Shown here: positions 1 through 64,000 of the stretch, piece after piece
Layout of the letters: every line of letters begins with the position of its first letter
Numbering within the stretch: the stretch's first letter is position 1
Source of the DNA: an uncultured Chroococcidiopsis sp.
Lineage (GTDB): Bacteria; Cyanobacteriota; Cyanobacteriia; Cyanobacteriales; Chroococcidiopsidaceae
Length of the DNA stretch: 64,000 nt
Assembly (NCBI GenBank): GCA_964248365.1
Contig: CAXTYC010000006.1
Location: 1 to 64,000, forward strand
Reading direction: 5' to 3'
Program-made: the position numbers and the translations under genes
The notes under the pieces: model-generated
The model's database searches: none
What the model saw: the letters and a program-made list of their open reading frames with translations, nothing else
What the model was told of the DNA's origin: nothing

Positions 1-56
1 TCTCTAGTGTTACTCCTTTCTCATTATACTCAAGCAACCAATCTAGAACACCACCA

Positions 57-241
57 CCCGTTGAACACATCTGGGAAGATATTCGAGAAAACCACTTTTA
101 TAATCAAGTCTTTCCTACTTTAGACCAAGCCAACGGACGTACTCTGCCAGGGCTTAGTCGAGCTTTGTTCTGAAGCGCGATCGCCTGCGTTCTTTAACTT
201 TCTTTCCTCATCTCAGAATACTATCTCTGAACGCAACTTAG
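57..241 (+). mobile_element. IS630-family transposase C-terminal remnant (two frameshifts)
   Basis: Manual translation across frames gives PVEHIWEDIRENHFYNQVFPTLDQ / TDVLCQGLVELCS / DRLRSLTFFPHLRILSLNAT*, matching the (N)P(I/V)E.W motif and C-terminus of IS630 DDE transposases. Confidence 0.7.
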
Positions 242-349
242 TCTGAGAAATTGCTAACACAACACCATCCCCTTAAGTAGGCAGGGGGAGCACTTTGAGC
301 AGGGTTCGCGCTTTGGGGAGCTGGGGGAGAAAATTTTTGAGCAATAGAC

Positions 350-389
350 AAACAATAAAGGAGCTGTGATAAACAGCCCCCTTTGTTTT
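350..389 (-). terminator. Putative intrinsic terminator downstream of the DUF2997-ycf35-ferredoxin operon
   Basis: Imperfect inverted repeat aaag-gagctgt-gataa-acagcc-ccttt with A/T-rich flanks. Confidence 0.4.
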
Positions 390-489
390 AATTATTCCTT
401 TTGTGCTAGTAAGATTACCTAAAATTATTGCTGTATGCCATCCATACCCACCTTTAGCAATCTTATGCCTCAAAAGGGTTAAGCAATTG

Positions 490-981
490 TCAACATCTAT
501 ATTTAGCTTTCTTGCGGGATGTTAATTGTTGCTTTCTGCGCCGCCTATGAGCAGCAACTACAGCCTCTTCTACAGGATATCCAATCAAGGGTATAACTTG
601 ATACTGGCGCTCTTGTTCCAACTTTTTCAGTTTAGTGTAATCAACCCAGTGGATGCAATCAACTGGACAAGTGTCAATTGCTTCTTGAATTAATTCTTCT
701 GAGTCACCATCTTGACGAACTACACGAGAGCGACCGTAATCTGGTTCAATGTAGAAGGTGTTGCGGGCGACGTGGGCGCAGTGAAGGCAGCCAATACAGG
801 TAATTTCATCAACATAAACACCTTTTTGACGCACGACACCGCCTAATTCAGGCTCAAGCCCAGAGCGATTACTAGCGTCTCGCAAACAGCCGCCTAGTTC
901 TGGCTCTAAATGCGATCGCTTATCTTCTCCATCTGTAGCTTGCTGTGTTGTCTGTTCTATCCCCGCCACAAAATCATCCAT
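490..981 (-). CDS. Ferredoxin (single 4Fe-4S cluster type, similar to the ferredoxin domain of DnaJ-Fer proteins)
   Basis: VYVDEITCIGCLHC...AIDTCPVDCIHWV; ATG at 981 overlaps the upstream stop (TGATG); duplicated LEPELGG motif. Confidence 0.85.
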   Translation of the reverse strand: MDDFVAGIEQTTQQATDGEDKRSHLEPELGGCLRDASNRSGLEPELGGVVRQKGVYVDEITCIGCLHCAHVARNTFYIEPDYGRSRVVRQDGDSEELIQEAIDTCPVDCIHWVDYTKLKKLEQERQYQVIPLIGYPVEEAVVAAHRRRRKQQLTSRKKAKYRC

Positions 982-1367
982 CACCCACTCCAACGCTGTA
1001 CTAACAGCCGAATTGAACCATCAGAATTTTTTTGTTGCTCAGTGATTTGAAATCCCTGACGCGCGGTTTCGTTTACAACTGTGTGGTAAGCATAGCGCTG
1101 TGTTACCTTCTTCAGGAACCCTTCTACGGACAAAGGTTGCTGCCAATATTGCAGATCTGCTACTAATTCGTACTCTTTGCCATTCCAGCTAAAGCCTACG
1201 TCGTAACCATTATCCTGTTCAATTGTTACCTGGGCGTTACGAGTTTGTCCGCGATAGCCTCGCACTGTTTTGGCTCCTGATTTCCAATCAATGCCTAAAT
1301 CAGTGAGAGCGGCTTGTAAAGAGGTGAGATTTCGGATCTGAGTTTTAATTTGGCTAAAGTGTGACAT
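981..1367 (-). CDS. ycf35: DUF1257 / Ycf35-like protein
   Basis: MSHFSQIKTQIR...YELVADLQYWQQ...GSIRLLVQRW family signature. Confidence 0.85.
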   Translation of the reverse strand: MSHFSQIKTQIRNLTSLQAALTDLGIDWKSGAKTVRGYRGQTRNAQVTIEQDNGYDVGFSWNGKEYELVADLQYWQQPLSVEGFLKKVTQRYAYHTVVNETARQGFQITEQQKNSDGSIRLLVQRWSG

Positions 1368-1412
1368 GGTAGTTATGAATCAACAAGACTTAACTAAAAC
1401 TAATTTACAAAA

Positions 1413-1622
1413 TTACCACTGACTAAATGTGGCTTGTGTTGTCGCCACATCAGTTTGTGTCAATGCATTATTAAAAAATTCAGAGGTTGGCTGATGAATT
1501 GTCACTTGTCCTAGCTCTGCTTCGAGCGCCGCCGTTACTTCCGTGCAGGCGGAACCAATTACCCCAGTGACTTTTTCCTCAACGCGACCATCTGGATAAA
1601 TCACGAATTCTAGTGTTTCCAT
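1413..1622 (-). CDS. DUF2997 family protein
   Basis: METLEFVIYPDGRVEEKVTGVIGSACTEVT; usual neighbour of DUF1257. Confidence 0.8.
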   Translation of the reverse strand: METLEFVIYPDGRVEEKVTGVIGSACTEVTAALEAELGQVTIHQPTSEFFNNALTQTDVATTQATFSQW

Positions 1623-1870
1623 GCTCCTAACCAACACGATAGGTTTTAGAACTAGACGGTTAGATTCAGACTACTATAATTTTCTGAGTCTAGGTAAGAG
1701 TTTTTGCTTACTCCCAATCTCGCAATTGTTAAATTATGTTTCATCTATCCTTTTACATAGAATCAAAATGTAACAAAATTTATCAAGTAGGCAAGTAAGC
1801 ACTACTGATTATTTGTCAGTGTGGCGTAACTTACACCAGCAGTCAAGATGAAAATAATTCGTAATTTCGA

Positions 1871-1993
1871 GGGAAAAGGGAAAAGGGAAAAGGGAAAAGG
1901 GGGTCAATAGTGTGAATTTAATCTCCCACTCTCCTACTCTCCCACTCTCCCCGAGGCTCCCCGAGGCTCCCCTGCTCAAAGTGCTCCCCTGCC
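1871..1993. repeat. Short tandem repeats (AAAAGGG)n, (CTCCCACT)n, (CCCCGAGGCT)2 upstream of bioA
   Basis: Seen directly. Confidence 0.8.
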
Positions 1994-2023
1994 CTCTTCA
2001 ACCCCTCAACTTGTTTTATCAAA

Positions 2024-3322
2024 ATGGCAGAAAAAATTAATAATTCTTCACCTATTTGGCATCCCTTCACCCAGATGAAAACCGCTGCCCCACCGCTAAA
2101 AGTGCGTAGAGGACAAGGGATAATGCTGGAATTGGAGGATGGGCGGCAAATAGTTGACTGTATCTCTAGTTGGTGGGTAACTATTCATGGGCATAGTCAT
2201 CCCGCCCTAGCGAATGCTCTTTTCGATCAGGCACAGCAATTAGAACACGTAATCTTTGCAGGGTTCACTCATGAGCCAGCCGAAATACTAGCACGTAAGC
2301 TTTTAGCTCATCTACCCCAATCTTTAACCTGGGTATTTTTTTCTGATAATGGTTCCACCGCCGTCGAAGTTGCCCTAAAGATGGCGTATCAGTATTGGTA
2401 CAACCAAGGAGAAAAACAACGTACTAAATTTATTAGCTTTGAGGGTGGATATCACGGCGATACCTTGGGAGCGATGTCGGTGGGTGGTAGTTCTCCCTGG
2501 TGGCAAACTTTTAAGAACTTGATGTTCTCTACTGATGTAGTGCCTTTTCCCGCTACATTTGACGAAGATTCTGATGTCGAAGTGGGTGAGGCGCAAACTC
2601 TGGAAAAATTGAATTACCTGCTAGAGCGAAATAGCGATCGCTATGCCGGAATTTTCATTGAACCACTGGTGCAGGGAGCAGCGGGAATGCGTATGTGTCG
2701 CCCCCAGTTTCTACAAGCCCTTTCCAGCCTGGCAAAATCTTTTGGTGTGCTTTTAATCTACGACGAAGTGATGACAGGCTTTGGACGCACAGGAGAATTG
2801 TTTGCTTGTCTCAAGTCAGATACTTCACCCGATCTACTTTGTCTCTCAAAAGGATTATCAGGTGGTTGCTTGCCCTTAGCAGTCACGCTGGCGACAGAAA
2901 AGATATACCAGGCATTTTACAGCGATGACATCAATCAGACTTTCTTCCACAGTCATTCATATACAGGAAATCCCCTTGCCTGCGCTACGGGTATTGCTTC
3001 TTTAGAGCTATTAGAACAAAATCCCCAAGCTTATCAAGCAATGGAGACTCTGCACCGCCATAATATGGAAAAATGGCTGGTTGGACATCCCAAAGTAGAA
3101 CATATACGTACTTGCGGTACTATAGCCGCTATGGAAGTGAAAACAGAGTCAGAAAGCTATTTAAACGCAACTGGTTCAGAATTGCGATCGCGTTTTTTGG
3201 CGGAAGGTTTTCTTCTGCGTCCTTTAGGCAATACTATCTATCTAATGCCTCCCTACTGTATTACCAACAGCGAACTTGAATCAATCTACAGTGCGATTCG
3301 TCGTATACTCGACGATCTTTAA
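2024..3322 (+). CDS. bioA: Adenosylmethionine-8-amino-7-oxononanoate aminotransferase
   Basis: IWHPFTQM, SSWWVTIHGH, FFSDNGSTAVEVALKMA, DEVMTGFGRTG, PLP lysine in LSKGLSGG. Confidence 0.95.
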   Translation: MAEKINNSSPIWHPFTQMKTAAPPLKVRRGQGIMLELEDGRQIVDCISSWWVTIHGHSHPALANALFDQAQQLEHVIFAGFTHEPAEILARKLLAHLPQSLTWVFFSDNGSTAVEVALKMAYQYWYNQGEKQRTKFISFEGGYHGDTLGAMSVGGSSPWWQTFKNLMFSTDVVPFPATFDEDSDVEVGEAQTLEKLNYLLERNSDRYAGIFIEPLVQGAAGMRMCRPQFLQALSSLAKSFGVLLIYDEVMTGFGRTGELFACLKSDTSPDLLCLSKGLSGGCLPLAVTLATEKIYQAFYSDDINQTFFHSHSYTGNPLACATGIASLELLEQNPQAYQAMETLHRHNMEKWLVGHPKVEHIRTCGTIAAMEVKTESESYLNATGSELRSRFLAEGFLLRPLGNTIYLMPPYCITNSELESIYSAIRRILDDL

Positions 3323-3349
3323 AAGCGCGCGTCTGCGTTGGGTAATTGG

Positions 3350-3466
3350 TAAAAGGGGAAAAGGGGAAAGGGAAAAGGGAAAAGGGTAATTTCCCCCCCA
3401 GCTCCCCCAGCCTCCCCAGCCTCCCCCTCACCCCCTTCCCCTAGCCCCTAGCCCCTAGCCCCTAGC
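3350..3466. repeat. STRR-type repeats (AAAAGGG)n, (CCCCAGCCT)n, (CCCCTAG)4 between bioA and bioB
   Basis: Seen directly. Confidence 0.85.
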
Positions 3467-3468
3467 TC

Positions 3469-4482
3469 ATGCCAAAACTGCCCGACTGGAACGAACTCGC
3501 CCAACGCTCCCTAGCTTACGAACTGCTTACCCGTGAAGAAGCTATTGCCGTTCTACAAGCCCCAGATGAAGAATTACTCGCTCAGCTAGCTGCTGCTTAC
3601 CGCGTACGTCGGCATTATTGGGGAAATCGAGTCCGACTGCACTTTTTATTAAATGCCCAAAGTGGACTTTGCCCAGAAGACTGCCATTATTGCTCTCAGT
3701 CCAAAATCTCTACGGCAGAGATTGAGAAGTATCCGTTACTGGCAAAGGAAAAGATTTTAGATGCAGCTGGGCGGGCAGCTAGCTTAAAAGCAGGGACATT
3801 TTGTATGGTGCTGTCGGGGCGATCGCCTAACGAACCAACTTTTGCTAAAGTGTTAGAAGCTGTACGGGAAGTCAAAGCAAACTACAACCTGAAAATCTGC
3901 GCTTGCTTGGGGTTGTTGAGCGAAGAGCAAACCCACCGTTTAGCCCAGGCAGGGGTAGATCGGGTAAATCACAATCTTAACAGTTCGTCTGAGCATCACC
4001 TGGAAATTTGTACGACGCATACCTTTAGCGATCGCGTCACTACGGTGAAAAACGTCAAAGCAGCAGGAATTACTACCTGTTCCGGCGGAATTATTGGTAT
4101 GGGAGAGTCAGACGACGACATCATCAACTTAGCCCTTTCCCTGCGCTCCCTGGATGTTACCAGTGTACCAGTCAATTTTTTGATTCCAATTCCAGGTACA
4201 CCGTTTGAGAAGTTGCAAGAGCTAAACCCGCGCCGCTGTTTACGGGTTCTGTGTCTGTTCCGCTTTTTACTGCCACAGAGGGAAATTCGGATCGCTGGGG
4301 GTAGGGAAGTGCATTTGCGATCGCTCCAACCGCTTGGGCTTTATCCAGCAAATTCTATTTTCATCGGCGATTATCTCACAACACCAGGACAAGCCGCACA
4401 TAGCGACTGGGAGATGATCCGCGATGCTGGTTTTGTGCTAGAAGCACCAGACGGAAGGATTTTGGAAGAGGCTAGGGGCTAG
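3469..4482 (+). CDS. bioB: Biotin synthase
   Basis: Radical [48 protein letters not shown]. Confidence 0.95.
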
Positions 4483-4610
4483 GTAAAGGGAAAAGGGGAA
4501 AGGGAAAAGGGAAAAGGATAAAGGATGAAGGGTAAAGGGAAATTCGACTTTCGAAAGTCGAAATTAATCATCCTCCCCTTTGCTTCCCCATCTCCCCCTC
4601 ACCCTACTCC

Positions 4611-5177
4611 CTACTCCCTACTCCCTACTCCCTCTTCCTCAACCGAGCTTACTATTTGAGTGATAAAAGGTAGACTTGCTCCATCTAAGCCTCGTTTGAT
4701 GCGTTCTGCTGTTTCTGGAAAGACAATGAATAGAGGATAAATGCTGTTTGACGCTCCCTCGCTGAAAATATGTTGATAGCGTTGAGGCATTAACCATTCA
4801 TAATCTTTGGCAAGCATTACCTGAGACTGTCGCCAACGCCCTAACAAATCTGAAAAATCTTCATGAGGACGATGAATAAACAGTAAAATTTCGGCTCCGG
4901 TTTTGATTTTCCAATCTGGATCGCACATAATAATTGCGACATCGCAAGGCAGGCGAGTAGTTTCGGTTACTTTCGCCATACAGTACTCATTGCCCACACA
5001 GGTAGCCCCACGCAACCGCACGACGGGCAAAGGAATAGGGATAACGCTTTCATCTGGGCGGCGCAGACTGGGGAGCATTTCTAGATAGGGACGGTATTGT
5101 TTTAGTAAAGCGATCGCCCCTGCCCCGTTACTATACTCTGCTAGCCACTGTTCATAATCAGATTGTTTAATATACAT
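4611..5177 (-). CDS. Conserved cyanobacterial hypothetical protein downstream of pilC
   Basis: 188-aa ORF with ATG start and cyanobacterial-looking composition; no recognisable motif. Confidence 0.7.
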   Translation of the reverse strand: MYIKQSDYEQWLAEYSNGAGAIALLKQYRPYLEMLPSLRRPDESVIPIPLPVVRLRGATCVGNEYCMAKVTETTRLPCDVAIIMCDPDWKIKTGAEILLFIHRPHEDFSDLLGRWRQSQVMLAKDYEWLMPQRYQHIFSEGASNSIYPLFIVFPETAERIKRGLDGASLPFITQIVSSVEEEGVGSRE

Positions 5178-5314
5178 AATTCAATTTACTTAGCATTTTG
5201 ATAGCAATTAATCATATTTGTATGCCAACCATGCCCACCTTAATAAAAGCATTTATTACTCAAAAAAATATAACTTTTGTTTAAATATTTTTTAATATTC
5301 ATTTTAAAGTGATA

Positions 5315-5350
5315 AAACTGTTAGCTTTAATTATATAAAACTAACAGTTT
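5315..5350 (-). terminator. Inverted repeat just downstream of pilC
   Basis: aaactgttag-N16-ctaacagttt. Confidence 0.4.
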
Positions 5351-5368
5351 GGACAAATAACGCTTTGA

Positions 5369-6595
5369 TTAGCCCAACTTCTCGAATATTTTAAACATAG
5401 GAAGATACATTGAGAGCAAAATCAATCCAACCATACCGCCTAAAACAACGATCATGATTGGTTCGATAATGCTAGTAAGCGCTTTCACTGCCTGCTCGAC
5501 TTCATCTTCATAAAAATCAGCAACCTTCGCTAACATTTGATCTAATTCCCCAGTTTCCTCACCAATACTAATCATCTGAATTGCCATAACGGGAAAAACT
5601 TGCTCTTTTTGTAAAGCAAGACTGATCATTCCACCTTGTTGAATTTCTTGCCGCGATGCATCCACAGCATTAGCGATCACCTGATTTCCGGCTGTATCCC
5701 GCACAATTTCCAAAGCAGTTAAAATTGGCACTCCTGAACGAGTCAAAGCACCAAAAGTACGACTAAAGCGAGCCACTGCTGTTTTTTGAATTAAGTCGCC
5801 AAACAAAGGCATTTTTAGGGAAACGCGGTCAATTGTTTCTCTACCAACGCGAGTTTTATAGTACTGACTAAAAGCGAAGCCAACCCCAAAGAAAACAATT
5901 GGTATAAACCACCAGAAGCCCCTTATAAATGCACTAGTATTTAACATAATCTGGGTCAAAGCGGGTAATTCTACGTTCAACTGTTTAAAAATACCGGCAA
6001 AAATTGGAATTAGAAAGACAGTCATAGCAATAAAGATGGCAAAAGCAAAAAATGCCACTGCTACAGGATAAGTTAATGCCGATTTGATCTGATTTTGTAG
6101 TCGGGCAACATCTTCTAACAACTTAGATAATCGATTCATTACTTCGTCTAGAACACCGCCAACTTCTCCAGCTTGAACCATACTGACATACAAATTGTCA
6201 AAGCATTCAGGATGCTTACGCATCGCCTCAGAAAGATTCATCCCTTGTTGGACATCTGCACTAATTTGGATGAGGGCTTTTTTCAATTTAGGATTGGTAC
6301 ATTGCTCAGCCATTACACCCAAACTTCTGACAATTGCCACTCCGGCGTTAATTAAGGCTGCAAATTGGCGAGAAAAAACGGCTTTATCTTTAACCGATAC
6401 TTTTGTCAGTAATGCTTCCAATGGCTCCAAGTTAATTTCGCCATTGAGCTTAAACTCTTGAGCTTGTTTAAGTTCTTGAATAACAAGACCCCGCGATCTT
6501 AAACTAGAACGCGCTTCACTCACTGATTGGGCAGTGATTTTTTCTTTTTTGGAGTTTCCTTTCGAGTCTCGAACACGAGCAACAAATGTTGGCAT
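5369..6595 (-). CDS. pilC: Type IV pilus inner-membrane platform protein (GspF family)
   Basis: FSRQFAALINAGV, AGEVGGVLD, IGEETGELDQML; follows pilT. Confidence 0.95.
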   Translation of the reverse strand: MPTFVARVRDSKGNSKKEKITAQSVSEARSSLRSRGLVIQELKQAQEFKLNGEINLEPLEALLTKVSVKDKAVFSRQFAALINAGVAIVRSLGVMAEQCTNPKLKKALIQISADVQQGMNLSEAMRKHPECFDNLYVSMVQAGEVGGVLDEVMNRLSKLLEDVARLQNQIKSALTYPVAVAFFAFAIFIAMTVFLIPIFAGIFKQLNVELPALTQIMLNTSAFIRGFWWFIPIVFFGVGFAFSQYYKTRVGRETIDRVSLKMPLFGDLIQKTAVARFSRTFGALTRSGVPILTALEIVRDTAGNQVIANAVDASRQEIQQGGMISLALQKEQVFPVMAIQMISIGEETGELDQMLAKVADFYEDEVEQAVKALTSIIEPIMIVVLGGMVGLILLSMYLPMFKIFEKLG

Positions 6596-6768
6596 AGCTT
6601 ATATCTTCTAATAAATAATGAATAGAAAAGTAGTGAGTAGTGGGTAGTGAGAAGACAGAAGTCAGAAGTCAGGAGGAGCAAAAGTTGTGAATATTTAATT
6701 GCCTTTTCCCTTTTCCCTTTTCCCTTGTTCTAGCCACTGGTTCCACTAGCTCCACTGGTTCCACTCGT

Positions 6769-7893
6769 TTAGTGAACTGCCATACCTGTTCTTAAACCAG
6801 GTTTAGCGCCTGCTGCTGGATTACCACCAATCAACCGTTGGAACTCATCTGTTTTAGAGGTTTTAGATACCCCTGCTTCAAACGAGATAGTTCCAGATTT
6901 ATATAAATCTGCTAAAACCTTCTCTAGAGTTTGCATACTCATATTGCCCCCAGTTTGAATTGCTGAGTAAATTTGAGCCGTTTTACCTTCCCGAATTAGG
7001 TTAGAAATGGCGGGGGTAACAATCATGATTTCTTGAGCCATGACTCGACCGTATTCATCTGGCTTGGGATTTTTCTTAGGTACAAGAGTTTGACTGAATA
7101 CTGCCACAAGCGAGTTAGACAACTGGACGCGGATTTGTTGTTGCTGCTCAGGTGGAAACACATCTACCATCCGGTCAACCGTTTGAGATGCTGAACTAGT
7201 GTGCAATGTTCCAAATACTAAGTGACCTGTTTCTGCTGCTGAAATTGCTAGCTGAATAGTTTCAAGGTCGCGCATCTCACCCACTAGAATTACATCTGGA
7301 TCTTCCCGCAAAGCAGCACGAAGCGCATTAGCGAAACTTTTAGTATCTTCTCCAACTTGTCGTTGGTGGATCACACTTTTAATTGGCTCGTAGACAAATT
7401 CAATGGGGTCTTCAACCGTGATGATATGCTCAGATCGGGTCATGTTAATATTGTTAATCATCGAAGCCAGAGTTGTTGACTTACCAGAACCTGTTGGTCC
7501 GGTTACTAGCACCAGTCCTCTTGGCTTTTCGGAGATTTCCCGCACAATGTTGGGTAAATTGAGGGTTTGCATACTGGGAATTTTGGAAGCCAGCGCTCGT
7601 AAGCAAGCTGCGTATGTCCCTCGGTCTTTATAAACATTGACACGGAAGCGAGCTAATCCTTTAATTCCATAAGAGCAATCAAGTTCCCAGTTCTGTTCTA
7701 GGTTTTTACGCTGGGTGTTATTAAGCATACTAAAAATTAGTCGCTGGCATTGCTCTGCACTCAAGGGTTCGTATTCTGTGGGAGTTAATTTACCACTGAT
7801 GCGGATGTATGGTGGTAGACCTGCTGACATATGCAAGTCTGAACCTCCACGAGCGATTACTTCCTCCATTAGGTCTTCAATCATCAATTCCAT
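6769..7893 (-). CDS. pilT: Type IV pilus retraction ATPase
   Basis: GPTGSGKST, ALREDPD, AAETGHLVFGTLH, AISNLIRE. Confidence 0.95.
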   Translation of the reverse strand: MELMIEDLMEEVIARGGSDLHMSAGLPPYIRISGKLTPTEYEPLSAEQCQRLIFSMLNNTQRKNLEQNWELDCSYGIKGLARFRVNVYKDRGTYAACLRALASKIPSMQTLNLPNIVREISEKPRGLVLVTGPTGSGKSTTLASMINNINMTRSEHIITVEDPIEFVYEPIKSVIHQRQVGEDTKSFANALRAALREDPDVILVGEMRDLETIQLAISAAETGHLVFGTLHTSSASQTVDRMVDVFPPEQQQQIRVQLSNSLVAVFSQTLVPKKNPKPDEYGRVMAQEIMIVTPAISNLIREGKTAQIYSAIQTGGNMSMQTLEKVLADLYKSGTISFEAGVSKTSKTDEFQRLIGGNPAAGAKPGLRTGMAVH

Positions 7894-8033
7894 GTTTTAT
7901 ATCTCCTTTGAAAATTAGTGGTGAGTGGAACCAGTGGAACCTGGGGCTAGAAGTTAGAGGCAAGTGGAAAAGTGGCGAGTGGAAAAGTGGTTGGTTTTCT
8001 CTCTTGCACTGGTTCCACTAGTGACTAGTGGAA

Positions 8034-10034
8034 CTAGTCACTAAACCGTGGTGTCATGCAATAGAGACAATCTAACCACTCTGGTCTAAGTTCTGCATGA
8101 CAATTTTTGCACGTAAGAGAACTCTTACGTTTTGCTTTTAGTTCTGCCTCCAGACCAGAATCAGTGAATGTTACGCGCTCCACTTCTTCTAGAGTTGTGT
8201 TACCTTGCATGACTAAATCAAGGCTATAAGCTAGCAAAGTCTTCATGCCTTCTTCCACAGCCACTTCTTTAATTCGCTCACCAGGTGCGCCTTTGGTAAT
8301 TAATTCTTGTAGCCGCTCGGTAACGCGCATCACTTCATACACACCACATCGTCCTTTATAACCAACGCCATTGCATTTTTGACAAAGTTGACCTTTGGCT
8401 TTGGCTGATTGTATTTGTTCGGATTCCAGGCTATTAGCTTTGTAGAGAGTAATACTAACGTTTTGGGAACTGGATAGACCAAATCGAGCTAGTTCGGCAG
8501 CGCTGGGAGTGTAGGGAATGCGACAATCTGAGCAGACGCGCCGCATCAGGCGCTGAGCGACGACACCCAGCAGAGCGCCAGACACCATGAATGGTTCTAC
8601 GCCCATTTCGTCTAAGCGAGCGATCGCACCTGCGGCATCGTTTGTGTGTAGTGTTGTTAATACTAGGTGTCCTGTCAACGCTGCCTCAATTGCTGTTTTA
8701 GCTGTTTCTTTATCCCGTGTCTCACCCACCAATATTACATCTGGGTCTTGCCGCAAAAAAGCACGTAGAATCGAAGAAAAATCCATGCCCTTTTCCCGAA
8801 TCACCTGTACTTGAGTAATTCCAGGTAATGAATATTCAATTGGGTCTTCAGCCGTACTGATATTTACCCCAGGCTCATTGCGTTCTGCCAAAATCGAGTA
8901 CAAAGTGGTTGATTTACCAGAACCCGTTGGACCTGTTACCAACAGCAGCCCAAAGGGACGGCTTGCCATGTCTCTAACGATTTGTAAACTTTCTGGATCG
9001 CTAATTAACTTATCTAAGCCAAGTTGGGTAGATGAGTTATCCAAAATCCGCAGTACGACTTTCTCACCATAGCGGCTAGGTAAGGTATTGACGCGAAAGT
9101 CTACTTTACGTCCTTCAAACATTCGCCTAATCCGCCCGTCTTGGGGCATCCGTCGTTCCGCAATGTCCAAATCAGAAATAATTTTGAATCGAGCAGTGAT
9201 AGCTGGAATAATTTGCTTTGGTAGGGGGTCAAATGCTTGCCTTAGTACACCATCCTTCCGAAACCGGACGCGTAAATACTCTTCTTGCGGTTCAATATGA
9301 ATATCTGAAACTTTTTCTTGTAAAGCTTTAACCAGAATTTTATTCACCAGTGCAATTACAGGGGCTGCATCGGCATCTTGGAGAGCCGCCCCTAAATCTG
9401 CATCTACTTCATTGGGTGCATCCTGTAAGTCGAGTCCCTCGATATCCAAAGAAACATCAACTGCATTTTTGCTCTCTTGCTGCTTTTGGCGTTCAACTTG
9501 TTCATCTAAGTATTTTGAGATCTGCTGCCCAAAGTCTTCCAAGGCGATCACCATCCGCTGCAATCCCAAGTTACGGGGGCGGAGAATCCGGTTTAAATTA
9601 TCCTGAGCATCCAAATTATCTGGATCTACCATTGCTACTAGAACAAATGGTGGCTCAGTATTGTTCTGTAATATGGGTAGCAGACGATAACGACGACAAA
9701 TATCAATCGGAATCAGGGTATCGATCAGGTTTGCTATGCCAGTTCCAGAAATTTCGTTGATGTCAGGATCGAGGAATTCAACACCGTAAAGAACTTTGAG
9801 TTCAAATAACTGTTGTTTTTTATACTGTCTAATCAAGTCTGGTGGCAGCGATCGCCCAGTTATAGATTCTAGAACCTCCGGTAGAGATTTTCCAGCCGAG
9901 CGGCTTTCGGTCAAAGCCTGCTTCATTTGGTCTGTGGTAACGTACCCAGTCTCAATTAATTTATTTCCAAAAGGAGAAAAGTCATTTTTGACTATGAGGG
10001 CGCGTCGCTGGTTTTGAGTTGAGGAGTAAGTCAT
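8034..10034 (-). CDS. pilB: Type IV pilus assembly ATPase with cyanobacterial C-terminal Cys4 tail
   Basis: SDIHIEP, PQDGR, GPTGSGKST, LRQDPD, C-terminal CKNC...CLYC. Confidence 0.95.
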   Translation of the reverse strand: MTYSSTQNQRRALIVKNDFSPFGNKLIETGYVTTDQMKQALTESRSAGKSLPEVLESITGRSLPPDLIRQYKKQQLFELKVLYGVEFLDPDINEISGTGIANLIDTLIPIDICRRYRLLPILQNNTEPPFVLVAMVDPDNLDAQDNLNRILRPRNLGLQRMVIALEDFGQQISKYLDEQVERQKQQESKNAVDVSLDIEGLDLQDAPNEVDADLGAALQDADAAPVIALVNKILVKALQEKVSDIHIEPQEEYLRVRFRKDGVLRQAFDPLPKQIIPAITARFKIISDLDIAERRMPQDGRIRRMFEGRKVDFRVNTLPSRYGEKVVLRILDNSSTQLGLDKLISDPESLQIVRDMASRPFGLLLVTGPTGSGKSTTLYSILAERNEPGVNISTAEDPIEYSLPGITQVQVIREKGMDFSSILRAFLRQDPDVILVGETRDKETAKTAIEAALTGHLVLTTLHTNDAAGAIARLDEMGVEPFMVSGALLGVVAQRLMRRVCSDCRIPYTPSAAELARFGLSSSQNVSITLYKANSLESEQIQSAKAKGQLCQKCNGVGYKGRCGVYEVMRVTERLQELITKGAPGERIKEVAVEEGMKTLLAYSLDLVMQGNTTLEEVERVTFTDSGLEAELKAKRKSSLTCKNCHAELRPEWLDCLYCMTPRFSD

Positions 10035-10059
10035 AAATGCTACTAAAACATTTCATATA

Positions 10060-10083
10060 AGTATTCCTAAAAGAAGTATTCCC
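10060..10083 (-). promoter_or_regulatory. GGGAATACT box (SigJ/SigF-type promoter element) plus a second near-copy upstream of pilB
   Basis: + strand agtattccc (10075-10083) and agtattcct (10060-10068) read GGGAATACT/AGGAATACT on the pilB strand. Confidence 0.65.
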
Positions 10084-10210
10084 AAAAATTAGTGCTCTTA
10101 TTGCTATATCAGGCTAGTTAAGATAGGTAAAGTTAGATCCTCCTAAAATTAAAACAGTGACCACACAACCCCACCCCCACCAGTGAACCTCTGAACCCTG
10201 ACTGCTGTGA

Positions 10211-10260
10211 AACTGATAACTGATAACTGATAACTGGTAACTGGTAACTGGTAACTGATA
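10211..10260. repeat. STRR heptamer array (TAACTGA/TAACTGG)n between pilB and grpE
   Basis: Seen directly. Confidence 0.9.
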
Positions 10261-10361
10261 AAGGGCATCTAGGATTGCGGCATAATGGTTGACGAGGAAA
10301 AGCAAATAGATAGCACAAGCATTCCAGCACGGTAATCAAACTTCAAAAAGCAAAGTAGAAA

Positions 10362-11039
10362 ATGATGAGCGAGGCAACAACTGAAACAATGAATCTGAAT
10401 GAAGAGGGTAAAACAAACGCTGGGGCAGCAGAGGTAGCTAACCAACCAAGCGAGGCTACAGAACAGCAAAATGTAACAACTGCCACGTCAGACGGTGACT
10501 ACCAAGCAGTGTTGTCGCAGAAGGATCAGCAAATAGAATCGCTCAAAGCGCAATTAGAAGAGCGTTCTAATCAATATATGCGGATAGCAGCAGATTTTGA
10601 TAATTTCCGCAAACGATCGCAAAAAGAAAAAGAAGATTTAGAGCAGCAGGTCAAGCGCAGTACAATTCTGGAGCTACTGCCTGTAGTTGATAACTTGGAA
10701 CGAGCGCGATCGCAACTCAAACCGCAAACCGAAGCTGAGATGAATATTCACAAAAGTTACCAAAGCGTATACAAGCAATTGGTAGACACTCTCAAGCGGA
10801 TAGGGGTTTCAGCCATGCGACCAGAAGGCAAGGAATTTGACCCGAATTTGCATGAAGCTGTGATGCGAGAAGCAACCCATGAATATCCAGAAGGAACTGT
10901 TACCGAAGAGTTAGTTAGGGGATATTTCTTGGGGGATCGCGTTTTGCGTCACGCCTTAGTTAAAGTTGCCGCCGCCCCAGAAGAAGCGCCACCAGAAACC
11001 GCAGCAGCAGAAAATTCGACCGAAGCAACAGGTAGTTAA
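10362..11039 (+). CDS. grpE: Nucleotide exchange factor GrpE
   Basis: [42 protein letters not shown]. Confidence 0.95.
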
Positions 11040-11165
11040 GGAGAAAAAAACGTCTTGCTGTTTGCCAAGGCGGTAGTTTGGGAAAAATCTAAATATAGAG
11101 TACAACAATGGGCAAATGTTAACCTGGGAACGCAACATTTTCAAAAAGCAAAACTACCGCTGAGT

Positions 11166-13082
11166 ATGGGAAAAGTAATTGGCATTGACTTAGGCACGAC
11201 TAATAGTTGTGTTGCCATATTAGAAGGTGGTCAACCGATCGTTATCCCCAATTCAGAAGGTGGGCGAACAACTCCCAGCGTAGTGGGATTTGGTAAGGGG
11301 AGCGATCGCTTGATCGGTCAGCTAGCTAAGCGGCAAGCTGTTACCAATGCTGAAAATACAGTTTTCAGCATCAAGCGATTTATTGGGCGACGCTGGGATG
11401 AAACAGGAGAAGAACGGGATCGAGTACCTTACAAAACTGTCAAAGGGCGAGACGATACCGTTGATGTTCAAATACGCGATCGCACCTACACTCCCCAAGA
11501 AATCTCCGCCATGATCCTGCAAAAGCTCAAATCCGATGCAGAAAACTTTTTGGGAGAAAGCGTCGAACAGGCAGTGATCACTGTACCAGCCTACTTCACA
11601 GATGCCCAGAGACAGGCAACTAAAGATGCTGGCACAATCGCCGGACTCGAAGTACTACGCATCATCAACGAACCAACTGCCGCCGCACTTGCCTACGGCT
11701 TGGATAAGCTCGATCGAGAGCAAAAAATTCTCGTCTTTGATTTGGGTGGCGGCACTTTTGATGTTTCAATCCTACAGTTAGGGGATGCCGTATTTGAAGT
11801 CAAAGCTACATCTGGCAACAACCAACTAGGTGGGGATGACTTTGACAGCTGTATTGTCGGCTGGATGATTTCGCGCTTCCAAGAACAAGAGAAAGTTAAC
11901 CTTGGTGGCGACAAAATGGCATTACAGCGCTTACGAGAAGCAGCAGAAAAAGCCAAAATAGAACTATCCACTATGGGCAGCACCTCAATCAATTTGCCCT
12001 TTATCACCGCTGATGCCACAGGACCAAAACATCTGGAAATGGAACTTACCCGCGCTCGGTTTGAAGAGCTAGTAAGTCATTTGGTGCAAAGTACAATAGA
12101 CCCAATGGCTCAGGCACTAAAAGACTGCGGTTTGAAACCCCCAGATATTGACCGGATTATTTTGGTAGGAGGTTCGACCAGAATTCCAGCCGTCCAAAAT
12201 GCCGTACAAAAATTTTTTGATGGTAGATATGCCGATCGCTCAGTCAACCCAGATGAAGCAGTAGCCTTGGGAGCAGCTATCCAAGGTGGGGTGTTGGGTG
12301 GTGAGGTGGAAGATGTCTTACTGTTGGATGTTACCCCCCTATCACTGGGAATTGAGACATTGGGAGAAGTATTTACTAAAATCATCGAACGCAATACGAC
12401 GATTCCTACTAGTAAATCACAGACATTTTCTACGGCAACTGATGGACAAACTTCCGTCGAAATCAAAGTCCTTCAAGGTGAACGAGCAATGTCTAGAGAT
12501 AACAAAACTCTGGGCAGCTTTGTACTAACCGGAATTCCCCCAGCACCAAGAGGTATGCCGCAAATTGAAGTAGTTTTTGAAATCGATGTCAACGGCATTC
12601 TCAAAGTTTCGGCACAAGATAAAGGCACTGGTCGAGAGCAAAGTATTCGGATTACAAATACTGGTGGGTTGAGTGCTAGTGAAGTCGAACGGATGCGTGA
12701 GGAAGCAGAAAACTTTGCCGAACAAGACAAAAAACGGCTAGAAGTGATTGAACTGAAAAATATGGCAGAGAATCTTTTCCATACTTATGGATCGGCTCTC
12801 AGGGATAATAGAAACTTGATCGACGACGATTTCAAACGTCGGGCAGATGAGAAAGTAGCACTGCTCAAAAAGGGTTTGGTTGATTCTACTATTAGTGTAG
12901 AAACACTGACTCAGATGATTGATGATTTTCAGCAGACCCTGTTTAGTCTAGGGGCAAGTGTTTATGAACAAGCAAGCCGCAAATCACAATCCGGCGGCAC
13001 TAAACCCTTTTCCCCAGAAAATACAATGGTTGATTATGACCAACAAGGTACGGTAGCAGTTGATTACGAGGCGATAGAATAA
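11166..13082 (+). CDS. dnaK: Chaperone DnaK
   Basis: [14 protein letters not shown] (ATG 11166), [28 protein letters not shown]. Confidence 0.95.
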
Positions 13083-13264
13083 TCCTACTTACCTTCATTT
13101 GTCCTTGTTGAAAGGAGGGTAATTTGTATACATTGATGATGGAACTGATGAAGAAGGAAGTGGAGAAGCGAAAGAATTACTTTTCGACATTGCTCCATGG
13201 GTCTTCTGTCTGGTTTCCTAACCCCTAACTCCTAATCCCTAACCTCTAAAAAAAACAGCGCTTT

Positions 13265-14392
13265 ATGGCCCGTGACTACTACGAAATTCTGGGTGTCGAA
13301 CGCAACGCAGATAAAGAAGAACTTAAGCGTGCCTATCGTCGCTTAGCCCGAAAATATCACCCTGATGTTAACAAAGAACCAGGAGCCGAGGAGCGCTTTA
13401 AAGAAGTTAATCGGGCTTATGAAGTGCTTTCGGAACCAGAAATGCGATCGCGCTATGACCGCTTTGGTGAAGCAGGTGTAGCAGCAGGAGCTGGTGCAGC
13501 AGGCTTCCAAGATTTTGGCGACATTGGCGGCTTTGCCGATATTTTTGAAAGCTTTTTTAGCGGCTTTGGCGGCGTGGGGACTCAAAGCGGGCGGCGGCGC
13601 AGCGGTCCAGTACGCGGTGATGACCTGAGACTAGACTTGAAATTAGATTTTAGAGAAGCGGTATTTGGTGGGGAAAAAGAAATTCGGATTTCTCACCTAG
13701 AAACCTGTGAAGTGTGTAGCGGATCGGGAGCCAAGCCAGGAACTCGACCGCGTACTTGCTCAAGCTGTAGTGGTTCAGGTCAAGTCCGACGCGTCACTCG
13801 CACCCCCTTTGGTAGCTTCACTCAAGTATCTACTTGTCCCACCTGTAACGGGACAGGACAAATGATCGAAGATAAGTGTGAAACTTGTGAAGGTAAGGGA
13901 GCTAGGCAAGTAACCAAGAAGCTAAAGATTACTATCCCAGCAGGAGTAGATAATGGCACACGCTTGCGAATTTCCGGCGAAGGAGATGCAGGCGAGCGCA
14001 ATGGTCCAGCTGGAGATCTGTACGTGTACATTTCTGTCAATGAAGACGCTGAATTTCGCCGCGAAGGTATTAATGTCCTGTCGGAAATCAAAATCAGTTA
14101 CTTGCAAGCAATTTTAGGAAGTCGCTTGGAGGTGAACACAGTAGATGGACCTACAGAACTTGTGATTCCAGCCGGAACTCAGCCTAATACTGTGATGACT
14201 TTGGAAAATCACGGTGTACCCAAACTAGGAAACCCAGTTAGCCGAGGCGATCACCTGTTAACTGTATTAATTGATATTCCTACCAAGATCAGCTCGGAGG
14301 AGAGGGAACTGTTGGACAAACTAGCTAAAATTAAAGGCGATCGCACTGGTAAAGGTGGTAAAGAAGGATGGATTGGCAAAATATTCCAATAA
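13265..14392 (+). CDS. dnaJ: Chaperone DnaJ (class A)
   Basis: HPD J-domain, G/F region, four CxxCxGxG repeats. Confidence 0.95.
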
Positions 14393-14503
14393 CAGTTACT
14401 CTTTACTCTTTACTCTTTACCAACTACCAACTACCAACTACCAACTACCAGTTACAGCGTGCCAGCAGGCTAACAGCTAATTGCTAAAAGCTAATTGCTA
14501 TTG

Positions 14504-14785
14504 ATGACAAATAACTCAGCCAGAATCATTCCTGATGCCCAGTTAGATCTACGCGGCACTCCCTGCCCAATTAATTTTGTGCGGACTAAACTACGTTTGG
14601 AACAAATGTCTCCAGGGTCTTTGCTAGAAGTTTGGCTAGATCCTGGAGAACCCATTGAGCAAGTTCCAGATAGTCTAACTATGGCAGGATATCAGATAGA
14701 GCAAATTGAAGAACGCTCCAACTTTTTCGCCCTGCAAGTTCGTCAGAACAGAGCACAGGGAGCACGGGTAGCTGGGGGAGAATGA
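14504..14785 (+). CDS. Sulfurtransferase TusA/SirA family protein
   Basis: LDLRGTPCPINFVRTKLRLE motif. Confidence 0.85.
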   Translation: MTNNSARIIPDAQLDLRGTPCPINFVRTKLRLEQMSPGSLLEVWLDPGEPIEQVPDSLTMAGYQIEQIEERSNFFALQVRQNRAQGARVAGGE

Positions 14786-14845
14786 TGAATTTAGAATTTA
14801 GAATTCAACATTGGGCATTCATTCGTTATCGTTTGTTACTTATGC

Positions 14846-16012
14846 ATGAGTAATGAATCTGACTTGGAAGTTCAGCTAGTGGAGGATTCTTCGCCTCTAC
14901 TGGGTACAGTCGTGGCAGTACAAGCAAATTACTACCTGGTAAGGTTAGATAGTCAGGAGGTAGGAGGCGAGAGGCGAGAGGCGAGAGGCGAGAGGCAAGA
15001 GGCTATAAATTTATCTCACGGGGCTACCTGGGCTACCTGGGCTACCTGGGCTCCCCCTGCTCTCTTATGCACTCGTAGGGCGCGGTTGAAAAAAATTGGA
15101 CAACAGGTAATGGTGGGCGATCGCGTCGTCGTTGTAGAGCCAGACTGGGCTGGTGGTCGAGGCGCGATCGCTGATGTCCTACCGCGCTCCTCCCAGCTTG
15201 ATCGTCCCCCCATTGCTAATGTAGGGCAAATTCTGTTGGTTTTTGCCTTGGCAGAACCAACTCTCGATCCTTACCAACTGAGTAGATTTTTAGTCAAAGC
15301 TGAATCTACCGAGTTGGATGTTTGTCTATGTCTGAATAAAAAAGATTTGTTGACAAAAGAACAAATAAATGCATGGCGCGAGCGCTTAAACGGTTGGGGC
15401 TACCAACCGATATTTATCAGTGTTAGCGATGCAACAGGGATTGATGAAGTGGGTGAGCAACTCAAAGACAAAATTACCTCGGTTGCTGGACCTTCTGGCG
15501 TGGGCAAATCCAGTCTAATTAATGCTCTAATTCCCACAGCCCAGTTACGGATAGGTGAGGTTTCAGGTAAGCTGGGTCGGGGTCGCCACACAACCCGTCA
15601 TGTAGAACTGTTTGAATTGCCACACGGGGGATTGCTAGCCGATACTCCAGGCTTTAATCAGCCTGATTTTGATTGTACCCCCGAAGAGTTAGTGTATTAC
15701 TTCCCAGAGGCACGGCAGCGCTTAGAAGGGGCAAGTTGTCAATTCAGCGATTGTTCACATCGAGACGAGCCTAACTGTGCTGTGCGGGGTGATTGGGAGC
15801 GTTACGAGCATTACTTGGATTTTCTGCCAGAAGCGATCGCTCGTCAAGAGCAACTAAACCAGCAAGCCAATCCAGAATCTACCTTGAAATTGAAAAGTAA
15901 GCGCGGTAAGAGTCAGTACGAACCGAAGCTGGAAACTAAAAAATATCGTCGCACCTCTCGACGGACACAACAACAATCACTACAGCAGTTGTATCAAGAT
16001 ACCGAGGAATAA
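14846..16012 (+). CDS. rsgA: Ribosome small subunit-dependent GTPase A, with a repeat-derived in-frame insertion
   Basis: Circularly permuted GTPase (LNKKD, GPSGVGKSS, GRHTT, DTPG), Zn motif CQFSDCSHRDEPNC. Confidence 0.93.
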   Translation: MSNESDLEVQLVEDSSPLLGTVVAVQANYYLVRLDSQEVGGERREARGERQEAINLSHGATWATWATWAPPALLCTRRARLKKIGQQVMVGDRVVVVEPDWAGGRGAIADVLPRSSQLDRPPIANVGQILLVFALAEPTLDPYQLSRFLVKAESTELDVCLCLNKKDLLTKEQINAWRERLNGWGYQPIFISVSDATGIDEVGEQLKDKITSVAGPSGVGKSSLINALIPTAQLRIGEVSGKLGRGRHTTRHVELFELPHGGLLADTPGFNQPDFDCTPEELVYYFPEARQRLEGASCQFSDCSHRDEPNCAVRGDWERYEHYLDFLPEAIARQEQLNQQANPESTLKLKSKRGKSQYEPKLETKKYRRTSRRTQQQSLQQLYQDTEE

Positions 16013-16033
16013 TTAGAAAAGGGTTATTTCAAA

Positions 16034-16660
16034 TTAAACTATAACTAATGTACCAAGTTGCTTTAAAACTTTAAGAACACTACACAAATCATTGGCTCGT
16101 CTGAGTGTAAACTCATCTGAGAGGGCGTAAAGTGGTGTTTCTTGCTTCATAAGCTTGAGAAAAATAAAGTTACTACCATTTGTTACTAACCCAAAAATAG
16201 GTTTTTCAGGATTAGGGTTATCTAGCATATAAGCTAGTGCTTGCGGTATCCCAGGCTCAAGAGAAAATTGAGCTTTTTTAGCTTCAATAACAAGTATCCA
16301 GAGTTGCTCTTGTAGGACTAAAACATCAATTTTGCCTTTAACAATCGTTCCCTCATCCTCAGACACAATTTCTACTTGTTTCTCGGTTGAAATTCTCAAT
16401 GGACGCTGGTAAAATCCCGCTAAGTCAAGTAAGGGCGATAATACCACCATCTTGACTGTATTTTCTAACATGAGTGGGTATTCAATCAAATTGAGATAGT
16501 TAGTTTTAATTCGTTCTAGAGATTGTTTTTCTGATTCACTAACCTCTGACAAGTTATCCTGCCACTGTGGAAAAAATTGGTTATCGTCGGTGTAATGGAG
16601 GTTAAATTTTATTCTCAAGTCATGAAGGGTAACTTCTTGGGCTGGAATTGTTTGAACCAT
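16034..16660 (-). CDS. Type I restriction enzyme R N-terminal-like (HSDR_N) PD-(D/E)XK protein
   Basis: GKIDVLV...VIEAKK...PQALAYM...GLVTNGSNFIF. Confidence 0.75.
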   Translation of the reverse strand: MVQTIPAQEVTLHDLRIKFNLHYTDDNQFFPQWQDNLSEVSESEKQSLERIKTNYLNLIEYPLMLENTVKMVVLSPLLDLAGFYQRPLRISTEKQVEIVSEDEGTIVKGKIDVLVLQEQLWILVIEAKKAQFSLEPGIPQALAYMLDNPNPEKPIFGLVTNGSNFIFLKLMKQETPLYALSDEFTLRRANDLCSVLKVLKQLGTLVIV

Positions 16661-16714
16661 AGTTTCTGTGATTTTGTCTGATTAACTAAAACTTAATTTA
16701 GCTGTTAGTGGTTA

Positions 16715-16767
16715 GCTACTACCAGTTACCAGTTACCAACTACCAGTTACCAGTTACCAGATACCAG
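16715..16767. repeat. STRR heptamer array (TACCAGT)n
   Basis: Seen directly. Confidence 0.85.
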
Positions 16768-16868
16768 TGCTAAAAGCTACTCGCTAATCGCTTTTATGTA
16801 GTAGGTTAACCAAAAAGGACTAGGGCAGTCTAAAATTTAAAAAATATTACTCGCTCCTTGAAAACACT

Positions 16869-17141
16869 ATGAACCCCAAAGTTGAAATCTACACTTGGAG
16901 AACTTGCCCGTTTTGCATTCAGGCAAAGCAACTACTTAAAAGTAAAGGCGTTGATTTCATTGAATACAGCATTGATGGCGATGAAGCAGCGCGATCGCAA
17001 ATGGCAAAACGCGCAAATGGCAGACGTTCTGTACCCCAGATTTTTATCAATGATCGGCACGTAGGTGGTTGCGACGATCTCTACGACCTAGACGATCAAG
17101 GCAAACTCGATTCAATGCTTGCTTCTGCTCAAGGAGCGTAG
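16869..17141 (+). CDS. grxC: Glutaredoxin 3
   Basis: CPFC, SVPQIFI, GGCDD. Confidence 0.95.
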   Translation: MNPKVEIYTWRTCPFCIQAKQLLKSKGVDFIEYSIDGDEAARSQMAKRANGRRSVPQIFINDRHVGGCDDLYDLDDQGKLDSMLASAQGA

Positions 17142-17144
17142 ATT

Positions 17145-18158
17145 TTGACATTGAAACTTGCTTTTATCATCGATCCGATTTATCAACTCGATCCAGGTCA
17201 TGATACTAGTGTTGCTTTGATGGAAGCGGCGCAAGCACTAGGTCATGAAATTTGGGTGACGCAGGCTAACTTATTGAGTGTGGTAGAAGGTAAGGCTTGG
17301 GCTGTATTAGAACAAGTGCAGCTAAAACCTGTACAGCTTGGCGTTGGGCGCTGGATAGCAGAAGCTCAATGGTATCAAATGAGCAATCGCACATCCATGC
17401 CCTTAGAAACTCTAGACGCTGTATTCATGCGGACAGATCCGCCCGTTAACGTTCCCTACCTTTATGCCACATACATTTTGGACTATATTGACCCCGCCAA
17501 AACTTTGGTGATTAACAATCCTCAAGGCTTGCGGGCGGCAAACGAAAAAATGTATGCTCTGCAATTTACCAAAGTAATTCCAGAGACTATTGTTACTTCA
17601 GATAAACAAGTTATTCGCTCCTTTGTCCAGTCAAAAAAAGCAGCAATTCTCAAGCCACTGGGTAATAAGGCGGGAGAAGGAATTCTTTATATGGAAGGAG
17701 GCGATCGCAATTTTAATTCTATTGTCGAACTAAGTACATTGCAAGGTCGAGTTCCTGTCATGGTGCAAGAGTATTTACCAGCAGCCAAGGAAGGAGACAA
17801 GCGAATTATCCTACTTGATGGTAAACCGATTGGCGCTTTGAATCGAATTTCAGCAGGTAGTGATTTTCGCAACAATATGGCAGCTGGGGGTACGGTAGCC
17901 AAAACGGAAATTACCAGCCGAGAACAGGAAATCTGTAACGAAGTTGCTCCAATACTTGTGCGCGATCGCTTATTCTTTGTTGGTATTGACGTAATCGGCG
18001 GCTATCTGACTGAAGTCAACGTCACCAGCCCTACCGGAATCAGGGAAATAGACAGACTAGAGGGCGTTCGTCTAGGCGAACAGGTAATTGAGTGGGTAGC
18101 CAATAATAAGGGGCTAGGGGCTGCGGGGCTAGGGGCTAGGGGGGAAATGAAGAATTAA
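17145..18158 (+). CDS. gshB: Glutathione synthetase (TTG start, possibly at 17151)
   Basis: KLAFIIDP, MRTDPP, ANEK, GDKRI, EVNVTSPTG. Confidence 0.95.
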   Translation: MTLKLAFIIDPIYQLDPGHDTSVALMEAAQALGHEIWVTQANLLSVVEGKAWAVLEQVQLKPVQLGVGRWIAEAQWYQMSNRTSMPLETLDAVFMRTDPPVNVPYLYATYILDYIDPAKTLVINNPQGLRAANEKMYALQFTKVIPETIVTSDKQVIRSFVQSKKAAILKPLGNKAGEGILYMEGGDRNFNSIVELSTLQGRVPVMVQEYLPAAKEGDKRIILLDGKPIGALNRISAGSDFRNNMAAGGTVAKTEITSREQEICNEVAPILVRDRLFFVGIDVIGGYLTEVNVTSPTGIREIDRLEGVRLGEQVIEWVANNKGLGAAGLGARGEMKN

Positions 18159-18218
18159 CGATTGTGTCTTCTGTCTTCTGTCTCCTGTCTTCACAACTCC
18201 TGACTTCTGGCTGAATTT

Positions 18219-19028
18219 ATGAAACTTACTCGTATTGACTTAAATAGCTGGATTTTAGAAATCGCTGGGCAGACCGTTTTGATTGATCCCTGGTTGGTTG
18301 ATCCCCTAGTGTTTTACGGGCAACCTTGGCTGTTTACGGCTTATCATACTCAGCCACCAGCATTTACCCCAGCGACATTGCCACCATTCGATTTAATCTT
18401 GATTTCTCAAGGTTTAGACGACCATTGTCACAAACCAACCTTAGAGCAGTTAGACCGCAATATTCGAGTAGTGGGTTCAAAGACAGCCACAGCCCTTGTC
18501 AAAAATTTGGGCTACACTGCTGTTAATTGCTTGACAAATGGGGAAAAATATGTTTTAAACGATAGATTGAGTATTACAGCGTTTCCTGGCGCACTTGTTC
18601 AAGGACAGGTAGAAAATGGATATTTGCTTCAAGATTTATTGAATGGGGAAACGGTTTACTATGAACCGCATTTGTTCCCATCCGAAAAGGTAATGATGCA
18701 GCGTATTGAGTCGGTAGATGTAGCGATCGCGCCCGTTATCGGGCAAGTCTTCCCTCTGTTGGGACAAGTAGTGATGGGAGCTGACGAAGCAATGAAGTTA
18801 GTACAAACTCTGCGTCCCCATGTTTTTATTCCAACTGCACTGGGAGATATCCAAATGAGTGGACTATTACCCAAATTAATCCGGTCTGTCGGTAGTGTAG
18901 AACAGTTTCGACACTTGCTGAGTGCTTCTGGTTTGGCAACACAATTATTACTCCCCGATCCTGGTGAAACGGTAGAACTAGAATTTGGTGAGAGGTTAGA
19001 GGCGCTTAAGCTTGAGGCTGGAGGTTAG
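18219..19028 (+). CDS. MBL-fold metallo-hydrolase
   Basis: LIDPWL, SQGLDDHCH, ENGYLL, YYEPH. Confidence 0.85.
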   Translation: MKLTRIDLNSWILEIAGQTVLIDPWLVDPLVFYGQPWLFTAYHTQPPAFTPATLPPFDLILISQGLDDHCHKPTLEQLDRNIRVVGSKTATALVKNLGYTAVNCLTNGEKYVLNDRLSITAFPGALVQGQVENGYLLQDLLNGETVYYEPHLFPSEKVMMQRIESVDVAIAPVIGQVFPLLGQVVMGADEAMKLVQTLRPHVFIPTALGDIQMSGLLPKLIRSVGSVEQFRHLLSASGLATQLLLPDPGETVELEFGERLEALKLEAGG

Positions 19029-19083
19029 AGGTGAGTCTTTTACTTCTAACGAACTCACAAACGCGACTTCCCCTGCTCCAAAA

Positions 19084-20343
19084 TTAGCGTGAAGGTCGCC
19101 GCCGTTGGAGAAAATCAGGAATATCTAATCCAGGTTTTTCTTTAGTTTCAACAACTGGTGGCGGTGGGGGTGGTGTTGGCTGTAGCGGTTTAGCGGTTGT
19201 TCGCCCAGTCGGAGGAGGAGGAGTTTGAGATTCACCTTTGGTAAATCCTGTAGCAATCACTGTGATTCTCATTTCACCTTGTAGCCTGTCATCAATCACC
19301 GCACCAAAAATAATATTAGCGTTGGGATCGACCACTTCATAGATAGCTTCCGCCGCTGTGTTCACTTCATGCAGAGTTAGGTCACTACCACCAGTGATGT
19401 TAAGGACAACACCTCTAGCTCCTTCAATTGAGGATTCGAGTAAGGGAGAAGAAATAGCCGCGTTCGCCGCGTCTCTAGCCCTGCTTTTACCAGAACCAAT
19501 GCCGATCCCCATCAATGCTGAACCTGCATCTGCCATTACTGCTCGCACATCGGCAAAATCAACATTCACCAAACCTGGGATCGTGATGATATCAGAGATG
19601 CCTTGTACCCCTTGCCGCAAAACATCATCGGCAAACCGAAAAGCTTCTTGTAGTGGAGTTTGCTCAGAAATTACCGAAAGTAATTTATCGTTCGGGATCA
19701 ACAGCAATGTATCTACTCGGCTTTGCAAGGCTTCAATTCCCTGCTCTGCTTGGTTAGAACGTCGTCTTCCCTCGAAGACAAATGGACGTGTCACTACGCC
19801 AACAGTCAGAGCGCCGACTTCTTTAGCTACTTCTGCAACAATTGGTGCTGCACCTGTACCCGTTCCGCCTCCCATACCAGCAGTGATAAAAACTAGGTCA
19901 GAATGCTCTAATGTTGCGGCAATTTCATCCCGCGATTCTTCAGCTGCTTTTTGACCAATCGCCGGATTACCGCCTGCTCCTAAACCCCGCGTTAGCTTTT
20001 GTCCAATTTGTAACCGTCTAGGTGCTGAGCTTTGAGTCAAGGCTTGAGCATCGGTATTTATTGACCAAAACTCAACTCCAGTTACACTACTAGCAATCAT
20101 GCGGTTAACTGCATTACCACCACCACCCCCAACACCAATCACTTTAATGTTGGCTACTCGACCTGGAACAATATCATCAAATAGATTATCTTCTTCAGAA
20201 ACTGCCCTAGTATCGTAATTTTGAGTGAAATGCGCTCCACTGTGATTATAAGGACTGGTCGAATTGACTGCCAGTGAAAAGCCTGAGTTTCCAGAAGAGT
20301 GGGAAGTTTTCAGGGGAAATCCTGTGTTACTAAAAGTAGTCAT
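19084..20343 (-). CDS. ftsZ: Cell division protein FtsZ
   Basis: [25 protein letters not shown]-terminal LDIPDFL. Confidence 0.97.
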
Positions 20344-21241
20344 TGGAGTCTAGATAAGGTATATAAACGGCTTTTTTATGCGCTATTTGAACACGAGTCT
20401 ACTATAGGTTAATTCACCTATAAATCTCTACTATAGAATTGGGTATTCTTTGTTTTCCATCCAAACGCTAATACATCTGTACCGTTTTTCCTTTGAGCGG
20501 ACAATCCTAGCCAACACAATTTAAAGGTATAGGTGTATGGAATTTCTATTAGCTCAACATTAGTTAAATCTAATAGGTAGGCGCGAAACAGATGTTGTTG
20601 ATACAAAAGCCACTTCCACGAAAACACAAGCCCAAATTGATGCCGAACATTTAGCGTTTGCTTTAATAAGCTGCCACAGCCAAAATCAGAAGGATAGGCT
20701 ATTGGCACAAAAAATCTTTTGCTAATGATGGGATTGATCAATTTGCTCATTGGGTATTTCTCAACTTTTTTGCGCTTTCATTAAATTGCCTTGATACCTA
20801 ATGGCTTGCACTCTCCTGAGCAGAGTTAGGATTCTCCGATTATCAGCACAGACAGACTTGTTGTTACATTTTTTGGGCAAGAGAGCGAATAAACTCCCGC
20901 ACCACATCTGTTTTGGTACGTTTGTACTTTTGGCAATATTGCTCCAGTATGGTCATCTCTGCTGCTGAAATTCTGATACTCAGGTGACTTTCTAGCATTT
21001 GTGCTGCACATTGCGGTACTTTATCGTCAGCAGATTACCGTTACCACTCCTAACTCTTCAAGTGTAATTGTACTGATAAATTTGTTTGAGTTTACTAACG
21101 CTGCTAAATTTCTCAGTGAATATACAGTTGAATTTTGAAGATAATTGGTTTCTTCTACCAATTTTATTTTTTTTAGTCAAATAAATAAATTTTTATACCG
21201 AAAATAAAATTTTTAGTATAATTTATAACATTAAATTTAAT

Positions 21242-22090
21242 TTAAGGCTTGTTTTTTTTAAATAAAAATGATTCTGGTTTAACCGTTTTTTGGGTTGCTT
21301 GCAATTGCCTCACGCCAGTTTCGGACGTTTTTTCTGGGTAGGTTTGTACTAAAGGGTTGGCTGGATTTTTGAGATCGATGTATTCAATTTGACTCAAATT
21401 CACTTGTTTGGGAAGTTGCCGCATTTGTTCTAGTACTTTGAACTGCTCAGCCAAGCGAGGGGTGTAGGGACCAAGATGCACGATTCCCAGTTCAGTTTTG
21501 AGAATTAAATTGGTTGGATCTTGACAATCGATTTCCGTTACTTTAACGGAGCTATTACTAACTGCTTGATAAAGAGGAACCCAGTAAGAACGGTAAGACT
21601 CTGGTACACCAATGACTTTGAGGTTGGGCGACTTGAGAAATTGACGTACCTGGTTTGGGTATGATTGTAGGGGAATCAACACCCCATCAGGATCTAAAAA
21701 GCCCATTGAGGCTTTTGGGTTTGACGTGGTATCTGAAGTCGGAGTAATTGCGATCGCAACAGGTACACGTTCTTGGACTTGAACCACTAAACCTGAAGGA
21801 AATAGTCGGCGAGTCACAGTAACATCAGCTATAGCTCGATTGGACTCTAAAGCCTGGGAAAGCTCTTGGGGCGAAATTTGTAGCAACCACTTGGGATAAC
21901 TCAGCGGTAAAAGTGATAAAATTACTTGTCTGGGTAGCAAACGATTGCCCTCGACCAGAATTTGGTTTGAATCATGCAAGATCCAATTCGGTCGAGTCAT
22001 AGCCCAGGTCAAACCGCCTAGAAGTCCACACATTGCCAATATTTGCCAGAAAGATAGCAGCGTTTTAAGATATCCGTTATGTCGTGACAT
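21242..22090 (-). CDS. ftsQ: Cell division protein FtsQ (start uncertain)
   Basis: TM helix, POTRA-like region (EGNRLL...RRLFPSGLVVQVQERVPVA), YIDLKNP; upstream of ftsZ. Confidence 0.85.
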   Translation of the reverse strand: MSRHNGYLKTLLSFWQILAMCGLLGGLTWAMTRPNWILHDSNQILVEGNRLLPRQVILSLLPLSYPKWLLQISPQELSQALESNRAIADVTVTRRLFPSGLVVQVQERVPVAIAITPTSDTTSNPKASMGFLDPDGVLIPLQSYPNQVRQFLKSPNLKVIGVPESYRSYWVPLYQAVSNSSVKVTEIDCQDPTNLILKTELGIVHLGPYTPRLAEQFKVLEQMRQLPKQVNLSQIEYIDLKNPANPLVQTYPEKTSETGVRQLQATQKTVKPESFLFKKNKP

Positions 22091-22313
22091 TCGGCAAAGT
22101 TGCAATCAAAAAAACTGGAGGAATAATAGAGATGCTGGTCATCCTAACTCATTAGAAGAGTAAAGAGAATTCACAATTTAAATCTGAGGAATAAATAGAA
22201 CATTTGAACTAATAAAGTAGAAACAACGAAATATTAGTCAACAGTGGTAAACAAGCGATCGCCTAAAATAAAACATATTTATCGCATCAATAGCAATAAT
22301 TCACCCAAGCATC

Positions 22314-23405
22314 ATGGGCAATACCTTTGGACATCTGTTTCGAGTCACAACTTTTGGAGAATCTCACGGCGGCGGCGTTGGAGTGGTAATTGATGGATGT
22401 CCGCCGCGACTAGAAATTTCTACCGAGGAAATTCAGTGGGAACTAGATCGCAGAAGACCAGGGCAAAGTAAAATTACCACACCCCGAAAAGAAGCTGATA
22501 GCTGCGAAATTCTGTCAGGAGTATTTGAGGGTAAGACTTTGGGAACACCAATATCGATTTTGGTAAGGAACAAAGACACCCGTCCTCAAGACTACGACGA
22601 AATGGCACAAACCTATCGTCCATCCCATGCCGATGCTACCTATGATGCGAAATATGGTATTCGTAACTGGCAAGGTGGAGGGAGATCGTCAGCAAGAGAG
22701 ACAATTGGTAGAGTAGCAGCAGGTGCGATCGCCAAAAAAATTCTACATTCCTATGGTGGCGTTGAAATCATCGGTTACGTCAAACGCATTCAAGATTTAG
22801 AAGCGATAGTCGATCCCAACACCGTCACCCTAGAGCAAGTTGAAAGTAATATTGTCCGCTGTCCTGATGCTGAATCTGCCGAACGAATGATCGAACGCAT
22901 TGAGCAAATAGGACGAACAGGTGATTCCGTCGGTGGTGTGGTAGAATGCATTGCTCGAAACGTACCCAAGGGATTGGGTTCGCCCGTCTTTGACAGGCTA
23001 GAAGCAGATATAGCCAAAGGTGTAATGTCTTTACCTGCTACCAAAGGATTTGAAATTGGTTCTGGCTTTGCTGGAACGCTACTAACTGGTAGTGAGCATA
23101 ACGACGAATTCTACACCGACGAAGCTGGGGAAATTCGTACTGTAACTAACCGTTCTGGCGGGGTACAAGGTGGAATTTCCAACGGAGAAAATATTATTTT
23201 GCGAGTTGCATTTAAACCAACAGCGACGATTCGTAAAGAGCAGCGTACAGTAAACCGCGAGGGTGAAGAAACAATGCTAGCTGCAAAAGGACGGCACGAT
23301 CCTTGCGTATTACCAAGAGCCGTACCAATGGTAGAAGCAATGGTTGCTTTGGTAATGTGCGATCACCTCCTGCGGCATTACGGACAGTGTAAAGTATTGG
23401 GTTGA
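22314..23405 (+). CDS. aroC: Chorismate synthase
   Basis: FGESHG, RPSHAD, RSSARET, GRHDPC. Confidence 0.97.
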
Positions 23406-23430
23406 GCAAGAATGTCTCCCTCATAATAGT

Positions 23431-23455
23431 TTGGTGGGCATTGCCCACCCTACAC
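23431..23455. repeat. REP-like palindrome GGTGGGCATTGCCCACCCTAC
   Basis: Palindromic core; related copies at 38174-38222 and 58777-58831. Confidence 0.6.
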
Positions 23456-23463
23456 AGGAAATT

Positions 23464-24282
23464 TTGGAATTAGCTCAAAAGATAGCAGCCAAATTTAGTG
23501 CTGTCCTCAAGTTGTAGCTATTGCTTTGGCTGGATCTCAAATAGCTAAAGTTTCAGATGATTTATCTGACTTAGATTTTTATATCTATACACAATCAGAA
23601 ATTTCTCTAGATATTCGTACCAATATTGCTAAGGAATTTGCCACTCGGATAGAAATCAATAACTCTTTTTGGGAACCTGGCGACGAATGGATAGATAATA
23701 ACTCTGGTCGTGGTGTCGATATTATGTACAGGACACCCAGTTGGATTGAAGAACAGCTTGATAGGGTTTTGGTACTCCATCAAGCATCGGTAGGTTATTC
23801 GACTTGCTTTTGGTGGAATGTTTTGATGTCTCGCTCTTTGTATGATCGAGATGGTTGGTTTAGTCAGTTGCAAGAAAAAGCTAAACAACCGTATCCCAGT
23901 CAATTAAGAAAAGCAATAATTGCTAAAAATTATCCGATTTTACGAAAGAACATTTCTTCCTATACTTATCAGTTAGAATTGGCAATTAACAGGAGTGACT
24001 TTGTTAGCATGAATCACCGCATCACAGCTTTGCTAGCAAGTTATTTTGATATCATCTTTGCAGTCAACTATGTGCCTCATCCTGGGGAAAAACGCCTTGT
24101 AGATTGGGCTAAAAAGCTATGTAAAAAATTACCCAACAATATAGAACATTACGTTAAACGTGGCAAGTGCAATATCATTGAACTTGGGCAACCAGGATGT
24201 AATTCACCATATTAATAGACTTATTGATAGTTTAGATGAATTATTAATAGCAGAGGAACTAATCACAGCAGATGAAAATTAG
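23464..24282 (+). pseudogene. Nucleotidyltransferase (DUF4037-like) disrupted by two frameshifts (~23503 and ~24155)
   Basis: LELAQKIAAKFS / PQVVAIALAGSQ...SDLDFY (Pol-beta GS...DxD) ...HPGEKRL... / NVASAISL...IDSLDELLIAEELITADEN*. Confidence 0.7.
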
Positions 24283-24458
24283 CCTAATAGCATTTTCAGT
24301 TAATTAGATTACAAATGGATGCTCGTCAAAGTGTTTCACAGCAAGAGTTTCTCAATTCCATTATCTAAAATCTATGGCTCCAAAATTGGTATTACCCACC
24401 CCATCACTATTGCATAGCCTAGAATATTGGCATCACTTCACCTAGAAGGAATGCTTGT

Positions 24459-25025
24459 ATGAATCAGCCACTAACCGAACGGGTAATCTGGACTAAATCT
24501 GACTTAGATCTCTTACCAGATAACGGCAACCGCTATGAGATTATTGATGGAGAACTATTTGTGACAAAAGCACCACACTGGAAGCACCAACTAACGTGTG
24601 GTAGAATCTTCTCAGTACTTGATAGTTGGTCTGGATCTACTGGTTTAGGGCAATCTGCAATTAATCCAGGGATTATTTTTACCGACACTGATAATGTCAT
24701 TCCCGATGTAGTGTGGGCTAGTAATGAAAGATTAGCTGTTTTACTAGATAATGCAGGGCATTTAACCGCAGCGCCAGAGTTAGTAGTAGAGGTGTTATCC
24801 GCTGGTGGGGAGAATCAGAGGCGAGATCGAGAAGCAAAGCTGAAGCTGTATTCTTCTAGAGGAGTACGGGAATACTGGATTGTCGATTGGCAAAAGCAAC
24901 AAATTGAAGTTTATCGTAGGGAACAAGCGGTGCTAAGGTTGGTTGCAACTTTGTTTATAAATGATGAATTAACTAGCCCTTTATTACCTGCTTTCAATTG
25001 TCCTGTAGCTAGAATATTTGCTTAG
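24459..25025 (+). CDS. Uma2 family endonuclease
   Basis: RYEIIDGEL, PDVVW, PELVVEVLS, KLKLY..GVREYWIVD. Confidence 0.92.
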   Translation: MNQPLTERVIWTKSDLDLLPDNGNRYEIIDGELFVTKAPHWKHQLTCGRIFSVLDSWSGSTGLGQSAINPGIIFTDTDNVIPDVVWASNERLAVLLDNAGHLTAAPELVVEVLSAGGENQRRDREAKLKLYSSRGVREYWIVDWQKQQIEVYRREQAVLRLVATLFINDELTSPLLPAFNCPVARIFA

Positions 25026-25142
25026 GAATTAAGAGCGATCGCTAGCTTATTTATTCATTATATATAGACTTTATTACAATCTTGGGATTATTTGCTGGGG
25101 CATTAACTACAATTGCTATTGGTAGTTGAATGGGAGAAAGCA

Positions 25143-26384
25143 ATGCCCTTACGGCTGGTGAAATTTGCGCTGTCTCACAAGTACCCAGAACCGCGAATGT
25201 TCCGGCAGCGCGATCGCCTACGATCGAGCTATGATGCCGTTATTATCGGGGGAGGAGGTCACGGACTTGCTACCGCCTATTACCTAGCGCGAGATTATGG
25301 CATGAATAATATTGCCGTACTTGAAAAAGGATACATCGGCGGCGGTAACACGGGACGCAACACGACGATTATTCGCTCTAACTACCTCACGCCGGAAGGG
25401 GTAAAGTTTTATGATGAATCGGTGCGGTTATGGCAGGATTTAGCGCAAGACTTTGACCTAAATTTGTTTTATTCAACTCGCGGTCACTTCACGTTGGCAC
25501 ATACTGATTCTGCCCTAAGAACGATGCGCTGGCGGGCAGAAGTTAATAAACACTTTGGCATTGATAGCGAGTTGGTAAGTCCAGACGAGATTCAAACAGC
25601 TTGTCCGCACATGGATATGACTTGTGGCGGTCATGCGCCAATTTTGGGAGCATTATATCATGCTCCTGGTAGTATTGCGCGTCATGATGCAGTTGCCTGG
25701 GGATATGGTCGCGGCGCAGATCTAAAGGGGGTAGAAATTCATCAGCAAACCGAAGTTGTGGGGATTACGGTTGAGGCTGGGCGAGTAACTGGAGTAGAGA
25801 CAACGCGGGGTAATATTTCCACACCTCGCGTCTTGTGTGCAGTGGCAGGATTTACGCCGCGCATTTTGGAGATGGTGGAACTGCGATCGCCACTTTATAT
25901 CCACCCGTTACAAGCAATGGTCAGCGAACCGATGAAACCTTGGCTCGATCCGATTATCGTTTCAGGTAGTTTGCACGTATACGTTAGTCAAACAGCGCGG
26001 GGAGAGTTGGTGATGGGTGCATCGCTCGATCCTTATGAATTGCATTCTACACGCTCGACACTCGATTTTGCTGAACTCCTGGCGGCTCATATGCTAGAAC
26101 TATTCCCCTTTCTCTCCCACGTCAAAGTAGTGCGTCAGTGGGCGGGAATGGCAGATATGACTCCAGATTTTGCCCCAATTATGGGTAAAACCCCCATCGA
26201 TGGATTTTATCTCGATGCAGGTTGGGGAACATGGGGTTTTAAGGCAACGCCTGTATGTGGGAAGACGATGGCATATACAGTAGCAAGCGATCGCAATCAT
26301 GACTTAATCAAAGACTTCTCCCTTTCACGGTTTGTCAATTACGCTCTGATGGGTGAAAAAGGCGCGGCTTCAGTGGGGCATTAG
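25143..26384 (+). CDS. mgdA: N-methylglutamate dehydrogenase subunit A (sarcosine oxidase beta-like, FAD)
   Basis: IGGGGHG, GNTGRNTTIIRSNY, ARHDAVAWGY, WGTWGFKATP, C-terminal GEKGAASVGH; linked to gmaS/mgs. Confidence 0.85.
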   Translation: MPLRLVKFALSHKYPEPRMFRQRDRLRSSYDAVIIGGGGHGLATAYYLARDYGMNNIAVLEKGYIGGGNTGRNTTIIRSNYLTPEGVKFYDESVRLWQDLAQDFDLNLFYSTRGHFTLAHTDSALRTMRWRAEVNKHFGIDSELVSPDEIQTACPHMDMTCGGHAPILGALYHAPGSIARHDAVAWGYGRGADLKGVEIHQQTEVVGITVEAGRVTGVETTRGNISTPRVLCAVAGFTPRILEMVELRSPLYIHPLQAMVSEPMKPWLDPIIVSGSLHVYVSQTARGELVMGASLDPYELHSTRSTLDFAELLAAHMLELFPFLSHVKVVRQWAGMADMTPDFAPIMGKTPIDGFYLDAGWGTWGFKATPVCGKTMAYTVASDRNHDLIKDFSLSRFVNYALMGEKGAASVGH

Positions 26385-26386
26385 CA

Positions 26387-26644
26387 ATGAAAATTATGAA
26401 CTGTCCAATCAACGGTCAAAGACCGATTTCTGAATTTATCTACTGGGGTGAAGTCCGCCCGATGCCCGATCCAAAAACAGCTAATGATGCAACTTGGGCA
26501 GATTATATATTTAACCGCAATGGCGCACCTGGAATTAAACAAGAATGGTGGTGTCACACACCTAGCAACACCTGGTTTATTGCCGAGCGAGACACGCAAA
26601 AAGATATAATTTTACGCACCTATTTGTATGGAGTGGCAGTATGA
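26387..26644 (+). CDS. mgdB: N-methylglutamate dehydrogenase subunit B (sarcosine oxidase delta-like)
   Basis: CPINGQRPISEF, WADYIFNRN, EWWCH, ERDT. Confidence 0.85.
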   Translation: MKIMNCPINGQRPISEFIYWGEVRPMPDPKTANDATWADYIFNRNGAPGIKQEWWCHTPSNTWFIAERDTQKDIILRTYLYGVAV

Positions 26645-29559
26645 GCGATCGCCTTCCTCCTATACCAGGTGAATGGATTGACCGCAGCCAACCTCTTGAT
26701 TTCACCTTTGAGGACAAGCGATACTGGGGCTATAAGGGAGACACTGTAACAAGTGCATTGTGTGCCAGTGGGCAGCATATTCTCGGACGCAGTTTTAAAT
26801 ATCATCGTCCGCGTGGAATTTTAAGCCTTGCCAACCATGATATTAATGCCTTGATGCAGTCGGGACAAGAACTGAATTTACGGGCAGATGTTACACCCTT
26901 AGAGGCTGGAATGTCGCTAACGGCGGTTAATACCTTTGGTGGTATAATGAGCGATCGCCTTAGCGTTCTGGGCTTGTTCTCCTCATTTCTACCTGTTGGC
27001 TTTTACTACAAAGCTTTTCACAACAAACGGCTGTTTCCCTTCTGGGAACGTTTGATTCGCAATATTGGTGGACTGGGTAAATTGGATGTTTCCACTCCAC
27101 GTATCCGTACACCAAAGCGCTATGACTTTTGTGACGTGCTGGTAATTGGGGCGGGTGTGTCAGGACTAGCAGCAGCATTGGCGGCGGCGGATGCAGGTGC
27201 AGATGTCGTCATTGTGGATGAAAATGCACGGGCTGGCGGATCGGGGAGTTATCAGCTAGGAGGTTGGGGCGATCGCCAGGAAAAAACAGCCAAATTACTA
27301 GGTGCTGTAGAGTCTCATCCGCGCATCCGAGTCTACACACAAACACAGGCGGCAGGGTATTACGCAGATCATTGGATACCTTTAGTCGAGCGCGATCGCC
27401 TTGTCAAAATGCGGGCGAAAACGGTAATAGTGGCAAGTGGAGCTTACGAGCAACCAGCGGTATTTCGTAATAATGACATTCCTGGCGTAATGTTAGCAAC
27501 AGCTGCACAACGGCTAATCTATCGTTATGCAGTAAAACCGATGCATCGGGCAGTAGTGCTAACAGCCAACAGTGACGGTTATCGGGCTGCTTTGGATCTA
27601 GCCAATCACGGTGTTACAATCATGGCGATCGTCGATTTGCGCCCCCTTCCGACGGTAAATGATGTGACTCAAAAAGTGCGATCGCTTGGTATTCCCATCT
27701 TTTCAAATTATTGTATATACGAAGCTAAACGAAATCCTGGCGGTGATGGTGTTAGTTCTGCTGTCATTTGTCCCTGGGATGCAAACAGTCAACCGCAAAT
27801 AGGATCGAGTCAAGCGATCGCCTGTGATGGCATAGTTATGAGTGTAGGTTGGTGTCCAGCAGCTAGCTTGCTGTACCAAGCAGGAACCCAAATGCGCTAT
27901 GATGACTTTTTGCAGCAATTCGTCCCAGAAATATTGCCCCCTGGCGTGTTTGCCTGTGGTCGGGTAAACGGAGTATTTGAATTTGAGCAAAAATTCCTAG
28001 ATGGTCGTCGGGCGGGGTTAGAAGCAGCAGCCTATCTAGGTTTGGCAAAGAAGGTAGACATTGCGATCGCCCCAGAATCTGAATCACCTTCTCATCCTTG
28101 GGCGATCGTCGAACATCCGGCGGGGAAAAACTTTGTTGATTTCGATGAAGACTTGCAATTCAAGGACTTTGTGAATGCAATTTCTGAAGGATTCGATAAT
28201 ATCGAGTTGCTCAAGCGCTATACTACCGTAGGTATGGGAGCTAGCCAAGGCAAACATTCCAATATGAATGCCCTGCGAATCTTGGCAAAAATTACGGGTA
28301 AATCTCCAGGTGAAGTCGGTACAACCACAGCCCGTCCGTTCTTTCATCCCGTACCAATGTCGCATTTAGCCGGACGCGGTTTCACGCCGGAACGACAAAC
28401 ACCTTTGCACAGCCGTCATGCAGCACTGGGCGCTAAATTCATGCTAGCGGGAATGTGGCGAAGACCGGAATACTATGCTCAACCAGGGAAAAGTCGAGAC
28501 GAGTGTATATGCTTTGAAGCTGAAGCTGTCCGTAACCGTGTGGGAATTATTGATGTAGGAACGCTGGGGAAACTGGAAATACGCGGTACAGATGCTGGCG
28601 AGTTTTTAGAGCGAGTTTATACCGGACGCTACACCAACATGAAGATAGGCACATCGCGCTATGCACTCATGCTAGATGAAGCGGGGGTAATAATTGATGA
28701 CGGGGTAATTGCGCGACTGGGAACGGAGCATTTCTACTTCACTACCACGACAGGAGGCGCAACGAATATCTACCGCGAACTTTCACGGCTGAATACAATA
28801 TGGCAGATGGACTGCGGCATAGTCAACTTAACTGGGGCGCGATCGGCGATTAATTTGGCAGGGTTGGATGCGCGAAATGTACTTGCTAAATTAACCGATC
28901 TCGATCTTTCCACCACTGCTTTTCCCTACCTAGCAGTACGCGAGGCAAAAGTTGCTGGAATTCCTGCTGTATTGATGCGAGTTGGCTTTGTAGGTGAGTG
29001 GGGATACGAAATTCATGTTGCTGCCGAATTTGCGGCGGCGGTTTGGGATGCTTTGCTAGAAGCAGGGACGACTTACGGCATTTGTCCGTTTGGAGTGGAG
29101 GCACAGCGTCTGTTGCGGCTAGAAAAAGGACACTTAATCGTCGGGACGGATACCGACGGTTTGACAACACCCTTGGAAGCAAACTTAGAGTGGGCAGTTA
29201 AAATGGATAAGCCATTTTTCATCGGTCAGCGCAGCTTACAAGCGATCGCCTCTCGGCAGGTTAAACAAAAGCTAGTCGGCTTCATGCTAGATAGTAACTT
29301 TCAGGGTACTCCCCCGCAAGAGTGCCATTTAGTCATTGATCGCGGCGACATTGCTGGGCGCGTTACCAGTATTGCCTTTAGTCCCACACTCAAACGGTAC
29401 ATTGGGCTAGCATACATCAAACTAGAATTGGGCAATTGCTTCTCAATCCGCTTGTCTGACGGTTCGCTTGTTAACGCAACTGTCAGCCAAACACCATTCT
29501 ACGATCCTGAAAATACGCGCCAACGAGAGGCGATCGCACATCAGGAAGTCGCCGTATGA
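26641..29559 (+). CDS. mgdC: N-methylglutamate dehydrogenase subunit C (sarcosine oxidase alpha-like, with GcvT folate-binding domain)
   Basis: GRSFKYHRPRG, IGAGVSG, KRYTTVGMG.SQGK, IIDDGV, GEWGYE, LRLEKG. Confidence 0.85.
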   Translation: MSDRLPPIPGEWIDRSQPLDFTFEDKRYWGYKGDTVTSALCASGQHILGRSFKYHRPRGILSLANHDINALMQSGQELNLRADVTPLEAGMSLTAVNTFGGIMSDRLSVLGLFSSFLPVGFYYKAFHNKRLFPFWERLIRNIGGLGKLDVSTPRIRTPKRYDFCDVLVIGAGVSGLAAALAAADAGADVVIVDENARAGGSGSYQLGGWGDRQEKTAKLLGAVESHPRIRVYTQTQAAGYYADHWIPLVERDRLVKMRAKTVIVASGAYEQPAVFRNNDIPGVMLATAAQRLIYRYAVKPMHRAVVLTANSDGYRAALDLANHGVTIMAIVDLRPLPTVNDVTQKVRSLGIPIFSNYCIYEAKRNPGGDGVSSAVICPWDANSQPQIGSSQAIACDGIVMSVGWCPAASLLYQAGTQMRYDDFLQQFVPEILPPGVFACGRVNGVFEFEQKFLDGRRAGLEAAAYLGLAKKVDIAIAPESESPSHPWAIVEHPAGKNFVDFDEDLQFKDFVNAISEGFDNIELLKRYTTVGMGASQGKHSNMNALRILAKITGKSPGEVGTTTARPFFHPVPMSHLAGRGFTPERQTPLHSRHAALGAKFMLAGMWRRPEYYAQPGKSRDECICFEAEAVRNRVGIIDVGTLGKLEIRGTDAGEFLERVYTGRYTNMKIGTSRYALMLDEAGVIIDDGVIARLGTEHFYFTTTTGGATNIYRELSRLNTIWQMDCGIVNLTGARSAINLAGLDARNVLAKLTDLDLSTTAFPYLAVREAKVAGIPAVLMRVGFVGEWGYEIHVAAEFAAAVWDALLEAGTTYGICPFGVEAQRLLRLEKGHLIVGTDTDGLTTPLEANLEWAVKMDKPFFIGQRSLQAIASRQVKQKLVGFMLDSNFQGTPPQECHLVIDRGDIAGRVTSIAFSPTLKRYIGLAYIKLELGNCFSIRLSDGSLVNATVSQTPFYDPENTRQREAIAHQEVAV

Positions 29560-30191
29560 ACACACCTCGCATCAGTCCCATTTACGACCAATTGCCGCTA
29601 AACGGAGTGTGGCGGGAAATCAACGGTATGCGATCGCTCGTTCGGCTAGCTGATGACGAAGCAAACGCGGCACGGTTGGGCATTGCTGATTTATCTTTCT
29701 TGACTCGCTTTGGTGTCAAGGGTGCGGCTGCATCGGCTTGGCTGGAAAGTCAGGGTATCCCCGTACCAGAGCGCCCAAATACCTGGTGTCATCTACCCCA
29801 GGGAGGTATTGTTGCTCGTCTTGGTATGAGTGAGTTTCTAATTGAAGACAGTTTGCACAGTAATGTCGCGCCTCGACTAGCGATCGCTTGCCAACAGCCC
29901 CCCGCCAAAGTTTATCCTGTCTTGCGACAAGATGCCGCGATCGCTGTTTGTGGTACAGAAATTAATCAACTGCTGCTGCAAACTTGTAGTGTCAACTTTA
30001 GCGCCGTGTCCATAAATGAACGTGAGGTAATTTTGACTTCGATGGTCGGTGTAGCGGTGGTTGTAGTTCCTAGCGCCGAGTGTTACCGCATTTGGTGCGA
30101 TGGTACGTTTGGGGCGTATTTATGGCGAACCTTATTGGCGATCGCCCAAGAACTTGGCGGCGGTGCTGTGGGTGCAGAACGATTGGTTTGA
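29556..30191 (+). CDS. mgdD: N-methylglutamate dehydrogenase subunit D (sarcosine oxidase gamma-like)
   Basis: DLSFLTRFGVKG, ARLGMSEFLIED, YRIWCDGTFGAYLW; ATGA overlap with mgdC. Confidence 0.8.
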   Translation: MNTPRISPIYDQLPLNGVWREINGMRSLVRLADDEANAARLGIADLSFLTRFGVKGAAASAWLESQGIPVPERPNTWCHLPQGGIVARLGMSEFLIEDSLHSNVAPRLAIACQQPPAKVYPVLRQDAAIAVCGTEINQLLLQTCSVNFSAVSINEREVILTSMVGVAVVVVPSAECYRIWCDGTFGAYLWRTLLAIAQELGGGAVGAERLV

Positions 30192-30209
30192 ACAGCCAAA
30201 GGTAGAAAG

Positions 30210-31256
30210 ATGTGCTTGGTGATTGATAATTACGTCAAAAATCTGATGGCTGAACATTCCCTCCCAGGTGTTTCGGTAGGTGTCGTTAGAGATGGCAACC
30301 CTGTATTGATGAAAGGATATGGACTCGCCAATGTCGAACTATCAGTTGCGGCAACTGAGCAATCTGTCTATGAGTTAGCCTCAATTAGCAAACCTTTTAC
30401 AGCAACCGCTACGATGATGCTGGTTGAGGAAAAAGCAATTAGTTTGGATGACAGCATCACCGATTACTTACCTGATTCCCCTGCGGCTTGGAAACCAGTA
30501 ACTTTAAGGCATATTCTTTCCCATCAATCTGGTATTCCTAGCTATACTTCAGTTGCAGACTACTGGAAGACAACCCGACAAGACATTTCAAAGCAGGAAA
30601 TTATTGCTCTAGTGGCAGAATTGCCATTGATGTTTGCACCAGGCGATCGCTGGTCTTACGACAATACTGGCTACTACTTACTTGGTTTTATATTGGAGAA
30701 GGTTAGCGGAAAACCTTATGAAGAATTTCTGCATGAGCGTATTTTTGCGCCACTAGAAATGAATGCAACTGTAATGAATAATCCCGCAACCATTATTAAA
30801 AACCGTGTTGCTGGCTACCGTTTAGAAAATAAAATTCTCTACAACAAGGAATACTACAGTCCTTCAGGTACTTACGCAGCTGGGGGGTGGTTGTCATCTA
30901 TTGCTGACATGGTGAAATGGGAAGGTGCTATGTGTACAAAAAAACTACTTAACCAATCTACTTGGGAACAGATGTGGATGCCCTACGAGACAGCGCATGG
31001 AAATGAGCGCGAAAAGTATGGTTTTACCCAAGGGTTAGGCTGGCATTTACCCAACTACACCAAGCGCAAGGTTTTAAGCCACAATGGCGCAATTAAAGGC
31101 TTTTCTACAAATATGTCACGCTTTGTTGATGACAAAATTACTGTCATTTTTCTATGTAATTTGGAAGGCATTCAAAGACCAGACGTATTTAGCAAGGCTA
31201 TTGCTGAACATTTTGTTCCTGCTCTAGCTCAGGAACCCTTCAAACCGCCAATCTAA
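30210..31256 (+). CDS. Serine hydrolase, beta-lactamase class C / D-aminopeptidase (peptidase S12) fold, no signal peptide
   Basis: SxxK (ASISK), LSHQSG, YxN (YDN), HNG. Confidence 0.85.
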   Translation: MCLVIDNYVKNLMAEHSLPGVSVGVVRDGNPVLMKGYGLANVELSVAATEQSVYELASISKPFTATATMMLVEEKAISLDDSITDYLPDSPAAWKPVTLRHILSHQSGIPSYTSVADYWKTTRQDISKQEIIALVAELPLMFAPGDRWSYDNTGYYLLGFILEKVSGKPYEEFLHERIFAPLEMNATVMNNPATIIKNRVAGYRLENKILYNKEYYSPSGTYAAGGWLSSIADMVKWEGAMCTKKLLNQSTWEQMWMPYETAHGNEREKYGFTQGLGWHLPNYTKRKVLSHNGAIKGFSTNMSRFVDDKITVIFLCNLEGIQRPDVFSKAIAEHFVPALAQEPFKPPI

Positions 31257-31292
31257 ACTTTATTAGCTGATTTCTAGTGGAGGATAGCTTAG

Positions 31293-32621
31293 ATGACACC
31301 AACAGAGGCGAAGCAATTTTTAGAAAAGCACCAGGTAAAGTTTATCCTAGCGCAGTTTGTGGATATTCATGGTGCAGCGAAAACAAAAGCAGTTCCGGCT
31401 TCACATTTTGACGATATCCTCAATCCTGGTGCTGGCTTTGCGGGGTTTGCTGTGTGGGGGCTGGGAATGCAACCCAATAGCCCAGACTTTATGGCAGTGG
31501 GCGATCCTGCTACGCTTTCACTTGTGCCTTGGATGCCTGGTTTTGCTCGAATGGTTTGTGTTGGTCACGTCAAGGGGCAACCTTACCCTTACGATACCAG
31601 ATTCATTCTCATGCAGCAGATTGAACGGCTCAGACAAAAGGGTTGGACTTTTTACACCGGACTAGAACCAGAATTTTTCTTGCTGCATAAAGACGATCGC
31701 GGCAATATATCACCTTTTGATACTTCAGATACCCTAGATAAACCTTGCTACGACTATAAGGGATTATCTCGTAGTCGTGCCTATATTGAAAAGTTGGTAG
31801 CCAGTTTGCAAGCTGTTGATTTCGATGTTTACCAAATCGACCATGAAGATGCTAATGGTCAATTTGAAGTTAATTACACTTACACCGATTGTCTCACCTC
31901 TGCCGATCGCTATATTTTCCTCAAGATGGCCGCTTCAGAAATTGCTAAGGAGATGGGTTTGATTTGCTCATTTATGCCCAAACCCTTCGCTAATCGCACC
32001 GGAAACGGTATGCATATTCATATGTCGATTGGCGAGGGTGAAAGTAATTTATTTGCTGATGATAGCGATGCGCGCGGGCTAGGGCTGTCTAAACTAGCTT
32101 ACCACTTTTTAGGTGGACTTCTAGCACACGCTAGAGCCTTAACTGCTGTTTGTGCGCCTACAGTCAACTCTTACAAAAGACTAGTAGTTGGGCGATCGCT
32201 CAGTGGCTCAACTTGGGCGCCTGCTTACATCAGCTATGGTGACAATAATCGCTCTAGTATGGTGCGCGTTCCAGGCGGTAGGCTAGAGTTGCGTCTAGCA
32301 GACGGCTCCTGCAATCCTTACTTAGCAACCGCAGTAGCGATCGCAGCAGGCTTAGATGGCATCGAAAAAGAACTACACCCAGGCGAACCACATAACCTAA
32401 ACTTATACGATCTCTCCCCTGCCCAACTCCAAGAAAAAGGAATTCATACTTTACCCCAAAGTTTAAACGAAGCGATCGATGCTTTAGACTCCGACGAAGT
32501 AATTAAACAAGCCTTGGGCGTATTAGCAGATGAATTCATCAACCTCAAGCGAATGGAGTGGGTTGAATATATGCGTCACGTTTCCCAATGGGAAATACAA
32601 CGCTATCTAGAGTTCTTCTAA
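31293..32621 (+). CDS. gmaS: Gamma-glutamylmethylamide synthetase (GlnT-like glutamine synthetase family)
   Basis: [49 protein letters not shown]; flanked by mgd and mgs genes. Confidence 0.85.
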
Positions 32622-32623
32622 AG

Positions 32624-32733
32624 ATAGCAATCTTGCCCATCCTTCGTCAGAACTCTCTTTATCTCTTAACTTTGCGCCCTCTGCGTCTTTGCGGTTCGTT
32701 TTATAATCTTACTCCTCACCTAAAACTGCTATA
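32624..32733. mobile_element. MITE-like element (ATAGCAAT...ACTGCTAT ends) between gmaS and mgsA
   Basis: Short imperfect TIRs and an internal ctttgcgccctctgcgtctttgcgg core shared with 62477-62589 and, inverted, ~41160. Confidence 0.5.
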
Positions 32734-33629
32734 TGTGCGGCATCGTTGGACTACTCGTAAAAAAACCTGAACTGCGCGAATCTTTAGGCGAACTGATGGT
32801 TCCGATGCTGATTGGCATGAGCGATCGCGGTTCTGATTCAGCCGGACTTGCCGTATTTACCCAAACATTAGCACAAGGCGATCGCAAGTACAGTCTCTAC
32901 TCTGGAGCCAAGGACTTTAACTGGACAACATTAGCTGACGATTTTCAAACTCAATTCGGTATTAGCCTCAAAATAGAAACTCATGGGAATCATGCGATAT
33001 TAGTTTCTAACCTTGCCCCAGATGTGGTAAGGCAATGGCTGACAAAATATCGTCCACAGTTACATATACTGTCAATCGGTCGAACGATAGATCTTTACAA
33101 AGATACAGGCAAACCCGCCCACGTTGCCGCTCGCTATCACTTCAAGTCTCTCAAAGGTTCCCATCTAGTCGGACATACCCGCATGGCAACCGAATCGGCA
33201 GTTACACCCGCCCACGCTCATCCTTTTACCGCTGGGGAAGACTTCTGTCTAGTCCATAACGGATCGCTGTCGAACCCAAATGAAATTCGCCGCAAACTCG
33301 AACCGCGTGGAATTCGCTTTGAAACTGATAACGACACTGAAGCTGCTTGCCGTTTCCTAGAATGGCGGATGCGCGAGGGGGATGACTTGGAAACTGCTCT
33401 CAAACAAGGGTTTGAAGAATTGGATGGTTTCTACACCTTCCTCATGGGTACTGCCGACAAACTGGCACTGGTGCGAGATGCCTTTGCTTGTAAACCTGCC
33501 ATTGTAGCAGAAACAGATGATTATGTAGCGATCGCTTCTGAATTTCGTTCTCTAGCTCACTTGCCAAACGTAAACAATGCCCATATCTACGAACCTGCAC
33601 CAGAGGAGTTGTACGTATGGAAGGTTTAA
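32733..33629 (+). CDS. mgsA: N-methylglutamate synthase subunit A (class II glutamine amidotransferase-like)
   Basis: MCGIVG Ntn start, RGSDSAG, GHTRMATES, VHNGSLSN. Confidence 0.85.
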   Translation: MCGIVGLLVKKPELRESLGELMVPMLIGMSDRGSDSAGLAVFTQTLAQGDRKYSLYSGAKDFNWTTLADDFQTQFGISLKIETHGNHAILVSNLAPDVVRQWLTKYRPQLHILSIGRTIDLYKDTGKPAHVAARYHFKSLKGSHLVGHTRMATESAVTPAHAHPFTAGEDFCLVHNGSLSNPNEIRRKLEPRGIRFETDNDTEAACRFLEWRMREGDDLETALKQGFEELDGFYTFLMGTADKLALVRDAFACKPAIVAETDDYVAIASEFRSLAHLPNVNNAHIYEPAPEELYVWKV

Positions 33630-34306
33630 CGTTCGATCTTAGGCAAACGCCCTTGCGCGAAATCAACCACTTTTTGCATCACGATGCTATTCACAACATT
33701 GGGCAAAAGGTGAAAATCCTTAATCCCGACGGCGCACATAACATTGCCGTTGGGCTAGATGCTCCGATTGAGGTAGAGATTGTCGGTCATGCAGGCTACT
33801 ATGCCGCTAGCATGAACAAGTTAGCCAACGTCACTATATTGGGTAATGCAGGTACAGGCGTTGCTGAGAATATGATGTCAGGGCGCGTGCAAGTCAAAGG
33901 CTTTGCTTCAGTTTCCGCCGGAGCGTCTGCTCATGGTGGGTTACTAGTTATTGATGGCAATGCCAGCTTGCGATGTGGTATTTCTCTTAAAGGCGCTGAT
34001 ATTGTAGTTGGTGGTAGTGTCGGCAGTTTCTGTGCATTCATGGCACAAGCCGGACGAATATTAGTGTGTGGAAATGCTGGGGATGCTCTAGGTGACTCGC
34101 TCTACGAGGCAGTAATTTATGTGCGTGGCAACATTAAATCTCTTGGTGCAGATGCCCAACTTGAAACCATGTCTGAGGCGGATTACGAGGCAGTTGGAGA
34201 GTTATTAGCCAAGGCGGGTGAGTCCTATAATCCCAAAGAGTTTAAGCGCGTTGCTTCTGCAAAGCAGCTTTATCACTGGAACGCGGATGCGAATCAGGAG
34301 TATTAG
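33617..34306 (+). CDS. mgsB: N-methylglutamate synthase subunit B (GXGXG / FwdC-like domain)
   Basis: GYYAASMN, GVAENMMSG, RCGISLKG, LGDSLYE. Confidence 0.85.
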   Translation: MEGLTFDLRQTPLREINHFLHHDAIHNIGQKVKILNPDGAHNIAVGLDAPIEVEIVGHAGYYAASMNKLANVTILGNAGTGVAENMMSGRVQVKGFASVSAGASAHGGLLVIDGNASLRCGISLKGADIVVGGSVGSFCAFMAQAGRILVCGNAGDALGDSLYEAVIYVRGNIKSLGADAQLETMSEADYEAVGELLAKAGESYNPKEFKRVASAKQLYHWNADANQEY

Positions 34307-34308
34307 AT

Positions 34309-35661
34309 ATGGATAATTCTCAATTTAACTCTTCCTCCCGCCAGGAGTCCTGGGGATACGATCGCCGTACAATCGACTACATCCAGAGCGCTGCTGCACA
34401 TGGACTATACGAAATTCGCGGACTGGGAGCCAAGCGCAGGCTACCCCACTTTGATGATCTGGTGTTTCTCGGTGCGTCCCTATCGCGCTATCCTCTAGAA
34501 GGATATCGAGAGAAATGCACCACGAAAACAATTCTCGGTACTCGCTACGCCAAAAAGCCGATTGAGCTAGAAATTCCGATTACGATCGCCGGAATGAGCT
34601 TCGGATCGCTCTCTGCTAATGTTAAAGAAGCGATTGGTCGGGCGGCGACGCAAATGGGAAGCTCGACAACTACGGGCGATGGCGGAATGACACAGGAAGA
34701 ACGGCTTTCCTCCAAAACCTTGATTTATCAATGCTTGCCTTCTCGCTACGGATTCAACCCAGACGACCTAAGAAAAGCAGATGCAATTGAAATTGTCATC
34801 GGTCAAGGAGCAAAACCTGGTGGTGGTGGAATGCTTTTAGGGCAAAAGATCAACCCACGAGTTGCCCAAATGCGGACATTGCCGGAAGGAATCGATCAAC
34901 GCTCTGCGTGTCGTCATCCTGACTGGACAGGACCTGATGACCTAACGATCAAAATTCAACAATTGCGAGAGATTACCGACTGGGAAAAACCTATTTATGT
35001 CAAAGTGGGCGCTTCACGTCCGTTTAACGATGTGAAACTTGCTGTTCATGCTGGAGCAGATGTAATTGTTGTAGACGGAATGCAAGGAGGAACAGCCGCC
35101 ACCCAAACTGTATTTATCGAACACGTAGGCATTCCCACCTTGGCAGCCGTGCGCCAGTCGGTAGAAGCGCTGGAAGACTTGGATATGAAAGGTAAGGTGC
35201 AGCTGATTGTTTCAGGTGGAATTCGCACGGGGGCTGATGTTGCTAAAGCTCTGGCAATGGGTGCGGATGCAGTAGCTCTTGGTCAGGGTATTCTCATTGC
35301 CTTGGGCTGCAACAGTGAAACCTACATTCAAAATGACACTCACTATTCGGCTTTAGAAGACTATGCTGCACTTGGTACCGCACCTGGCTACTGTCACCAC
35401 TGCCATACAGGTAAATGTCCCGTTGGAGTAACGACACAGGATGAAATTTTAGAACTTCGTCTTGAACCCGAAGTCGGAGCGCGGCGAGTCAAAAATTACC
35501 TCAAAACTCTAAATATGGAATTGACTACAGTTGCTCGTGCTTGTGGTAAGCAGAATGTCCACCACCTCGAACGCGAAGACCTGGTTGCACTTACGGTCGA
35601 GGCAGCAGCAATGGCACGTCTGCCACTGGCGGGAACCGATTGGATTCCAGGTTGGCATTAA
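34309..35661 (+). CDS. mgsC: N-methylglutamate synthase subunit C (FMN-binding glutamate synthase-like)
   Basis: AGMSFGSLS, GQGAKPGGGG, RHPDW, SGGIRTGADV, CHHCHTGKCPVG. Confidence 0.85.
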   Translation: MDNSQFNSSSRQESWGYDRRTIDYIQSAAAHGLYEIRGLGAKRRLPHFDDLVFLGASLSRYPLEGYREKCTTKTILGTRYAKKPIELEIPITIAGMSFGSLSANVKEAIGRAATQMGSSTTTGDGGMTQEERLSSKTLIYQCLPSRYGFNPDDLRKADAIEIVIGQGAKPGGGGMLLGQKINPRVAQMRTLPEGIDQRSACRHPDWTGPDDLTIKIQQLREITDWEKPIYVKVGASRPFNDVKLAVHAGADVIVVDGMQGGTAATQTVFIEHVGIPTLAAVRQSVEALEDLDMKGKVQLIVSGGIRTGADVAKALAMGADAVALGQGILIALGCNSETYIQNDTHYSALEDYAALGTAPGYCHHCHTGKCPVGVTTQDEILELRLEPEVGARRVKNYLKTLNMELTTVARACGKQNVHHLEREDLVALTVEAAAMARLPLAGTDWIPGWH

Positions 35662-35722
35662 CCAATTATCAATTAACAATTATCAATTATCAATTACCAC
35701 TTGTTCATTGTTCATTGTTCAT

Positions 35723-35847
35723 TAGACTTCTTGCATGAATCGATTTATATCAATTTTGAGGTAGGGGCGGGTTATGTGAAAATCTTTAATTTCAACAAAT
35801 ATCCTCTCAAAATCCGCCCCTACAAAAATATTCGTGCAAGAGGTCTA
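35723..35847. mobile_element. MITE with 18-bp TIRs enclosing a GTAG-type REP palindrome
   Basis: TAGACTTCTTGCATGAAT ... ATTCGTGCAAGAGGTCTA (16/18 match); internal GTAGGGGCGG...CCGCCCCTAC. Confidence 0.7.
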
Positions 35848-35857
35848 TTGATAGCTG

Positions 35858-36421
35858 ATGGTGGAAAAAACCGAAAAACAGAAGATGCTAGCAGGTGAGC
35901 TGTATTTTGCTCTCGATCCCGAACTGGCTGCGGATAACAAACGTGCGTCTCGTCTTTTGAGAATGTACAATGCCACGACTGAGTTAGAACCAGAATTGCG
36001 CTTTCAAATCCTCAAAGAATTATTTGGTAAAGTCGGATCTAAAGTGCAAATAGTACCTACTTTTCACTGCGACTATGGCAGCAATATCTATGCTGGCAAC
36101 GGGTTCTACATGAACTATGGTTGTGTGATCCTAGATTGTAATCCCGTCCAGATTGGGGAAAATGTCTTATGCGGTCCTTACGTTCAGATTTACACCGCCT
36201 ATCACCCTACCGAACCCGAAATTCGTCTTTCAGGTCGAGAACTCGCTGCGCCTATTACCATTGGTAATAATGTCTGGATTGGAGGCGGCGCGATTATTTG
36301 TCCTGGCGTTACGATTGGCGATAACACCACCATTGGCGCTGGTAGTGTGGTTGTGAAAGATATACCTGCCAACGTAGTAGCTGCGGGTAATCCCTGCCGG
36401 ATCATTCGACATTTATCTTAA
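35858..36421 (+). CDS. Sugar O-acetyltransferase (Maa/LacA family)
   Basis: KMLAGELY, CDYGSNI, hexapeptide repeats, VAAGNPCR. Confidence 0.9.
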   Translation: MVEKTEKQKMLAGELYFALDPELAADNKRASRLLRMYNATTELEPELRFQILKELFGKVGSKVQIVPTFHCDYGSNIYAGNGFYMNYGCVILDCNPVQIGENVLCGPYVQIYTAYHPTEPEIRLSGRELAAPITIGNNVWIGGGAIICPGVTIGDNTTIGAGSVVVKDIPANVVAAGNPCRIIRHLS

Positions 36422-36628
36422 GAGGGGCTAGAGGCTAGGGGCTAGGGGTGAGGAGTCAGAAGTCAGTAGTCAGTAGTCAGGAGTTGTGAACTCAGGAGTT
36501 AGGAGAATTACAAACTAGCAATTCTTCCCCAGCCTCCCTTTGCTCCCCCATCTCCCCATCTCCCCATCTCCTCATCTCCTCATCTCCCCAGCTGCCCTTA
36601 CGATGAATATTTAACACAAAACGAGATT

Positions 36629-37192
36629 ATGCCTTCTGGTCGGACACACGATCGCATTACTTTGTGGGGTTTGCCCTTTATCACTGGTCTTACCTTCGGA
36701 TCAACTGGCAGTGGTAATATAACCTTGATTGTGGCAGGGGCATATTTATTTAGTGGGCTGATGTTTGGTCCAGACTTGGATCTTTACTCTATACAATACA
36801 AGCGCTGGGGTTACTTACGCTGGATCTGGATACCCTACCAAAAAGCTTTACGGCATCGTTCACTGTTGTCACATGGGCTGATTATCGGTACAACAGTGCG
36901 GATACTATATCTAGCAATTTGGTTAAGCGTACTGGGGATTTTCTGCTTAGGCATAGCTCAGCTAGTGTGGGATGTAGGCTGGAATTGGCAATTTTTGATG
37001 CAGACGGCTAGGAATACACTAACTCAACACACTAGCCAATGGATTGCACTTTATCTAGGGCTAGAATTGGGAGCCATCAGTCATATTATCAGTGATTGGA
37101 GTACTTCCGCCTACAAACGCTTTCATAGTCGTGGCAAAATGAAGAAACGTAAATTAACTATGCGTAAAAATCGTCAAAAGGCTAATCGTTAA
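36629..37192 (+). CDS. DUF2227 putative metal-binding membrane protein
   Basis: MPSGRTHDRIT, PDLD, HRSLLSHG, SHIISD. Confidence 0.85.
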   Translation: MPSGRTHDRITLWGLPFITGLTFGSTGSGNITLIVAGAYLFSGLMFGPDLDLYSIQYKRWGYLRWIWIPYQKALRHRSLLSHGLIIGTTVRILYLAIWLSVLGIFCLGIAQLVWDVGWNWQFLMQTARNTLTQHTSQWIALYLGLELGAISHIISDWSTSAYKRFHSRGKMKKRKLTMRKNRQKANR

Positions 37193-37313
37193 CGCAGTAG
37201 GGAGTAGGGGAAGCAAAAGGGAGCAAAAGGGAGCAAAAGGGAGAATCATTAATTACCTTTACCCTTTACCCCTTTCCCTAACTACCAACTACCAACTACT
37301 AACTAAAAACAGG

Positions 37314-38138
37314 ATGACTAACACGCAACAATCAAACGCTATAGCAGCATTGCAAAATTTGATCGATGTGGTAGCTTCGTTGCGATCGCCTGATGGTGGT
37401 TGTCCTTGGGATTTGGTTCAAACTCCCTCATCTTTGATTCCCTATGTGATTGAAGAAGCTTATGAGGTAGTAGATGCAATTCGCAGTGGAGATAAGCAGG
37501 CGATCGCTGAAGAATTAGGAGATTTACTCCTACAAGTTGTGCTACAATCGCAAATTGCTTCAGAAGAGGGTAGTTTCAGCTTAGCAGAAGTTGCCCAAGG
37601 AATCACTCAAAAGCTGATTCGCCGTCATCCTCATGTATTTGGTGATGTGAACGTCCAAAGCATTGATGAAGTGCGCCAAAACTGGGAAGAAATCAAAGCA
37701 GCAGAGAAAGGCGAATCTTTGGCTGCTAGTCAAACCTTGAGTAGTAAACTGGGTCGCTATGCTCGTACACTCCCGCCGTTAATGGCTGGTATGAAAATTT
37801 CCCAAAAAGCAGCAGCAGCAGGCTTTGAATGGGAGAATGTTGACGGTGTTTGGGCGAAATTTCAAGAAGAGTTAGCAGAATTTCAGCAGGCGATCGCTCA
37901 CGAATCCCCAGCACAACAACAAGCTGAATTGGGAGATTTGCTGTTTGTCATAATTAATCTTGCCCGTTGGTATAAACTAGACCCTGACGCAGCACTACAA
38001 GGAACTAATCAAAGATTTATCGGGCGACTATCACAAGTTGAAACTCTGGCAGGTCGTCCACTTTCAGATTATACTTTGGAAGAATTGGAAACCCTCTGGC
38101 AGCAAGCTAAAGCCCAACTTGCTAAAGACAATCATTAG
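37314..38138 (+). CDS. mazG: Nucleoside triphosphate pyrophosphohydrolase MazG
   Basis: GCPWD, EEAYE, EELGDLL, RRHPHVF, second ELGDLLF domain. Confidence 0.95.
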   Translation: MTNTQQSNAIAALQNLIDVVASLRSPDGGCPWDLVQTPSSLIPYVIEEAYEVVDAIRSGDKQAIAEELGDLLLQVVLQSQIASEEGSFSLAEVAQGITQKLIRRHPHVFGDVNVQSIDEVRQNWEEIKAAEKGESLAASQTLSSKLGRYARTLPPLMAGMKISQKAAAAGFEWENVDGVWAKFQEELAEFQQAIAHESPAQQQAELGDLLFVIINLARWYKLDPDAALQGTNQRFIGRLSQVETLAGRPLSDYTLEELETLWQQAKAQLAKDNH

Positions 38139-38173
38139 ATCTCTTGCGAAAGTCTACATTAACCCACTAGTCT

Positions 38174-38222
38174 GCCACCCATGCCCACCAAATATATTGA
38201 TTGTGGGCATGGGTGGCAGACT
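38174..38222. repeat. Long palindrome (REP/MITE-like) between convergent genes
   Basis: agtctgccacccatgcccac-N14-gtgggcatgggtggcagact, perfect 20-bp arms; preceded by a TAGATCTCTTGC end. Confidence 0.75.
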
Positions 38223-38331
38223 TTTGCTGATAAAATAATAAGTATAAAAGATAACTATGTGGTAAAAACAAAGAAGATCTACTAACAGCTAATAGCTAAT
38301 TTCAGGCAAAATTTTTCGCCGCTAGCGATTC

Positions 38332-38952
38332 TCATTGAGAATCGCTAGCGGTTGTTTCCTCATCCTCTGACCACGTTCCACTTTTGATTTGATTAATCAA
38401 CCGATAAACTTCTTCTAAAACTATTTTTTGAGCAGTATCATCGTCAGACTCGTCAAATGTATTACTAGCCGATACATTTAACTGCCGATTTTTAATTAAA
38501 CGGCTTACTTTCTGAAGCAATTCATCAACTTTAGACCGCAGCTGCTGTATCTTTTGGAGAGACTGAGTTACATCAGACTGCGCCTGCTCTATTGTTTCCA
38601 AACGCTGATCTAAATCAGATTGCACCAGCCCTGTCATCTGAAATGACCGATCTAAATCAGAGTATAACTGCTCTGGTGTTCCGAAAGCAAAATTATCTAA
38701 TTTGTGCGATCGCTCCAAACATTTGTTTGAAACAGACCTCAAATTTTGCGCTCGTTCCTGCAAAAGGTTGGAAACAGACCTCAAATTTTGCGCTCGTTCC
38801 TGCAAAAGGTTGGAAACAGACCTCAAATTTTGCGCTCGCTGCAGACATTTCTGTAAATTATTCTGCATCCACTGACCTTTTTGGATACATTCAATAGAAT
38901 CATACTGCAACTGCTCAATTGAGCGTTTGAGTTGGCATTGCTGGCTATACAA
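38332..38952 (-). CDS. Hypothetical coiled-coil protein with a 14-aa tandem repeat
   Basis: TTG start with GGAGG upstream; Q/L/E/S-rich; 42-bp repeat at 38729-38838. Confidence 0.6.
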   Translation of the reverse strand: MYSQQCQLKRSIEQLQYDSIECIQKGQWMQNNLQKCLQRAQNLRSVSNLLQERAQNLRSVSNLLQERAQNLRSVSNKCLERSHKLDNFAFGTPEQLYSDLDRSFQMTGLVQSDLDQRLETIEQAQSDVTQSLQKIQQLRSKVDELLQKVSRLIKNRQLNVSASNTFDESDDDTAQKIVLEEVYRLINQIKSGTWSEDEETTASDSQ

Positions 38953-39373
38953 TCACGAATCCTCCCTTTGGATATGATTTAAGTATGTATAATATTTAAA
39001 GTATTAGGTAAAAATTTTAACATATTGTTTTTGATTCACTAACGCTAATAGTAGCGATCGCCACTCTAATTGAATATTGCAAATTAACCCTGTCCCGCGC
39101 TCAGCATCAATAGGATTAAAATTCAATTCTAAGGAATAATTTGGCAATTTTGCTAAAATTTGGTTTCCATGTCTTTGGCGCTTTCTCAAAAGTCATAATT
39201 GCTTACTCTATTGCTTGTTTTCCCCTGATTGCAATAGGGAACACATCAGCACATTTAAAAGTAGGGTTTAGTAACGCACCTAAGTGATACGTCTTGCGCC
39301 TTATGTCCTAAATAGTACTTCCGTGCTAGGGTCGGCAAAGAAGCGATCGCCTTATTTTTCTTTCATCAACTAT

Positions 39374-40357
39374 ATGTCTATTCTCCTAGCTGAGGATCTA
39401 ACTAAAGTCTATCCTGTAGCCGTCAAAGAACCTGGTCTTAAAGGTACATTAGTCCACTTTTTTCGTCGTACCTACCGTTCAATCGAAGCTGTTAAGCAAG
39501 TCTCCTTTCAAATTGAACCTGGGGAAGTAGTTGGCTTTTTAGGCGCAAATGGAGCAGGAAAGACTACCACATTAAAAATGCTCACAGGTTTAATCCATCC
39601 CTCAGGGGGACGGGTTAGAGTAGCTGGACATATACCATTTCAGCGCAAACCTGCCTTTTTACAACAGATTACCCTAGTCATGGGGCAAAAGCAGCAGCTG
39701 ATCTGGGACTTACCAGCACTAGATTCCTTAAAAATCAACGCCGCTATCTATGGACTGTCTAACCAAGAGTACCGACAACGGGTAGGCGAACTGACAGAGA
39801 TGCTTGCGCTGCAAGACAAGTTGAACCAGCCTGTGCGTAAACTTTCCTTGGGTGAACGGATGAAAGCTGAACTACTAGCAGCACTTTTACATCAACCCAA
39901 AGTACTGTTTTTAGATGAACCAACACTGGGACTAGATGTGAACGCCCAAGTAGGAGTCAGGGAATTCTTGCGCGAGTACAACAAAAGATATGGCGCAACA
40001 ATTCTATTAACTAGCCACTACATGGCAGATATTACCGCTTTGTGTCAGCGCGTAATGGTAATTCACCAAGGGCAATTAGTCTATGATGGCAGTTTAGATC
40101 GGTTAGTTGATAACTTTGCTCCCTATCGTGAAGTGCAAGTAGAACTTGCTCATCCTGTAGCTGAAAGTAAGTTATTACCCTACGGTGAAATAAAAACCGT
40201 TGAAGGTCAATTAGTGCGTTTCTGTATCAAGCGAGAAGCACTTACCCGTACAGTGGCGAAGATACTAGCAGAGTTAGATGTACTAGATTTAACTGTAACT
40301 GATCCACCAGTTGAAGAAATAATTGGGCGGGTATTTATGGCGGGGGCTGTTGTATGA
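39374..40357 (+). CDS. ABC-2 type exporter ATP-binding protein
   Basis: GANGAGKTT, LSLGE, FLDEPT, TSH. Confidence 0.92.
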   Translation: MSILLAEDLTKVYPVAVKEPGLKGTLVHFFRRTYRSIEAVKQVSFQIEPGEVVGFLGANGAGKTTTLKMLTGLIHPSGGRVRVAGHIPFQRKPAFLQQITLVMGQKQQLIWDLPALDSLKINAAIYGLSNQEYRQRVGELTEMLALQDKLNQPVRKLSLGERMKAELLAALLHQPKVLFLDEPTLGLDVNAQVGVREFLREYNKRYGATILLTSHYMADITALCQRVMVIHQGQLVYDGSLDRLVDNFAPYREVQVELAHPVAESKLLPYGEIKTVEGQLVRFCIKREALTRTVAKILAELDVLDLTVTDPPVEEIIGRVFMAGAVV

Positions 40358-41142
40358 ATTCAACATTCAGAAAAGCTAGAGTTTTATTGGTAACATACTA
40401 TGCCTATATGCTGGAATATCGGGCTGAGCTATTTTTGTGGGCTTTGTCCGGTAGCTTACCACTAATATTAATGGGAGTATGGACACAAGCAGCCCAAAGC
40501 GGACACTTTGGATTAGCGCCTGTAGATTTTGCTCGTTACTTTCTCTGTGTTTTCGTAATTAGGCAATTTACAGTCGTTTGGGTAATTTGGGAATTTGAAA
40601 AAGAAGTTGTGGAAGGGCGACTTTCTCCTCGGCTGCTACAACCAATCGATCCAGTTTGGCATCATGTCGCCTCTCATTTATCAGAAAGATTAGCGCGTTT
40701 GCCGTTTGCAGTCGTGTTGGTGGCGCTATTTTTCACACTTTATCCTCAAGCTTTCTGGATACCAAGCCTGGGGAATGTTTTACTATTTATAGTATCAGTT
40801 CTGCTTGCTTTTGTTCTACGATTTCTCATCCAATATACTTTTGCTTTATTTGCTTTTTGGACTGAAAGAGCTAATGCAATTGAAAACTTTTGGTTTTTAT
40901 TTTTCCTGTTTTTTTCAGGTATGATTGCGCCGCTAGAAATGTTTCCTCCTACTTTGCGCCAAGTTGTTCTTTGGACTCCTTTTCCTTATTTAATTCATTT
41001 TCCAGCTTCGGTTTTAATTGGACTACCAGTTAATCTAGTGCAAGGGTTTTTGGTAACGGTAGGTTGGTGTGTGGTGTTTTTCGTTTTCAACCGTTGGCTA
41101 TGGCGGCGGGGGTTAAAGCAGTATTCGGGGATGGGGGCGTAG
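40354..41142 (+). CDS. ABC-2 type exporter permease
   Basis: Six hydrophobic segments, EYRAE, ATGA overlap with the ATPase. Confidence 0.88.
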   Translation: MNSTFRKARVLLVTYYAYMLEYRAELFLWALSGSLPLILMGVWTQAAQSGHFGLAPVDFARYFLCVFVIRQFTVVWVIWEFEKEVVEGRLSPRLLQPIDPVWHHVASHLSERLARLPFAVVLVALFFTLYPQAFWIPSLGNVLLFIVSVLLAFVLRFLIQYTFALFAFWTERANAIENFWFLFFLFFSGMIAPLEMFPPTLRQVVLWTPFPYLIHFPASVLIGLPVNLVQGFLVTVGWCVVFFVFNRWLWRRGLKQYSGMGA

Positions 41143-41289
41143 GGATTTTGGATTAATGTCGCGCAAAGACGCAAAGGCGCTAAGAAAAGGTAAGGTAAGT
41201 GCGTTTTGGTATTAGGAACGCGAAGATGATTTTAAATTTTGGATTGGGGATAATGTTAAGTTGAAAGTTTGCCTATCAATTCATTTTGT

Positions 41290-41520
41290 CAAAAAGTTTT
41301 CGCCCCAACTCTAATGCCTCTTGCCGTTCCTCATTTGTTAGGTAATCATCACCATGTCGCCCACTAGGGCATCGGCGAGGATCGCCTCATGCTTCTAAAT
41401 AACGCTGTCGTCCTATAAGCAAGATTTCATGTAGTCTTGCATATTGCTATTTTTCTAGTTCAGTCGGTTGTTTCATAATTGTGATATCCATTCACGCGGA
41501 ACAATATCACCGTTTGGCTT
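41290..41520 (-). pseudogene. Degenerate tandem copy of the 41529-41783 gene plus the 3' end of its upstream partner
   Basis: Aligns by eye to 41600-41825 (shared tgcttctaaataacgctgtcgtccta, taatcatcaccat, acaatatcaccgttt); contains in-frame TAG and TGA. Confidence 0.7.
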
Positions 41521-41528
41521 CAAAGACG

Positions 41529-41783
41529 CTAGGGGTGTTCTGGTAACTTCCAAGCTCGCCCTTGACAGTGAACAAAACCATCCTTGACAAAGATACCAGC
41601 AAGTTTTCGCATCAACAAAAAGGCTTCTTGTCGTTCTTCATCTGTTAAGTAATCATCACCATTTCTACCACTAGGACAACGCCCAGGATCACCACCTGCT
41701 TCTAAATAACGCTGTCGTCCTAGTGCCATGATTTGGGCTAGTCTTACATCTTGCTGTTTTTGTAAATCCGTCTGTTCTTTCAT
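41529..41783 (-). CDS. Small hypothetical protein (84 aa)
   Basis: MKEQTDLQKQQ...GRQRYLEAGGDP..CPSG..GDDYLTDEERQE; ATG overlaps the upstream stop (ATGA). Confidence 0.65.
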   Translation of the reverse strand: MKEQTDLQKQQDVRLAQIMALGRQRYLEAGGDPGRCPSGRNGDDYLTDEERQEAFLLMRKLAGIFVKDGFVHCQGRAWKLPEHP

Positions 41784-41965
41784 AGTTCCGTAATCCATTC
41801 ACCAGGTACAATATCACCGTTTTGTAGCAGGTAAGCTCTTGGTAAGACAGGACTGAGAGTTATCAACAACCAAATGCCCGTATTTTCATCATAAAGTCTG
41901 AATTGGAGTAGTTCTAAAGTTTCCAAAGCATTTAAAATCAGATATTGTGCTTCTGTCGGTTCCAC
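41780..41965 (-). CDS. Small hypothetical protein (61 aa)
   Basis: GTG start; coupled to the downstream ORF; its 3' end is conserved in the degenerate copy. Confidence 0.55.
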   Translation of the reverse strand: MEPTEAQYLILNALETLELLQFRLYDENTGIWLLITLSPVLPRAYLLQNGDIVPGEWITEL

Positions 41966-42198
41966 TAGGGATATAATTTTGTAGATTTACCAAGCGTGAT
42001 TTTACAGCGAATAAAGAATTCTTTGATACAGAAGATAAGTGGCGATCGCACCATTCCACCTTACTTAAATGCACTGCTGTGAAACGTTAAACTCAAAGCA
42101 ATATTTTTTATGTTACTGGGGAGGAGTGAACCTCCAAACTTTGTTACCTGGCTAAGCCTGTTAACGAGAATATATAGATATAAAGGAGTTTTGGTAGT

Positions 42199-42981
42199 GT
42201 GAAACGATATTTTGATGTATTGAAGCTATTATGGGGGGCAGCGATCGCAGCTGAGCTAGAGTACCGAGTCAACTTTATTCTCGCTACACTCACCAGTCTA
42301 GGTAATCTCTCAGGCAGTTTGTTTGGACTGTTTTTGTTCTATCGCACTGGTTACACTTTCCAAGGATGGCGATGGGAGGAAGCTTTGATAGTGCTGGGCA
42401 TTTTTACTTTGCTGCAAGGCTTTTCCAGTACTTTTCTGGCTCCTAATTTGAACAAAATAGTCGATCATGTCCAAAAGGGAACGCTGGATTTTGTATTATT
42501 AAAACCGATCAGTAGTCAGTTTTGGCTTTCTATTCACACTCTCTCACCTTGGGGAATACCAGATATATTATTTGGAGCAATATTAATTGGCTATGCAGGT
42601 GGGAGACTCGGTTTAAAAATCAGTGACTACCTAATCAGTGTTATTCCGCTTGTATTTGGTCTTGCCAGCCTCTACAGCCTATGGTTTATGCTGGGAGCAA
42701 CTAGCATCTGGTTTGTCAAAATTTACAACGTTACAGAGGTGCTAAGAGGTCTACTGGAAGCGGGGCGGTATCCTATGGTTGCTTATCCCATTGCTTACCG
42801 TTTCTTCTTTACGTTCGTTGTGCCTGTAGCTTTCTTAACTACTGTTCCCGCTGAAGCAATGCTAGGTCGTGTGCAGATAGGTTGGGTAGTTGGTGCAGCA
42901 GTGTTAGCGGTGTGTCTATTAATTGTAGCCCGTTTCTTTTGGGGTTTTGCCCTGCGGTTTTATACCAGTGCTTCTAGTTAG
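42199..42981 (+). CDS. ABC-2 type exporter permease (second)
   Basis: LEYRVNF, GTLDFVLLKP, GRYP, YTSASS; AAGGAG upstream of GTG. Confidence 0.88.
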   Translation: MKRYFDVLKLLWGAAIAAELEYRVNFILATLTSLGNLSGSLFGLFLFYRTGYTFQGWRWEEALIVLGIFTLLQGFSSTFLAPNLNKIVDHVQKGTLDFVLLKPISSQFWLSIHTLSPWGIPDILFGAILIGYAGGRLGLKISDYLISVIPLVFGLASLYSLWFMLGATSIWFVKIYNVTEVLRGLLEAGRYPMVAYPIAYRFFFTFVVPVAFLTTVPAEAMLGRVQIGWVVGAAVLAVCLLIVARFFWGFALRFYTSASS

Positions 42982-42983
42982 TT

Positions 42984-43087
42984 ATACCAATTCTATTTGT
43001 TTTTGCATAGATTTGATCCCCCCAACCCCCCTTAATAAACCCCTGCGAGGGGGGATCGTTTGTGGCGTAGTTACAAAGAACTGGTAT
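42984..43087. mobile_element. MITE-like element with ATACCAATTCT / AGAACTGGTAT ends
   Basis: Imperfect TIRs and internal gatccccc...ggggatc hairpin. Confidence 0.55.
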
Positions 43088-43171
43088 TAGATATTCGCCG
43101 CTAGACAGAGGAATTGTGTCAGTTTGTTTGAAATCAATGGAAAGAGCAAGACAAGTTAAGAGGGACAATTG

Positions 43172-44041
43172 ATGGAAACGACACGGCTGGGAAAAACTGA
43201 TGTGACTATCAGCGCGATCGGTTTGGGGGGAATGCCTATGTCAATAAGCAGTAGACCCCCAGAAGACCAATCAATTAAGGTGATTCATCGCGCCCTCGAT
43301 CTAGGTGTGACTTTAATAGACACAGCTGATTCATATTGTCAAGATGAGTCAGATAAACACCACAATGAGCGACTAATTAGCAAGGCACTGAGGCAGTATC
43401 AAGGGGATGTTAGCCAGGTGATCGTAGCCACTAAGGGGGGTCTGATGCGTCCTAATGGTAGCTGGACTCGCAACGGCAACCCCGACCACTTGCGGGAGAC
43501 AATTCGAGTAAGTTTTGAGTCTCTAGGCGGCGAAAAACCGATTGATGTTTGGCAATATCACGCACCTGATCCAAACTACACGATTGAGGAATCACTTACA
43601 CCTGCCAAAGAAGCTGTGGAAAAAGGTTTAATTCGGTTTGTGGGTGTTTCTAATTTCTCGGTTGAACAAATTAAACGCGCCCGTGATGTGGTTGATATTG
43701 TATCTGTCCAAAACCAGTACAACCCTTGGCATCGTCAGCCGGAATCTGATGGCGTTCTGGAGTACTGTGAAAAGAATGGTCTAACTTTCCTTCCTTGGAG
43801 TCCTTTAGGTGGTAGCAGCCGCGTTAAAAGGCTAGAAGATTTTCCAGTCATCTGTGAGCTAGCGAAGGAAAAAGGAGTATCAGTATACGCAACTGTACTC
43901 GCATGGCTGCGGGCAAAGTCTCCCTGCGTAGTGCCTATCCCTGGTGCTAGCAAAACGGGCAGTATTGAGGATTCGGTGCGATCGCTTGACGTAAAACTTT
44001 CGCCCCAGGAAGTAAAGCAAATTGACGAGACTAGCAGCTAG
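43172..44041 (+). CDS. Aldo/keto reductase
   Basis: IGLGGM, IDTADSY, ATKGG, VGVSNF, PIPGAS. Confidence 0.92.
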   Translation: METTRLGKTDVTISAIGLGGMPMSISSRPPEDQSIKVIHRALDLGVTLIDTADSYCQDESDKHHNERLISKALRQYQGDVSQVIVATKGGLMRPNGSWTRNGNPDHLRETIRVSFESLGGEKPIDVWQYHAPDPNYTIEESLTPAKEAVEKGLIRFVGVSNFSVEQIKRARDVVDIVSVQNQYNPWHRQPESDGVLEYCEKNGLTFLPWSPLGGSSRVKRLEDFPVICELAKEKGVSVYATVLAWLRAKSPCVVPIPGASKTGSIEDSVRSLDVKLSPQEVKQIDETSS

Positions 44042-44047
44042 AAGAGG

Positions 44048-44403
44048 GCAGAGTTGCCCCCCAGCAGAGTTGCCCCCCAGCAGAGTTGCCCAGGGGGAGA
44101 GTGGGAGATAAATTTATATCCATATGCTCTAGCCTCTAGTTCCTCCAGCCCCTAGCCCCTAGCCTCCAGCCCCTAGCCCCTAGTCACTGGTTCCACTGGT
44201 TCCACTGGTTCCACTAGCCTCTAGCCTCCAGCCCCTAGCCCCTGGTTCCTCCAGCCCCTAGCCCCTAGCCCCTAGTTCCACTGGTTCCTCCAGCCCCTAG
44301 CCCCTAGCCCCTAGCCTCTGGTTCCACTGGTTCCTCCAGCCCCTAGCCCCTAGCCCCTGGTTCCACTGGTTCCTCCAGCCCCTAGCCCCTAGCCCCTAGC
44401 CCC
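44048..44403. repeat. Composite tandem-repeat tract: (GCAGAGTTGCCCCCCA)~3, then a mosaic of CCCCTAG, CTGGTTCCA and CCTCCAG units
   Basis: Seen directly, between convergent akr and ribBA. Confidence 0.9.
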
Positions 44404-46097
44404 TCAGAAAAACTATAGATTTTTTGGGTTTCTAGTTGGCTAAAGATGGATGAAGGTAGGGTTTGCTTACTAAAGGTTTGTCGATCTAGCTTGACTTGTA
44501 GACCACTTAAAGGATCGTCGCCTGGAGAAACCAAAAATTCAAGTTGCTCGATGTAAGGCAAAGCTGCTACACTATCCAAAATTTGGGCGATCGCCTGTAA
44601 ATATGGGTGATTGTGTTGCTTATACCAATCCGCAGCAGCAATTTTCGCCTGATCGAAACCTAAGTGAACAGTCAAAGAAGGTTTACCGAAAAGGGCGATC
44701 GCTACTGGTCTTGCTTCTTCCTGTAATAATAGGTGATGGTTTCTGGCTAAATACCGCAGTTTTTCTAGGCGATCGTATCTTTCTGTTACGGCTAAAGGTT
44801 CATCCTGCCAGTGTAAAGCTACAGTAACAAGATAAGTCTGTAATAGCATATGACCCAATTTTTGGGCTTTTGTCGCTAGATAATTGGAATTATAGTCAGT
44901 GGCTTCAATTAGTAACGGCACTCGATCTACCACTTCCAAACCATAACCTTTCAACCCAGCAATCTTGCGAGGATTGTTTGTAATTAGGCGAATTTGCTTT
45001 ACTCCCAAATCGTTTAGCATCTGCGCCCCCATACCATAATCTCGCAAATCAGCAGGGAACCCCAAACGCTCATTTGCTTCGACTGTATCCAAGCCCAAAT
45101 CTTGTAACGAATAAGCTTTTAATTTATTAACTAAACCAATTCCCCGCCCTTCTTGCCGTAGGTAGACGACTACACCGTTACCTGCATTTTCAATCATTTT
45201 CAAAGCCGCTTGTAGCTGCATCCGGCAGTCACAGCGTAAAGAACCCAAAGCATCACCTGTGAGACATTCTGAATGCATTCGCACCATCACAGGTTGATCT
45301 TGAAATTCATCTGGCTTCCCCTTGACAATTGCGACGTGTTCTGTATCGTCTAGGGTATGTCGATAAGCGTAAATTTGGAAATTACCAAACTCGGTGGGTA
45401 GATTAGTGACAGTTTCGCGGACAACAAAGCGATCGTGCTTGAGACGATAGCTAATTAAATCGGCAATGCTGATAATTTTTAGTTGATGAAGTTTTGCATA
45501 TTCAAACAGTTGGGGCAATCGTGCCATCGAACCATCAGGATTTTGGATTTCACAAATTACCCCAGCTGGATAAAGTCCAGCTAATCTGGGTAAATCAACA
45601 CCCGCCTCTGTATGTCCTGCGCGTTTGAGGACTCCTCCTTCTCTTGCCCGAATGGGGAAGATGTGTCCAGGGCGGCGTAAATCTGAGGGTTTTGTACCTG
45701 GGTTGATGGCTACTTGGATAGTACGGGCGCGGTCTTCAGCTGAAATTCCAGTTGTGACACCTAGATGATATGCAGCATCAATGCTGATAGTAAAGGCAGT
45801 TTGGTTACTGTAGGGAGTATTATGGCTTTCGGGAATGTTGCTTACCATCAAAGGCAAGTCGAGTTCATCGAGGCGATCGCCCGTCATTGCCAGACAAATC
45901 AGCCCCCGTGCATACACTGCCATGAAATTAATCATATCCGGTGTAGCAAACTGGGCGGCGCAAATTAGGTCGCCTTCATTTTCTCGGCTTTCATCATCTA
46001 CCACTACAACCGAACGCCCAGCTTTGAGGTCTGCTAAAGCGGCATCTATTGAGTCAAACTGAAAAGATTGATTTAAAGTGTTCTGAGGCTGCTGCAC
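44382..46097 (-). CDS. ribBA: Bifunctional DHBP synthase / GTP cyclohydrolase II with cyanobacterial C-terminal extension
   Basis: [47 protein letters not shown]. Confidence 0.95.
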
Positions 46098-46440
46098 AAA
46101 GAATTTCGGGGTAAAGAAACTGTAAAGTTTATTAAACTTCGCTTATTTTTGATTTTAGCTGCTTTGAATGTATAGCTGTTACGAGAACGCTGTTAGCCTT
46201 GCGCTGACTTAGTTCCTCTTTGTTTCTAGCAGATGGTTATCCTTGTAACCAGGCGCGTCAATTGTGTTGCTACTCGCGCTTTCGCTAAAAGCTAATCGCT
46301 AAAAGCTAAAAGCTAAAAATAGCAAAAATTGTTGCAACTAAAGTCTAACTTTTAGTACTACAATGCAGCGAAAGTTAATAAGCGCCTGCTGAGAGCGAAT
46401 CACTTTTAACAACAAAAGCGTATTTTAAGGATTGATCATC

Positions 46441-47499
46441 ATGGGCAATGAAGGACGCGTATCGGTAGGAATTGTTGGCGCGTCAGGATATGGCGGGGTG
46501 CAACTGGTAAGACTGTTAATGGATCATCCAGAAGTAGAACTCGTCTATTTAGGCGGCGATAGTAGTGCTGGCAAGTCTTTTGCAGACATTTACCCACATT
46601 TTGCTCATCGGGTAAACCTGCCAATAGAACCAGTAGATCCAGAAATAATTGCCTCTCGGTGTGAGGTAGTATTTCTCTCACTGCCGAATGGTTTTGCTTG
46701 TCAAATGGCTCCATTACTGGTAGAGAGAGGATGTAAAGTTTTAGATTTATCTGCTGACTATAGATTTAGCGATCTGGAAACCTACCAAACCTGGTATGGC
46801 AAACAAAGAAACGATTACAGTGTAGCGGCACTCGCTGTTTATGGCTTGCCAGAACTGTACCGCGATCGCATCGCCGAAAGTCAGCTGATTGGTTGCCCTG
46901 GCTGCTATCCTACCGCTAGTCTATTGGCACTCTCACCACTGCTCAAGCAAGGCTTAATTGTCCCTGAAACTGCTATTATCGATGCTAAATCCGGCACTTC
47001 TGGCGGTGGTAGGCAAGCTAAAACTGGATTACTGCTAGCTGAAGCAGACAATTCTCTAGGAGCATATGGCGTTGCTAGTCATCGCCATACCCCCGAAATT
47101 GAGCAAATTTGTAGTGATTTAGCTAGTCATCAAGTGACAGTACAATTTACCCCCCATTTGATTCCAATGGTGCGCGGCATCTTAGCAACTGTTTATGCTA
47201 CACTACGCGATCCTGGCTTGATCAGAGAAGATTTGATCACTATTTATACAGCTTTCTACCGTAACAGTCCTTGGGTATCTATTTGTAACAGTGGCATTTA
47301 TCCTCAAACAAAATGGGCTTGCGGCAGTAACCTTTGTTACATCGGGATCGAAGTTGACCAAAGGACTGGACGGGTAATTGTTATGTCAGCGATTGATAAC
47401 TTAATCAAAGGACAAGCAGGACAAGCCATCCAGTGTTTGAACTTGATGATGGGTTGGGACGAGACATTGGGATTACCCAAGTTAGGGTTTTATCCTTAA
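46441..47499 (+). CDS. argC: N-acetyl-gamma-glutamyl-phosphate reductase
   Basis: [38 protein letters not shown]. Confidence 0.95.
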
Positions 47500-47607
47500 G
47501 AGGGGCTAGAGGAACCAGAGGAACTAGAGGAACCAGAGGCTAGCTTGAGTATATAAATATTATCTCCCCAGCCCCCCAGCCCCTCTGCTCCCCAGCCCCC
47601 CAGCTCT

Positions 47608-48897
<1,290 letters not shown>

Positions 48898-49184
48898 CTA
48901 TCTTGTGTCCTTGGTATGAGTGCGTTTCTAGCGAGTTGCCAACAGTTAAGTTACCCTACCCGATTGTTTAGCATAGGGGTTTACGAGACTCTAGTAGTTG
49001 AGGTTAACGAAGATTTTCTGGGATGATGTTAGAGCATCTTGAGATTAGTTTAGTTTCCCGCACCCGTTGGGCTTGACTTGTATTTAAATTGATTTTTCTA
49101 CGATTTATCAGCCTTTAGCTATTAGCCATAAACTATAAGCAATCTTAAGATCTAAATCAGTAGTCAAGGAATCAGGAGGAAACT

Positions 49185-49619
49185 ATGCGATTACTACACA
49201 CTATGTTGCGGGTTGGCAACCTGGAAGAGTCCTTGAAGTTCTACTGTGAAATCCTGGGGATGAAGTTGCTGCGGCAGAAAGATTATCCTGGGGGCAAGTT
49301 TACCTTAGCTTTTGTTGGCTATGGTGATGAGTCTGAGCATACGGTTTTAGAACTAACCTACAACTGGGAAGTCGAGCAGTACGACTTGGGTAATGCTTAT
49401 GGTCATATTGCCATTGGAGTTGATGACATTTACAGCACTTGTGAGGAAATAAAGGCACGGGGCGGTAAAGTTGTAAGAGAGCCAGGACCGATGAAACACG
49501 GTTCGACGATAATTGCTTTTGTCGAAGATCCTAATGGTTATAAAGTAGAACTGATTCAGGAAAGTTCCAGAACAAATACTGCTCAGCCCTCGTCGCAACG
49601 TCAATTGGTATCTCAATAA
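49185..49619 (+). CDS. gloA: Lactoylglutathione lyase (glyoxalase I)
   Basis: [29 protein letters not shown]. Confidence 0.95.
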
Positions 49620-49909
49620 GAGGCGCTATAGCTAGAGGCGCTATAGCTAGAGGAACCAGAAGAAGAGGGGAAAAGGGGAGAATCATTAATTACGCTCTTA
49701 CGAATTACCTTTACCGCAATACCTCTTTACCCTTTACCCTCTCGCCTTTTGCTTGCCTCTTGCCCCAGCGCTCGCCCCTCACTGCCAGGTAGTAATGGTA
49801 GGCTAATAACGATCGCGCTCTTAGTCCCAAATCGTCCAGCAACTTTCGTTCAATATTTTCTTTTTAGATTAAATCTAAGATCCCCTATTCAAAATACAAA
49901 ATTGTCAAG

Positions 49910-52552
49910 ATGCAGCCCACTGACCCGACTAAATTTACTGATGAAGCCTGGGAAGCAATTGTAAAATCTCAGGATGTAGCACGACGTTTTCAGCAACAGC
50001 AGCTAGAGGTCGAGCATTTAGCTATTGCTTTACTAGAACAAAAGGGACTGGTCGATCGCATCCTAAGTCGATCCTCTGTTGATGTAACACGATTGCGAGA
50101 GCAACTTGAAGCTTTTACAGCGCGTCAGCCCAAAGTTGGTAAGAGCAGCCAACTTTACCTCGGTCGTCATTTAGACTCGATGCTAGACCGAGCAGATGCA
50201 ACCAAAGATAATTGGCAAGATAAGTTCATTTCGGTTGAACATTTACTTGTGGCTTTGGCAGAAGATGAACGAGTTGGTCGTCGGTTACTCAAAGGCTTTA
50301 ACCTTGATCCATCAGGGTTAGAATCTACAATTAAGGCTGTTCGAGGTAGCCAAAAAGTCGTAGATCAAGCTCCTGAGTCACGCTACGCAGCTCTTGAAAG
50401 GTATGGTCAAGATTTAACCGAACAAGCTAAATCAGGCAAGCTCGATCCGGTAATTGGTCGAGATGAAGAAATTCGACGAGTGATTCAGGTATTATCCCGC
50501 CGTAGCAAAAATAATCCAGTTCTGATTGGTGAACCTGGGGTGGGTAAAACAGCGATCGCCGAAGGTTTAGCCCAACGTATTATAAATGGCGATGTCCCCG
50601 AATCTCTCAAAGAGCGTCAACTGATTACCCTGGATATGGGTAGTCTAATTGCTGGGGCAAAATATCGCGGCGAATTTGAAGACCGTTTACGGTCTGTCTT
50701 GCGCGAAGTCACCGAGTCTAACGGTAAAATTGTCCTATTTATTGACGAATTACACACCGTAGTCGGCGCAGGTGGCACAAGCCAAGGCGCAATGGATGCC
50801 GGAAACTTGCTCAAACCAATGTTAGCGCGGGGAGAACTGCGTTGTATTGGGGCAACTACTCTCGATGAATACCGCAAACACATCGAAAAAGATGCAGCAC
50901 TCGAACGCCGCTTTCAGCAGGTATTTGTCGATCAGCCTACGGTAGAAACGACAATTTCGATTCTACGTGGCTTGAAACAACGCTATGAAGTGCATCACAG
51001 TGTTAAAATTACTGATTCGGCACTGGTAGCAGCTGCTACTCTTTCCCATCGCTACATTACAGAGCGCTTCTTACCAGATAAAGCAATTGATTTGGTGGAC
51101 GAGGCAGCAGCTCAGCTGAAAATGGAAATAACCTCCAAGCCAGCCGAATTGGAAGCAATTGATCGGCGGTTGATGCAGTTGGAAATGGAAAAGCTTTCCA
51201 TCGCTGGAGAAGATCAACGCGCCCCTATCACTAGAGAACGTCTAGAGCGGATCGAACAAGAAATCGCCGCACTAAAGGAGAAACAGGAGCAATTTAACTC
51301 GCAATGGCAAGGTGAAAAGCAACTGTTAGATGCTATCAGTGCCATGAAAAAAGAAGAAGAGACGCTGCGGGTGCAAATTGAGCAAGCAGAACGGGCGTAC
51401 GACCTCAACACAGCAGCTAGACTCAAGTATGGAAAATTGGAAGTATTGCAGCGCGATCGCGAAGCAATGGAAACTCAGCTAGTAGAAATCCAAAGTCGTG
51501 GTTCTACTCTGTTGCGCGAAGAAGTAACAGAATCCGACATTGCTGAAATTGTCGCCAAGTGGACAGGTATTCCAGTAAATCGATTGCTAGCATCTGAACG
51601 CCAAAAATTGCTGCAACTAGAAAGCCACCTACACGAACGAGTCATCGGTCAATCTGAAGCTGTCTCGGCTGTTGCTGCTGCTATTCGCCGCGCTAGGGCT
51701 GGGATGAAAGATCCCGGTCGCCCAATTGGTTCTTTCTTGTTTATGGGACCGACAGGGGTGGGTAAAACTGAGCTAGCAAAAGCTTTAGCACAATTTATGT
51801 TTGACTCCGAGGATGCCATAGTTCGCTTGGATATGTCGGAGTACATGGAAAAAGGCTCTGTCATGCGGCTAGTGGGAGCGCCGCCTGGATACATTGGCTA
51901 CGACGAAGGTGGTCAACTATCAGAAGCTATCCGCCGTCGTCCTTACTCGGTTGTGCTACTAGATGAGGTGGAAAAGGCACACCAGGATGTTTTCAATATG
52001 TTCTTGCAAGTGCTAGATGATGGGCGAATCACTGATTCTCAAGGTAGAACAGTTGATTTTCGCAATACTGTGATTGTTATGACCAGTAATATCGGCAGTG
52101 AACATATTCTGGATGTATCTGGAGATGATAGCAAGTACGAACAGATGCAGCAACGAGTCTTGGAGGCGTTGCGATCGCACTTCCGTCCAGAATTTCTCAA
52201 CCGTGTTGACGACATCATCCTCTTCCACACTCTTGACCGTCGTGAACTGCGCCAAATTGTTGGTATTCAACTTAAGCGAGTAGAAAAACTGTTAGATGAG
52301 CAAAAAATTGCTATCAAGCTATCTTCAGCCGCCCAAGATTATCTAGCTAATGTGGGTTATGACCCCGTTTATGGCGCTCGTCCGCTCAAACGCGCGATTG
52401 TGCGGATGGTAGAAAATCCCTTGGCAACTAAGTTATTAGAAGGTTCTTTCACCGAAGGAGACACGATTATTGTAGATTACCAGGACGGTAGTCTATCCTT
52501 TGATCGCCAAACTAAAACGCCCAACAAGCAGCCTGCCATCCCAAGTACATAA
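49910..52552 (+). CDS. clpB: Chaperone ClpB
   Basis: Two AAA+ modules ([16 protein letters not shown]), coiled-coil M domain, GARPLKR. Confidence 0.95.
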
Positions 52553-53149
52553 AAAGATCAAGCATCATTTGTTACCCTTTACATTGTAAATTTGCTTAGG
52601 AGGTGAAATTGTCCTGATGTAAACATTTTTGACCCTATGAGTAAGTAATTTTCAGCGAATTAATCTCGATATTTTAGTAGTTATTCTTGTCATGTGGGCG
52701 GAGTGTGGTATCACTACCACACCAAGGGATCTTGCTCGCCCTGATTACCGTGATTTAATTTTATTTGTAAATATCTATACAGCAGAAGAGGTGATAGATG
52801 TAGTAACTATTTAATCGTTAGCTGCTCAAAAAGGGCGATTTTAAGTCTTTTTTGCCTAAAACAGCATCCTGATGTAAATTAAGATTTGTATAGGGAAGTG
52901 TGAAAAAGCGTTATATAATCTTATTGCATTGCTTGCCTTTTTTATAAATAAGTGTTGCTAGGCTGGGAAAGTAAAAAATCATACCTGGGGCTGAGGAGGC
53001 TGTTGACCAAAGATATATGTAATTTGAGGAGGGCGAGGGGGAAAAGAAAATAGCGATCGCTATTTTAATTAATTCAAAGTAATCAATAGTGATCTTGTTA
53101 ATATCGGAAAAATATATCAGACAAAAACCCTTTGTTGGAGGATTTATCG

Positions 53150-54577
53150 ATGACTGATTCTGTAACAATCACTCGCCCAATTCCTAAATCAAAAGATAGA
53201 CTAGCACATTGGTTTCCTTACCTATTCTTGGGTTTATTAGCCAATGCAGCGATTTGGGTTAGTGCTGTAATGTACCTAAAACTGAAAGCACCAACCTACA
53301 CCAGCACATGGGCTATTAACGTACCTGTAACAACAACAGGCGCTAGAGTGTCTCTACCTGACATTGGACAGACCTCTTTTGACAGTACGTCGCCCTACAG
53401 TGTCAGTACTCAAGACCCTAGACAAAATTATAAATTTGTGGCTGAGAGTGATGCCGTATTGAAAGCAGCAGCAGATGGGCTCAATATGTCCCCAGAAGAG
53501 TTTGGTTCACCCAAAATCAAGCTGTCTGACAGCACCTCTATTATTCTGTTCCAGGTACAAGGCTCGACTCCAGAACAAGCTCGAAATAAATCAATGGCTC
53601 TTTACAGAGCCTTGCAAGCAAGAGTAAATGAGCTGAGAGTGCAAGAGTTTGTTCAGCGCGATGCTAGCTTCCAGTCTTCCCTCTCCGCTTCTCAGAAGAA
53701 GTTAGAAATTGCTCAAAAGCGGCTTTCTGATTACAAAGCCCAATCTGGCTTGAACTCCAACGATCAAATAAAATCTCTTTCAGACAACATTGAACAGCTA
53801 CGTAAACAAAGAGCAGAAATAGCAGCTCAACAGCAGCAATCAAATGCTCAGATGAAGCAGCTAGCCGCTAGTTTAAATTTATCCGACCAGGAAGCGGCGG
53901 ATGCTTTTGTGCTTCAAGCAGACCAAATTTTTCAGCAAAACGTCAGAAACTACAGTGAAGCTAGCAGTAATCTAGTTACTTTAAGCGCCAGATTTCTACC
54001 CAATCATCCAACAATTCTTGCTGAAGAAGCTAAGCGAGACGCTGCTAAAGTTGCTCTGCTGAGCCGCAGCCAGTCTCTTTTAGGGCGACCTGTTAGCCAA
54101 GCACTGCTACAAAAATTAAACCTCAATAGTGGTGGGGGGGCGCAAGAAAGCCTTTTCCAAGGATTGATTAATCAGCAAGCACAGAACCGAGGATTTCAAT
54201 CTCAAGCTAGGGAAACTGACAGACAGATTTTGCTACTTGAAAATAGACTCACTAACTTATCTCAAAAAGAAACTACCTTAGAAGCTCTCAAGCGAGATTT
54301 GCAAGTTGCTGAAGCAGTATTTACCTCAACTCTAGCTAACTTAGACATTAGCAGAACAAACGCCTTTGGGTCTTATCCCCTACTGCAAATGATTGCAGAT
54401 CCTAGCTTAGCCAAGGCTCCTAGTTCACCTAAAAAGGATCTTGTATTGGTAGGTGCAGCCGCCAGCTCTTTGTTTATTACCGCTGGAATACTAGGATTAG
54501 GGTTACGTAAACGCCGAAATTTGTTGTTGGAAGAGAAAAAGAAGTTTCGAGTAACTGAAAAAGCATCGGAATTTTAG
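53150..54577 (+). CDS. Polysaccharide co-polymerase / chain-length determinant (GumC-like, no kinase domain)
   Basis: N- and C-terminal TM helices, long coiled coil, Pro-rich PSLAKAPSSPK motif before TM2; GGAGG upstream. Confidence 0.75.
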   Translation: MTDSVTITRPIPKSKDRLAHWFPYLFLGLLANAAIWVSAVMYLKLKAPTYTSTWAINVPVTTTGARVSLPDIGQTSFDSTSPYSVSTQDPRQNYKFVAESDAVLKAAADGLNMSPEEFGSPKIKLSDSTSIILFQVQGSTPEQARNKSMALYRALQARVNELRVQEFVQRDASFQSSLSASQKKLEIAQKRLSDYKAQSGLNSNDQIKSLSDNIEQLRKQRAEIAAQQQQSNAQMKQLAASLNLSDQEAADAFVLQADQIFQQNVRNYSEASSNLVTLSARFLPNHPTILAEEAKRDAAKVALLSRSQSLLGRPVSQALLQKLNLNSGGGAQESLFQGLINQQAQNRGFQSQARETDRQILLLENRLTNLSQKETTLEALKRDLQVAEAVFTSTLANLDISRTNAFGSYPLLQMIADPSLAKAPSSPKKDLVLVGAAASSLFITAGILGLGLRKRRNLLLEEKKKFRVTEKASEF

Positions 54578-54654
54578 TAACTCAACATAAATATACTTTT
54601 TTGTGTCTTGTATTTGTGAATAGGTGCGATCAGGGGGTAATAGGAGCAACACGT

Positions 54655-55953
54655 ATGACCATCAAACCTCAAAACCTTGAGGAACGACTAATTTGGTACA
54701 CCATAGTCTGGACTTATGGTTTGTATTTCCTGGGAGCCCAGTTTATCTGGGTTCCTTTACTTGCCTATTTCCTAGGGCTACGCCTTTGTAAAAAACTCTG
54801 GGATCAAACTGAAGATACACCAACAAAAGAAAAGATTTATATTCCTGTTTCTGTGTGGCTATGGATTATTGCTGTATTAGTCGTGGAAATAGCTCTAATA
54901 ATGGCTCACATAGATTTTGATTTAGGTTGGTCAAAAATGATTTTTACCACGGTCAACAGCTGGGGTAGAAGCTGGGCTTTAATGGCACTATTTCCTTTAA
55001 TTGGTTGCCTAAATATTCGACCACAATTAATTTACCGAGCAGCCTGTATCCTTTGCTTGCAAAGCTTAGTTTTAACTATATTTTGTTATTTAATCAATTT
55101 GGCGAACTTATCCCTTCCAGCATATATTTCTCCATTGGTTATGTTTAAAGGTCCAAGCAGTAACTACATGGTAGATTTGTTTGTGCTTGGTGGAGATGCT
55201 GGGGAAGATAGACAGTTTCGTCTGCAATTATTTACTAATTTCGCTAATAACTTGGGAATTGTAGGCAATATTTATTTTTTTATTACTAGCCAAGAAGCAA
55301 ATAAAAGGTGGCGGTTGATTGGTATGATTGGAGCCGCTGCTATGGTTATAGGTTCAGGCTCAAGGTCAACTATATTTAGTCTAGCACTTGTACCAATCCT
55401 AACTTGGCTATTGACAAGTTTTACCCCGTCTCTACAGATTGCGGCAGGTGTAACAAGTCTGATTACAGGTATGATTGCCCCTCAGATAATTGATTTTTTA
55501 GACAATACATGGAACAAAGCTATTAAGGGTTATAGAAGCAGTTCTGCCGTAGTTAGAAAACGATTAGAAGAAGTTGCACTCAACCGTTGGACAGAAGCGC
55601 CGATTTGGGGACATGGGTTTGTAGCAGAAAGAGGACCAAAATATACAGAACATATGCCAATTGGCAGTCACAATCAATGGCCTGACCTTCTTTATATCAG
55701 GGGATTTGTAGGTTTCAGTGCTATTCTAGTGGTTATGTTGTGTACGACGGCAGATCTAATTATTAAAGCTCAGAAAAGCGCGATCGCCAAGGCAGCATTA
55801 AGTATCTACCTAGTTTTGTGGATATCTACTACAGCTGTAGATATAGAAGCATCTGCCTATTTATATTGGCCTGGTTTGATCATAACGGGTATTGCTTTCA
55901 ACCAAAAAACATCTACCGTCCTAAGTCCAATTAAAACTTACACCACTACATAA
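54655..55953 (+). CDS. O-antigen ligase / Wzy polymerase family protein
   Basis: About 10-12 TM segments, SGSR, PIWGHG, GSHN. Confidence 0.8.
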   Translation: MTIKPQNLEERLIWYTIVWTYGLYFLGAQFIWVPLLAYFLGLRLCKKLWDQTEDTPTKEKIYIPVSVWLWIIAVLVVEIALIMAHIDFDLGWSKMIFTTVNSWGRSWALMALFPLIGCLNIRPQLIYRAACILCLQSLVLTIFCYLINLANLSLPAYISPLVMFKGPSSNYMVDLFVLGGDAGEDRQFRLQLFTNFANNLGIVGNIYFFITSQEANKRWRLIGMIGAAAMVIGSGSRSTIFSLALVPILTWLLTSFTPSLQIAAGVTSLITGMIAPQIIDFLDNTWNKAIKGYRSSSAVVRKRLEEVALNRWTEAPIWGHGFVAERGPKYTEHMPIGSHNQWPDLLYIRGFVGFSAILVVMLCTTADLIIKAQKSAIAKAALSIYLVLWISTTAVDIEASAYLYWPGLIITGIAFNQKTSTVLSPIKTYTTT

Positions 55954-55972
55954 TCCCATATTTCTGGGTTAT

Positions 55973-57100
55973 ATGCATATTATCGCTTTAGAAAATCATC
56001 CGTCTTCTTTACGGGGTGGTCAAGAATTATTCTTATTAGAAACTTGTCGTGGTTTAGCTCGACGTGGACATAGTATCAGCCTACTATATATAAACGAAGG
56101 CAATCTGCTTGAGGAATATCAAAAGTTTTCTACCCATATATTCAAGGTTGATAGTTTCTGTATAGACCGTAGTAATATTTCGCGTATATTCAATTTCTTC
56201 GCTGATATTTGGAATACTCCCACCAGCCCTTCTAGCGTAGTCTTGAGTAATCAATATCATGACACCTTATTTGGTTCTTTATTAGCCTTATTTAAAAATA
56301 TTTCCCATATTTGTTTTCTTCAACTACCTCCACTTGAACATGGCTTTCCCCGTCCGCTTGCAATTGGACTCAAAGGCGTAAAACATTTCATTGCTGTCTC
56401 AAATCAGACTAAATTAGATTGGATTAAAAATGGATTTGAGCCAAAAAAAATTGATGTTGTACACAACGGAACTAACTCTGATATCTTCAAACCCCCGCTT
56501 AGTTTTTCTCTAAATAGGGAAAAATGGAATATTCCTGAAAACACCAAAATTATTTCCTATGTAGGGAGACTAGATAGAGAAAAAGGACTGGAAACGCTAA
56601 TTAAAGCCTTTGCTTTATTCAAAAAAAGCTGTCAAGACAGCAAGCTGTTAGTTGCAGGAAAGCCTTTAACCCAAGGTGAAGAATATAAAAAATCTTTAGA
56701 ACAGCTAGTGATTGATTTAGGAATAGAACAAGATGTAAACTTCTTGGGTCATGTGGCTAATACTACCTCTGTCTATCAAGTTAGTGATGTCGCCGTCTTG
56801 CCCAGTTTATGGTCTGAACCTTTTGGTAGAAGCAATATTGAATCAATGGCTTGTGGAATACCTGTAGTAGCTAGCCGCATAGGAGGCATTACGGAAATTT
56901 TGACAGGAGAATTCCAAAATGGGCTGTTTGAGCCTGGAAATGAATACGATCTAGCAAACACTTTAGATAGAATTGTGTATTGGAGAGATAAAGACCCAAC
57001 CCTGGGTAAGCGATGCCGAGATCATATTTTGTCTAAATTCACTTTAGACACAATGGTTGATGGAATTGAAAAAGTATTACTAAGGGTAGTTAAAACATGA
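55973..57100 (+). CDS. Glycosyltransferase family 4
   Basis: GGQE, VGRL..EKG, EPFGRSNIESMACG. Confidence 0.9.
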   Translation: MHIIALENHPSSLRGGQELFLLETCRGLARRGHSISLLYINEGNLLEEYQKFSTHIFKVDSFCIDRSNISRIFNFFADIWNTPTSPSSVVLSNQYHDTLFGSLLALFKNISHICFLQLPPLEHGFPRPLAIGLKGVKHFIAVSNQTKLDWIKNGFEPKKIDVVHNGTNSDIFKPPLSFSLNREKWNIPENTKIISYVGRLDREKGLETLIKAFALFKKSCQDSKLLVAGKPLTQGEEYKKSLEQLVIDLGIEQDVNFLGHVANTTSVYQVSDVAVLPSLWSEPFGRSNIESMACGIPVVASRIGGITEILTGEFQNGLFEPGNEYDLANTLDRIVYWRDKDPTLGKRCRDHILSKFTLDTMVDGIEKVLLRVVKT

Positions 57101-57308
57101 ATAAAATTTTGTAATCATACACTTAATGTTAATGCAACTGTATTTGAGCGCAAATTCGATATTTTCAACAATCTAATTAAGCAAACAAAGATTAATATTA
57201 AAATATCTATTCCTAGAAATAGTTAGCTCAAATTATGCATAGGAAAGATAAAAACTTAAAAAGAGACAAGTGATACTAATATCATGTTGTGTCCAAGTTC
57301 CCATAACT

Positions 57309-57430
57309 TCAGATCTTGCATCTGCGTTTGTTGCCTGGAGGCTCTTGCTTGCTAACCCTCAAAGGCAAGGCGAAAGCGTATTCACCAAAAAATAGAGAAG
57401 AGCCTCATTAAATACTGGTGCAAGATCTGA
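57309..57430. mobile_element. MITE-like element with 12-bp perfect TIRs
   Basis: TCAGATCTTGCA ... TGCAAGATCTGA; internal gaggctctt / aagagcctc IR. Confidence 0.65.
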
Positions 57431-57608
57431 GTTGAGGCACAATGGTTAATGAAATTGAGATCTTATTAACAGTGATAGAAAAATGAAATCTTACTTTAGT
57501 AAGTTATCCCAAAAAACAGAGCCTAGCGTTATACTGAAGAACTATAATAATCAGCATAATTATGCAGCAAGTACCTCATCTGAAGTTTGTAGGACTGCAA
57601 AGGAGCAA

Positions 57609-58583
57609 ATGCCAACTATTTCTGTTGTTATTCCTGCCTACAACGCTGATCGAACCATTCTAGAAACCATTAAATCAGTTCAGCAGCAAACATTCTCTGA
57701 TTTTGAAATAATTGTTATTGATGATGGTTCGGAGGATCAAACTTTAAAGGTACTTAGTCAAGTTGAAGATCCTCGCCTCAAAATTTATTCCTATAACAAC
57801 AGTGGTCCATCAGTAGCTCGCAATCTTGGTATATCTCATTCTACTGGTGAGTATATTACATTCATCGATGCTGATGATTTATGGACACCAGATAAATTAG
57901 AAGCTCAACTTGCCGCTTTACAAAATCATCCAGAGGCGGGAGTTGCATATAGCTGGACTAATTTTATTGGTGAAACAGGAGAATTTTTACGCGCAGGAGA
58001 ACCCGTATGGTTTGAAGGTAACGTATATACTCATTTACTAAATGGCAACTTCATGAATAGCGGCTCAAATCCTCTGATTCGTAGGAAAGCAATTAAATCT
58101 GTAGGAGAATTTGATCCGACACTTCGCTATTGTGAAGATTGGGAGTTTTGGCTGCGGCTAGCAGCTCGTTGGGCGTTTGTTGTAGTACCTAAACCACAAA
58201 TTTTGTATCGTTTATCTTTAGGAACCTCGTCATCTAAAATTCAAGCAATGGAAGAAGGTCATTTGATTGTGATTGAAAAAGCATTCCAATCAATTCCAAT
58301 CGAATTACAACCCCAAAAAAATCAAATTTTAGCTAATACTTACCAATTCATAGCACATCTGTGTTTGACTCGCATCCCTGACGGTGCAGGAGCAAAGCAA
58401 GCTAGCCAAAAGTTGAAAACAGCGATTTGGCTACATCCAAAAATTTTGTTAGACAAGAGAGTTCACATTTTAGTTGTAAAACTACTAATAATTAGATTGC
58501 TCTCTCCCAAACTTGCTAGTAGACTATTCGAGTATCTTACTAAACTTCGAGCTACTCGCCTTCAAAACAGCATTACTTATTAG
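57609..58583 (+). CDS. Glycosyltransferase family 2
   Basis: SVVIPAYN, IDDGS, IDADD, EDWE; AAGGAG before ATG 57609. Confidence 0.9.
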   Translation: MPTISVVIPAYNADRTILETIKSVQQQTFSDFEIIVIDDGSEDQTLKVLSQVEDPRLKIYSYNNSGPSVARNLGISHSTGEYITFIDADDLWTPDKLEAQLAALQNHPEAGVAYSWTNFIGETGEFLRAGEPVWFEGNVYTHLLNGNFMNSGSNPLIRRKAIKSVGEFDPTLRYCEDWEFWLRLAARWAFVVVPKPQILYRLSLGTSSSKIQAMEEGHLIVIEKAFQSIPIELQPQKNQILANTYQFIAHLCLTRIPDGAGAKQASQKLKTAIWLHPKILLDKRVHILVVKLLIIRLLSPKLASRLFEYLTKLRATRLQNSITY

Positions 58584-59046
58584 TTTAATCTGCCCGATTT
58601 ATGGTAAGCTCTAGTCTTTGATGATTGTGTTAAGACCAGGAGCCAAATGACATAAATATTAATCTAACTAATTGATATTTAGGTATAAAAAATTATTTTC
58701 TATTTGTAAAAAAGTATAAACTGTAACATAAGCTGATACTATACAAGGTAAAATAGTATCTTTGAAAACCAGACTAAGTAGGGTGGGCATTGCCCATCAT
58801 TATCAGAAGGAGTGGGCATGGGTGGCAGACTATAAATTTCATAAATCACATAGGACTGCAATATTAGCCGAAGCAGCATTACCAAAATAATGTGACAATT
58901 TTTTAGATTTCAAACATCTGTGCTTAAATATAGCGACGTACAGACATTTATTAGATAATCAAAAAAATAAATAATAATTATTGTGAGAAAAATTTTAGCA
59001 GCGGAGAATGTAATATTGATGACAGCCAAAAATTTATAGAATTCAA

Positions 59047-60315
59047 ATGCCAACCCTATCAAACCTTATTTTTAAGCTAAACAATAAGCTTTCTAGCCAG
59101 TTCCTTCGTAATCTAGGCTGGTTGGGTATGGCAGAGATAGTTTCTAGAATATTTCGTTTAGGATTAACAACAGTTATTCTGCCTCGGCTTTTAACAAAAT
59201 ATGATTATGGACTAGCAGCAATTGTGCTGACAGTACATGAATTTACACGAATTTTTCTTGAGGTAGGCGTTAGTACAAAAATTATTCAATCTAAGGAAGA
59301 GGACTTAGATGATTTATGTAACTCTGGGTACTGGTTAAATTGGATTGTTTTTAGCAGTTTATTTATTGCTCAATGTATTGTTGCTTTTCCCGTTTCTTGG
59401 TTTTACCACGATAGCCGCCTTGTTCTTCCAATTTGTGTAGTAGCAATGTCTTACTTGACTTTGCCTATTGGTACTATACAATATGCTCTGATTGTTAGAG
59501 AAAATAAATTAAAAGTTTGTGCTATTGTTAACACATTTAAATATATAAGTGCTTATATATTATCTGCAATATTTGCTGTTTTAAAAATGGGAGTATGGGC
59601 ATTCGTACTACCTTGGGTTTTTGTTACTCCTATCGAAATGCTCATATACAAGCGTAGTCATCCCTGGCATCCCCCTACAACATTGACGACGAAATACTGG
59701 AAGAATATTTTAAATTTTGGCAAAAGTATACTTGGTGTACAGCTACTAAAAACTCTAAGAAATAACTTAGATTATTTGATAGTTGGTCGTTTTTTGGGAA
59801 TAGAAGTATTAGGAATATACTTTTTTGGCTTCAATGCAGGATTAGGAGTTAGTCTGAGTATCATTAGTGCTATCAACACAGCTACATTGCCTCATTTATG
59901 TGCTTCACACACAAGCTTGCTTGAATTAAAGAAAAGCTTTTTTAGTGTAATTAAGACGATTAGTATTATTATTATTCCCTTGGTATTTCTTCAGGCTAGT
60001 TTAGCTCAGGTATATGTACCTTTATTACAAGGTAAAAAATGGATAGTCGCCATTCCAATATTAGTATTAATTTGTTTATCAGCTATTCCAAGACCTTTTG
60101 CTGACGCTGCATCTCAGTTATTGGTGACTGTCGGTAAGCCTAACTTAGACTTGCGTTGGAATATATTATTTACTGCTATGTTTACTATTGCAGTATTTAT
60201 TGGTGTTCACTGGCAAGCTGTTGGTGTAGCTACATCTGTTTTACTAGTCCATCTAATTTTCCTACCTTTGTTTACATTGTGGGCTACTCGCTATGTTTTT
60301 CGTATGAAAACCTAA
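59047..60315 (+). CDS. Wzx-type polysaccharide flippase
   Basis: Many TM helices, DYGL, NLDYLIVGRFLG..LGIY. Confidence 0.85.
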   Translation: MPTLSNLIFKLNNKLSSQFLRNLGWLGMAEIVSRIFRLGLTTVILPRLLTKYDYGLAAIVLTVHEFTRIFLEVGVSTKIIQSKEEDLDDLCNSGYWLNWIVFSSLFIAQCIVAFPVSWFYHDSRLVLPICVVAMSYLTLPIGTIQYALIVRENKLKVCAIVNTFKYISAYILSAIFAVLKMGVWAFVLPWVFVTPIEMLIYKRSHPWHPPTTLTTKYWKNILNFGKSILGVQLLKTLRNNLDYLIVGRFLGIEVLGIYFFGFNAGLGVSLSIISAINTATLPHLCASHTSLLELKKSFFSVIKTISIIIIPLVFLQASLAQVYVPLLQGKKWIVAIPILVLICLSAIPRPFADAASQLLVTVGKPNLDLRWNILFTAMFTIAVFIGVHWQAVGVATSVLLVHLIFLPLFTLWATRYVFRMKT

Positions 60316-60337
60316 CTAACCTAAACTATTTCAAATT

Positions 60338-61372
60338 ATGAGAGTTTCTGTAATTATCCCAGTTTACAAAGTTGAAAAATATATTGCTGCTACTGTAAAA
60401 TCAGTGCTTGAACAGACATATAAAAACTTTGAACTTCTAATTATTGATGATGGTTCTCCAGACAAAAGTGTAGAAATTTGTCAGCAATTTACAGATTATA
60501 GAATCCGAATTATTCGTCAGGAAAACCGAGGAGTAGCCGCTGCTCGTAACACAGGTATCCGCCACGCTCAAGGCGAGTATATTGCTCTTTTAGATGCCGA
60601 TGATTTGTGGTTGCCAAATAAGTTAGAAAAACATATTGAGCATCTAGAAAATAACCCTCATATTGGAGTTAGTTTTAGCCGTTCTGCTTTTATTGATGAT
60701 ACGGATAAGCCATTAGGTATCTATCAGATGTCCAAGCTCAAAGACATCACGCCGCTTGATATACTTTGTCGCACTCCTATTGGTAACGGTTCGGTTTCAG
60801 TATTCAGAAAAGAGGTTTTTGAAGCGATCGCATTTGAAGATAACCTCTATGGTACTACCCAAAAATTTTATTTTGACGATGATAGGGAACTTCACCCATC
60901 TGAAGACGTTGAATGCTGGCTACGCATCGCCTTGCAAACTGATTGGCGAATTGAGGGAATTGCTCACGCCTTGACGCTATACCGAGTAAATCCAGGTGGA
61001 TATTCAGCGCAGCTATTCAAAAAATTGAGTTCTTGGGAAAAGATGCTTGAGAAAGCACGTTCCTATACTCCACCAGAACTAATGAATAAGTGGGAAAAAC
61101 CTGCTATGGCTTACCAATTGAGGTACTTAGCCCGAAGAGCAGTAACATTAGAAACAGGGTCAACTGCGGTAGAATTAGCTCATCGCTCTTTGTCTACTTA
61201 CTGGCAAATCTTGTTTGAGGAGCCACGCCGCACACTGCTAACCATTACTGCTGCTTATTTGCTTTGCTTGTTACCAAGATCTCTTTACAACTCGATTCAA
61301 TCGGTTGCTTTAAATATAACAGGAGCAAACCAAAAACGTCGGATTGATGATAATTCTAAACAGCTAGTATAA
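60338..61372 (+). CDS. Glycosyltransferase family 2
   Basis: SVIIPVY, DDGSPD, LDADD, SEDVECW. Confidence 0.9.
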   Translation: MRVSVIIPVYKVEKYIAATVKSVLEQTYKNFELLIIDDGSPDKSVEICQQFTDYRIRIIRQENRGVAAARNTGIRHAQGEYIALLDADDLWLPNKLEKHIEHLENNPHIGVSFSRSAFIDDTDKPLGIYQMSKLKDITPLDILCRTPIGNGSVSVFRKEVFEAIAFEDNLYGTTQKFYFDDDRELHPSEDVECWLRIALQTDWRIEGIAHALTLYRVNPGGYSAQLFKKLSSWEKMLEKARSYTPPELMNKWEKPAMAYQLRYLARRAVTLETGSTAVELAHRSLSTYWQILFEEPRRTLLTITAAYLLCLLPRSLYNSIQSVALNITGANQKRRIDDNSKQLV

Positions 61373-61428
61373 GCAGCAGTAAATCATAAAACAAAGATTC
61401 TATTTTTGATATCAGGTAAAAGCTCAAG

Positions 61429-62460
61429 ATGAAAAAAGTTTCTGTAATTATACCAGTTTATCGAGTAGAAAAATATATAAATGCTGCAATAAAATCAGTT
61501 CTTGAGCAAACCTACAAAAACTTTGAAATTCTAATTGTTGACGACGAATCTCCCGACCAAAGTGTAGAAATTTGTAAACAATTTAAAGATTATAGAATTA
61601 AAATTATTCATCAAAACAATCGAGGATTAGCGGGAGCTAGAAATACAGGTATTCGCCATGCTCAAGGAGAATACCTAGCTTTTTTAGATGGGGACGATAT
61701 GTGGCTACCCGATAAGTTAGAAAAACATATCGAGCATTTAGAAAGCTCTCCCCATGTAGGAGTTAGCTTTAGCCGTTCTGCTTTGATTGATGAAACAGGG
61801 AACTTATTAGGTACATACCTAATGCCTAAACTTCAGGATATCACTCCACCTTGTTTGTTGTGTGATAATCCGGTTGGTAATGGCTCGTCTGCTGTAATTC
61901 GGAAAGAAGTTTTTGAAGCTATTAAATTTCAAGATAATCTTTATGGTAGTGTAGAAGATTTTTATTTTGACGAACACTTTCGACAGGCGGAAGACGTTGA
62001 ATGTTGGCTACGCATTGTTATTCAAACCCATTGGCAGATTGAGGGAATTCCCCACGCTTTAACATTGTACCGCGTGAATTCAGGCGGACTATCAGCCAGC
62101 TTGCTTAAACAGTTAGAAGCCTTACAAAAAGTAATAGAAAAAACTCGTTCCTACGCGCCAGAATTAATTGAGCGCTGGGAAAATCCAGCTAAGGCTTATC
62201 AGCTAAGATATCTAGCTCGCAGTGCGGTGCGCTTACAATCCGGTTCAATGGCTGTGAAACTCATCAACCAAGCTTTAGCAACTCACTGGCGTATTGCTTT
62301 TGAGCAACCGAGACGCACATTGATGACTTTGGCTGCTGCGTATATGCTTTGGCTTTTACCCCAACCTTTTTACTGTCAAATTGAGGGAATTGCTGCAAAA
62401 ATGACAGGCTCTACCCAGAAAAGGCGCATTACTCAAGACTCTTCTAGGTTGTCTGCATAA
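61429..62460 (+). CDS. Glycosyltransferase family 2 (paralog of the preceding gene)
   Basis: SVIIPVY, DDESPD, LDGDD, AEDVECW. Confidence 0.9.
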   Translation: MKKVSVIIPVYRVEKYINAAIKSVLEQTYKNFEILIVDDESPDQSVEICKQFKDYRIKIIHQNNRGLAGARNTGIRHAQGEYLAFLDGDDMWLPDKLEKHIEHLESSPHVGVSFSRSALIDETGNLLGTYLMPKLQDITPPCLLCDNPVGNGSSAVIRKEVFEAIKFQDNLYGSVEDFYFDEHFRQAEDVECWLRIVIQTHWQIEGIPHALTLYRVNSGGLSASLLKQLEALQKVIEKTRSYAPELIERWENPAKAYQLRYLARSAVRLQSGSMAVKLINQALATHWRIAFEQPRRTLMTLAAAYMLWLLPQPFYCQIEGIAAKMTGSTQKRRITQDSSRLSA

Positions 62461-62476
62461 CTAACCAACTTCTCAA

Positions 62477-62589
62477 TATAGCAATCATAGACGATTTATA
62501 AAATTATCTCTCTAATTCTTAACTCTGTGTCCTCTGCGTCTCTGTGGTTAGTTAAAACTCTCTTTCACAAATCAAATAGGCTCGCTATT
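62477..62589. mobile_element. MITE-like element (TATAGCAATC...GGCTCGCTAT)
   Basis: Same end type and ctctgcgtctctgtgg core as 32624-32733. Confidence 0.5.
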
Positions 62590-62617
62590 TTTCTATAACA
62601 CAAATTGTAAAAATGTT

Positions 62618-64000
62618 ATGACATATTTAAAATACTATTCTGGGGTTGCCTTAATTATCCTGCTTGGCGCTATACTCCGTTTTTTTATGTTGGAGGACAA
62701 AAGTCTTTGGCTAGATGAAGGCTATAGTTTATATTATTCAGAGGGTTCAATTCAAGAAATCATTTCCAGGCTTTTAGGAACGGATACAGGCGATCGCTTT
62801 CAACCGCTTTACTATTTACTTCTATATTATTGGCGACACTTGTTTGGTAATACTGAATTTGCTGTGCGATCGCTTTCTGCATTTTTAGGCGTTGGTGCAA
62901 TAATTATTTTATATTTTACAGGCAAACAACTCTATGGAAAAAGACACGCTATCTGGATGGCGCTTTTTCTATCACTTAGCTCCTATGGTATCTATTACAG
63001 CCAGCAAACAAGAGCTTATGCAATGTTGCTATTTTTAGCTGCGCTGCAAATGTATTTTTTTAGCACAGCGTTAAATCCAAGACAAACAAAAGGTGAGCTT
63101 ATTTCACGATGGCTGTTTTGGATTGTTACTGCTCTTAGCCTTTTTTGCAGCGTATTTATAGGTGTATTTACTTTATCTCTCTGCTTGTCTCATATTCTTA
63201 TTTACAAAAATCCAAAACGTTGGTTATATTGGTGGCTTCCTGCTGCACTCTTTTCCATCCCTGCAATCTTATTCTATCTTGCTTCACCTGTGGCAACTGA
63301 ACCTACAAAAGTTAACGTTACTTTATCAAGGCAACCTGTAATTCAAAACTTAGTTTTTGTTCTTTACGGACTTTTAGTAGGGGAAACTTATGGACCACCT
63401 ATAGAACAACTTCGCACTGGTAACAAATTTCAAATTTTATTGACTTACTTGCCACAGTTATTAATTCTAACACTAGCTATTGGAATATTTCTATTCTTCT
63501 TCTTAAGAGGATGGCAGCTAAAAAATAATCAGTATCAAAAATTAGATAACTTTTTTGCCTTACTTTTTATCATATCATTGGTTGTGGCAACACTGTTCGC
63601 TATAGTAACAAAAATGAACTGGCTACCACGCCATTCTTTTTATATTTATATACCACTGTCCTTTCTCATACCCATAGTAGTTAGAAAAACACCTGGGGTG
63701 ACAAGCAAAACTCAAGCAACATTTAATTATGCTCAACTAGCTATTATAGCTATATTAATCATAAACATTTATTCGGCTGGCAATTATTACTTTAATAAAG
63801 ATTATCAAAGAGAAGACTATCGTGTAGTTGCTCAGTATCTCTTAGCCAATAGTTCATCAGTTAAATCTATCCTCTTGTACGGAGCGCCCAACTTATTGCG
63901 TTACTATGGGGATACACAAACTTTAAATGGTTTGAGTTTAGATACAAGCAACTTAGCCTCACAAGTAAGAAGTATAACTAATGATGCTAACAAAGTTTTG
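62618..64000 (+). CDS. GT-C fold membrane glycosyltransferase (GT39/ArnT-like), 3' end beyond the window
   Basis: Not in the ORF track; manual translation MTYLKYYSGVALIILLGAILRFFMLEDKSLWLDEGYS...FQPLYY...RSLSA...YYSQQTRAY. Confidence 0.8.
   Translation, partial: MTYLKYYSGVALIILLGAILRFFMLEDKSLWLDEGYSLYYSEGSIQEIISRLLGTDTGDRFQPLYYLLLYYWRHLFGNTEFAVRSLSAFLGVGAIIILYFTGKQLYGKRHAIWMALFLSLSSYGIYYSQQTRAYAMLLFLAALQMYFFSTALNPRQTKGELISRWLFWIVTALSLFCSVFIGVFTLSLCLSHILIYKNPKRWLYWWLPAALFSIPAILFYLASPVATEPTKVNVTLSRQPVIQNLVFVLYGLLVGETYGPPIEQLRTGNKFQILLTYLPQLLILTLAIGIFLFFFLRGWQLKNNQYQKLDNFFALLFIISLVVATLFAIVTKMNWLPRHSFYIYIPLSFLIPIVVRKTPGVTSKTQATFNYAQLAIIAILIINIYSAGNYYFNKDYQREDYRVVAQYLLANSSSVKSILLYGAPNLLRYYGDTQTLNGLSLDTSNLASQVRSITNDANKVL

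Follow-up and report, generated by a model that had tools for sequence, protein, structure and literature searches.

The N-methylglutamate (NMG) gene set is known from methylamine-consuming bacteria, and cyanobacteria are usually assumed to be unable to use methylamine. The sequence of the pathway steps is given in the available part of PMC7948447. The same part lists reference residues for the gamma-glutamylmethylamide synthetase of Rhodovulum sp. 12E13 (RhGmaS, 7CQL): Ala48' at the position of Asp50' in glutamine synthetase (GS), the flap residue Trp300, catalytic Arg312, Asp177 and Glu186, and a methylamine pocket of Tyr147, Gln175, Glu179, Asn188 and Lys30'. A second reference, MmGMAS from Methylovorus mays (9QUR), is described in the accessible text of PMC12588301 as a promiscuous enzyme that is active on methylamine and ethylamine, accepts many amines and is used for theanine synthesis. 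For the NMG dehydrogenase the comparison is with heterotetrameric sarcosine oxidase (2GAG, 1X31), which has the same beta/delta/alpha/gamma four-subunit architecture, a GcvT-like folate domain and an aligned histidine. The Mgd genes differ in being linked to gmaS-mgsABC, and their presumed substrate is N-methylglutamate, not sarcosine. The closest clusters outside the cyanobacteria, of the order regulator-purU-mgdABCD-gmaS-mgsABC, are found in Zoogloeaceae and Azoarcus. These belong to the Rhodocyclales, as does Methyloversatilis universalis FAM5, whose cluster has been characterised.

The locus considered here lies in a window of 64,000 nucleotides, the whole stretch of DNA that was analysed. 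Its gene order is that of the Zoogloeaceae/Azoarcus clusters, but the host is an oxygenic phototroph, and this genome has neither the regulator nor a linked purU and carries an extra S12 hydrolase gene. Judged from its sequence, it is probably a functional NMG-pathway operon resident in a cyanobacterial chromosome. The pathway itself is known but the phylum is new for it, and no report of the NMG pathway in cyanobacteria was found in the literature searched.

Layout of the cluster and its surroundings

Domains were assigned by NCBIfam and Pfam profile searches with curated NCBIfam cut-offs. The features, with predicted functions, are:

25026..25142, + strand: upstream spacer, without cognate regulator gene and without NtcA box
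25143..26384, + strand: mgdA, N-methylglutamate dehydrogenase subunit, SoxB (beta) homologue, FAD/FMN flavoprotein (TIGR01373, PF01266)
26387..26644, + strand: mgdB, SoxD-like delta subunit (PF04267, 94.8 bits)
26641..29559, + strand: mgdC, SoxA-like alpha subunit with C-terminal GcvT-type tetrahydrofolate-binding domain (TIGR01372, PF01571, PF17806, PF08669)
29556..30191, + strand: mgdD, SoxG-like gamma subunit (TIGR01375, 26.8 bits, weak, plus cluster position)
30210..31256, + strand: inserted S12/beta-lactamase-family serine hydrolase (PF00144, 256.9 bits)
31293..32621, + strand: gmaS, gamma-glutamylmethylamide synthetase (glutamate-methylamine ligase; TIGR03105, 9qur_A, marker residues, tree)
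32622..32732, no strand: gmaS-mgsA spacer with a host-dispersed short repeat and, at 32681-32694, a small hairpin with a T-run after it
32733..33629, + strand: mgsA, N-methylglutamate synthase, class-II amidotransferase subunit (PF13522, PF13537, synteny)
33617..34306, + strand: mgsB, subunit with the GXGXG motif that corresponds to the C-terminal domain of GltB (PF01493, TIGR03122 weak, synteny)
34309..35661, + strand: mgsC, FMN-binding glutamate-synthase-core subunit (PF01645, 314.6 bits)

The ORF list and the domain searches give full-length reading frames for all eight NMG-pathway genes, which are densely packed and overlap in three pairs (mgdB/mgdC and mgdC/mgdD by 4 nt, mgsA/mgsB by 13 nt). 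The original prediction had described eight co-directional genes at 25143-35661; all eight are present, but the true total is nine, the hydrolase gene at 30210-31256 having been missed. Its reading of the set as mgdABCD, gmaS and mgsABC agrees with the NCBIfam and Pfam domains and the conserved order, and the cyanobacterial host that it assumed is borne out by psaA and psaB in the same assembly (99.97% complete, 0.84% contamination). The mgdA start that it used, ATG 25143, is likewise preferred over the mechanical TTG 25113, with a Shine-Dalgarno-like GGGAGA 6 nt upstream of the ATG. The repeat in the gmaS-mgsA spacer has 41 other partial copies in the host genome, and the hairpin and T-run form a terminator-like site.

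Upstream of the operon, homology to the cluster of the nearest relative starts only at 25130, and no NtcA box (GTAN8TAC) occurs within 400 nt. A search that recovered the divergent XRE-cupin regulator beside mgdA in 5/5 genomes of the same family, as a positive control, did not detect it in the 99.97%-complete host assembly; the regulator is also kept in 9/9 other cyanobacterial loci that have upstream DNA. The purU gene is not linked to the cluster in this genome, and genes for Amt, PurU and FolD are present elsewhere in it.

The hydrolase gene is co-directional with its neighbours, starts 18 nt after mgdD, ends 36 nt before gmaS and encodes 348 amino acids. The protein has the PF00144 fold with the motifs S58-I-S-K61 (SxxK), Y-D-N (YxN) and H-N-G (K/H-x-G). 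No signal peptide was found in it, it stays below the cut-off of every specific NCBIfam family, and the best PDB matches are 2qmi, 4y7p, 2dns and 1ei5. The gene is absent from the mgdD-gmaS position in 12/12 cyanobacterial loci and in 7/7 further genomes checked. Both of its junctions are spanned by independent metagenome contigs, and related strains (96-97% identity, metagenome contigs) carry the same hydrolase-containing arrangement; orthologues in three relatives lie in unrelated contexts. We regard it as the gene of a predicted cytoplasmic S12 serine hydrolase that was inserted between mgdD and gmaS in this lineage.

Assignment of the encoded enzymes

The synthetase is the pathway step with the best support by homology and marker residues. 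It scores 649.3 bits against TIGR03105 (type III GS/GlnT family; cut-off 469.6) and 730 bits (E 4.8e-219, residues 4-442) against 9qur_A, 'Glutamate--methylamine ligase'. The alignment with the Methylovorus mays No. 9 enzyme is full-length, with roughly 70% identity by eye and all active-site marker residues in common; its source is an obligate methylotroph, unlike the cyanobacterial host. The match to 7cql_A is only 360 bits, and Tyr195 replaces Trp189 of RhGmaS. Yet in the alignment the catalytic triad (Arg320, Asp183, Glu192) and the methylamine pocket (Tyr153, Gln181, Glu185, Asn194, Lys32) of RhGmaS are kept, as are the Ala at the Asp50' position and the flap Trp. That position, which binds ammonium in GS, is Ala50 (F-A-G) here and Asp in the host's own GlnA; Ala occurs in 80/80 cluster-linked sequences. 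The flap loop has Trp308 and no Glu or Asp, whereas GlnA has PGFE there. Canonical GlnA was considered for this gene and rejected, the score against TIGR00653 being 368.7 bits (cut-off 429.15) and both Asp50' and the flap Glu being replaced. A separate GlnA is encoded on host contig C42. The original prediction had called for a tree of GmaS and GlnA; in it a single clade (SH-aLRT 99) holds 13/13 GmaS of cyanobacterial clusters. This clade lies within the 81 GmaS that are linked to clusters and is separate from GlnA, including that of the host. These data support a gamma-glutamylmethylamide synthetase as the probable product of the gene. Its true amine could differ from methylamine, because the closest characterised GmaS is promiscuous (PMC12588301, available part). 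As a separate observation, an orphan cyanobacterial paralogue family is far closer to RhGmaS (633.5 bits).

The products of mgdABCD are homologous, in this order, to SoxB, D, A and G; the alpha subunit has a folate-binding domain, and the four genes are linked to gmaS-mgsABC. All four products score below the curated sarcosine oxidase cut-offs: MgdA 469.7 bits against TIGR01373 (529.45), MgdB 53.7 against TIGR01374 (116.5), MgdC 841.3 against TIGR01372 (1164) and MgdD 26.8 against TIGR01375 (143.95). MgdC also matches PF01571 (GCV_T, 253.7 bits) and 2gag_A (436.6 bits). MgdA matches 2gag_B with 380.6 bits and retains the histidine aligned with beta-His173, the FMN-linking residue of heterotetrameric sarcosine oxidase. 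No conserved Cys was found in the N-terminal Fer2_4-like domain of MgdC. MgdA is 85-89% identical to cyanobacterial and 77-80% to Zoogloea/Azoarcus orthologues, and MgdC is 64-66% identical to the Zoogloea/Azoarcus cluster proteins, whose gene order is alike. The mgdD gene keeps its cluster position in relatives, with 52-73% identity within cyanobacteria. To our knowledge there are no diagnostic residues for N-methylglutamate versus sarcosine oxidation. The Mgd proteins are not separable from a sarcosine oxidase by sequence alone; they are assigned to a putative NMG dehydrogenase by their gene linkage together with the sub-cut-off Sox scores.

MgsABC are three separate polypeptides that match the amidotransferase, GXGXG and FMN domains of GOGAT and adjoin gmaS. 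The mgsA gene starts with ATG TGC GGC ATC GTT (M-C-G-I-V), which provides the N-terminal Cys nucleophile of a class-II amidotransferase. MgsC is 84-92% identical to cyanobacterial orthologues and 83-85% to those of Zoogloea, Azoarcus and Acidithiobacillus.

Distribution and origin

Orthologous clusters were found in 19/401 sampled Cyanobacteriia genomes, so the cluster is not a one-off, a point on which the original prediction had asked for a survey. In the host's own family it is present in 12/28 genomes and lacking in 16/28. Cultured carriers are Stenomitos frigidus ULC18 and Tildeniella nuda ZEHNDER 1965/U140. Together with those of Phormidesmis, Aliterella, Chroococcus and Hydrococcus MAGs, their clusters have the same order and a GmaS that is 79-90% identical and falls in one clade. 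Unlike the cluster described here, these keep the regulator in all loci with upstream DNA, and the S12 hydrolase occurs in none; several hold other small inserts (GNAT, methyltransferase, PIN, ABM). The order A-B-C-D-S-a-b-c is found in all 12 cyanobacterial loci, as far as contigs extend, and in most of 68 non-cyanobacterial loci, including Methylophilaceae.

A concatenated tree of six proteins unites the 9 cyanobacterial rows in a single clade (support 100), and its sister group (support 100) consists of 11 rows from Zoogloeaceae, Azoarcus, Acidithiobacillus and allies. Identities to an Azoarcus cluster (L078) are 78% for MgdA, 79% for MgdB, 66% for MgdC, 47% for MgdD, 74% for GmaS, 75% for MgsA, 71% for MgsB and 85% for MgsC. 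The Zoogloeaceae/Azoarcus clusters have the divergent XRE-cupin regulator as well, at 70-72%, and their purU is 77-78% identical to the Stenomitos/Tildeniella copies. Most likely, a unit of ten genes (regulator, purU, mgdABCD, gmaS, mgsABC) entered cyanobacteria once and long ago from a betaproteobacterium-like donor; the trees are unrooted and come from 'quick' searches, so that only the nesting indicates which way the transfer went. The unit is now patchy across several cyanobacterial families and fully cyanobacterial in composition.

Proposed pathway, alternatives and implications

Methylammonium would enter the cell most likely via the Amt permease of the host, and GmaS would convert it with glutamate and ATP to gamma-glutamylmethylamide. 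Homology and conserved linkage suggest that MgsABC converts this to N-methylglutamate, the step at which ammonium is released. MgdABCD would then oxidise N-methylglutamate to glutamate and pass the methyl group to tetrahydrofolate as 5,10-methylene-THF. On balance, ammonium would be supplied to GS-GOGAT and the C1 unit to the folate pool, where FolD and PurU could handle it. Methylamine may thus serve the host as a nitrogen source. This lineage appears to have lost the linked XRE-cupin regulator and gained the S12 hydrolase gene, and therefore the operon may be controlled, and perhaps also supplied with amine, in another way than in relatives.

That the nearest non-cyanobacterial relatives are Betaproteobacteria could point to a contaminating proteobacterium, mis-binned or mis-assembled. 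However, the cluster lies mid-contig between the housekeeping genes ftsZ/aroC on one side and mazG/clpB/eno on the other, contains a host repeat and has orthologues in complete cyanobacterial chromosomes. The cyanobacterial octamer HIP1 occurs 22 times in its 10.5 kb (2.09/kb), above the rest of the window (0.94/kb) and eight non-cyanobacterial clusters (0-0.32/kb), and its GC content is 0.42-0.52 (about 0.47), versus 0.65-0.68 in Zoogloeaceae. We give contamination practically no chance. The missing regulator, kept in the same-family genomes, and a broken gmaS in one relative (L130; one TGA in G608) would agree with a horizontally transferred relic, silent or in decay, that fell out of use in this genome after regulator loss. 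Such a relic is very unlikely in view of the eight full-length frames, the arrangement retained in strains at 96-97% identity and dN/dS values of 0.04-0.15 (six genes compared with the nearest relative give 0.037-0.148, at a dS of 0.85-1.26, which is near saturation). It is highly improbable that the products are a genuine sarcosine oxidase together with an additional glutamine synthetase and a small glutamate synthase, none with a role in methylamine metabolism. The matches to 2gag_A and 2gag_B and the NCBIfam title of TIGR03105, 'type III glutamate--ammonia ligase', speak for this, but all four Sox-like proteins fall short of the curated cut-offs, GmaS is below the GlnA cut-off without the ammonium-binding Asp and flap Glu in a host that has its own GlnA, and the set of eight genes stays together in different phyla. 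The original prediction had read the four proteins as MgdABCD, in line with these scores and with the identities of MgdA and MgdC to proteins of the equally ordered Zoogloea/Azoarcus clusters. All sequence-based checks that it had proposed agree with it.

The operon could also be active with a main task other than the use of external methylamine, such as detoxification of methylammonium leaked through Amt, or catabolism of another small amine or of methylamine made internally, for example freed from an N-methylated amide by the S12 hydrolase. The range of amines accepted by MmGMAS (PMC12588301, available part) would allow this, and among the clusters examined only this genome packs a serine hydrolase into the operon, in agreement with independent metagenome contigs of related strains. 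No host protein scored above the cut-off for TMAO demethylase (one family searched), and hence no upstream methylated-amine route was found. Against this, the remaining cyanobacterial clusters examined are conserved without the hydrolase, its orthologues in three relatives have unrelated gene neighbourhoods, and the same methyl substrate is argued for by the closeness of MgsC (83-85%) and MgdA (77-80%) to the Zoogloea/Azoarcus enzymes. A different main task is therefore unlikely. We likewise hold only as a tentative, rather doubtful idea that a group of mainly non-marine cyanobacteria truly consumes methylamine and that the operon is rewired in this lineage: with the repressor-like XRE-cupin protein gone, the D-amidase-like S12 hydrolase would act as a new entry enzyme. 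It would cleave a putative N-methylated amide to free either methylamine or a gamma-glutamyl amide, which would open a catabolic route for a compound beyond free methylamine.

A functional NMG pathway would have practical consequences. According to the available part of PMC10794816, Amt transport is assayed as standard with [14C]-methylamine in place of ammonium, in cyanobacteria too, and GS converts this analogue to methylglutamine. If carrier strains fully degrade methylamine, the results of such assays would be misleading for them. The claim is directly testable, with cultured carriers at hand and close relatives that lack the cluster. The cluster would also be a clean case of an old catabolic transfer of ten genes from Proteobacteria to cyanobacteria, followed by full compositional assimilation. 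If the proposed pathway is correct, methylated amines would join the nitrogen sources of oxygenic phototrophs and also provide them with a small source of C1 units.

Gene content and predicted enzymes

The ORF listing of the window contains nine co-directional ORFs at 25113-35661, all on the + strand. The original prediction had recognized eight of them as mgdABCD, gmaS and mgsABC, the N-methylglutamate (NMG) pathway cluster, and NCBIfam and Pfam family scans returned the same identities. The count of eight was one short, since the span also holds a serine hydrolase gene at 30210-31256. The start codon proposed for mgdA, ATG 25143, has GGGAGA in front of it and is a better candidate than TTG 25113 farther upstream. 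Overlaps occur at mgdB/mgdC (4 nt), mgdC/mgdD (4 nt) and mgsA/mgsB (13 nt). A promoter/terminator scan was uninformative (28 promoter-like sites vs 21.8 expected; 10 terminator-like sites vs 13.0 expected).

Genes of the cluster in order
mgdA, from 25143, + strand: SoxB-like (TIGR01373, 469.7 bits)
mgdB, + strand: SoxD-like (PF04267)
mgdC, + strand: SoxA-like, 972 aa, with GcvT folate-binding domain (TIGR01372, 841.3 bits; PF01571, 253.7 bits)
mgdD, + strand: weak SoxG (TIGR01375, 26.8 bits)
hydrolase gene, 30210-31256, + strand: PF00144 serine hydrolase, 348 aa, 18 nt past mgdD and 36 nt ahead of gmaS
gmaS, + strand: TIGR03105 'type III' GS-like ligase (649.3 bits, cut-off 469.6)
mgsA, mgsB, mgsC, + strand: class-II amidotransferase, GXGXG protein and Glu_synthase FMN protein (family scans)

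Residues 4-442 of GmaS align with PDB 9qur_A, 'Glutamate--methylamine ligase' (E 4.8e-219, 730 bits), which PMC12588301 describes as the γ-glutamylmethylamide synthetase of Methylovorus mays No. 9 (MmGMAS). Among other structures, 7cql_A (RhGmaS from Rhodovulum sp. 12E13) gave 360 bits and GlnA structures at most 277 bits. Features that distinguish GmaS from glutamine synthetase (GS) are named in the RhGmaS paper (PMC7948447). Judged from HMMER alignments and an alignment of 113 sequences, the window GmaS carries every one of these markers: Ala50 at the site of GS Asp50', a flap loop with Trp308 and no acidic residue, catalytic Arg320, Asp183 and Glu192, and the methylamine-pocket residues Tyr153, Gln181, Glu185, Asn194 and Lys32. 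The ordinary GlnA of the same genome, encoded separately, has Asp and a PGFE flap at those sites.

The N-terminus of MgsA reads M-C-G, providing the amidotransferase nucleophile. At 380.6 bits MgdA matches the β subunit of heterotetrameric sarcosine oxidase, and the His that aligns with the FMN-linking β-His173 is retained. MgdC matches the α subunit with 436.6 bits, and all four Mgd proteins score under the curated NCBIfam Sox cut-offs. A 2Fe-2S center in MgdC, suggested by an N-terminal Fer2_4 match, was rejected because no cysteine is conserved across 14 aligned orthologues. In the pathway as given in PMC7948447, monomethylamine is converted by GmaS to γ-glutamylmethylamide, by NMG synthase to NMG and by NMG dehydrogenase to CH2=THF.

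Authenticity, distribution and origin

The assembly (5.58 Mb, 99.97% complete, 0.84% contaminated) encodes PsaA and PsaB, and the cluster lies mid-contig, flanked by ftsZ/aroC on one side and mazG, eno and clpB on the other. Copies of the cyanobacterial HIP1 octamer GCGATCGC number 22 within the 10.5-kb cluster, a density of 2.09/kb, compared with 0.94/kb in the rest of the window and 0-0.32/kb in eight proteobacterial or other non-cyanobacterial clusters. The GC content of the cluster genes is 0.42-0.52 vs 0.65-0.68 in Zoogloeaceae clusters. Within the 111-nt gmaS-mgsA spacer lies a short dispersed repeat (32651-32701), of which 41 further partial copies (75-94% identical) are scattered over many contigs of the assembly. 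HIP1 density, GC content and this host repeat together exclude contamination and very recent transfer. Metagenome contigs 96-97% identical to the window span both hydrolase junctions: run X1 bridges mgdD-hydrolase, and X1 and X4 bridge hydrolase-gmaS. Since the two runs come from two studies, an assembly artefact can be dismissed as the source of the nine-gene arrangement.

The spacer repeat also contains a small hairpin with a T-run (32681-32694), so that internal attenuation or a role in RNA stability is possible. Just past mgsC, at 35663-35717, contig depth summed within each of four metagenome runs was very high, ~20-237 (the two bins covering the stretch) vs ~1-10 nearby, with numerous loose contig ends on either side; this stretch looks like a multi-copy repeat that organisms in those samples share. 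Farther downstream, 53132-64000 is a low-GC (0.34-0.41) polysaccharide-synthesis island encoding proteins of chain-length determinant-like, GT4 and GT2 glycosyltransferase and Wzx-type flippase types.

A GmaS query against species-representative genomes found 575 relatives. Among the best 80 of these, which were retained, twelve are cyanobacterial and 79-90% identical: two Stenomitos frigidus records, S. rutilans, Tildeniella nuda, Phormidesmis, Hydrococcus, Aliterella, Chroococcus, a Leptolyngbyaceae MAG, a Thermosynechococcaceae MAG and two further MAGs. The top non-cyanobacterial relatives reach 74% (Burkholderiales, Azoarcus, Zoogloea). By tblastn with the window proteins, the order mgdA-B-C-D-gmaS-mgsA-B-C is found in all cyanobacterial loci, to the limit of each contig, and in most of 68 other loci from Pseudomonadota, Verrucomicrobiota, Acidobacteriota, Planctomycetota and Spirochaetota. 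At E <= 1e-170 the GmaS protein was matched in 19 of 401 class-sample genomes, including the present one (by family: 8/39 in each of two, 1/2 in one, 1/39 in one), and in 12 of 28 genomes of the window's own family, again including it. From these counts the cluster is patchy yet recurrent in cyanobacteria, as the survey envisaged in the original prediction has now established.

Several cyanobacterial loci differ in detail. Inserted small genes are common (GNAT, methyltransferase, PIN, ABM and LMWPc-like ORFs). In the Tildeniella/Stenomitos loci L068, L069, L070 and L130, small ABM-domain and LMWPc-like ORFs lie between mgdA and mgdB, and the mgdC match is broken by 230-280 nt that are spanned by a single ORF of 1021-1047 aa, which suggests an in-frame insertion of ~60-80 residues in the α subunit; L068 also has a PIN-domain ORF between mgsB and mgsC. 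The gmaS gene is interrupted in L130 (S. frigidus ULC029; match split at 11089/11091), and the match G608:C1:1375065-1376159 contains one TGA; these are either pseudogenes or errors of long-read assembly.

TIGR03105 scored above its cut-off in 27 of 401 genomes of the phylum sample. The 26 other than the present one, with 32 places, have the full cluster in two only, and the remainder is a different paralogue. This orphan GS-like ligase, in 24 of the 26 (loci L033-L064 except L048/L049; e.g. L036:10001-11287 in genome G089), is only 38-46% identical to the window GmaS, and neither mgd nor mgs genes occur within 10 kb of it. One copy matches Rhodovulum GmaS (7cql) over its full length with 633.5 bits, and 24 of 32 orphan sequences keep all GmaS marker residues. 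An MgsC orthologue was not found in five of five tested genomes with the orphan ligase. The orphan ligase could be the enzyme of classical cyanobacterial γ-glutamylmethylamide formation or a ligase for another amine.

An unrooted, quick-search GmaS tree of 114 rows groups the 13 cyanobacterial cluster GmaS in one clade (SH-aLRT 99), which is nested among the cluster-linked GmaS, themselves a clade of 81 rows (93). Outside the latter fall GlnA and the cyanobacterial paralogues, so that the ligase stands apart from GlnA as the original prediction had proposed; this tree gives the cyanobacterial clade no clear sister group. A second tree (quick, unrooted; 43 rows, 2,776 columns) was built on the concatenated MgdA, MgdC, GmaS, MgsA, MgsB and MgsC and drew only on loci in which each of the six was covered to >=85% (42 of 81 candidates plus the window). 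Here nine cyanobacterial rows form one clade (100) whose 11-row sister (100) comprises Zoogloeaceae, Azoarcus, a betaproteobacterium, Acidithiobacillus sulfuriphilus and a proteobacterial MAG; Methylophilaceae and Thiomicrorhabdus are the next group out. The nesting in these unrooted trees points to a proteobacterial donor of the cyanobacterial cluster. Recent transfer within the family was considered as well. The window GmaS is 90% identical to that of G302, a genome with another genus code, vs 81-82% to same-genus genomes. There is no clear incongruence, because aroC (83% vs 80-81%) and ftsZ (78% vs 74%) rank these relatives in the same way, and this possibility was rejected.

Loss of the regulator and gain of a hydrolase

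A divergent XRE(HTH_3)-Cupin_2 regulator gene lies upstream of mgdA in nine of nine other cyanobacterial loci with upstream DNA (seven by Pfam scan, L070 and L149 by tblastn at 81-86%) and, 55-76% identical, in 21 non-cyanobacterial loci (Zoogloea, Azoarcus, Acidithiobacillus, Methylophilaceae and others). Four Stenomitos/Tildeniella loci keep a purU-like gene between regulator and mgdA that is 77-78% identical to the Zoogloea/Azoarcus copies. Both genes belong to the NMG cluster unit. The regulator query gave no match at E <= 1e-5 in the window or the whole assembly, and with it the gene was found beside mgdA in five of five same-family genomes: the cluster regulator has been lost in this genome. 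Homology to the nearest relative's cluster starts only at 25130, 13 nt ahead of the mgdA start codon.

The regulator position of the relatives is held in the window by a Uma2-family putative endonuclease gene (24459-25025) and a DUF4037 ORF (23526-24215). In G302, aroC and Uma2 are adjacent on a contig other than that of the cluster, and the cluster therefore occupies differing chromosomal sites within one family. Control by NtcA was considered and set aside: the 400 nt ahead of mgdA contain no canonical NtcA box (GTAN8TAC), either in the window or in eight other cyanobacterial loci. The four Stenomitos/Tildeniella loci share a conserved GTG-N8-TAC near -240 to -270.

The S12 hydrolase gene was not found in the mgdD-gmaS gap of 12 cyanobacterial loci (gap 18-278 nt), and is likewise missing there in G248, G302 and five same-family genomes; it was gained in the cluster of the present genome. 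The protein has the motifs S58-x-x-K61, Y-D-N and H-N-G and no signal peptide. Its closest solved structures are a Pyrococcus PBP-related protein (2qmi, 151.5 bits), alkaline D-peptidase, D-amino-acid amidase and D-aminopeptidase. Orthologues 58-59% identical occur in three relatives in unrelated contexts, their neighbours (HAD/arginase in G029, photolyase in G724, COP23/DUF427 in G722) having nothing in common, and one same-genus genome has broken pieces only.

Selection and metabolic role

Between the window and its nearest relative, dN/dS was 0.108 for mgdC, 0.148 for mgdD, 0.052 for gmaS, 0.079 for mgsA, 0.098 for mgsB and 0.037 for mgsC (dS 0.85-1.26). For mgdA and mgdB, which have no pairing with that relative, comparison with another relative locus, L074, gave 0.041 and 0.113. 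The genome encodes one Amt permease, PurU and FolD. No TMAO demethylase above cut-off was found in it, and entry at monomethylamine is therefore the simplest reading. For the proposed mechanism, the evidence consists solely of homology, linkage, marker residues and selection; what we infer are transport, induction, the electron acceptor and the fate of the C1 unit.

No report of the NMG pathway in any cyanobacterium was found in full-text literature searched by pathway and gene names with cyanobacterial terms; subscription journals lie mostly outside this coverage, and an earlier mention may exist elsewhere. The nearest published item, in PMC12588301, is heterologous expression of MmGMAS in Synechocystis. 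The pathway itself is known and the phylum is new for it; the present lineage has a variant of its own, in which the regulator is lost and a hydrolase gained. The finding is a moderate surprise and lends itself to direct tests in culture.
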